64,000 nt of DNA from NCBI RefSeq assembly GCF_032062105.1, contig NW_026931375.1:372001-436000 (forward strand), read 5' to 3'. Shown piece after piece: positions 1 to 64,000 of this stretch; within the stretch, counting starts at the first letter, position 1; each line of letters opens with the position of its first letter. The translations under genes were made by a program, and so were the position numbers. This DNA is from Saccostrea cucullata (lineage: Eukaryota). Under the pieces are notes generated by a model. It did not search any database. It was not told where the DNA came from and worked only from the letters and a program-made list of their open reading frames with translations.

Positions 1-190
1 GATGGTTCACTAATTTTCAATTTGAAATCCTCATCAGTTTCCCCATTCTCAATGTTCTGTAACTCCTTACAATTTTTATCTTTCTTCTCTTGTTTCTTTT
101 TCACCTTTGATGAAAACATCATCCACAGAGAGATTTAATTTTCCAGACAACAAATGAGATGAAGAGTCCTCAACAATAATATTATATCAC
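1..190 (-). pseudogene. Coding-like, apparently frameshifted exon fragment running off the window edge
   Basis: Minus strand reads IIVEDSSSHLLSGKLNLSVDD in one frame and SKVKKKQEKKDKNCKELQNIENGETDEDFKLKISEP in another. No recognisable family. Confidence 0.3.
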
Positions 191-3100
191 CTTTTAGCTA
201 ATTCTGCAGGATAATTTTAATGTTTCAAATATATATGAATTTACAACTGCATTGCACCGGTACTGATAATAGTGATATGCATTTTATCAAGTGAAGTGTA
301 AAATGACATGTACCAGTACATATATATCACTACAGATAAATCATACAATCAGAAATGAAAGCTTTGAACTGATAAACCCCCAAAACTGACTGCACACACT
401 TATTCACCTATAGATATTGGTTCAGGTTGATTATTAGTACAAGTGCATATATGCCTATACTCTTCTGAGAAAAATTAATAAATTAATAATTAATTGTTAG
501 TCTCAATAGTGTCTGAAAACAGACTGGTTGTAAAATTTTTACGTCAGAATACACTATAAATCAAATTCTACCAATCCAAATTAGCCTATCATTAGAAATT
601 TGACATTCTCATTGATCACTGATATCTGGCAAGATGAACGGAAAAAGCCATTCCTCAAGTATTCATCAAACATGTGGAATCAGAGGCAATGGAGACACTC
701 CTTCCTCTAACATGACAAGATGAGTTTCAATCATCTCAATGCCTTCCTCATTAAGACTTAACTCCTTCGCACCAATCAATATTTGACAAGATACTGTATG
801 AAGCCCACTCTGTTATATTCCCAACAATCACGGCTAAGGCTAGTATCTTGTTATCCAGTTTAGTCAATCTGTCCTCACTAGAAACATATGGGAGCTAATA
901 CAATAGAAGATTAAAACAAGAAAACTGTCCTGTGACAACCTTGTCATCTAAGAATGTATATTCCTGGCCACGTGAACCCATCAATGAGTCACCATTAATT
1001 GGTTAAGCAAGACTTCACCTGCCTGTCAGACATTATATAATCTGCCCCAGTGAACCCATTTCTCAGTAGTATATAAATCAACTGCGACTTATCATTTTCA
1101 ATCTAACTTGTTTTCTCAAGATGTATTCTTTATAATTGTCTGGTTTATGTTATAATATTTTGACACGTTTCTACATTTGTTACATCTTGCCTTTGGCAAT
1201 TTACATATTTAGCTCATATTCACCAAGAATATCTCAACTAGACCTTGATTGTTTAAACATCCTTGATTTCACTTTGTACATGTACCTGCACACTGATCAA
1301 CTGATAAATACATATTTGCAAAGTGTTATCAAGCTGCAATAGGAAATATGTAAACCTTAATATAAGTCGTAAGAATTAAATAAATAGACCAAGAAAAATG
1401 GAAGCTAAATAGATGCATTAAAACACCCTGAATACCAGGTACACAACAGTTACGATAGATCATAAAATTCTGCTATACAGGTGTACATGTATATTAATGC
1501 CAGTCCTACATCAAGTGCATTATTTTTAGAGTCTGACTGTTGCTTGTTTTATGAACAGAGTGCAGTCAACTTGGTATTTTGTTGTGTTCCATACAAAGTT
1601 AAGTTTATAAGAATTAAAGTACTGACTATAAGCTGTGTATGTTATTGCAATTTTATTTTTGTGTTGAAATGGATTAAAAACTGTCTCAGAGAGGGACAAT
1701 AAACTGGACAATGAATGAAATTGTAACATATTTCTAAAATTAAATATAAAATTTTGTTATTGAAGAATGCTTATATGTATAGAATTATTTCTATTTGTTT
1801 TGGTGGAACCTTGAATTTTTATAATAATAGAATTTGCATGACTATTAAAGTATTTACAATCTACTGAATCTAGATAGCACATTTACTATTTAGATCAAGC
1901 ATTCTTCATCTATTGAGTTCTACAATTATAAAATGAGCTAATAAGGACATGTAGTTATTTGCAAATGCCACTCGATCAGTATAAATAATGTAGAAATTTC
2001 TTTGTTTTAGAACTGTTGCTTTTTCTATTAAATGTAAAACAATTATAACTTTTTCCAGATGATCTGAATGATAGCTAGGTCTTTCAGTTTCTCAATGAAT
2101 AATACTGGATAAGAAGGAATATTTGTGTATTACTAAATTAAATTCCCTCTGGAAAGAAAATTTTAATCAGGAATTATGCATATATAAGCCACATAAATGT
2201 CACAAAAGTGTCCCAGAAAATCTCAGAACTTTCAGCCCTACAAAGGTTCCTGCTCCTACATTGAAAATAATCTCAACAGAAAGTGAATTATGATGTTTAA
2301 TTGAAATTGCTGATTAATGTCCATTCTAAAAGACATCATCTTCTCCACAGCATGTTTTTACACATGTCCAGCAAAGCATTAAATGTGACAGATAGGGAGA
2401 TAATGTAGCAGGCAAGACCTGGATTAAACTTTAACCCTCTGAACTCTATATACAGGTCTTCTGATAATGAACTCATGGAATCTCCCAGCAACATCAATTT
2501 CAGAGCCATGTTCAATCATGAAAAAACCTGTTATCTAATGACTGTCAGAGTGTAACTCTCATTCCCTTATTCAAGTCCAGGATCTCTTTCCTATAGATCT
2601 ACCAGGATTATAAGTAGCCGAATAAAAAATATGAAGTATTATTAAAGACAAATACTTATTAAAATTAATGGCTGGATCAGCTGTTGAATATTAAATAATA
2701 AGAATCAATATATCATCTGCCTAGAGCATGCCTTGCTCAGTTTTGCCCGGTTTATATATTTTTTGTCATAGGTATGGTTAAAATTGTTTAATCCTTCAAA
2801 ACAGTTGTGTCGTGGGGGACAATAGACAAATGTAATAACTTTTCTTGTTAACCAGAGATCAAGTAGTTTAAGCAGGGGCCAATATACTGAGACGGTCCCT
2901 GGTTTAAGGAGGTGCACAATCAATGAAATCACAGTATGTCATCACATCTAGGATCATGTGAGAATGACAGTGCACTCCACTGAAAGGATATTTGTCATCA
3001 ATTTTACAGCTTCCCATATTTAGCCACATAAAAATTAAAATTTATTCAACCATTTCAATTCATACATTTTTATTAAAATAAATAAAACACAATTTTAAGA

Positions 3101-3208
3101 CCACCACACGAAACGTCAAAATGTAAACAAGAGCCACGTTGACGAGGTCAAGGTAAAATCAGCATGAAAACTAATTCTGCAAAAAATGAAACACAATAAA
3201 TAGGTTAC

Positions 3209-3254
3209 CTTTATTAAGGTCCACTTGCTTTTCGTCCGTTGGAGAACCTGCCAT
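3209..3254 (-). CDS. Putative first coding exon of a gene divergent from SF3B6; product unknown
   Basis: aaaATG GCA GGT TCT CCA ACG GAC GAA AAG CAA GTG GAC CTT AAT AAA G|gtaac (MAGSPTDEKQVDLNK), 330 bp from the SF3B6 ATG. Coding-like but frame-broken minus-strand sequence lies downstream at ~1-190 and ~600-900. Confidence 0.4.
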
Positions 3255-3581
3255 TTTCTGTTTTATCCCGTACTAATGAGTAATGTGTAGTTTTTGATCG
3301 ATCGTTTGGTTTGCTACAGAAGGAAACTCACTGGGAAAAACAACTGGGAACGAGTTATCAAGTCTAATGACGTATATACAAAAATTGATTTCATTTATTT
3401 TTCTTTTTATCTTCACGATGATTTTAATTGAGACTTATAATCATTTCAGAAAAGATAATTTAAAATCAATTGTTTATAAAATATTAGAGTGTAAAAATCT
3501 AAATCATACAAATGTTATATATAGTAAAAAAGAAAAGATAAAAACGCAAGCGCTACATAGATTCAGATTATCAAAACAGCA

Positions 3582-6043
3582 ATGGCGTTAACAAGAAAGG
3601 GAAACGTATGTAAACCGATTTATTTTTTCATTTAATTATAATAGAGAGTTCTTAAAAGAGGTATCAAGGCAAAAAAGTTTTCTTTCATACATGTGTGATT
3701 TTGTACGAAATATTGATCATGTTTATGTTTCTAATTCTATTGTCCCATAAATCCTTCAGGATTTGTACAATATTTTAGAACAGAAACTTTTTTGAAGAGA
3801 ATTATTTATGTTTTTATTTTTCAGGTGAGGCTTCCTCCAGAAGTCAATCGTATTCTGTATGTCAGAAATCTACCATACAAAATAACAGCTGAGGAAATGT
3901 ATGATATTTTTGGAAAATATGGAGCCATAAGGCAAATACGAGTGTAAGTTCATGTATCAATAATCTGCAGATAAATGTCGGTGAATAAAATATGCATAGT
4001 ACTCTGCGAAAAGTCTAGGTGAAATGTAGAAGTCCATACTATTGAAAACAAGACTTACTTTTAATATAAATCCAACAAAATTACACTTGTATTTACATCA
4101 CCAATTCAATCATGGTTCTTCTCTTCTTCTTCCGGTAAAGTGAAGGGCCGCTGCTGCGGCATATTCTCACTATGTTTAAAAGCGTGTACGTGTATATGGA
4201 GACATTTTTACACTATTAAAAACTGATAAAAACGTGACTGCATGATTTATGGTGTTTTATATGTGTGTCTTAAAGGACTCCAGGGACATGGCCGTGATGG
4301 TGTTTTCTGGCAGCTGGTTCCATATCCTGATGGTACAAGGAAAGACGATTCCTTGTAGTCATTCACGGCAAAATGAGATCCTGTACCGGTGTTGGTGTCT
4401 TGGCTGTTTGGCTAATGCATCTGGCAACAAGGGAATGCCAATACGGTAAATCAGATAGCCTTTGCTTTAATTCTGCGTTGATGAATTTCCCATTCATGTC
4501 GATCATCGTTGTGACACTACTGGTGGTGTTGTAGTTATTGGTCACAAGTGATTTCTCTGCACAGCTTCTAGTTTGTCGATGTTTTTCTTTGTGTGAGGGT
4601 CCCAGACAGTGGATGCATATTCTACCTGGGGTCTGACCAATGTCTTGTAACACTTGTCCTTGATGTTGCTGGGACAGAATAGATAACACAAAAAGGCAGT
4701 GGTGTTGTTTGATTTACACTATCAATATGATGGTTCCATGAAAATGTTGACCCCTAGGTACTTGGCCTTGGTGGTAGTTATATGATGAATATGGGGTTAT
4801 TTCCGTTTGGTGGTGATACGGATAACCTCTTGTCTGGGTTGAAATGCATTAGCCAGTCTGTTTCCCAATCTTGGAGGTTGTCAAGGTCCGTCTGGAGTTG
4901 TCTGGCATCCGCATCTGTAGTGATGGTCCTATACAGAAGGCAGTCGTCCGGAATAACCTGGCCTTGGACCTCACTCTGGAGGGTAAATCATATGATGTCA
5001 GGAAAATAGGACTGTTCCTTGGGGAATGTTACCGGTGCGGTTGGTGAAGAATGGCCCTCGACCAATACCTTTTGTGTTTCCGGACAAGAAAGCTATCCAA
5101 TTAAACGTACCCCGTAGTGGATTTTTATCTCTCATGTGGGACCTTGTCAAATGCTTTGGAAAACAGTAGCACTGCATCGAATATATATTTTATGGCGAGG
5201 TCCTGGATTGTTGTTATTAGTTGGGACTCACAGGATCGCTTCTTCCTGAACCCATGCTTTTAGGATACTGTGATGCTCGAAGAAATTCATCAGGTGGCTG
5301 TGGATGATGTTTTTACCTTGCAACACACAGAGGTCAGGGACACAGGACGATAATGCTCCTTTCCTTTATAAAATCTATCCTCAGGTGTTTGAAAAAAATG
5401 GATGCCTGGAAAATATATATTTCTTTCAAGGCAACTAAAATTGATTATTAAAAAACACAAATTGAAACCAAAGGAAAGGTTTATATCACATTTTTGATGC
5501 CAAGAATGCATTCTCTCAGGGTTATGTGTGGCTAGGACTTCCAATAACAAGGTAAAAATGCAAACAGTCAAAATGAGATCTTGTATCATTTTACAATGCA
5601 CCTGTCCTTTGATGTCATATACTGTTAATCAGATGTTATTTGAGTGTGATGAATATCCTCATGTTACTGTCTCTTTCTTTTATTCACAAATGATTATCGC
5701 TGCAAACCTTTGATGTACAGAATGTTCCTAATGTCGCGAAAATTTATCGTCGCCAATTGATTTCAAACTGCCGAATCATGAATAGATAACACAAATAATA
5801 GTTGATTTACAGTGAAGAAAATTTCTTATTTGATAATGTAAATTTTAAAAAATCTGTACTAGCATTTTATGCAAGTGCAATGTTGATATATATATATATA
5901 AACTGCTTTACAAGTTATGCTTGTCATATGGATCTCTTTTATTTCATTTTTAGGCATTCAAGAAAACAGATGATACTAAAAAGAAAGAAGACATCGAAAA
6001 AATGAAACAGAAATATGGACTTTCGACACCAGAAAAGAAGTGA
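3582..6043 (+). pseudogene. SF3B6: Splicing factor 3B subunit 6 (p14) gene copy with decayed exon 3; probable pseudogene
   Basis: Exon 1 3582-3605 (MALTRKGN|gtatgt). Exon 2 3825-3943 ([40 protein letters not shown]|gtaagt), nearly identical to the known SF3B6 RRM N-half. Exon 4 5954-6043 (AFKKTDDTKKKEDIEKMKQKYGLSTPEKK*). Exon 3 survives only as a deleted remnant at ~5452-5551 (ETKG...IFDAKNA...LSG...SNNK|gt). Confidence 0.9.
4117..5357 (-). mobile_element. Degenerate 5'-truncated CR1-type LINE (RT fragment) in SF3B6 intron 2
   Basis: Minus-strand RT motifs in order: HYRPVSLTSVCCKV, GFRKKRSCESQL, FSKAFDKVPH, PQGTV, DDCLLYR, AKYLG. (GAA)n-like 3' tail at ~4117-4130. Many frameshifts. Confidence 0.8.
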
Positions 6044-7669
6044 ATGTGATATGTGCAATTGTAGTGGATATTATTGTGACATTCTTTTTATACGTTGTCA
6101 TCCTCACTAAACTTGAATATCGCAGATCACACAGATAGATAAACTCACATCTAAATGAGTACTTGTTAAGGCATTCTTTATCGAGACAACTGTGCAAATT
6201 TCTCATACTATCCTTGTATTTTTGTCAATCAAATCTCCATTGTAGGTGTTTTAAAATATTTGTTAGTGCTCACAGTTGTTTATAGAAATACATGCCATTG
6301 GATAGTTAAAGTAAATATGGCACAGTTATTAACATTTTAATGTAAGTAGCTGTGGTCAAAATGTTCTGAAATGGTTGAAAATGTAAACTCATCATGGTCA
6401 AGAAAATTCATTTCATATTGTCAAGAAAATTCATTTCATATTTTACATTAAACAAAAATTAGTTATTATATGTACATGTACTGTGAATTCACAGTACATT
6501 TTTTCACTGAAATTTAATAAAAATAAATTTTCCACATGGTTGTAACTGTTTATTTGCATGAACTGAACATGAGAATAATAATTTTTAGTAGCATTATTGA
6601 TGTGTAAGCCCTATTTTGACCAAAGGACTTTATTCGGTATTAACCAATATTTGCCCCCCAAATCAAACTTTGATGGAGATATATTTAATTAAGTCCTTAA
6701 ACAGGGGAGTATATGCTGACTTCAAAGCACTGAATAATTTCATAAGTAATGACGTCATATGTACGTAATGACGTCACAAACATGACGTAAATTTCAGGTT
6801 TTTATGAATTTTACAGAAAAAACGTACAGATTTCGTCGATATTTTAAGTAAAAGTCACCGAGCGCATGTGTGTTCAGGATGGATATTTTGATATAATGTG
6901 TAGAATGATAATATCAATGAAATATGTCAATATTGTTCCTGAACACACAGCTATAAATTTTAAAGCTAAAATTGTTGAAATTTTGTCCATTTTGTCCTCT
7001 TTCTGAAAAAGAATATAAAATCAAGCATACACACAACTGTTAATTTATATATACAATTTATTGAATTCAGCACATTTGAAGAATAAGCAAACATCAATAT
7101 AAACCAGTGCTGTTTTAGTACTGACAAGACTGTACCAAAAGAAAGCATTTTAAAATGAAAGCGTGTTCATAAACAAGCAGACACACAATATATATACCTT
7201 ACTGTGGCAATTAAACCCTACTTACAAGTATTATGCAAATAGAAGATCAATGCAAAACCTTCCAATATTCTTGCGCAAAAAATGTGCTAATTTTAAGTGA
7301 TAGATGCTTTAACATGTAACAGCCTTCTTTTCAGCATCCAAACTTATGAGATTATCTGATGGGTATTGATTGTAATAGCCTGTGATATTAGGAATAATAC
7401 ATGTTTGAATAAGTTTGAGAGTAATTGAATATCAGAAGATGGAGAATAAGGTAACATAAAGTATTGATGAATTGCTATGTTGATGAGAGAAACTACATAC
7501 AGTTAAACCCTAATATCTAGAACACTGCTCTCTATTACTATCATGGATGCTGATATGTAGAATGAATAGTTTTCTCTATGTATATTAAATTTAATATTTT
7601 TATATTTCTAATCCTTGATTATTTTAAAAAGTAACTTCTACTTTTTGAGATAATGAGTTTTGAATAGTA

Positions 7670-7798
7670 CACAAGCACTTGTTTTGGAGATAAATCTTTA
7701 ACCCAGAGTATAATAATTACACAAGGTACCTAACTCTGAATTACAGTGAAATTATTATACTCTTGGTTAAAGATTTATCTCCCAAACAAGTGCCTGTG
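7670..7798. mobile_element. Small palindromic MITE with CACAxGCAC termini (P-element-like ends)
   Basis: ~48-bp imperfect inverted repeats (cacaagcacttgttttggagataaatctttaacc / ggttaaagatttatctcccaaacaagtgcctgtg). Flanks share tagta (partial TSD). Confidence 0.65.
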
Positions 7799-7882
7799 CT
7801 GTAGTATCTAAAATCTCACTCCTCTTGTTAAGCTCACAATTACATTACACATATTTAACAGGATTATGGAATAAAATCCAAC

Positions 7883-8382
7883 ACAAGAGGCCCAGGGGCC
7901 ACAGTGCTCACCTGAGCACATAGGCTAGGAAAAAGCACATATCAGGTCAGAACTGAAAGTTTACTGAAGGGGGGGGGGGGGGGGGGGGGGGCTTGAATCT
8001 AAACCCCCTAGGGAATCATAATTTGAACGAACTAGAATCTACACTATCTGAGGATGATTCCATATAAATATTACTAATCATGGTTTTGAAATACATGTAC
8101 ATGAAAAGAAGATTTTAAAAGGTTGCCCTACATATTCCTATGTTAAATTTTGATCAGCCTTTTTGGCCCCACTCTACCCCTGGGGGTCATGATTTGAACA
8201 AATTTGAATTTACACTAACTGAGGATGATTCCACATGAATTTCATCTTTCCTGGGCCAGTGGTTCTGGAGAAGAAGATTTCTAAAAGATTTTTCCTATAT
8301 ATTCCTACCCCTGGGGGTCATGATTTGAACAAACTTGAATCTACACTACCTGAGGATGATTCCACATGAGTTTCATCTTTCC

Positions 8383-8414
<32 letters not shown>

Positions 8415-8548
8415 AAGATTTTTCCTATATATTCCTATGTAAAACTTTGATCGGCCATTTTGGCCCCACCCTACCCCTGGGGGTCATGATTTGAACAAAT
8501 TTGAATTTACACTAACTGAGGATGATTCCACATGAGTTTCATCTTTCC

Positions 8549-8582
<34 letters not shown>

Positions 8583-8880
8583 GATTTTTCCTATATATTC
8601 CTATGTAAAACTTTGATCGGCCATTTTGGCCCCACCCTACCCCTGGGGGTCATGATTTGAACAAACTTGAATCTACACTACCTGAGGATGATTCCACATG
8701 AGTTTCATCTTTCCTGGCCAAGTGGTTCTGGAGAGGAAGATTTTTAAAGATTTTTCCTATATATTCCTATGTAAAACTTTGATCGGCCATTTTGGCCCCA
8801 ACCTACCCCTGGGGGTCATAATTTGAATAAACTTGAATCTACACTACCTGAAGATGATTCCACATGAGTTTCATCTTTCC

Positions 8881-8914
<34 letters not shown>

Positions 8915-9046
8915 GATTTTTCCTATATATTCCTATGTAAAACTTTGATCGGCCATTTTGGCCCCACCCTACCCCTGGGGGTCATGATTTGAACAAACTT
9001 GAATCTACACTACCTGAAGATGATTCCACATGAGTTTCATCTTTCC

Positions 9047-9080
<34 letters not shown>

Positions 9081-9212
9081 GATTTTTCCTATATATTCTT
9101 ATGTAAAACTTTGATCGGCCATTTTGGCCCCACCCTACCCCTGGGAGTTATGATTTGAACAAACTTGAATCTACACTACCTGAAGATGATTCCACATGAG
9201 TTTCATCTTTCC

Positions 9213-9246
<34 letters not shown>

Positions 9247-9297
9247 AAATGCCATTAATTTTTCTCTAATTCATAATTATCTCCCCTTGGAAAAGGG

Positions 9298-9343
<46 letters not shown>

Positions 9344-9384
9344 ACTTTGTGGCAAGTTTGGTTAAAATTGGCCCAGTGGATCTT

Positions 9385-9420
<36 letters not shown>

Positions 9421-9443
9421 GACAACGACAACAACGACGACAG

Positions 9444-9490
<47 letters not shown>

Positions 9491-9503
9491 GGGTGAGTTA
9501 AAA
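7883..9503 (+). mobile_element. Non-autonomous Helitron/Helentron-type element carrying a 166-bp satellite array
   Basis: 5' acaagaggccc...gctcacctgag; internal 166-bp tandem array; GAC/ACAACG microsatellite ~9414-9452; 3' hairpin gctcacttgagcc-ttc-ggctcgggtgagt followed by an A tract. Confidence 0.85.
8000..9245 (+). repeat. 166-bp tandem satellite (Cg170-like oyster satellite), ~7 units
   Basis: The motif tggcccca recurs at 8461, 8627, 8793, 8959 and 9125 (period 166). One earlier unit is internally deleted. Confidence 0.92.
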
Positions 9504-9701
9504 ACTACTGGTAGCACATTGTACTTTGTTTAACTGAAATCTTTACAAATAATTGAATAATATAATGTAAATTTAGAATCTTTTTATTAAGGTTAGTGTA
9601 TCTGCACTGTGTGAAGATTTTTTTTTCAAACAGACATTAAATGATCCTTTAAAATCTGATACTATACTTGTGTAACTGCACTGTGTGAAGATTTTTTTAA
9701 T

Positions 9702-12700
9702 TCAAATAGACACTTGGGTATAAACTTGATAGTCTGTCACTTCTGATTCCTCCACAGAATTATCTAATTTATCGTCAACATCTCCAATTCCTGCCCAGTC
9801 TAACACTGTAAAACAGTTCCCCACTGTTAAGTTGTCTGAGACACTAGCACTATTTAGACTGGGAGAATTATCACAATCTGCACCATTTGTCAATTCAATT
9901 TGTATTTTGGCATCAGATTTTTTCCTTAAGCTTCTTTTGTATTGTCTGTCACGTTCTTTTTCTTTCTGTCTGAATTCTTTATTATTTAGTCGAGCGAGTC
10001 TTTTCCTCTCTGCGTCCCGTCTCCTTTCTCTCTCCCTGTACTCTGGGTCCTTCCTTCTGTTCTTCATTCTTTGTTTGGCTACTATTTTCTCCTGTTCCCT
10101 GAAAGGACAACAGCAACATTTAGAAGATGAATAAAGGTACATACACATACATATAACGATAAAGGAACTTTGGGAATGGTGTTTAAAACTTCTTTCTTGT
10201 ATGTGGAATTGAAAGGACAGAAATATTTGTTTAAACCATTATTTTATAATGAAATTGAAAAAAATCAATCTAATTAAAATTAGATACTTTAAGCTTCCGC
10301 ATTTTGTTATGGCTAGCGACATAACAAAATACAGGTGCGTAAAGGATCTAATTTTAATTAGATTGAAAGACAATTGTGTGTCAAAATATGACCCAATGAT
10401 AGCTTTATTTGCTAACATGGTTATTATATTGACAATTATAGAATTTATGAAATGATGTGCGTAAAGGATCTAATTTTAATTAGATTGATTAAGAGTGCAA
10501 TTGTGTGTCATACAAATATAGACATTGGAATAATGAATACAAAAAAACATACATAAAATAAAATGATAGCATATCAGGTTTATTTGCTAACATGGTTTTA
10601 TTCACAATATTGACAATTTATAATAGCAGCTTAATTTATGAAATGATGTGACTTGTTAACACATTCAAAATGTTGAAATCCCTAGGACATGTACCCCCCC
10701 CCCCCCTTTAACACCAGAACCCTGGGGGCATAAAATTAATTTTAACACTTTTCATTTTCTCTAATTCAATTTATAAAAAATTTTCAGTATCAGATGTAGA
10801 TAAATTTCAAATGAATAACTAACAGCATTAACATGGTTAAAGCGAATATGCTTATAATGAATTTATGCTTACAGCAAAATGATTTTCAGTTCCTGTGGTT
10901 TAAAATCATACTGTATTCTTAACAGATATAATGAAATACATTTATAACGCATCAAAATCGCACAATCCTGACACTTCACTATAAGGGTGTTTTACTATAT
11001 TCTGTACAAAATCTAAAAAATTTGATTGTAACTAAGATTGAATACATTAACAATACCTGTATTCTTTGTTAGCCCTCTGTTCCCGTTTGTATATCTTATC
11101 CTTTTCTCGTTTTGTATGTTCTTTGACCGTCAGATGGCAGTTTTCTGGGTCAGTGTTGGATCTTAACCCATTATCAGGAACAAGTGCTATGTAAGATTGA
11201 ACAAAAGTCTCCTCACACCCATCTCTGTAAAATAACAAACAGACAATTTGTAAACACAAAATCATAAGTCAATGTAATTTTGCATTGGAATAATGACAGA
11301 AAAAAAAAACTGAAATAACAAATTGTATTCTTTGCAAAAAAATATTTAAGGAACTCAAAAAGAAAAAACACACCAAATAATGTTAGATTAACTGAAATCT
11401 AGAAAGCTTAGCTTAATTTTGAATTTTGATCTAAGTTAACCTCAGAATTTTGATCTTACCTCAAATCAGATGGAGTGATTGTTGAAGGATCCTCAAGAGA
11501 TGGCTGAAAATTTTCATCACAAGATAATTCTATAGTGTTTAGAACATCAAGATCTCCAATGGGTACAACATGGGGCTCTACGTAATCATCACAAACACTC
11601 TCTTCATCTGTAGTTGTTACGATAATGGTTTCCTGAGCAACATCTTCTGATAAGACCACTTCCTCAGCTGTATCTTCTGAGACTTCTGGGTTAGATGGAA
11701 CAAAATACACTTGAACTCTATTGCTGACTTGATCTACAAAGCAGATAATAAATATAGCAAGAAGCCCAGGTTCCACATTGCTCACCTGAGCAACGTGACT
11801 AGGAAAAAAGCAAAAATCAGTTTAGTACTGAAAAGCTTAAATACATAAGTGGTCCCAACCTACCCTTTAAAAGGTTATGATTTGAACAAACTTGAATCTA
11901 CACCACCTGAGGATGCTTATTTATTTCTTTTTAATAAACTATGACTTTTTTCTCCTAAAACTTTCATTGTGGCCCCATCCTACCCTTGGGAGTCATAATT
12001 TGAACAAACTTGAATCTACACTAACTGAGGAAGCTTCCATATAAATATGACCTACCATGGCTTTGCTGTTCTTGAGAAGATTTTTTCTCTATATTTGTAT
12101 GTAAAACTTTGACCGTCCATTGTGGCTCACCCATCATTTGAACAAATTTGCATCTACACCACCTGAAGATGCTATCACAATTCACATTAATATGCACAAC
12201 CATGGCGTTTGCTGTTATTAAGAAGATTTCTTACTTTTCTTATATATTCCTATATTAAACTTTGACCATCCATTGTGGCCCCACCCTACCCCTGGGGGTC
12301 ATGATATGAACAAACTTGAATCTTCACTATCTAACAATGATTCAACATGAGTTTCACCTTTCCTGGCCAACTGGTACTTGAGATTTTTCAATGATGCGAT
12401 TAATTTTTTGCTGTTTTTTAATTATCTCCCCTTGGAGGAGGACACGGCCCTTCATTTGAATAAATTTAATCCTCTTCAACCAGGTACATGTATACTCTGT
12501 GCTAAGTTTGGAAGAAATTGGGCCAGTATAGTTCTAGAGAAAATGAAATTGTGAAAAGTTAACAATGAAAACAACCCCAACAATGACAGACAAATTTCTA
12601 TCAGGAAAGCTGATAATAGTGAGTGCAGTGAGCATTGCAAAGCGACATTCGTCACTGCGAGATCTAATGACAATGCCTGGGCAAATAGAAAATTTGAACC

Positions 12701-13193
12701 ACTGCACATTCATTCAATAGAATTTTTTCCACAGTTAATTGGACCCACAATGCATCGCTTCAAAGTGCAGATAAGCTAAAGCAATGCCCTTGTGAGAATA
12801 ACAACAAAAAGTAAACGAATAATAAACATGCCTTGATTTAATGAATTTATTGCAGAAAAATACTTAATAAAACGGTTCTTCATTAATATCAGCCCTGTTC
12901 AGGCTTCGGTTTGGAAAAGCAACATGCATACGACGTCATGTGACGTTAGAGTCTTAGACGCACCGAATGTCATGTGCAGTTTCACGAGCCCGATCTAAAT
13001 GATACTAAATGGATAAGTACCTGCGCTCGCCCTAACGGTCGCACCGTCAACATATTAGCAAATACACTTTGTCATATCTCTGGTATTTTAAATCTATCTG
13101 TTAGAGAAAACAATTTTAATCTGTAGATTCATGATAAATCATACATCTTTGTTTCAAGTTGTATGTATTCAATCTGGCATACTTACCAGTCAT
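9702..13193 (-). CDS. 281-aa uncharacterised protein: acidic N-terminus plus 21-22-aa basic/charged helical repeats (STPR-like)
   Basis: Exons 13187-13193 (ATGACTG|gtaagt), 11460-11733, 11057-11224 and 9702-10098. All introns are GT-AG with matching phases, summing to 846 nt (282 codons with stop). Confidence 0.85.
11757..12612 (+). mobile_element. Older, diverged copy of the Cg170-carrying Helentron-type element in intron 1 of the 9702-13193 gene
   Basis: Starts gcaagaagcccagg...gctcacctgag as at 7883. About 4 diverged units containing tttgaacaaacttgaatctacac. Ends gacagacaaatttctatcaggaaagct. Confidence 0.8.
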
Positions 13194-13259
13194 ACCAAGA
13201 AGTAATCATTTGTATTGTCTATTCTATATTTAGATTCTGGTCTAAAATATACTCTTTTC

Positions 13260-13575
13260 AGGATTGAAACAAAGTTTGCCAAGCAAAACTCCAAACTAAA
13301 CAAACCGGAAACTGATATGAAAATCTAAATGAAAAATGGGATTTTTTTTCTTTCCGGATATGAAATATGATGAAATCCATTAAAAAAAAAATAACTGTAA
13401 TGAAGGAAAAAAACACGCATTCTATAACTTTGTTATCAATGCTTAACACATTCAAGAAAGTTTTATTCTTTGATATTTGTTAGGATTACTGATGAACTCT
13501 TTAAAGAACGATTTAATGAATATTAAACCGGATATTATGTTATTTTGCTTCCGGTTTGAGTAGAGGAAGTAGCAA
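13260..13575. promoter_or_regulatory. Putative bidirectional promoter (STPR-like gene / Kelch gene) with clustered ETS-type motifs
   Basis: Lies between a minus-strand first exon (donor at 13186) and a plus-strand candidate 5'-UTR exon (donor ~13672). CCGGAA/TTCCGG at 13305, 13352 and 13549; GGAAGT at 13565. Confidence 0.55.
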
Positions 13576-14579
13576 GATGATTTTCATCATTTTCTCCTCT
13601 TTGCATGCGGTTCAAGTAGCGAAATAGAAGTCAACATCACGAGCTTATTATTTATTTTACTGGAAATCATGGTAATATTAACTTAGAAAATGTTGATTCA
13701 TGATAATATTCTTTAGAATTGCACAAAAAAATTGTGTTTGACAGATCAGCTATCTGATGCTGAGGATTTGTAGTGATAAATGCCTTGACATTTAATTTGC
13801 TGACTACATTAAAAGGAAATGAACATTCTCTATTTATTGATATGTTTTAGGTTTATCTTCAAGTTGAAATTTGTAAATCAGAAAGCTCAGCTTAGAATAC
13901 CTCCCATAAACTTGCAATGTAGCAAAAATTGAAGAATCGCTCCGAAATGATTTTGAAGAATACAAAAGGATTTACTCTGAAAATAACTTCCAAATTAATC
14001 ATAACAAACCTTTCTGAGGTTGTGCATGCCTTTTACAAATAAAGACGAAAATGCTAGTAATTTTCTTAACTTTGTTTCTCGCTTCAAATTATAACATGCC
14101 ATGTTTAATTTGGAACTCTCTTGATTGTTCATAATAAATGCACTGAGTTCGAATTATCGCCCGTGTCTGTTTTGCAACATTGTGTCTAAATACTCGGAAT
14201 GAATACTATGGTTAAACTGTTGATTTTTCTATCAATGAAAAATTTCACCAATGACTGAAGTGAATGAACATGTTAACTTTCATCAGAGACATAAGAATGT
14301 TTAATCATCCAAATGATAATATCCTGCAGACTCTTTATCGATAAAATGAGTTCTTTGTATTTGCAGTGTACCAAACAAACACAGACCATAACTCTTACAT
14401 ATATGATATTTAAGCAAGTAAAATAAATTATGTTTGCATAAAATACCCGCTTTAGATGCCACAGGATAATCTGATACATTTAGTTTAATATTCCATGGTT
14501 ATTTTGCTTTTTGTAGAATTTAAAGACTCTTGATGGTTCCATTAAAGTGAATTTATACTAAAATTCAGCCATTTGGAAA

Positions 14580-17500
14580 ATGATTGAATCAAGAACATTT
14601 TTTGTATCTACTCAAACTCAAAATGCTTTCAAGGTCATGCATGAGTTACGACTTCGTAACTTATTGTGTGACGTCATACTCAGAGTCGATGGGAAGGATT
14701 TCACTGGTCATAAAGTAGTGTTGTGTGGGTGCAGTCCCTACCTCTGTGCTATGTTCACAAATGGAATGTTGGAATCAGAAAAAACACAAGTTGAAATACA
14801 GGGACTGGAGTCCTGGGCAATGGGGGAGTTAATTGAATTCATGTACACAAGTGTGATCGAGATAAATGTGGACAATGTACAAGGAATTCTGCAAGGAGCC
14901 AGTTTACTGGGGTTACACCAACTGAGGAAGATGTGTGCCACATTTCTACAGTCTCAGCTTACTGCCTCCAACTGCCTTGGTAAAGTCATCATAAATCTGT
15001 ATGCAGTGAAAATTTTCACAGCGCTTTTTTATAATCATTTTATTTCCATCCCTTTTGCTTTCCCTAAGTGGGGAAATTTAAAATGGGGCAAATTCAAGAA
15101 AAACAACATAATCCCTTATGCAAATCATTTTTAAAAGCAGGACAAAATTGGTTGCAAGTGTTAAAGGGCAAAAAATATGGGGCAAAAAAATCATGCATAC
15201 AGTAAAATTTACAGCAGCATTACCATTTAGTGTTATGGTGGTTTGGATTTGTATCATGACTTTCTTATTAATATTATCATGACAATGTGTTAATATGTAA
15301 TCTCTTTTTAACTGTAGGAATCCATGGACTAGCTGATATGTATATGTGTGGAGAACTAGAATCTGCTTCAAGACATTTCATCAATCAGAACTTCTTGGAG
15401 GTCATTCACTGTGAAGAATTCATGCAGTTATCATGTGACCGTCTTATTACTCTGCTCAAAAGTGACAACATTCGGGTGAACAATGAAAACCAAGTTATGG
15501 ATGCAGTTAACAACTGGATTCAATGGGATCCGGATAACAGACATTCTGAAACTTGTCGTCTACTCCAACACGTCAAGTTACCACTGTTAGGTATTTCTCA
15601 TTTAGAAAACGTAGTTGTGCAATTAGAATGTGTGAAAAATTGCCCCAAGTGCCAGTTGCTGATTAGCAAAGCTATAACGACCCTGCACGATGACACGTCC
15701 TTACAGCTGATCCGACCTCGTGCCATGCCCATCAGTATATATGTCCTCGGTGGCCGGAATAGTGCGGACTGTCAGTTACCCAGTACCGAGAGATACGATT
15801 TCCTTCTAGATCAGTGGACACATGTTGTAAGTAAAGTACCAAGTAGCCTCATGTTTGGGCAAGGAAATAAAAATGAGCTAAATGCCTATTCTCTTATATC
15901 TTTCTTTAGTTGTCCTTTTAATGAACTAAGGAATACTCAATTCAATGTCATTGTCGTTAATTTTTTTTATACAAACATACACCAATATTGCCATAAACTT
16001 ACTAAAGCATTCATTCCCTAAAAAATCTCTCTCCCTCTTCAGAAAAAAAATTGAACTGAAATTTTACATTTCTCCAGAGTGATATGAACATAGCTCGTAC
16101 AGCAGTAGGAGCATGCAGTATAGAGGGCATGCTGTATGCTGTGGGAGGGGAATGTGCCTTAGCTGACACTCAGGAGGACACGCTATACTTACGCTGCGTG
16201 GAGTGCTATGATCCGGTACTCAGACAGTGGGTTCCTAAACCCGACATGAAAATAGCCAGGTCATTTGTGGCAGTCGCAGCAGTTGGAAAGTACTTGTATG
16301 CAATTGGTAAGTTGCTAGATTTGAATGGTGAATGGTTATGGTATAGCTGAATACACAAGGTGTTCCTTGAATAGCTCTGAAGAAATCCTATTGTCCATTT
16401 CCTGGTACTTTAGATAGTAATAAAACTCTGAAAGCTGATAATAAATTAATTTTGTTTAGTAAACTTTCCGAGATTTTAGGGAGGAAATACAGGAAAAATT
16501 TTAAAATTTGTTTGTTTGATGTTACATTTTATCACTGTGTATTTAATTAAAAGTTTTTATTTTACATTCATGAATTAGTTTATCATTTATTTTATTTTTC
16601 AGGTGGAGAGGATCGTGCCACTAGTTATAGCATCATGGAAAAATATGACATTAATTCCGAAACCTGGTCATTTGGTCCGAATATGAAGAGAAAACGAGCC
16701 GGAGCAGGTGTGTGTGTTTGTGATGGCAGGATCTATGTAGCAGGTGAGTTATGATAGCTGAGTGTGTTCCAATCAAATATCAAGATAAAAAGAAATCCAC
16801 AATATTTATTATGAAAGGGAAAATGAAATAGAGATGTTTATTTATAACATACAAGAAAAAAACATACTCTCAGATGACAATAGACTATTTGGTCAGTCTG
16901 AAGTTTTTTGCATACAAGATCAGTGAAAAAGTATCAGTGGAGTATTAATGTCTTTGTCCTCTTTGATTGTTTATTTTAAGTGTATATGTTTATTCAGGAG
17001 GATATGACAAGACTCTTCACATGGATCGAGCCAGCGTGGAATGTTACGACCCCAATACTGATGACTGGACGTTTGTAACAGAGATGGAAAAAGCTAGATC
17101 TGGTCTCTCTGTGGTCGCCATTGACCACAACATCTACATGATAGGAGGGCGATACAAAACAGCTGATCAGTACTTTGATGTGGCAGAAAGGTACAAATAA
17201 ACTTCCTTTTTTTGATGGGCAATTTTTTACATTAAGAAAAGGTGTTTTCCCCACATTTTGGGCTTAAAATACAACAGATATTCTCAGTAATACATGTATC
17301 TTTAAAATGGCATATTTTATCATTCGAGTTTGAAAATCTTTAAGGTGATAATTTTTTGGGAGGGATTGAATGTGGTTTAACTTTTAAAATGTAACTTTTT
17401 TTCTTGCTAGGTATAACACCATCACTAACCAGTGGACCACTCTGTGGTCTATGAACCAGCCAAGAGCCTGGCCAGGAATTGCAGTGTATGATGGGAGAAT

Positions 17501-17633
17501 TTATCTGATTGGAGGATTTGATGGCTCCTACAGACTTCGCAGTGCTGAGGTGTATGACATTGATAGAGACAGGTGGTCATTTATCAGTAATATGCTGGTG
17601 GGGAGAGCAGGGTGTGGGGCAGCCATAGTGTGA
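14580..17633 (+). CDS. Kelch-like protein (BTB-BACK-6 Kelch repeats), 564 aa; putative CUL3 substrate adaptor
   Basis: Exons 14580-14979, 15318-15826, 16078-16306, 16603-16743, 16998-17190 and 17411-17633 (1695 nt, GT-AG, phases consistent). BTB motif LCDVILRVDGKDFTGHKVVLCGCSPYLCAMF; six GG...Y...W Kelch repeats. Orthologue not assignable by eye. Confidence 0.95.
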
Positions 17634-18863
17634 GGGAACCCCCCCTCCTCTCCCTCTCTCCGTGATGAACAGAAGAGGTGCTGATAACTTCCTAGTCTTG
17701 TGGTCTTTTTTTGTGAGGATCTATTGTGATATTTCTATAAACACTCCCTGCACAAATGTTGTGATATATCATTTGGGCATTGGTAAAATCTTTTCTTATT
17801 CCTTCAAGGCTGTGATGTAAAATTAGTAGGGAAAAAGTAGGGAAATTGTGTTGTAAATTAAGTACACATGTAGTGTAATCAGTGCTGTTTATTGGCATAC
17901 ATATACAAGTATATTGTATTAAGTGCTAGTTGTTTCAGATTTACTCAAGATATAGTGTATTGTAACTTAATTGATTCAGTCTGACAATTTTTATCAGTTG
18001 CAGGTGCATTGACATGAATATTCATGTTATTCTAAAAAATTATCTACGATAGTCTTCCAAAGACTTTGGACAGAAATAATTCTCATTTTGAATGTTCCAA
18101 TGTCTGCTGTGATGGACTTTTTTATTTGACATTTTTCAAATGGAGTCTCCTTTTGTTGATGGAAGTGCATAAGATATATGTATATGCTGCGGAATTGATT
18201 GCTTTCTTTTGGGAAACATGGTCTTGCATTTCATCTATTGTGAATGATGTTGTGGTATTAAAAAGTACATTTTTGATGATGTCCTGAAATGTTTTATATA
18301 TGCTCTTGGGAACATGTACAGTATATTGTAAAAGAAAATCATTTTATATGGAGGCTATTTCTCTCTTGAAGAAAAGTTGTCAATGTTGACTTTCTATTAT
18401 TAAACAGACTGAATACAAACAGTTGAATTATGTCACTATTGTGTCAAAGTGATCTACAGCGGAATTACATGTAAATTAATCCATCTTTGAGATTTCCTTC
18501 AATTTAATTGTAATGTGTACATTTTCATTTGGTGGATGAATTGCCTCAAGGCACACTGTTGTAGTTTTTAAGCTTATAATTTTCTCAACATCATTGATCG
18601 TTTTGTTTTACTATGCTAAATAAATGATACTGAAGCTTTCAATGTTTTTCATTTATCTACTATAAAAGTGATAAAATTGGACTTTCTAAGAGTGATTGTT
18701 ATATCTATTGGAAAATAGCTTTTGCATTTACTGTGTTTACATGTTCTCTGCAGTGATTATCATCCTAGCTCTGCAATGCAGCCATACACAGCCAAATGGT
18801 TCTCATGTGACTATCGCAAAAATAAGAACTTCAGAATCATGTTATTAATGTTAATCTCATTAA

Positions 18864-19275
18864 AGCTGAACACTACTCGTAAATAGGCATAGTCTGCCAT
18901 ATTTCCCATTGTTCAACACTCTCCCTACAACCCATATATAAGGAGCAGATCGCTTATCAGTTCAATGTATTTTGCTTTAGAGGTCCGACGAGTGTAGACG
19001 TACACCTTTCACTGCGTGCTACTCAATCTCGATGAAATTATCAAACTTTACGTATTTTTTCCAAAACAGGACAAGAGTGTCTTGAAAAATACAGGTCAAT
19101 ACATTATTTACAAACATAAAATGCACATGAAAACACGAAATAAACACAAAAAATCTAAGACCTCGAAAAGAGTAATACATGTCGGCCACGAGTTTCGAGT
19201 GTGCAATCAGCTGTAACGAAATCGAACGGTTTATATACCCGTCTGACAGTGCCTATTTATGAGAAGTGTTCAGCT
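18864..19275. mobile_element. MITE with TTAA TSD (Kolobok-like)
   Basis: TTAA|agctgaacactactcgtaaataggca ... tgcctatttatgagaagtgttcagct|TTAA. Confidence 0.8.
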
Positions 19276-22200
19276 TTAAATTCACATAAAATTTAAAAAC
19301 AGTGTATTTTGCTCTTTTCACATGAGACTCTAGATCAGATTATTTACAGAGCATAGATAGTCAATGATATCATGGTTATATAAGTTTTAGCTCATTTCCA
19401 TTCTGAACTGAATGGATAATGACATCAAGTTCACAGAGTAACATCGAGTTACTGTCACAATTTGACAAATAAATTCAGCAGTTCCTTTTGGAGGTAACAT
19501 TTTCTGTCTCAGTTCTTCTTGCTTTGAAACTGAATGGAGGTCAGATCCATGTGTTTAAAAAAAGACAGTTTCACAAAAACACATATTTCAACAACTTTAT
19601 TTCTCAACATACATCGTATGTAAAACTCCTTTCCAAGGGAGGTAACACAACCAGCTTGAACAATATCAGAGAATACAAGAAACACTAACATATAAATACT
19701 TGTGTTCAAAACATTCACTTGGCAGAATTAAAATACATAAAACTAAGCCTGCACTCCCTGATTAAATAAATCTTTATAAACAAAAACATAATCCCTAAAA
19801 TGATAAAGTAATTAATTGAGACAAAATGTGAATAATGTGGTCATGGTAAATTTTATAAAAAACAAAAAACAAAAACAGATCACTAAATTTGGGCAATGTT
19901 TTATTTTAAAGCAGATAAATTTATACCAATAATGTATTCCTATACAAACAATCATGGCGAAAGTAAAATCTTAAAATACTGAAGAAAATAAACTTATTTC
20001 CTACATTTAAAAGAAATCTGTAAGCATTCAATTCAAGATACAAGTAGGTATGGCAGATTTTAAAACATGACCATCAGACATGGCATTTGACACATTATCA
20101 TTGTGTAGGAACTTTTTGTGGCACCATTGTCAGGACTTGGGACCTAAAAGACAGAAATTTATAATTCTGTGATAACTTTTTTAAAAGTTAAGGATTTCTT
20201 ACTCCAAAAAGACCGGAAATAATTCAAATTATCACAAGAGGGAAAACGCTTTATACATATTTCATTGAAAATTTTAATTAAAACTTAAATTTTGTAAATC
20301 AATACAATAAAACCTTATGCTGGACCAAATAGATTCCATTGAAGATTCATTCACTATATATAATACATTATAACAGAGCAAACTGGCATAAAATTAATGC
20401 CATAAGAAATTAACTTTATGAAGAAATTTGAGATTCTCGAGAAGATTGAGCAAACTTTGAGAGGCAAAGAAAAAGTGTTTTTTTTAATTTAATATTCAAA
20501 AAAAAAAAAAAAATTAAACGATGTTGCAATTGCATGCAAGACACTGTTTAATAATGTGCTTCTGCAGAATTAATGTATTAGTTAATCACAGCTTTATAAT
20601 TTTGACACAGTGATTTTATAACTGAGACAGAGGTATGTATTTAACACACTACTTTCCCTATTCAATAGCTGTGTCCATTTGAGGACTTTTTAGATATTAA
20701 TTTAATATCATTTCTGTATCACATCAAAAAACATAACTGGTAATTCTCTAATTTTTCAGTAAAAGGAAACCATTTTCTGTGCAAGGAAAAAAATGTAGTA
20801 ATACACATCTATACACTAGAAATAAAAAAAAACATTACATGTAATCTAAATTGAATGGTTTACTGATAAATGAACTTAAAGAAGGAGAAACATTTCAATA
20901 CATCTAAAATATATGTAAAATGCAATAAACAAAAGTATCAGAAGCACTTTCTTAGCTTTGCTACATATATAATAAATTCTTTTTAGTGGCTAGTTGGGTG
21001 AAATTGTGAATCCTTAAAATCCTTAATAAATTCATGTCAGTGAATATTCTATGGACACTCTTAAGGTTTTAAGGACATTACCCCCATGATGTCCTATTAA
21101 TGTCACTGTCCGATCTACATCATCTTACTCAAGGTCAAATTTAAATCCCTTCATTGAAAACATTGTGTATTCTAAATACATTCTAAAACACTTAAAGTTA
21201 AAGTCTAGACTTAATATACATGTATATTTAAGACTAAAATTATCTCTATTATTGTATGCAGTAATCATTTTCTGCTTTTTGAACAATACCTAATTGTACA
21301 GAAATAATGACACTTTCGTTTTTTTATAAAACAGTTAAATATTTGTGATCTAATTAAATTTTTGGATGCTTAAAAAAATTACCCTGAGATGCAAAACGAA
21401 CATGAGATATTTTTACTGATGTATTTCCTATGTGAACATAAATTACATGTGAGTTAAGTGATTGAGATGTGATGTGGACAATGTAATAATGTAAGCATAG
21501 TTCTGTGTCACACTCTCTAGACACACGACGAGCCACACTAGTGTTCACATCTGAATACATGTGTATAACTTGAATAAACACACTTAAAGTTACCTGTCTC
21601 TCTCTAAATCTAGGCTGCAAGACAAAACGAAGCATCAGCAAATCTTGTTAATTCCTTAGCACTTAAATTTATCTAACATTAATACCCCCTATATTTACAA
21701 CATCATAAATATGTCTTTTGAAAAAATTACAATATTGAACATACAGTACATCTTAGAATTTAGCACAGAATCCCCATGCATTTGTATGTGTGCATGGGTA
21801 TGCTTTCTTTTAAAAATGCATGAGCACAAAATGGTAAATTTTGTACACAATTTACATTAATAATACCCTGTTTTAACATCTGTATTTTGGTGAGATTTCA
21901 AATAATGAGACTGCACAGAGTAAATTTGACCTTGACAAATCAATAACATTAATTAGATAGCAATTCAATTTTCCTGATCTTTGTAAAGCTTAAGAGACAT
22001 TGCAAACAAGCATACAATGATAAAGTATAATCAGTATAAATCGTAAAATCACGTAAATCTGTTGTATGGAACAACATTACATATATGAATGCTGATATAT
22101 TTCACAACCATATATAAAATTCTGGTCTCCGGAAGCAGAATTGAGCAATATTTTATAAAGCCGCAGAATCACAGTACTGTTATAAATATGAAACTATATA

Positions 22201-22432
22201 TAAACGTATCACAGACTTGTGCTGTTGAGACATTAATGAATATAAAAATAAAATAAAGAAAAAACAACAATCGCAGACATGGATAGGATTCTAATTTTAA
22301 AATATCCATGAAAAAAGGCTATATAGAGAAATGATAAATTTCATTTCTTTAAAGCTATGTTCAAAAGTGCTTTTCATAAAGCTAGTACAATTTTGTTTAA
22401 AGATATTCTGTTTGGCAGCTTAATAGTTCAGC

Positions 22433-25400
22433 CTATCTCATAGACATAGGCCTGACTACTACCCACGGGTTGGCCACAGTAACTGTGGTTGATGTGGATA
22501 ATGGCCGCCCAAAAGAGGCATAGCCGCTCTTACTTCTCTGTCCCCGGGGGTGAAATCCGCTCTTGGCACGGTTTGTGTAGGCGCTGGGGAAGCGCTCCTT
22601 GAGGGCTACTTGTAGATTATCTCCCTCCTTGCTCTTCTTCTTTCCCACCGGCGCTGTCTGTGGGCGCTGAATTTTTGGGAATTGCTGGGAGAACCATTCC
22701 TCAAAATCCTCCACGCTCATTTCCACGATCTTCTCGCGACAGAATTCTATGGCAGCACAGATGTCGGGGCTACAGATCTCCCATTCACGCAGTCTCTCTA
22801 GCACTTTAAAGAATGTTCTCTTACTCAACTGCTGGCCAGCTCCCTCAATCTGACAGAATAAAAAAAAATAATCCTCAAGGCTGATATATATGTATGCAAC
22901 TTATTGATTTTTTTCTGTAATTCAAATAGTAATGACTGTATAATGTTAGTCATATGAGATATAATTGTTCATACTGAAACAATCAAATAATATTTTCATA
23001 GTTGACAATAAAGAAGAGTACTTAATTTTTCAATTTAAAAGGGAGTACACATGTATAAAACTTATAAAAATAATCAAGTGAAATTCTTTGACCCTTTGTT
23101 GTATTCTGACCATGCAGTAAAAAGTTTTGTTGGGGAATTATGGTTTACATAAAATAGATGCATTTCATACTCTTGATGTTCTCATGCATGTACACAAACG
23201 GGTCATCAAGTTTGATATTTGATTTTGTCCAAGGATAAATTGATTTTACATATCTATATAAATACTACAGTGGACCTTCAGATATCCGGACGCCAGATAT
23301 CCGGATGCTTCAGTATCCGGACGATTTTTCATCAGAACTAAATTTTTTAAACGTTATTTTGTCTTTTTTAACTGGTAATTCAGGTATCCGGACACTTCAC
23401 ATATCTGGACAAATTAACTAGGAACCAAAGCATCCAGATAAATGAGGCTCCACTGTATTATAAAAGGGGACAGGTGAATTTTCTACATCTAGTGGTTTTC
23501 GTAACAGCTGAACAACTTACAATCCAATGTACAGTGGAGTACATATAAATATCCTCTGAAATCAAAGAGTCTAATACTTCTAAGAAATGTCTGAATGAAT
23601 ATTTTATCTTTTATCTACATATATATTATCTCTGTACATGTAGACAGTAAACATGTACCCTATAGGTATTAGTTTAAATGAAAGAAAAATGTTAGTCTGT
23701 AAAGCAGTTTCTTCCTGTATCTAAGATATTATATACATATATATTTTGAATGAATCTTAATAAATTAATTGTTCAAAGTAAAAAAAAGTCAATGATATAA
23801 AAAAATTAATAGTGAATGCATATGCGTGAAACACCCTGCTTAGTTATATAATATCTGATCCAAGCTCAGTGGTTGAATTTCACCAATCATATTTTAAAAG
23901 ATTATCATAAATACTTATATGATATAGCATTTGATACCATAAATTGTCGAAGATTTTGAATTTAATATTTATAAGTGGTTGCCTTAAGAGACAAATGGAC
24001 TGACAGCTAGACAGACAGACAGGTCAATTACTATATGCTTTAATCAGTTAAAAAAAAGGAAGTTGAAATCAATACAATAATCTCAAAAATGTGTTTTCAG
24101 TGAACATGTCAAATTCAACATCTTTAATTCTATAATATGGCTTCAGTGAAATGGAGCAAGCAATACATATTAGCTAATTTTGATGAAAACAAGTGAAGAT
24201 CATGCAAAAGATTTACCACCACAAGAATAGCACTCGAACTTAAATATAATTGTTTAGAGTTGCAGAATTAATTTATAATGCTTCAATTGGCTTGCTAATT
24301 GTAATGGGATTGGGACTTTGTTGATCATTGTAAAAAGATTGTAAAATAGAAGACTATGAACTGAAACTAATTGAGCTAGAAAATGAAAAATACAAAATCT
24401 ACCTATTACACCTGTATTAATTAAAGCATTTAAAAAAAAAAAATTGTGTAAAAAAACTAAAAATTTAAAAATGATTTTAAAACAGGGTAGAAACAATTAT
24501 TTCGAGTGCCATTCCCTGGTCATTACCTGTAAAATGGTCGCTCGTCTCTGATCACGGGGCTGTGATAATATTACAGTGACCAAAACATAAATGTGTGTTA
24601 TGTACACCAAAAAATACAGAACAATTACTGATACCGTGTTCCGGCGAGTGGTCAAACCCCTCTGAAGCTGAATGGTATCACATAAAAGTAAATTTTAAAT
24701 ATATAAAGCCATTGGTATACAATTCATAGTCATTCCTTGCTATCAAATCAAAAGACCAAACAGATTAATGTCAATGAAGTTAAATGTCTAAAATAATTAG
24801 TCTGAAGAAAGCTGGACATTTCTCCTTTCCAGGCCTGCATCATCTGTATGTCATTTAAATGAAGGTCCTTTAATATTATTACAAATGTACGTCACTTTAC
24901 TATTTACCTAATATAAATAAAAACCTGGAAAAAAAATCAAACAAACTAGCAAACAATTACCTACACAGTTTCACAAACAAACTGGATCTGATTGGAAAAC
25001 AAATTATGAAGCATGAGGGTGCTTTAAGCTAAATATCACTCCAGTACAAAAGGTGAAAATTGATTTCTTCGTATATACAAAAGTACATTCAACAGACAGT
25101 AAATATCTACATGCAAATTTTCTATGTCAAAAACTACTGTGGTAAAAATAGAAATAGGCCTGTGCTTTAATGTCCTATATTTCACAAAATCAGCCATTGG
25201 GGTGCAACCGTACTTAGTTTCTAAGCAAAACACATGGTGACATCATAAAAAGAGGTCTCAGTCAAGGGAACTTACTCTCATAACAGTCACTTTTTTCCAT
25301 ACTTGATTGGGATTTGACATCTATCAATATAAATGCAATCAAATGTTATGAAATCATTCCAAAACTATAGCTATAGCACTGTGAAGTAGCACTGATCTAT

Positions 25401-28400
25401 GTCTTGCAAACTGGCATTTTCAAATGCAAATCAAGGCTCCTTCTTTGCAACAAAAACAAAAAAAAACCCTACACTTAATCTTTGGGATCCAGAGTGACTT
25501 TATTCATTTGTAATTCAATAAAATGCAGATTTTTCTTCATATTAATCTATTAATAACATTGTGAAGTAATATGTGTGTATTACTGTGTATGTTAGATATT
25601 TTTATTACATTGTTAAAAGTAGCATACTTGTATTTGTTAAGTACTTTTCATGGACAAATGACTTGAAGTACTGGTACTATAATGTCTTCAAAAAACTTAT
25701 TATAAGCCAAAACACATTCATTAATGTTTATGACATCAATCAATGACATTCAACTTGATATAGAAATGTTCATAAATAAATTATGTGTTCCTGTTCTCAA
25801 CATCTCCATTACAAAGACAATTGGCACAGACATAAAAAATGTGACAAAATTATTGAATATTAACAGGGTTGGCTAAAAACTGATTTTTTTCCCCATGGTT
25901 TAAAGTTAATACATTAGTAACATACAAAAGTCATGCCAAGGTTATTTTGATAGTTATTATAAGGGTTCACCAAAAACCAAGAGAGGAGCAGTTAAACTTT
26001 CCCACATAGCCTTTCTTCTCTAGCAGTTAATTTACATGCTGAAACTTGTTAACCAAGAAGCAAGTTAATGTCCAATGATCAAGCATTGTTTATTTAGCTC
26101 TCTTTTTTTATACCTTTTTCCCCCATGAATTAGTATGATTTAGCCAATGGTTAACAAATCTCAAATGATATCATGATAACACAATAAATATATCTTACCA
26201 GTCCATATCTGGCTAGTTTCTTCATTATCACTTTGTAGTACCACTCATCCTTAATCTCATCAGGGGAATTGGCCATAAGATCTGCATACCTGAAATATTA
26301 TCAACATGTGAATACCCTTCTTCTGTAAGAAGTATTGTTAATCTAGTTAAATGATGTTCTTCCAAACACACAATTCAAGATTTCAGAAATTATAAATCTA
26401 AATTTACATAAAAATCATTCACAAAATTTTACATGGGTAAACTGAGGGGGGATAAACCTTAAGTTGGTGAAGATTAAATTTTTAAAAGAAATTTGTGCAG
26501 TGACCAGGATACTCATTTTAAATGCTGTGATCACCAAGTTTCTGAAACTACAAAGAGAACACATTCGATACAAGGCAGTCCTTCTTACCAGTTTCCCTTG
26601 GATCCCTCCTCTTGTTTCTTTTTGAGCAGCTCTTGGTTCGGTCGAGTAAACATTCGGTTGCTTCGGTCTCTCATTTCCTGCACTGCTCTGTGGAAACTGC
26701 TACCCTTCAGCTGGGAGTTAATGGCCAGAAACTTGTTCTGACAAACTGCAAACCTCTGTCTGTAAATCAAAAAAATAACATTCATAAAAAAATTCTTGAG
26801 AAGACAATAATCCATTGTAAATGAAAACAGAGACTTCTAGAAGTTATACAAGTCCAGAATAGTAGATTTCTTCAAGATAATTCCTTTACTTTTGAAGTGT
26901 ACATTTTGTGATACATGTATTCTAATATCTAAAGCGAGCTGTTCAAATGCTGGGAGTAAATACACAGTACAATTTAAATCATTGTTTCAATGCACACAGT
27001 GGTAATTTGTTTAAACTTCTGTCTAGCTAAGTATGCATTCTTTTCTACCTTTTCTAGTCTCTACCTGTACACTCTTTTCTAATTTTTCTAATCTCTACGT
27101 GTACATACTTCTCTAACTGTTCTAGCTGTTCGTGGAGTTGTAAGGCTGCATCCTCCTTCCTCTCCTGAAACTTCTGGTGCATCTCATTGACAACATTCTG
27201 GTATTTACAGCTGGCTCTGTTGTTCTGGAACTCAACCAGCTGGGGAGAACTGAAAGCAAAATTATATTGCCATTACCTGTAAAGCTCCATGTTTAAAATT
27301 GGAATAAATTGAACCTTGGTATACAGTATACTGTTTTAAACTACTCTTTACAGTACCTTTTGGGGCGTATCACAGCTGAGTCTGCTCGATTTGATCGAGA
27401 TGACTCGCGCTGATTACTGGCTGAGCGACCTCTTTCAGCTGATCTTCCTCGTTCCCCCTATGGAAGAAAGTATTCTACATAGATCTGTTGGTATAAACAA
27501 TCTACATTGCAATAAACACAGAGGTATCAAATCTAAGAGCATTATCGTGTTTTTTTTTTCCTACAACTTACCCCTGGGTCAGCTGATTTCCTTGGTGATT
27601 TCTTTGGAGAATGTTCTCCATCTTTACCCCTGTGAATAGAAACATCCAGTCTTCACACATATTACATGAGGATGAGCTTTATCAAATATTTCCTCCAAAA
27701 ATGCTACAAAATGCTTCTAATAAGGTTTATAAGGTATGATAGTCTTTAAGGATGAAGCTACCTTTTGTCTTTTTTGTGCTCCTTCCTGACTCTGACAGGG
27801 TGAACAGGTTCCTGAGTTTCATCATCCTCATACAGCTTTGTGGAGATGTCTTCATTCAGATACTTAAATATACCTAAACACAGGAAAATAAACATGCCAT
27901 TAACAGATAAAGTTATAATCTTGTTATAGCATGAAGAATGGATGAATTGTGTTCCAAAAATGATAGAGATTGGAAATGTGGTATGGTATCTCACAAAATG
28001 GTAAGTGTATCAAATGGATGCTGGGTTTTTCAAGAGACCAATAAAATACGGGATTAAGTAAGACACTTACTGACATATTTCCCATCATCCTCTTCCTCCT
28101 TCTCTTTCCCGTCCACTTTAGACGTGGATCCCATACTTTCATCCACGCTGTTGTCTAGGGAACTGCTGACTCGTAAATTAGTGGACCCGGACACGTTAGC
28201 CATTCCCAGAAAGTTAGAGAACACACTATTTCGGTGGCTTCCTGGCTGCCTTTTCATGTTAGTTACTCTTGTGCTTTTCCTCTTGATGGCCTAGTATGCA
28301 AAAAATTGAAATTAATTATCTGATAAGGACATTATTAAAACATAGGTAATCAGAGATTACAAAGCTCACCTCAACGAATGTTGTCTTTAAGTAAGGCAAA

Positions 28401-31400
28401 TTAAGTCACACAATCAACCAACAAAAAGTGTACATCCAAAAATGCAAAATTTATGCAATTTTGATTTTGATACTTTGGAATAGACCTATAAAACATCAAA
28501 CTTGTTCTTCATCACGAAAATGTAATTAAAATCCAGCATCTGAAGCAAGATTGAGAGTTTTCATCCCTTGATGCATCATTTGTGCAACTTTGGTTTATAT
28601 AAGCCTTCTGGTTTCTTCGTGATAGACCTGCACCCATAACTTTTACGAGGTCTATTATCTGGAAAATGTATGTCAAATTCAGCATCTGAAGCAAGTCCAT
28701 TAGTGTGCACCCTAAGATGTATCATTCATGCAAGTTTGTTCAACATAGAGCTCAAAGTTACTTGGAAATGAAACCTGTATAAAAAAAAACTAACCTTTTC
28801 ACTAATCCTGAAAATGTAGGTCCGATTCAGCTTCTGAAGCCAGCCTAGTAGAATGCACCCTTAGATGTACCATCCATGCAAGTTTGGTCATTATAGAGCT
28901 CAAAGTTACTTGGAAATGAATCCTGCACCATAAACTTTAACCTGTTTACTCGTCCAGAAAATGTAGGTCAGATTCAGCATCCGAAGCAAGTCTGGTAGTA
29001 TGCATCATAAGATGTACCATCCATGCAAGTTTAGTCATTATAGGGTTCATAGTACCTTGGAAATGAAACCTGCACCAAAAATTTTAACCTGTTCACTCAA
29101 CCGGAAAATGTAGGTCAGATTCAGCATCCAAAGCAAGTCTTGTTATATGCATCCTAAGTTTGGTCATTATATGTCTCATAGTAACTTGGAAATGAAACCT
29201 GCACCAAAAACTTTAACCTGTTCACTCAACTGGAAAATGTAGGTCAGATTCAGCATCCGAAGCAAGACTGGTAGTATGCATCCTAAGATGTACCATCCAT
29301 GCAAGTTTGGTCATTATATGTCTCATAGTAACTTGGAAATGAAACCTGCAACAAAAACTTTAACCTGTTCAGGCTGGTAGTATCTTCAAAATGAAACCTG
29401 CACCAAAAACTTTAACCTGTTCACTCAACTGGAAAATGTAGGTCAGATTCAGCATCCAAAGCAAGTCTGGTAGTATGCATCCTAAGATGATGTACCATCC
29501 ATGCAAGTTTGGTCAACATAGGGCTTATAGTTACTCAGAAATGAGACCTACACCAAAAACTGCACCAAAAATGTTAACCTGCTCCATAAACATTAACCTG
29601 GTCATTCCTTTGCTGAAATTGCAGCACCTGAAACTTTGACTGGTACAATGAAACACACTAGAAACATCTTCCATGCATGTCTAATCAATATAGGACATAG
29701 AAGTACTTAAAAAGAAAACTGCTCCAAAAAACTTAACCTTAACCCGGGACGCCGATGCCGACACCGACGCCGAGGGTATTACATAAGCTCCCCCCAACTC
29801 GTTGAGGTGAGCTAAAAATGAATTGAAAACCTTAAAGTTTGTGCATCTTTCTGATTTTTTATTTTAGAATATTAGTATTAATAAATGTTATTTTGTTCTG
29901 GTTTTCAAGAAACTGTGATAATACTGACTAAAACTTCAGATTATGTAATTAAAGATTTGTTTTAAGGCACAAAGCATGTTTTAGTAATAGTTCCAGCTTT
30001 AACTTTCACCCAGAATCTTTGTAATACATGTACCATTATGCTTTCTAAATGTGACTTACTGGTACTTTAGGAGATATTTCCAGGTTGACCAATTCTTTCC
30101 ATGTCATTCCTTCATGATCTCTTGGAAAAGTTTTGGTGCCTCCAATTTCACTATAAATTAAAAGAATTCATGAAATATCAAATAATCATTTCCTATGTTA
30201 CTGGTAATCTAAACATGTATAGCTTTAAATTTTTGGTATCCTACATTCAGAAATCCTTCATGACACGTACAGTACTGTAGATTCCTAAATATATACGCGT
30301 GGAATTAATTATTGTGTAATTTCGCAAGACGCACCAATCGCAAAATAAAATTACTCGCCTTTATTTTTATGGTTGTGAAATTTATGTAAAAGCTCTTGAT
30401 CAAACGTCCATTCACGAATTATCATTCTCGTGTTTTGATGTTGGAGAGCAAATTTGCGATAAAAAGTACTCGCAAAATATAAGGAATCAATCTACAGTTT
30501 ACAATTTGAATTTTTTTTAAAAATCAATTAGATAAGGACTTACTTTAACTTCCAGCTAGATGTGATTGGAGACATCGTGATAGAGTTATCTCCCCCTGTT
30601 CTGGCATGTAGAGCCATTGCCTCTAAAATCCAATGCAAAGCACAAAGTTGCCGGAAAAATGCATCTCTAAAACATCAAATAAATGCTTAAAATAAGTAAA
30701 TTTTAATGGATGGACCAAGCTTTATGACAGTTTTTTTTTGTTGCTATATGTAAATTTAGATATCTCCAAACCTGAATACTAGTAGAAATACATGAACATA
30801 AATATTTCAGCTTACAAAACACAAAAATTAAGGCCATTTTCTTAAAAATCAATTGGAATATATATATTTACTTTGCTATGTTTTCTTTGGTTTCTATGAT
30901 GTTAGTGTGTTGGGGGGTATAAGGACGAGGGGCCTTGATTTTTTTCCTTCTCCCTGGGGATCTGGGGGTGGTAGTCAGGGAACGGGAAATTCCCAGCTCA
31001 GTTTCTTCATCCTCCTCCCTATGACTAAAATAAATAAAGGTATTAATAGATTTATACTTATTTAGAAAGAATTCTGCTTAATATAAGACTATCTTTGTTC
31101 AATACTTTAATTTATGTATTCAGTCACGAGTGATTATTAAATACTTAACTTGGATATTGATCTTTCAGATTAAACAATTATAAATTTAAAATCATACATG
31201 TATTAAAATATCTTATTTTTTCAGATGACTAAGAAAAACTGGTTCATGTATATCTGAATATATCTACATGCACATTTATTTCCATTCCATTAACTATGAT
31301 GATACACTGTACATGTAAATTATAAGAGAGAGTTATATATCAATTTAAAAAAAAAATACAAGTAATGGAAAACAATTTAGTGCTATAGCAAGCAAGAGAA

Positions 31401-34400
31401 AACTCATATTATCATTACACAACTAATGTAAGCCGGATAATTCAAAAAGTAAACTATCAGATCAGTCACCCACAGCTGAGAACTTTACCGATGGAAGGAC
31501 ACCCGTCCCCTGGGGTCAGGGGACTCAGAGTCGGACTTTGGATCCTCCTCGTCCGTCAGCTCCTTAATCTCTGTGTGTTTCATGAAGCTAATTGTAAAAA
31601 CAAATACCCAGAAAACATCAACAATCAAATCTCTTGTGTTAAAGCAAAGAAGTAGAAAGACTGGCCATATGTTTTACCTATCTTTTTTTTTTAACTTTAT
31701 AAATTATCAATTAACTTTAGTATTGCAAGCAACAATATGTAAATTACCAGAGAAATATTTTAAGTGTGTCTTATTATGCAGAGTAAATTAGAAAAAAATT
31801 AATTATTCCAAAATTTTATTTATAAACCTTGGATATCTAAAAAAAATTTTTTTATAAAGTATGGGTTCAAATGAATGTTGTTTCCATTTCACAATTTTAA
31901 TTACATTCCTAAAACTTCACTTCCTTTTAAGCATTTTAAGTGTATTAGCTGTAACCATGTTTTACTGTATGTACAGCAAAACTCGTTTAGTACGAACACG
32001 GATATTGCAAATTTACGGTTATAACGAAGTCATCTTGAATCCCCAGCTGTATAAATTTAATGACTTTCTTATACGGTTATAACGAATTACGGTTATAGCG
32101 AAGTAATTTCATAGGTCCCTGTGACTTCGTTATAACCGAGTTTTACTGTATTAGTTTTTTCTCTCTTTGTTGTCTACAGATGATGATTTTGGCCAGTATT
32201 TACTCCATTATATTCTGAAGCACCTCAAACAACAGTGACTCTTTTGCAAACAACTCATACAACAATTCCAAATGTCAAGTATTGAGAGATTATAATCTGG
32301 CTGGGTAGAGTCATTTAACACAATGAATTTTTGCATAGAAAGCCATTAGGGAGCGATGATGTATCATGCCATCAGTTTACTTCTGAGTAAAATAAGGGTA
32401 GGTAACTCTGTTTTTAATTATATTTCAATGCAAAAAATCGCCCAATTACAGAGGCGAATATTGATAAGCAAGTTGATTTAACTGTACCCAGCCAGGTCAC
32501 TACGTAATTGGAAAATAACAAAACATCCACTCTTTAAAGTTCATAAAACTGCAATATACTTATAAAAGCTCAAAATTTTTAAAACCTCAAACTCTGAATA
32601 AATATATCTCCTCTCTTTTCTTCAATCCATGCACGCAACAAACATAAATAAAAGTAAACAACAGAACCCCGTGGAACATGTAATCCGACTGGATTATATG
32701 ACCAGCTGGATTACATGGCTCCTCCTCTGTCCTCACCTGGATAACTCCACGTCCTCCTCAAACTCCTCATCCGACTCCTCCGAGGAGGAATCCAGTTTGG
32801 GCGGCTGCCACTCACTCTTCATTAGCTCTGCCCTCTTCTGATTCATCTCATTTTCTGATTGTTGCTAAAATAAAAAATTGAATTATAGGAAAAAGTAAAT
32901 AAGTAAGTTAAAGTAAATTTTATCTAGGGATGGCATTTTGTACAGTGAGCAACAAATAACATGAGCTCTGTAGAGCTCTTAAACCAACTATCACAGCTAA
33001 AAATATCACAGAAATAGCAAATATATACAGCATAAATTAATAAGGCATGCATAAAGACATTTACAGGACCAATAATTTTACTAATATAGTGTTTTCCCTT
33101 AAGAACCAGCTTCTGGCCAAATTGACTGCTTCAATTGACAAAAATGCCACTTTGAAATAATTTTTTTTGTAAGATCAACAGAGATTCTGTTCATAAACCT
33201 CAGTCTATAGCCTGTTACAACTGATCTCTAACCCTTTACTTTGAAATAAAGGTAAAACACTGATAATACAAAGTTTTGTGTTAGATCATAAGATAAATAC
33301 TGGTAGCAAAACAATATTTTTGAAAAAGAAACTAGTTGCTTTATACCTTGGCTGCTTGTTCAGATTTTATAAGATCAAATAATCCATGTCCAAGTTTAAC
33401 ATTTCGAATCATATTCCTAAAAAAGATAAAAAAATCTTCAAATATACATTCTTTGTAAAATTTGAAGAAAAAAAACACACATTTTAAACTTGAAATTCTT
33501 TTTCTCCCCTTTATGGTAGGTCTGCTGCCAAAAGAGATCCAAATGAAGCTTATTTTAAACCATCAACTAGTTGACAACTACTTTAGTTTATTTTTTTTTC
33601 ATTTTTCACTTTGACCAAGACTCTTACAAAAGTCTACAAAAATGCTTACCGTCCATGGATGACTTCCCTTTGTAGTGTGTTCATGTCTTTTTTGGACCTC
33701 CTGAGAACAAAGGAAGCTGCAGACACCTGCAATGTAGATATAACAGCAAGGTTTTACAAGGAAACCAACAATATCAAATGAACAGCTAGGAGTTATAGAT
33801 ATTTTAATATTCCCCATAAACAGTAGTTGTAGTTTTGGCAGTCTCATTTTTGAAAGAATTACCAGGGTATTCCAAATTTTGTCATTTTATTCTCTGCAAC
33901 TTTTAATAAAGTGTAAATACTAGTACACATACTTAGGACAAAAATTGTCAACTTTAGAGTATATGTACCCTGTTGAGAGTATTTATTTTTTTATTTTGGA
34001 ATACCTCTTGAAATTTACAAACTGTTATACCTGTTTCTTTTGTTGCTGGAGTTCAGCTGAGATGTCATATTCGTCTTCATCACTGCTACTGCTCGTCTCC
34101 TCATCATATTTCTGTAAGTGTTAGATTTTACTTGCATCACAGAGATATCTTACAGACAAAACTGACCATTTTTATTGCTTCATTTAACAAAATAATACCG
34201 GTATTCTGATATATGGGTTATGCCAATGTAAAGACCCACAAGAGTTGTCAAATTCTGCTGATTTCTAATATTCTACCAAATCTTCATTGCTCCCTTGTGG
34301 ACACATGTATTTGCTCTTTTCAATTTTTAATTTGAAGTAAATATTTGTGAAGTAATAGATGCAAAAAAAAGGGAAATTTACTCATTCTCTAGTACACTGT

Positions 34401-37131
34401 ATTTTGATATAATCATTTATATTGCAACATGATGAAAAATAAGAGATACGGAGTTAAACCATTATAGTAAGTATTAATACCGTCTGATAACTTAATTTCA
34501 AGATTAGAATCTTGTATTTAATTCTTATGGTTATGACTATATTGAACATGAGATTAATTCTAGCATGCAAATAAATAATGCATTTAAAAACTAAATGAAT
34601 GTTTTTAAATACACTGTAGACTGTTTACTGACTTTCCCGTATGCATGCAAAAGTTAAAAATGTTCATGCTTTAATTAATGCTTGCCTATAGCTAGGATAT
34701 TCTTATTGTTAGGATTGGCCGATGTTTTATTATCCACTTAGCAAACATAACGAAACTGAATCAAGATTAAAGGTAAAATGCATTTTTCATTCTTTATTTA
34801 ATTTTATTAAGGAGATTATTATTAAACAGTTTAATGACAAGTGGATTTGTTGAAATTTTTAAAAAGCTTTGACTTAAACCAATTGAACCTGGTGTTGCAT
34901 TTATTAAATATCTGTATTATTTGCTGGTATTAACAATTGCAGTCGATGTACAGTTCATAAAGGACTTTTTCCATGCTTATCATTTTTCATAAGTTAGAAT
35001 GAGATTTTCAAAATAAGCTAATTTAAGGTTAATAACTAACAAATTATTTCACATATAATACCTTCACAGGATTAAATTGCATCTGTCCACTCAAATAATA
35101 ATAAACATTGAAAATCACATCAATTTATCATGACTTAAATATAAATCTTCATAAAATAGTGTATCATCCAGATAGAATTACATGTAACAAAATATTGATT
35201 GACATCCTCATCTACAATATTTGAGCACTGTATATTACAATATGAGAGAACATGCCATGTACTAAATTTTAGTACTATAAGAGTTTGATATCATGCATGT
35301 ACAGCTTACTTTTAATTCAAGATATATCATATCTATAAATGGTAGTTTCTTTAATTTAAAATTTTCCTAAAGTCAATTGCAGTCTTTATAATGATACTTC
35401 TATACTTGTTCAGGATTTCTTTTCTCCTTATTTTATATTTGATTTGAGGTACATGTATTTCCAATCATTACTTCAAATAAAATGAAAAAAAATGTGTCAA
35501 TATTTTCTGAATGCATTCACTTATTTAACCTAGTTATTTTAATTTTAATTTTCTTTTCTTTTTTTTCCCATCATCAAAATGGCAATATTTCATGTGCTTC
35601 ATAAACAGCATCATACATGTCATTGGAATTGCACTTGACTGTCTTCTAGTCAACATGCACAAGCATTTTAAAGACTAGACTCTTCCCTTTCAACAGAATA
35701 CTACAATAAATGTTTCTACTGCATTGTGCACATAAAAAAATAATTTCTCTGCAAGTTAAAAAAGGTGCATACATTACTCTCTTGCTGAGTAGACAAAACA
35801 AGCTAAAAAAGATACACTTATAAGTAATGCCTCATAATTTTTTTTATAGCCCCTATACTTGGTACTTGTCAATGGCAGTACCGATAAAAAGAACAAACAG
35901 TTTAAAGTGTTCCCTTCCCCTTTCACTTTAGATTTATTGACACAATTTCAAAACAGAGACTAAAACTCTATAGGGAGAAACCTTATTTGTCAAACTTAAA
36001 CACTAGCCATTGAGATTTATTCTGCACAATACTCTATCAATCTTTCAATTTTACAAGCTTTTGAAGTAATAAACAAGATAAAACGGCCAAATTTAAATAG
36101 CCCAGCAAACCTAATGAAAGTGTGTTATCTTGATCAATTGACAGAAAAATAAGCTTTGACAGCTCTTGTGAGCAAAATAAAAAGCCTATTGATATATAAG
36201 TATCAAATATTTGAGAAAAGAAATGAAATTTATTTTAGCTCATGGATTTTACCATATTTTAAAATGAGTGAAAATGAGAAAGAAAATCATATTGATTGAT
36301 TTAAAAAAAATCTAATACAAATACAGTTTTTCTTCATATCATTGATTTGCCAAATCTGCAGAATCATGTATAAATTTTTCAGGATGCTTTTTAATCTACA
36401 CACAAATCAATTTCCAGTTCTCTTTAACTCCTCAACAGAACATGAATCTCATCTGATATTAACAAAAGATAATTACAATCTATACTTGATATCAATTTAG
36501 AATAGGGACAGCAAATATCATAATTGTCCTTAAAAAATCAATAACAAATTAAGCCAGCTGTCATTCACTTATGGTCTTAAAGCATTTTTTTATTAAGTAA
36601 TTTGACTGCAATTGTCTTTAAAAAATCAATACACATGTAGAAGTATTTCTATCAACTATCTTCAACATATGTATTAAATAAAAACAGATTTCAGCAAGTA
36701 ACTGAGTTAACATTTTGATTCTCAATCTGAGCACTGATGAAAAAAATTACAAGTACGAAACTTAAAGATGTGCATGTTTTTGAATAAGTCATTGCAGGAG
36801 TACCAGAGTTAAAAAAACTAATACATGGATTCAATAAACATAAACTTACACTATCCCACTGTCCCAGAGCATGAAGAATCATCCTCTGCTCATCCAAATA
36901 GAACGGGTCCCCCAGTCCTTTGTATGGCACATTTGGAGCAGCAAAGTAGCCCTGGGATGTAAGCTGAGACTGGCGCCGTCTGTATTTTTCCTCCCTGGCA
37001 TCTTTTGGAGAGGGAACCTGTGTTTTGTAAGTTGCCAAGCTCCTTGCTGCTATCTTAGCAGTTTTATCATAAGGAACAGGAACTGGCTTTGGTTGGATTC
37101 TCCAAGGATTGCTTCTACTTGCTGCTGGCAT
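22433..37131 (-). CDS. CCDC60: Coiled-coil domain-containing protein 60-like, 824 aa with both microexons included
   Basis: 19 exons: 36850-37131, 34031-34111, 33650-33726, 33347-33416, 32737-32864, 31489-31587, 30872-31024, 30544-30666, 30060-30150, 28071-28290, 27762-27873, 27572-27629, 27357-27457, 27109-27249, 26589-26759, 26199-26289, 24635-24661, 24527-24559, 22433-22849 (2475 nt, open frame). Motifs recalled from CCDC60: MIRNVKLGHGLFDLIKSE, FRQLCALHWILEAM, LREWEICSPDICAAIEFCREKI. Confidence 0.85.
23268..23455. mobile_element. Tc1/mariner-type MITE (TA TSD)
   Basis: TA|cagtgga...tccactg|TA, with internal tatccgga repeats. Confidence 0.75.
28359..29818 (+). mobile_element. Second Helentron-type non-autonomous family with a 147-bp tandem array
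   Basis: Perfect 15-bp subterminal inverted repeat agctcacctcaacga (28363-28377) / tcgttgaggtgagct (29799-29813). GCCGAC microsatellite ~29748-29773; terminal A tract. Confidence 0.8.
28650..29585 (+). repeat. ~147-bp tandem repeat, ~6 units
   Basis: The motif gaaaatgta recurs at 28662, 28810, 28957, 29104, 29233 and 29432 (spacing 148, 147, 147, then units with an internal deletion and a duplication). Confidence 0.88.
30275..30497. mobile_element. Tc1/mariner-type MITE
   Basis: TA|ctgtagattcct ... aggaatcaatctacag; imperfect TIRs. Confidence 0.55.
31974..32148. mobile_element. Tc1/mariner-type MITE (TA TSD)
   Basis: TA|cagcaaaactcg ... cgagttttactg|TA, with internal acggttataacga repeats. 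Confidence 0.75.
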
Positions 37132-38439
37132 TTTTTTTTACTTTTATTTCAGATTTCTAAAAAGGAGGAGATTTATCAGTTTGTGTTTCATACCAGTGAG
37201 CTAAAAGGGGATTAAGTATCAAGGTTAAAAACAAAGAAACAAACTTTGCTTCAGCATTTAACATTGTACAAAAAAATCAACAGAAATACAATATTAATTT
37301 AATATTCAAATAACAAATCACTGTAAATAATTCTGCAATAGTGCAGTACTTTTTTGGTAAATTAAAAAAAATCTCTTATTCTTATCCATTTTCATAGGGT
37401 CTTTTATATATCTATCTGTCCTATCTGTATATGCAAAGGCTTAAGCTACTGTATATGAGCGATAATTAGAAAAAAAAATACCTTAATCTAAAATATTAAA
37501 TCACTTTCAAACAAATCCATCACACAAACCATATATGGCAGGAAATTGGTACTGCGTTTTTAGGTGATACTTTTGTACCCTAGGGTACACCTCTATTTAT
37601 CCTTTACCAATAAGGTTACAATTAGGGTACAGTATAAAACCATTGGAAAATGAAAGTAGAAAATTTCTGAAGGACTGTCAATGTAGCCGGGTTACAATGG
37701 GTACAGTGGTTACTTATTATTAACATGATTAACAGTAATAAACCTTTTCAACTTTTATCCTAAAACTATTTGGGTTTTGAATTTAAACAGGGTACAGAGG
37801 GAACTATGCCTACAAAATCACAACAATTGACATTTTCATAACTTAAAATGTTTAATTCATATTAGCATGATCATGACCTATGGCTTCAAAGGTCTACATA
37901 CAAAAAAAAAAACACTCATGTAAGTATTTAAGAGGGTAAAAGTCAGCTTCTTACCTTTAATTATGATATAATAGTCCAGATTTTTGAAGTTAATTAGCTA
38001 GACACTGATAATTATATTCCAGACTTGAGCATTGCATGACACACCTGATACTGTATACCTATCGCAAATGATTTACCTGTACCCACAAACTCTACTAACA
38101 GTACCTGATGGTGTGTACTATACACACTGATCAAATCATTGTGATCATGCTGGATTGTGTGATCATTTACTTCCATTTCAGGCCAGACTAATTTAAATTA
38201 CCCTATACACTGTATTTATCTTATCCAATTCAATTTTGATTAGTAAATTAAAGTTATATAGTAATTTCTAAACAACGTTATTCTAAACTTTATTAATATT
38301 TTTGTAAATAGTACTAGTACTTTGAACAGATCATTTAATACGTTTTTGAACAAAAGTATATAGGTCCCTGCTATCATGGGCTGGTAGATTTGAGATTTTT
38401 ACCAGCACAGAGATTTTTTTTTATTTAAGCCCCTCCCAT

Positions 38440-39110
38440 CACCATGAATATAATATGTCACTTGTTCTGATAAAAATCTGCATTGCAAAACTCAGATGCT
38501 TTAAAATTTGTATTAAGAATTTTTATCCAATTAATTATATTATTTCCAAAACTAACATAGTTCAATACTTTATAAATAAAAGACCATGAGCAATGAAATT
38601 GAATCAAAAGGTTTTTCAAAATCGATTTAAAGTAATTAAAACCAACAATCCTGGTGTATTTTTAGCTTCTGTGTATGTCATTAAATCATAAATAAATCTG
38701 GTGTTTTCACCAAGATATCTTCCTTTTAGGAATTCAGTTTGAGTGTCTGAAATCAAAAGATTCAGAGTATATTTTATTCTGTAATTCAGTAGAGTTATGG
38801 TCTCCAATTTTTCAAAAATTGTCTTGGTTTATTCCCATTAGGTATGCATGAAATTATCCCTAGTCTTCGTGAAATAGAAATTTCTTTTTTTTTTTGACAA
38901 TATACAATTTATAGCTCGCATAATGTACATAGACTTTCAGATCACTCCAGAAAAATTAAAGAGGTGATTTTATCTAATTTTGGAATTTCAGTTAAGTTAA
39001 TAATTTCTTCTAAATCAATATCAATCAGTTCATAATCTGTATTAGAATAAAAATCTTGATAAAACTTTTTGACTTGGTTCAAAATTTCTGATTGATCATA
39101 TAGAAGGTGA
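38440..39110 (-). mobile_element. Degenerate L1/Tx1-clade LINE RT fragment
   Basis: ORF 38616-38807 (ITLLN...ISDTQTEFLKGRYLGENTRFIYDLMTY...PGLLVLI) resembles L1/Tx1 RT subdomains 1-3. It is followed by broken FDSI...SFIYKVL...FG sequence. Confidence 0.75.
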
Positions 39111-41087
39111 CATTTTTTTTATTTCTTGGTTTACGGATCCGCCGACCTGATTTTTTTTAAGTCTCATGAATTGATTGAGTACTTTGGATTAGAGGAAATT
39201 ATTTTTCTTTTCTTTTTTTTTTTAAAAATTAAACTAAATTCTAGATCAGGTTTGGCATAGGACATTTATATGTTCTTTCAATGTAGCTCTTAAATATAGC
39301 AGTATATACACGTACCCCTGTAATACGTCATGTGTATATAAATCTGTGAAAATTTTGATAATCTAAATTTAAGGCTCATAAGGTACGTAAACATTGGGTT
39401 TGGGAAATGTTTTGCAGTTGAATTAAGTTGCAAAAAAATCAAGTCCAGTGAAATTTTTAGGTGGGAGCTAGTTTAAATGCATGTAAACGGAGAAAGAAAT
39501 AGAGAAAATAACAGACTTTTAAAAGTTTTTTTTTCAATGGATGGTACTGTAGCTCTAGGTTTTCCATCCCAATTTTTCTGATCAGAGCTGCAGTCTTGCA
39601 GCTATATGTAACGAGCAGGTGAACTTAGGTGTTAGTTTTTATATATAGCATGCATTTTATTCTTCTACATAGGTATCATAAAAAGAAGAGAATAATTATT
39701 AAGTAGAAAATAGAAGGAAAGAAGAGAATTAAATTAATTTTCACCCAAATTGCAAAAAAAAACAAAACAAACAAACAAAAACAAAAAAAAAAACAAAAAA
39801 CAAAAAACATTTCTTTCAAACATAGATGTTTAATAAATTAAAACTAATAATGAATTTTGTGCAACAAATTAATTATGTGATGTACTGTAGTTGACGGATT
39901 TAGAATGGTCCTGATTGGGATTTTTAAAATTTTGATTATACACATGTATATGCATATATATGTATATACATATAGTATGTACAAAATTCATGATCTGCAT
40001 TTAAAAAATCTAGTAAGCAATATATTATAGAAAATATATTAATTATGGAATAAAAGATATTGAAAACTTGATACATTTTAGAATGCGTACAGTTACAGGT
40101 ACATATATGCAGCAGCATGTGCAAAACTTTTGACATTGGTGTAAACAATTTTCAATTAATGCAATTTTTAAGGTTACAATTGCAAGTATTTTGAATTTAA
40201 AAGCATATGCCTCTGGCCTCTGATTTGTTAATCATTTTTACAGAAATAAAGTGAATAAGTGTGCAAATTTAAGTTTAAAAACATTAATTAGAAAGAATCT
40301 ATCTCATAGTAAAAAGTTTAAATCCCCCCCCCCCCCCCTCAAGTAGAAATTGAAACTCTATATTAATGTTTGTTTCATCTAAAAGATGACTTAGTCTTAG
40401 ATCATGATTATATCATGCGATCATAATAAATTACTGCTTAATTTTTTGGTAATGAACACAAAGAAATTTTGACAATAAATATTACATTTAAAAAGAAAAA
40501 ATTAAAGTTAACAAATAAGATTACTTTTATAAATAAAGTTCATCTACTTTTTGGGGATTACTTTAGGATATGAGCTAATTTTATATTTACAGCAAATAAT
40601 GTATAGAGGCAGTTGTGCAAATAGGAAAATTAATGAAATATGTTGTGGAGGGGTGGGGGTCAACTGAAATGCTGTTGTATGTGTACTGTATAAATTAGAT
40701 CTATGGAATCTGAGGAAGATCAGGTGATAATCCACCTGGTATACACGTACCTATGAAGTCACATGTTTATTGTTCTCCTGGCCAGGTGTCACACTGTAAA
40801 ACCTTCCAATTCGCATAGAATATACAAGAAATATACAGTTCTTTTGTCATGTTCAGGAAAGGTGTGAAAAGTAGAACGGGTCTTTTAATTTGCAATGAGG
40901 TAAACTTGTTTGGAGGAGCTAGGGTTCACAATTATTTTGAACCAGATTTTGGTCTACATTGCATGTACATATTTTTCACCATTTCCCCCCTTGGAATAAA
41001 GGTTTTGAATAACAAATTTTAAAAAAATATTGATTCATTTGTTAAATTTAAAAAGTATGTGACCCCCTTCCTTACTACAGCATGTAA

Positions 41088-41201
41088 CACAGGCACTTGA
41101 TGTTTTAAACCTTTCTTTTGCATAAATAAAAAATCCACTATGTATTATACAAAGTAATTTTTTATGAAAATGAAGAAAGTTTAAAACATCAAGCACCTAT
41201 G
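41088..41201. mobile_element. 114-bp MITE with CACAGGCAC terminus and 8-bp TSD (P-element-like)
   Basis: GCATGTAA|cacaggcacttgatgttttaaac ... gtttaaaacatcaagcacctatg|GCATGTAA. Confidence 0.75.
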
Positions 41202-41291
41202 GCATGTAAATAACATTTTTTTACAATCAAGTTTTACAAAAAAAAATATATACATATAAAATGGTGTGGCATTCTTCCTTAAGCCAGAACA

Positions 41292-41325
<34 letters not shown>

Positions 41326-41764
41326 AAGAGCAAGCGTTGTTCATGTGATACGCATATCAGTATTGTACATATTTGTCCATCAATAATGACAGTTTACAAA
41401 CATAAGAATTAAATTTAAGCTATTAACACCAAAAAAAAAAGTGAAAAAATTCCCTATTTTTTTAAGACTATGAAACCTAAATTAAATTTTGGGGGGATTT
41501 GATGGGTTTATTAATTTTGTTAGAACTTTATACAATATTATAGATATTTATATCAGTGACTCCATGTCTCCTTCTCCATTTTTTTTCTTTGCGACAGGAA
41601 ACAAGAACTTATAAATATAGCCAAACAAAACAGAGAGAAAGAGAGGAAAATTATTTTTTTTAGTAAGATATTCTGTGAATCAACCTCAGATAAGATTATG
41701 TTTTAGAAAATGTTTTAGCCAGGTTTCAAAATACTGAGAAAGAAATGAATAAAAACTGCTAAAA

Positions 41765-42070
41765 AACTAGAGGTACTATGAGCAATGAGCTCACTAAATG
41801 ATATACCCCCCCCCCCCCCACCCATATGAATAAAATGGCTGTGTCCATGTTTTCCTCTGGAAAATCCAAAATATATGTCAGATCAAAAAGTAAAATAAGA
41901 GGTGCACAATGGCAATATGTAATAAAGATCCTGTGAAAGTTTCATTAAATTTCCTTCAGTGGTAATTGAGAGGAGTTGCGGATAAGAGATGGGTACGTAC
42001 CCCAAAGCGTAACAGACGGACGGAAATACGGATTTCTATATACCCTCCCGCTTTTCAAGCGGGGGTATAA
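41765..42070 (+). mobile_element. Short Helentron-type element
   Basis: aactagag start; GACG/GGAC microsatellite ~42013-42025; 3' hairpin tataccctcccgc-ttttcaa-gcgggggtata. Confidence 0.6.
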
Positions 42071-43483
42071 TAAACATAATCCCCATATTGGATTGGTGCA
42101 AACCTAAATTTACAAGCCCCACTGTATTTTTCTACTATAATTGTTCAGGCACTGTGTGCATGCTTTTGAAATCATGATGAAAATGCCAGGGGCCCATTTC
42201 ACAAAGCCTACTTAGGACTATCTCTTAGGAAGGAACTTTTTCCTAAGTTCATTACTTATATGTTTCACTAACCTGTTTCTTATCTTAGGATATTCCTAAG
42301 TTATGTCGTAACTTTAGGAAAGGTAAATCAATGACTTAGGATGAAACTAAATATTGTGACTGCATATCCAAAATTTCTTATGGAGAGAGAGAATGTGTTT
42401 GGGGAGAGAAAATTCAATGAACTACTAGTATATGGATGATTGATTTTTCTCCAGGTCAAACTGCTTTACTTTGCACGGAAATACTAGGATTTCAATAATT
42501 GGCAAACAATTGTGTCAAAATTAGTCCAAAGTATATAAAAATAACAGTTCACAAAACTGGAGTTGGCGAAATAGATGTACACATACTGGAATAATTCCCC
42601 ATCATTTGAAGAGCACGCCTTTGTTAACAAAAAATAGCATATGATATGATCCAATTGTTAAACATGCATGCATACATAATGTTTTTATCTACATGTACAT
42701 GTATATTTATTTATATATTACTAGTATTTTAATGGATATTAAAGGTACTTGGACACAGATTTGCATGAAGTCAATATTTTCGCTATAATATCACGACTTA
42801 CATATTTTAATTAATTGCATTTCACACAAAAATTAATTAAAAATCTTATTTCATTTAAAAGTTATTAAAACTTCAAATATTTTGGCGGGTTTGTTTGACA
42901 CATCCTTGCACTTGCACACTCATGTTATGTACACAGTTTTTGTGAACAGGGCACGAGTTCTATTATTATTGATGTTTACAATTCACCGGGTGCATTCAAT
43001 GGTTACAGATTGCTTACCACAACTGCACGGACTGACAATATATTGTGTGTTTGTTTTGCTTTCGAACATTCCGAGTTTTCTGGATTAAAGTATTAATATT
43101 TTTCATTTTTACACAATGAGATTAATTGCCACTTTTCCTAAGGATTAAGAATAGAATTAATTTGTTAAAGAGCAAGGATGTGTCAACTTGCTCCTTCCAA
43201 AAGTGATTAATTTCCTGGCCCCTTGGACAGAGGTACTTGGGAGGGGGGGTTAACATAGTCTGAAATAATCTAATGCTTTGAAATCTGCACATGATGAAAT
43301 AATTTTTTTTTTAAATTCCAAAATTTTGAAAGATGTGGCCCCAGGGTCAGTGGTTCCTGTGGGATGGGGAGCTCAACTGTGGACCCGCCCTAACACAAGA
43401 AGCCCTGACCCAGGGGCCCTGAAATTCACTAAAAGTCGAAATACATTTTCTCTTTGTTACTCTGATCTACCTCTGGGTATTAA

Positions 43484-44153
43484 GGTAGTCCGATCCTCAG
43501 GTTTATAAAATTAGCAGTTAAGTAATCAAAAATACTCATAAGAGTATCTCTGAATCCACAAAGTTATGTAAATTTATCCACAGTATTTCTTTTACGTTAA
43601 TGATTAAAGTTAATCATATTATATAGGGAAAATTTTCAAATCTCCAATATTTTTGCAGAAAAAACGAATTGGAATATATGCAATGCTTTTTCTAATTGCA
43701 TATTGATCAACAAATATATTTTAGGTTAAAAAATGATAGGTATCCAGGCATTCGGAGAAATTGTCATGATTTTTATACTTATTTAGTAATTTTTTGTCTT
43801 CTATTTCCGTCACGTATTCTATAATACATAGTGTAAAAGGCTTTTGTTATCATTGAAAGACATCACAAATCACTTCTCATTTCATATCATGCTAATAAGC
43901 ATTGATATCTATGGCTGGATTCAAGAAAATCTTATTTCTCTAAAACTGTATTAATTTTTTCTCCTTTTATAGGGTACAAATGTCAACTTTTATAGGACCT
44001 TTTCTAAAACTTCCAAAGAGCTTGAATCTTATAAAGATAAATAAAATGAAAATTGTTGCATGAAAAAATTTAATTTGTAAGCTTCATTTTGATGCAATTC
44101 AGTTTAAATATTAATTTTTGGAGTTATCCTTCCTGGCTGAGGATCGGATATCC
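43484..44153. mobile_element. MITE with TTAA TSD (Kolobok-like)
   Basis: TTAA|ggtagtccgatcctcag ... ctgaggatcggatatcc|TTAA. Confidence 0.75.
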
Positions 44154-45509
44154 TTAAGTAACCAAAATAAGCATGCCGAGTGTATAATTATGATAAGCAA
44201 TGGTGCCTCTTTCAAAATTGTGAATTTCATGGCCTCTAGATTAAAACATGAATCAAATTCAATTGTTGGAAAGTTGTTGCATGAGAGCTTACTAAGGCGA
44301 AATGGGAATGCTAGATTTTACAGTTAAGGCGAGATGGGAACAAACCCTCAGGTGACCTACATATCATTTATGTATAAGGCCCATAATAAATAAGTCAATT
44401 TTTCAATTTTCATGATCTTCCTGTATTGCAGTGTTGACAATGAACATGATGAAAGAGTTTACTAGGTTCATTTGAATGATTTTCACTAATCCTTTATAGT
44501 TTATATTTTGTGACATCACTGCATGTGTTAGTGAAAGTTTTATTTTAACTAAATTCTTTCTCAGATTGTGCAAACTTAGCTACTAGATTAAATTACAATT
44601 GAATATTGTACATTATCATTAAAATCTTAATTAAAAACTAAGCACGGATTGTAACTGATAAAGTTAATCTTTAACAGAAAGTAAATGGACATATTCATGT
44701 AAGATTTTTAACTTTTAAAATTCTAAAACTAAGCATTAATGTAAAGCAATGTGAGGTTAGTTTGGTTTCAGTCACCATTTTGGCATCCACAGTTACATCT
44801 GCGGATTTTCTAAAGGCCATGACCTAGATCTAAACAAATGCACAGATCCCGTGATGCATTATATGGTATATGGCATGGCTTTTTTGACACTGGTTTCCAA
44901 AATCATATTCACATTCCTGCCGGTGGCCGTAGACGTAGTGGTAATTGGAGATAATCTGTAGTGTGAGCCATGCCCCAAGATATGGGTCCATATCGGCCTA
45001 GTAGACCATAAAGTATCAGTCACATTATCCAGCGATGGGGTATACTATGGGCAACCGATGCGTTTTTTGATAAAAATGGTGTGGTTGCCAGCCGGACTTA
45101 CAAAAGCCCAGCGTTGAATTGCTAATCTTAAAATGTTTTAGGGTAACCGGTCAATGTACAAATGTATATTACATTGCTCATACATTGGTTAGTCTGTCGT
45201 CTATGGGCCAATGTTTGTTTGAACATGGACCAATGATCGGCTGATGTCTGTTGCCCACCACTCAACCCCCAACGACATCAGATTCAACGGACAGTTGATC
45301 GGCCATCCATCAGCCAATCTTTGCATTTAAGATGTGTTAATGATGGATTGCTGAAGAGGAGATATGTGGGGCATTGGTGGAGACATTGCTGATTTTTAAC
45401 TACAACTTACCAGTATTTTCCACCAATGACCCCCCATCGATTCACCAAATGACATGGGTTTCTCATTGATAGTACATTTGTATACCCCATCACTGGATAA
45501 TGTGACCAA

Positions 45510-45871
45510 TAGGGCTGGGCAATAATATCGATATTTCAATATACATGTATTGCGATACAATAACAAAAAATATCATATCGCTGTACGATTTTGTAATATT
45601 GATATATTAGCAATATGCTTAGATTCAGGAATTTTGTCATTAAATAAAAAAATGGACTTATGGAAGTTTGTTATTAAGCCAAACAGTAAGACAGAAGTTG
45701 TTTTGTGGGAACATTCCAGAGCTTATCATAGTTATATGTACATTCTGCATGTAAATTAAAGTAAATATGATAAGAAAATTCTATATAAATTACATTGAAA
45801 ATATTGCAATACATATCGCAATACAGTAAAAAATATCGCAATATGAAATCAGGGGCCAATACACAGCCCTA
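45510..45871. mobile_element. hAT-type MITE with perfect 8-bp TSD
   Basis: GTGACCAA|tagggctg ... cagcccta|GTGACCAA; internal ATATCG/CGATA motifs. Confidence 0.85.
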
Positions 45872-46007
45872 GTGACCAATATTAAAAGTACACTATTTTT
45901 GTTAACTAAACCCAATGCCATCTGAGTTGCTGGTATAAAGACGAATAATGACTTTCAAAGAATAATGATCGGGAGTCAATTTTCAAATGTTCAAAAATTC
46001 CAATCTC

Positions 46008-48058
46008 CTAAAACCTTGTATCCATTATTTTTAATTTTAACTTAGAAAATTTCAGCCTTCTAAACCCTTGTATCCATATCTTATAGTTTTGTAACCTGCT
46101 GTACCCATGTGTACCCTTTGTACCCACTGTACCCTGAGCATCGGCTCCATAATTTTTAATTTTAACTTAGAAAATTTCAGTCTCCTGAACCATTGTATCC
46201 ATTTCTTATAGTGTTGTAACCTGCTGTACCCATGTTTACCCTTTGTACCCACTGTATCCTGAGCATCCGCTTCATTATTTTTAATTTTAACTTAGAAATT
46301 TTCAGTCTCCTGAACCCTTGTATCCATTTCTTATAGTGTTGTAACCTGCTGTACCCATGTGTACCCTTTGTACCCACTGTACCCTGAGCATCGGCTCCAT
46401 TATTTTTAATTTTAACTTAGAAAATTTCAGCCTTCTAAACCCTTGTATCCATTTCTTATAGTGTTGTAACCTGCTGTACCCATGTGTACCCTTTGTACCC
46501 ACTGTACCCTGAGCATCAGCTCCATTATTTTTAATTTTAACTTAGAAATTTTCAGCCTTCTAAACCCTTGTATCCATTTCTTATAGTGTTGTAACCTGCT
46601 GTACCCATGTGTACCCTTTGTACCCACTGTACCCTGAGCATCAGCTCCATTATTTTTAATTTTGACTTAGAAAATTTCATCCTTAAAATCTAAACCCTTG
46701 TATCCATTTCTTATAGTGTTGTAACCTGCGGTACCCATGTGTACCCTTTGTACCCACTGTATCCTGAGCATCAGCTCCATTATTTTTAATTTTAACTTAG
46801 AAATTTTCAGTCTCCTGAACCCTTGTATCCATTTCTTATAGTGTTGTAACCTGCTGTACCCATGTGTACCCTTTGTACCCACTGTACCCTGAGCATCGGC
46901 TCCATTATTTTTAATTTTAACTTAGAAAATTTCAGCCTTCTAAACCCTTGTATCCATTTCTTATAGTGTTGTAACCTGCTGTACCCATGTGTACCCTTTG
47001 TACCCACTGTACCCTGAGCATCAGCTCCATTATTTTTAATTTTAACTTAGAAATTTTCAGTCTCCTGAACCCTTGTATCCATTTCTTATAGTGTTGTAAC
47101 CTGCTGTACCCATGTGTACCCTTTGTACCCACTGTACCCTGAGCATCGGCTCCATTATTTTTAATTTTAACTTAGAAAATTTCAGCCTTCTAAACCCTTG
47201 TATCCATTTCTTATAGTGTTGTAACCTGCTGTACCCATGTGTACCCTTTGTACCCACTGTACCCTGAGCATCAGCTCCATTATTTTTAATTTTAACTTTA
47301 GTTAGAAATTTTCAGCCTTCTAAACCCTTGTATCCATTTCTTATAGTGTTGTAACCTGCTGTACCCATGTGTACCCTTTGTACCCACTGTACCCTGAGCA
47401 TCAGCTCCATTATTTTTAATTTTGACTTAGAAAATTTCATCCTTAAAATCTAAACCCTTGTATCCATTTCTTATAGTGTTGTAACCTGCGGTACCCATGT
47501 GTACCCTTTGTACCCACTGTATCCTGAGCATCAGCTCCATTATTTTTAATTTTAACTTAGAAATTTTCAGTCTCCTGAACCCTTGTATCCATTTCTTATA
47601 GTGTTGTAACCTGCTGTACCCATGTGTACCCTTTGTACCCACTGTACCCTGAGCATCGGCTCCATTATTTTTAATTTTAACTTAGAAAATTTCAGCCTTC
47701 TAAACCCTTGTATCCATTTCTTATAGTGTTGTAACCTGCTGTACCCATGTGTACCCTTTGTACCCACTGTACCCTGAGCATCAGCTCCATTATTTTTAAT
47801 TTTAACTTAGAAATTTTCAGCCTTCTAAACCCTTGTATCCATTTCTTATAGTGTTGTAACCTGCTGTACCCATGTGTACCCTTTGTACCCACTGTACCCT
47901 GAGCATCAGCTCCATTATTTTTAATTTTGACTTAGAAATTTTCAGTCTCCTGAACCCTTGTATCCATTTCTTATAGTGTTGTAAACTGCTGTACCCATGT
48001 GTACCCTTTGTACCCACTGTACCCTGAGCATCGGCTACATTATTTTTAATTTTACTTA
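46008..48058. repeat. 125-bp tandem array (~16 units) with a 760-bp higher-order duplication
   Basis: Near-identical units, each with four TGTACCC motifs spaced 9-10 bp. The ORF track recurs every 125 bp. A variant unit (catccttaaaatctaaaccc...cctgcggtacc) appears at ~46677 and ~47437. Confidence 0.97.
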
Positions 48059-48384
48059 TATAGATGTTACACTGTCTTCCTACCACTGGGAAGCATCTAC
48101 TTTCGTTTTCAGTAGGAATAAATAGTGTACCCTTTTTGTAACCTTTTCTCCATACATTTAATAAGGGTGTACCCTAGGGTACAAAAGTATCACCTAAAAA
48201 CGCAGTACCAATTTCTTGCCATATCTAACACAAACTGCAGTAAATGTCCACCTTGGTGTCATCTCTATATTCTGTTTACCGTGCCACTATTCATTAGCAA
48301 AGCAACCGCCTTCTCAGATGTCTACCAATGCATTCCAATTCTTTAAACACAACAGGATTGGATATCAGCATTGTTTAACAATAC

Positions 48385-48465
48385 CTTCCACGATTATCTT
48401 CTCATCGGTTCAAAACCGGAACGTAAATAATGACGTCGCATGGATACGATGCTATACCGGAAATG
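48385..48465. promoter_or_regulatory. Putative bidirectional promoter (CCDC60-like / MS4A-like) with RFX X-box, CRE and ETS motifs
   Basis: Minus-strand donor GAAG|gtattg at 48384; CCGGAA at 48416 and 48457; TGACGTCG at 48431; X-box-like GTCGCATGGATAC at 48435-48447. Plus-strand candidate 5'-UTR donors (gtaagt) at ~49007 and ~49205. Confidence 0.55.
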
Positions 48466-49598
48466 CAGAATGATTTAGATGATTTCTGTTTTATTTCCCA
48501 TTGCAAAACATTGAAATGTTAACAATTGTATAAAAACAGTCAGCTTCGCTTACTACATAAAATTTTGACTTTAACAATATTAATTATTTTAAAATTTTTA
48601 ATAAATAATTTGCCGGAGAGCATTATCTTGACCGGTTTTAACATTTAGATAATTTTAGATAAGTTGTACCTGATCTTTTTTTCGCAATGTATAACACTGG
48701 ATCCTGCTGTTAAAAAAATAAATGATGTATTTTAAATATAATTCCATTTATAAAAACGCTATGAAAGTAATATTATTTTCTAAAAAAAAAAATACAAAGT
48801 TTGTTTATTGTATTTTTGTATGGCACGAGTTGTCTAATTCCGAACGACCCTTTCTTTCACATGACATTTTGTAGTTCATCAACTTTCAACTTTCAAGCTT
48901 TTAATTTGAAATCGAGCTCACATGACACAGAGAGTATAGTCTGCTTAGCGTCGAGTTGTAATTGTTAAAAAACCATAAAGGTCAAGTGCATCATCATGAA
49001 ACTACAGTAAGTAAGTAATTATTTTTTGTACTGTTTACAAAATTTAATGGATATCTATCTCAGTATCTGTCTATATACAGAGCTGAGCTGTCTTAATTCC
49101 TTACATGTGGGTTTAGACATACATGTCTAAACCTTGGGTTCTGAGAAAGGAAGAAGCATTTAAAAATCAGAATAAGGGTGGAGAATCATTTTGAAGAAAA
49201 ATCAGTAAGTAAGGCCTCTACTATAATATAATATGATGTGAACTATATATATAATAATATATGATGTGACTTATCTCAGCAAGATGTCGAAGGAACTAAA
49301 AATTTGGTCTGGTGTCCCTCAACATCTCAGCCCAGTTTCACATAAAGTGATTGGGTTTTTTTTCCCGGACTTTGACCACGTGTTTCAATCAATACAAGCT
49401 GAAAATTAATTAGCTGCCTGCTTCAACTTTTTCCTATGGACATCCTTTTAAATCTTCATCACTATAAAACTTAAGTTTCTTATCTTTAATAAAAGGTTTA
49501 AACCCAACAAAGTATAAAGTTTCATAGAAATATCCCATTCGTCTAAACCTATGATGCTGAAGAGTTCCAGAAATAGTCTGCTTCAAATACCTCATTCT

Positions 49599-50602
49599 TA
49601 GGGATGTGCGATTTTATCGGTATACTGGTATATTGTGATTTTTTGTTGTGTGAAACATTTCCTGATAGGGAGACCTAATTACCGGTCTTTAGGTACATAT
49701 TTTAAAGTCCAGAACAGGGTTCAACATTAACGTTAGTCCATTAGTCTCAGACTAATACATTTTCATTTGGACCAATAAAAATTGCAGCTGATTAGTCCGA
49801 ACGGACTAATGAAGTTTTCTGGGAAAAAAAAGAATTTACCGATGTTCAAATTTTCAACAACTTTCACTGGAAAACCCTGTTTTTATTTTTAGCTTTCTAG
49901 CTTCTTAGCAGGAAGTTAGGTAATTCTGAGTCAATTCGGCACTTAACTTTAGGACTCATTGGTATGATATCAAACATTTTAGCAATCATGATTTAGGATG
50001 ACACATAAAGAAAGATGTCGGATGTTTAGATGATGTAATCATGTATGGAGAAAAATGAATGAGATCGGGAATACGATCGTAGTTCCTGATTGTGAGATTT
50101 CAACGAATTCTTCTTATAAAAAAAATGATAAACTTTTCATGTAAATGCTTTGTTTATTTCAAAAAGTATAAAAAGTACATTGCAACATAAATTCTATTTA
50201 TTTATTTTTATTTTTGACGGACTCATAAAATTGCCCGCGGACTAGTAAAAGTAAAGAAGCACTAGTCTGGCCAGACCAAAGCCTAAAAATTTTAGTGTCG
50301 AACACTGCAGAAATTATTCAATTTTTTGTTCAATCTTTCAAATTGCAATTGCAGAAAATAAAAAAAAATGTTGTAAAAAGTGAAAAGAACAGCATCTTAC
50401 TGTCCAAACATAATTGATTTTATATACATAAAAATTTCAAGAAAGTAAAATTTTGTTTTCCTAGCATATTTTTTAGAAAAATAATGACTTTTCATATAAA
50501 ATCATTGTAAAAACTGCTTTTAAAAATATCATATTATCGTGATACTGTGGGAAAAAATTGTGATATATCACGATACAAAATTTTTGGCGATGCCCATTCC
50601 TA
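49599..50602. mobile_element. hAT-type MITE (8-bp TSD) with a second TIR element nested inside
   Basis: CTCATTCT|tagggatg ... cattccta|TTCATTCT. Nested element cagggttcaaca ... tgtcgaacactg at 49715-50307 with TAGTCC/GGACTA subterminal motifs. Confidence 0.7.
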
Positions 50603-51003
50603 TTCATTCTACTGCTATTTCGTATAGAAATGAACTATAGTACGAAGCACTGTATGTATACTTTAAGAAGCGGGCTTCATGAATACAGCTAAGAAATCAT
50701 TTACACATACAATACACTGAACGGACATGAGTTACCCTAATTCATGATTACGCAAATAGCTCCATACCCAGTGATTATGCCAAATTATGTATACATAGGT
50801 ATTGTAAAGTAGTGGCAATTATTTTTTTGTATCTTTTAAGCTTCTGAAAAAACTAAATATTCACAATAACTGAAGTTCGGCCCGGAAATAATATGTCCAG
50901 ATTATTGTTGTCTGGATTAATGAGGCTCCACTGTTACAGCTTTTTAGGTCACTTCTCATGCATTGCACATTCTTACTTTTTAACAAGGGAATGACAGAGA
51001 GCC

Positions 51004-63499: not shown

Positions 63500-64000
63500 A
63501 GTAAAAATGCTTTGAATTAAAATGTATAATGCGTGAATTTCTACATTGCAAATCATTTACTTTTTTGAGAAATAAATGTACACAAGAGATTATAGGTCAC
63601 CTGGGCATCATGCAACAGCTTTCCAACAATTGAATTTGGTTCGTGTTTTAAACCCAAGTCATGACATTCACAATCTGAAAGACGCACCATTGCTCATCAT
63701 AACTATAAACTTAGCATGTATACTAGTAGTTTGGTTACTTAGTATACATAGACAGAATAGGAGAACAAAAAAAAATGCATTTCAACTAATCAGTAATATT
63801 AAGCAATAATCAGTAGTGTCCCCACCCCACAAAAACCCCTGACCCTAGGTCCACACATTTCACATGTATTTTGGAAAATGTACCATTGATCATCATAAAT
63901 GGTTGATTAATATAATGGAGCAGATTTCAAAGAATTAATTCATTTTCAGTATTAATTGGATCCAACCCTCCCCCCCCCCTCGTCCTCAACCAGAACACCT

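What the first reader, a model, noticed from the sequence alone, without database searches (positions are those of the whole stretch)
37533..48224. 10.7-kb TIR-bounded giant element apparently inserted in the 5'-UTR intron of the CCDC60-like gene
Seen: a 59-bp near-perfect inverted repeat (atatggcaRgaaattggtactgcgtttttaggtgatacttttgtaccctagggtacacc) at 37533 and 48224, extending imperfectly to ~130 bp, with ATAT at both junctions. Between them: no host coding exon found and no transposase, but a Tx1/L1 fragment, Kolobok-, hAT-, P- and Helentron-type insertions and a 2-kb array built from the TIR's own motif. Removing the segment leaves a ~0.5-kb intron between the candidate first exon (donor 48384) and the ATG exon (acceptor ~37157), a typical size for this gene. 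Inference: one large non-autonomous DNA transposon of unclear superfamily that acts as a sink or carrier for other elements. The TSD could be AT, TA or ATAT; the GGTACA-rich ends recall animal EnSpm/CACTA-type elements.
Basis: partly seen in the sequence, partly recalled or inferred. Interest (0 to 1): 0.75.

Follow-up and report, generated by a model that had tools for sequence, protein, structure and literature searches.

The report
Large hAT-like transposon in oyster gene
A 10.7-kb stretch at the front end of an oyster CCDC60-like gene is bounded by 62-base inverted repeats and an exact 8-base duplication, and is most likely a hAT-type jumping element without its own transposase, from a low-copy family: a familiar kind of element, unusual mainly for its length and a satellite-like array at one end.

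Summary
An exact 8-bp direct repeat (ACACAAAC; 37522-37529, 48228-48235) flanks a 10,698-bp unit, 37530-48227 (chance 4-8e-4). The ATAT "TSD" is a palindrome inside the TIR. The ends (CATATATGGCA / TAGATATGGCA) resemble bivalve hAT termini (2 mismatches in 11) and Ac, not CACTA. Public contigs from related oysters show the left half of the interior at 7-11 times single-copy depth, joined to the TIR, with the L1/Tx1 fragment and one nested repeat inside. So that half is a mobile family's body, not host intron. No transposase was found (weak test). The 16-copy array is likely an amplified subterminal GGGTACA module. The empty site, the right half's linkage and the helper were not seen. RNA contigs carry 238-253 nt before the ATG exon, which fits insertion inside exon 1 as well as in the intron. 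Verdict: a new, large Ds2-like member of a known kind; interest modest.

The parts
37522..37529 (.). Left copy of 8-bp target-site duplication ACACAAAC
   Evidence: Longest abutting direct repeat among 21x21 boundary pairs, symmetric about the TIR; chance 7.6e-4 (random window pairs) and 3.9e-4 (shuffled flank)
48228..48235 (.). Right copy of the 8-bp TSD
37530..48227 (.). Whole element, 10,698 bp
37530..37591 (+). Left TIR, 62 bp, starts CATATATGGCAGG
   Evidence: 59/62 to the right TIR; mismatches at positions 1, 3, 12
48166..48227 (-). Right TIR, starts TAGATATGGCAAG
37592..37900 (+). Imperfect TIR extension (to about 37661, mirrored at 48096-48165) and left subterminal region with inward-facing GGGTACA/GGTTACA; one degenerate homologue of the array unit
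   Evidence: GGGTACA at 54, 96, 170, 261 nt from the left end; unit aligns at score 38, 0 of 500 shuffles
37662..41763 (.). AT-rich (28% GC) multi-copy family body of unknown origin
   Evidence: Per-contig depth 7-11 times single-copy contigs in 2 of 2 DNA runs; contigs 2.2-4.5% different from the window
38466..39118 (-). Decayed internal fragment of an L1/Tx1-type ORF2 (residues about 400-660), carried in the family body
   Evidence: 50 RT homologues, best E 7.5e-18; tblastn extent; contigs cross both ends
39729..40182 (.). 454-bp segment absent from relatives' family copies
   Evidence: Joint 39728>40183 in 4 of 4 runs
40241..40391 (.). 151-bp segment absent from relatives' family copies
   Evidence: Joint 40240>40392 in 4 of 4 runs
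41764..42072 (+). Very high-copy nested repeat with a terminal hairpin (Helentron-like; label recalled), likely present in relatives' copies too
   Evidence: 267 and 204 loose ends at 41764; contigs X7 record 29 and X5 record 21 run from the body into it; right end approximate
42740..44349 (.). Cluster of high-copy nested repeats, including a TTAA-flanked 670-bp Kolobok-like element at 43484-44153
   Evidence: Depth table; joint 43479>44154 in 22 contigs (X2) and 18 contigs (X4); ends; outer bounds approximate
45014..45881 (.). Inverted-repeat element (32-nt arms, superfamily not settled) with a 362-bp hAT-type element (45510-45871, TSD GTGACCAA) inserted in its right arm
46021..48058 (-). 16 x 125-130-bp tandem array, likely an amplified right subterminal module; holds most of the 60 GGGTACA motifs of the right end
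   Evidence: 5 such motifs in the 53 kb outside the element
36850..37156 (-). ATG exon of the host CCDC60-like gene
   Evidence: RNA contigs lie on exactly 36850-37156; homologue named CCDC60-like, PF15769
37482..37529 (-). Possible 3' part of exon 1 (donor at 37481), if the element interrupts exon 1
   Evidence: Donor scan; length fit to RNA contigs; inferred
48236..48440 (-).
   Evidence: exon structure not shown

Best explanation
The segment 37530-48227 has 62-bp inverted ends and an exact 8-bp flanking duplication, and is most likely one copy of a low-copy, non-autonomous hAT-type cut-and-paste transposon that a transposase encoded elsewhere would have inserted here. Shown: TIRs, the 8-bp duplication, inward-facing GGGTACA motifs at both ends, and a left half that is multi-copy in relatives and includes an L1/Tx1 fragment. 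Inferred: a hAT transposase supplied in trans binds the TIRs and, through its BED domains, the GGGTACA subterminal repeats. It excises the unit and inserts it across an 8-bp staggered cut. The founder lost or never had coding sequence, holds filler DNA (Ds2-like) and moved at about 5 kb or more with passengers inside. Unequal exchange or slippage then expanded one 125-bp subterminal module into 16 copies at the right end. The copy sits in the 5' untranslated part of the CCDC60-like gene, in intron 1 or inside exon 1 (about even odds).
For: 8-bp symmetric direct repeat, chance 4-8e-4. With the shared core fixed, both ends carry Y-A-K at positions 1-3, chance 0.007 (pattern chosen after seeing the library). 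Bivalve hAT consensus starts: 5 of the 39 I saw read TAGGGATGGCAAC (two of them offset by one base) and 2 of 39 read CATACATG (PMC10294476 supplement file 24). Ac TIR is C/TAGGGATGAAA, with an 8-bp TSD, subterminal hexamers and Ds2 filler (PMC3260210 passages). Hermes has imperfect TIRs and asymmetric BED-bound subterminal repeats (PMC10368747 passages). Body contigs at depth 1031-1555 against 128-153 single-copy (X2) and 34-53 against 4.9 (X4). X5 record 18 begins at 37562, exactly 30 nt before the two arms diverge, as a k=31 graph branch between both arms would place it (inferred). X4 record 9, at single-copy depth, has 380 bases beyond 37257 where a filled site would allow about 302, a weak hint of an empty site.
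Against: No empty site and no second copy's flanks were displayed (one search hides most rows). The two ends differ at positions 1 and 3. Repbase's rule for non-autonomous elements (1 mismatch in the first 11 nt; PMC4455052) is missed by one against the nearest hAT starts seen. The TSD fits nTnnnnAn only at position 7. No transposase or helper was found. Depth is a rough copy measure, and the runs are relatives (best share of words 0.21).
Confidence: 0.76

Rival explanations
1. Same single element, but it starts at GGC (37537-48220) with a 4-bp ATAT TSD (Sola1-like) or a 2-bp AT/TA TSD (ISL2EU, Tc1/mariner, animal EnSpm). The 8-bp repeat is an older host duplication.
For: ATAT, AT and TA duplications exist at inner boundaries. 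AWWT targets are called a hallmark of Sola1, and a Sola1 MITE TIR starts GG (PMC3845634 passages). The TIR has fewer mismatches on this reading.
Against: ATAT is a palindrome, so a TIR that contains it yields the 'duplication' for free. The reading leaves a symmetric 8-bp repeat (p 4-8e-4) and hAT-like outer bases to chance. 0 of 8 bivalve Sola1 starts resemble the inner end; 2 of 2 CMC consensuses start CAC.
Confidence: 0.08
2. Boundaries and 8-bp TSD are right, but the mobiliser is a P-superfamily or another 8-bp-TSD transposase, not hAT.
For: The left end starts CAT; P elements have CA..TG ends and 7-8-bp TSDs (recalled). The Repbase 11-nt rule is not strictly met for hAT among the starts seen.
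Against: The right end reads TAG, which fits the C/T variation of Ac and not CA..TG. Positions 6-12 match bivalve hAT-Ac starts. No P termini were available to compare.
Confidence: 0.08
3. The ends are hAT-type, but the 10.7-kb unit is a one-off composite: the family is shorter, and the right half or the array was added only in this copy.
For: Contig linkage is shown only for 37562 to about 41840; two segments are private to this copy. The array has a near-identical 760-bp higher-order duplication, a sign of recent local growth.
Against: Positions 44645 and 44876, between the high-copy inserts, are covered at low multi-copy depth in 4 of 4 runs. One TSD encloses the whole unit. This rival changes the size history, not the mechanism.
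Confidence: 0.05
4. Two independent short insertions in opposite orientation flank ordinary host intron DNA.
For: No contig spans the unit.
Against: The interior is 7-11-fold multi-copy and contiguous with the left TIR. No partner end exists in the window. One 8-bp TSD brackets both ends.
Confidence: 0.03

Closest known systems
Maize Ds2 / Ds-like elements (hAT; PMC3260210, passages read)
   Same: 8-bp TSD, C/T variation at the first TIR base, short subterminal repeats, interior of unrelated filler, about a dozen copies.
   Different: TIR 62 bp against 11; 10.7 kb (core about 5.3 kb) against about 1 kb and up; one-sided 16-copy array; no helper identified.
Bivalve hAT-Ac and hAT-Blackjack consensuses (PMC10294476 supplement file 24, first ~400 nt of each held)
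   Same: Terminal pattern YA(G/T)RN.TG, with TAGGGATGGCAAC and CATACATGCC the nearest, followed by clusters of short motifs.
   Different: Those are autonomous. The nearest differ at 2 of the first 11 nt. None of the held starts contains this TIR's internal words (0 hits).
Multicopy Pack-TIRs such as Pack-hAT-N8_XT (PMC8277862, passages read)
   Same: A non-autonomous TIR element that moved repeatedly with foreign DNA inside.
   Different: Pack-TIR cargo is host sequence with a known parent, median 224 bp. Here the identified cargo is TE-derived and the parent of about 4 kb of filler is unknown.
Tandem-repeat-bearing elements: oyster Helentrons (PMC8268682, passages read) and Tetris foldback (PMC4079207, search listing only)
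   Same: A short satellite-like array grown inside a mobile element.
   Different: Here the array sits in the subterminal zone of a TIR and 8-bp-TSD element, at one end, and is made of the putative transposase-binding module.
EnSpm/CACTA
   Same: Repeated subterminal motifs; large size.
   Different: No CAC..GTG termini at any tested boundary; TSD 8 bp against 2-5 bp for the CMCT group (PMC12730594 passages).

Membership tests
hAT (non-autonomous) | 8-bp target-site duplication | tested here: met
   Exact, symmetric, chance 4-8e-4; one copy only, empty site not seen
hAT (non-autonomous) | TIRs beginning (C/T)A with a hAT-like first 8 nt | tested here: met
   Both ends fit YA(G/T)RN[ACG]TG drawn from bivalve hAT starts; T at position 5 was seen only in 3 oyster hATw starts
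hAT (non-autonomous) | Repbase rule: at most 1 mismatch over positions 1-11 to a classified element with the same TSD length | tested here: inconclusive
   2 mismatches to the nearest of the 39 of 133 bivalve hAT starts displayed; Repbase itself not available (rule)
hAT (non-autonomous) | Clusters of short subterminal repeats at both ends | tested here: met
   GGGTACA 4 times in the left 300 nt, 60 times at the right end, 5 times in 53 kb outside; binding not tested
hAT (non-autonomous) | Target preference nTnnnnAn (Ac/Hermes type) | tested here: inconclusive
   Position 7 fits, position 2 does not; a preference cannot be judged from one site
hAT (non-autonomous) | Autonomous partner with these ends encoding a BED + DDE + dimerisation transposase | not testable with these tools
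   No genome held; TIR scans found 0 in viral and metagenome contigs
EnSpm/CACTA (CMCT) | 5'-CA..TG-3' (CAC..GTG) termini with a 2-5-bp TSD | tested here: not met
   No boundary gives CAC ends with a TSD (definition)
Sola1 | 4-bp AWWT TSD | tested here: inconclusive
   ATAT present at 37537/48220 but explained by a palindrome inside the TIR
Sola1 | Terminal similarity to Sola1 TIRs | tested here: not met
   0 of 8 bivalve Sola1 starts resemble the end, judged by eye
P superfamily | CA..TG at both ends with a 7-8-bp TSD (recalled) | tested here: not met
   TSD length fits; left end CAT, right end TAG
CryptonS | TATGG terminal direct repeats, no TIR | tested here: not met
   TATGG here is inverted and inside a 62-bp TIR (definition: PMC3212892 passages)
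Pack-TIR | Interior derived from an identifiable non-TE host locus | not testable with these tools
   No genome to find a parent locus; only TE-derived pieces identified

The most novel reading that the evidence does not exclude
A family of roughly 10-kb non-autonomous hAT elements moves whole, ferrying L1 and Helentron pieces, because one subterminal transposase-binding module has been amplified into a 60-motif satellite that compensates for the size penalty or titrates the transposase. This copy sits inside exon 1 of CCDC60 and is spliced out through a newly used upstream donor, giving an allele with a remodelled 5' UTR.
Probability: 0.15. Interest if true: 0.58.

Novelty: new member of a known kind. 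Interest (0 to 1): 0.32.

Why it matters
It turns an 'unclear superfamily' into a testable hAT-type element with exact ends and a predicted empty site. It is a long, multi-copy, filler-carrying TIR element in an animal, where such multi-copy carriers were rare in a 100-genome survey (only four multicopy cases, 1.4%; PMC8277862 passages). It also shows a satellite-like array arising from a putative transposase-binding module. If the insertion lies in exon 1, it is a 10.7-kb structural variant at a gene's transcription start with a measurable effect on splicing or expression.

Tried and rejected
Own genome: none held. TIR pattern scans: 0 hits in viral contigs and metagenome contigs; these collections are not expected to hold oyster DNA, so this says nothing about copy number. 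Earlier findings of the scan: nothing in 4 look-ups. Pfam: 153 of the 209 stop-to-stop frames of 26 aa or more in 37533-46060 were scanned. The 56 left out lie in high-copy inserts, and the array was not scanned. No transposase family appeared, but the known RT pieces also scored nothing, so this is a weak negative. Rfam: 0 matches in 37000-49000. Transcription of the element: body contigs occur in the two RNA-type runs, but summed background from about 10 copies could give this, so it is not counted. CryptonS, EnSpm, MULE (no 9-10-bp TSD at any boundary), Sola1, ISL2EU and Tc1 readings were weighed and ranked lower. Depth bins could not decide whether 37482-37529 is exonic. Literature: 10 searches showed no description of this family. 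The original Sola paper is not held. The five-oyster satellitome supplement (PMC11136912) could not be read and might list the 125-bp unit. Only the first ~400 nt of each consensus in the bivalve library are held, files 25-33 of that supplement were not searched, and Repbase/Dfam were unavailable, so the family may already be catalogued there.
Full report
Context. The window is oyster DNA: the ATG exon is 94% identical to a Magallana UniRef protein. A longer homologue is named CCDC60-like and carries PF15769, and its exons map on the minus strand from 37131 down to about 22550. No genome is held, so outside evidence comes from one laying of public contigs from related oysters and from papers.

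Observation. The arms at 37533 and 48224 match 58/59 and continue to 129 bp at 80.6%. The TIR 20-mer occurs twice in the window against 0.03 expected. The array (16.2 x 125 bp), the L1/Tx1-type RT fragment (38466-39118), a TTAA-flanked 670-bp insert and a nested 362-bp element with its own 8-bp TSD are there. The P and Helentron labels rest on recall only.

True ends. Random position pairs gave such a symmetric repeat with frequency 7.6e-4 and shuffled flanks 3.9e-4; allowing any of 420 offsets gave 1.5e-2. The unit is then 37530-48227 (10,698 bp) with a 59/62 TIR. ATAT is palindromic and lies inside that TIR, so it appears as a direct repeat for free. The cost of this reading is two mismatches in the outer three bases.

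Superfamily. The ends read CATATATGGCA and TAGATATGGCA. In a curated bivalve library (PMC10294476, supplement file 24, only the starts held) I saw 39 of 133 hAT starts. Five read TAGGGATGGCAAC and two read CATACATG, each nearest form 2 mismatches away over 11 nt. Ac has C/TAGGGATGAAA, an 8-bp TSD and subterminal hexamers, and Ds2 elements hold filler (PMC3260210 passages). Hermes has imperfect TIRs and asymmetric BED-bound subterminal repeats (PMC10368747 passages). Repbase asks for at most 1 mismatch in 11 (PMC4455052 passages), which is missed by one on this partial comparison. I therefore call it hAT-like: it most likely works like a non-autonomous hAT, and formal membership is open. CACTA ends are absent. 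None of 8 bivalve Sola1 starts resembles the inner end.

The interior is a family body. Laying four runs on 36000-46000 gave single-copy contigs on the host flank at depth 128-153 (X2) and 4.9 (X4). Contigs on 37647-40979 had depth 1031-1555 and 34-53, which is 7-11-fold. The tool warns that summed depth is no copy number; I use per-contig values as a rough lower bound. One contig runs from inside the TIR to 38533 and starts exactly 30 nt before the arms diverge. Others cross both ends of the RT fragment and run from the body into the high-copy repeat at 41764, so these passengers are likely shared by the family. Two segments (454 and 151 bp) are skipped in 4 of 4 runs. One single-copy contig is longer than a filled site would allow (380 against about 302 bases), a weak hint of an empty site. 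Body contigs differ from the window by 2.2-4.5% and host flank contigs by 5.1-5.4%; this does not date the insertion against the species split.

Array. GGGTACA faces inward at 54 and 96 nt from both ends, at 170 and 261 on the left, and 60 times in all on the right, against 5 in 53 kb outside. The 125-bp unit aligns with the left subterminal region beyond all 500 shuffles, but not clearly with the TIRs. It is best read as one subterminal module amplified at the right end; that the motif binds transposase is inferred by analogy. Setting aside high-copy inserts (about 2.8 kb), the array (2.0 kb) and private segments (0.6 kb) leaves about 5.3 kb.

Coding capacity. No transposase family was hit in 153 of 209 short frames, a weak negative because the known RT pieces also scored nothing. 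No Rfam match.

Position in the gene. RNA contigs confirm the exon 36850-37156 and carry 238 and 253 nt before it (letters not shown, orientation inferred). An exon spanning the insertion site, with a donor at 37481, would start at 48425-48440, at the CpG peak and GC step. Extra 5' exons are also possible. I leave intron against exon 1 at about even odds.

Verdict. A real, large, low-copy non-autonomous TIR transposon, most likely hAT-type (0.76), carrying TE debris and a subterminal array. Ten literature searches showed no description of the family, but Repbase, Dfam and one oyster satellitome supplement could not be seen. New member of a known kind; interest 0.32.

Noticed in passing
window 46021-48058: The array has higher-order structure: monomers 5-10 and 11-16 (760 bp, each led by the same 130-bp variant) are about 98% alike, so a recent block duplication or an assembly artefact.
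   Followed up: partly
window 8005-9250 and 11850-12611: 166-bp tandem array (5.7 copies, 97%) with a diverged relative nearby; resembles the oyster Cg170/HindIII repeat (name recalled).
   Followed up: no
window 28487-29561: 147/129-bp tandem array in a CCDC60 intron.
   Followed up: no
window 59107-62095 (-): Near-complete LINE with endonuclease and RT in three frames (RTE-like by look).
   Followed up: no
window 9702-10650: 178-aa highly charged ORF (-) beside nested short inverted and direct repeats at 10263-10650; unexplained.
   Followed up: no
window 14562-17633 (+) and 3735-3947 (+): Exons of a BTB-Kelch (KLHL-type) gene and an RRM exon like SF3B14; names by look of the translations.
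   Followed up: no
window 41088-41201: Small inverted repeat (26-nt arms, 62-nt spacer) inside the family body.
   Followed up: no
window 44155-44284 and 63608-63741: 82% inverted match, a second copy of one nested repeat in the window.
   Followed up: no
window about 39305 and about 40742: The 12-mer TATACACGTACC occurs twice in the family body, 1.4 kb apart (seen by eye).
   Followed up: no
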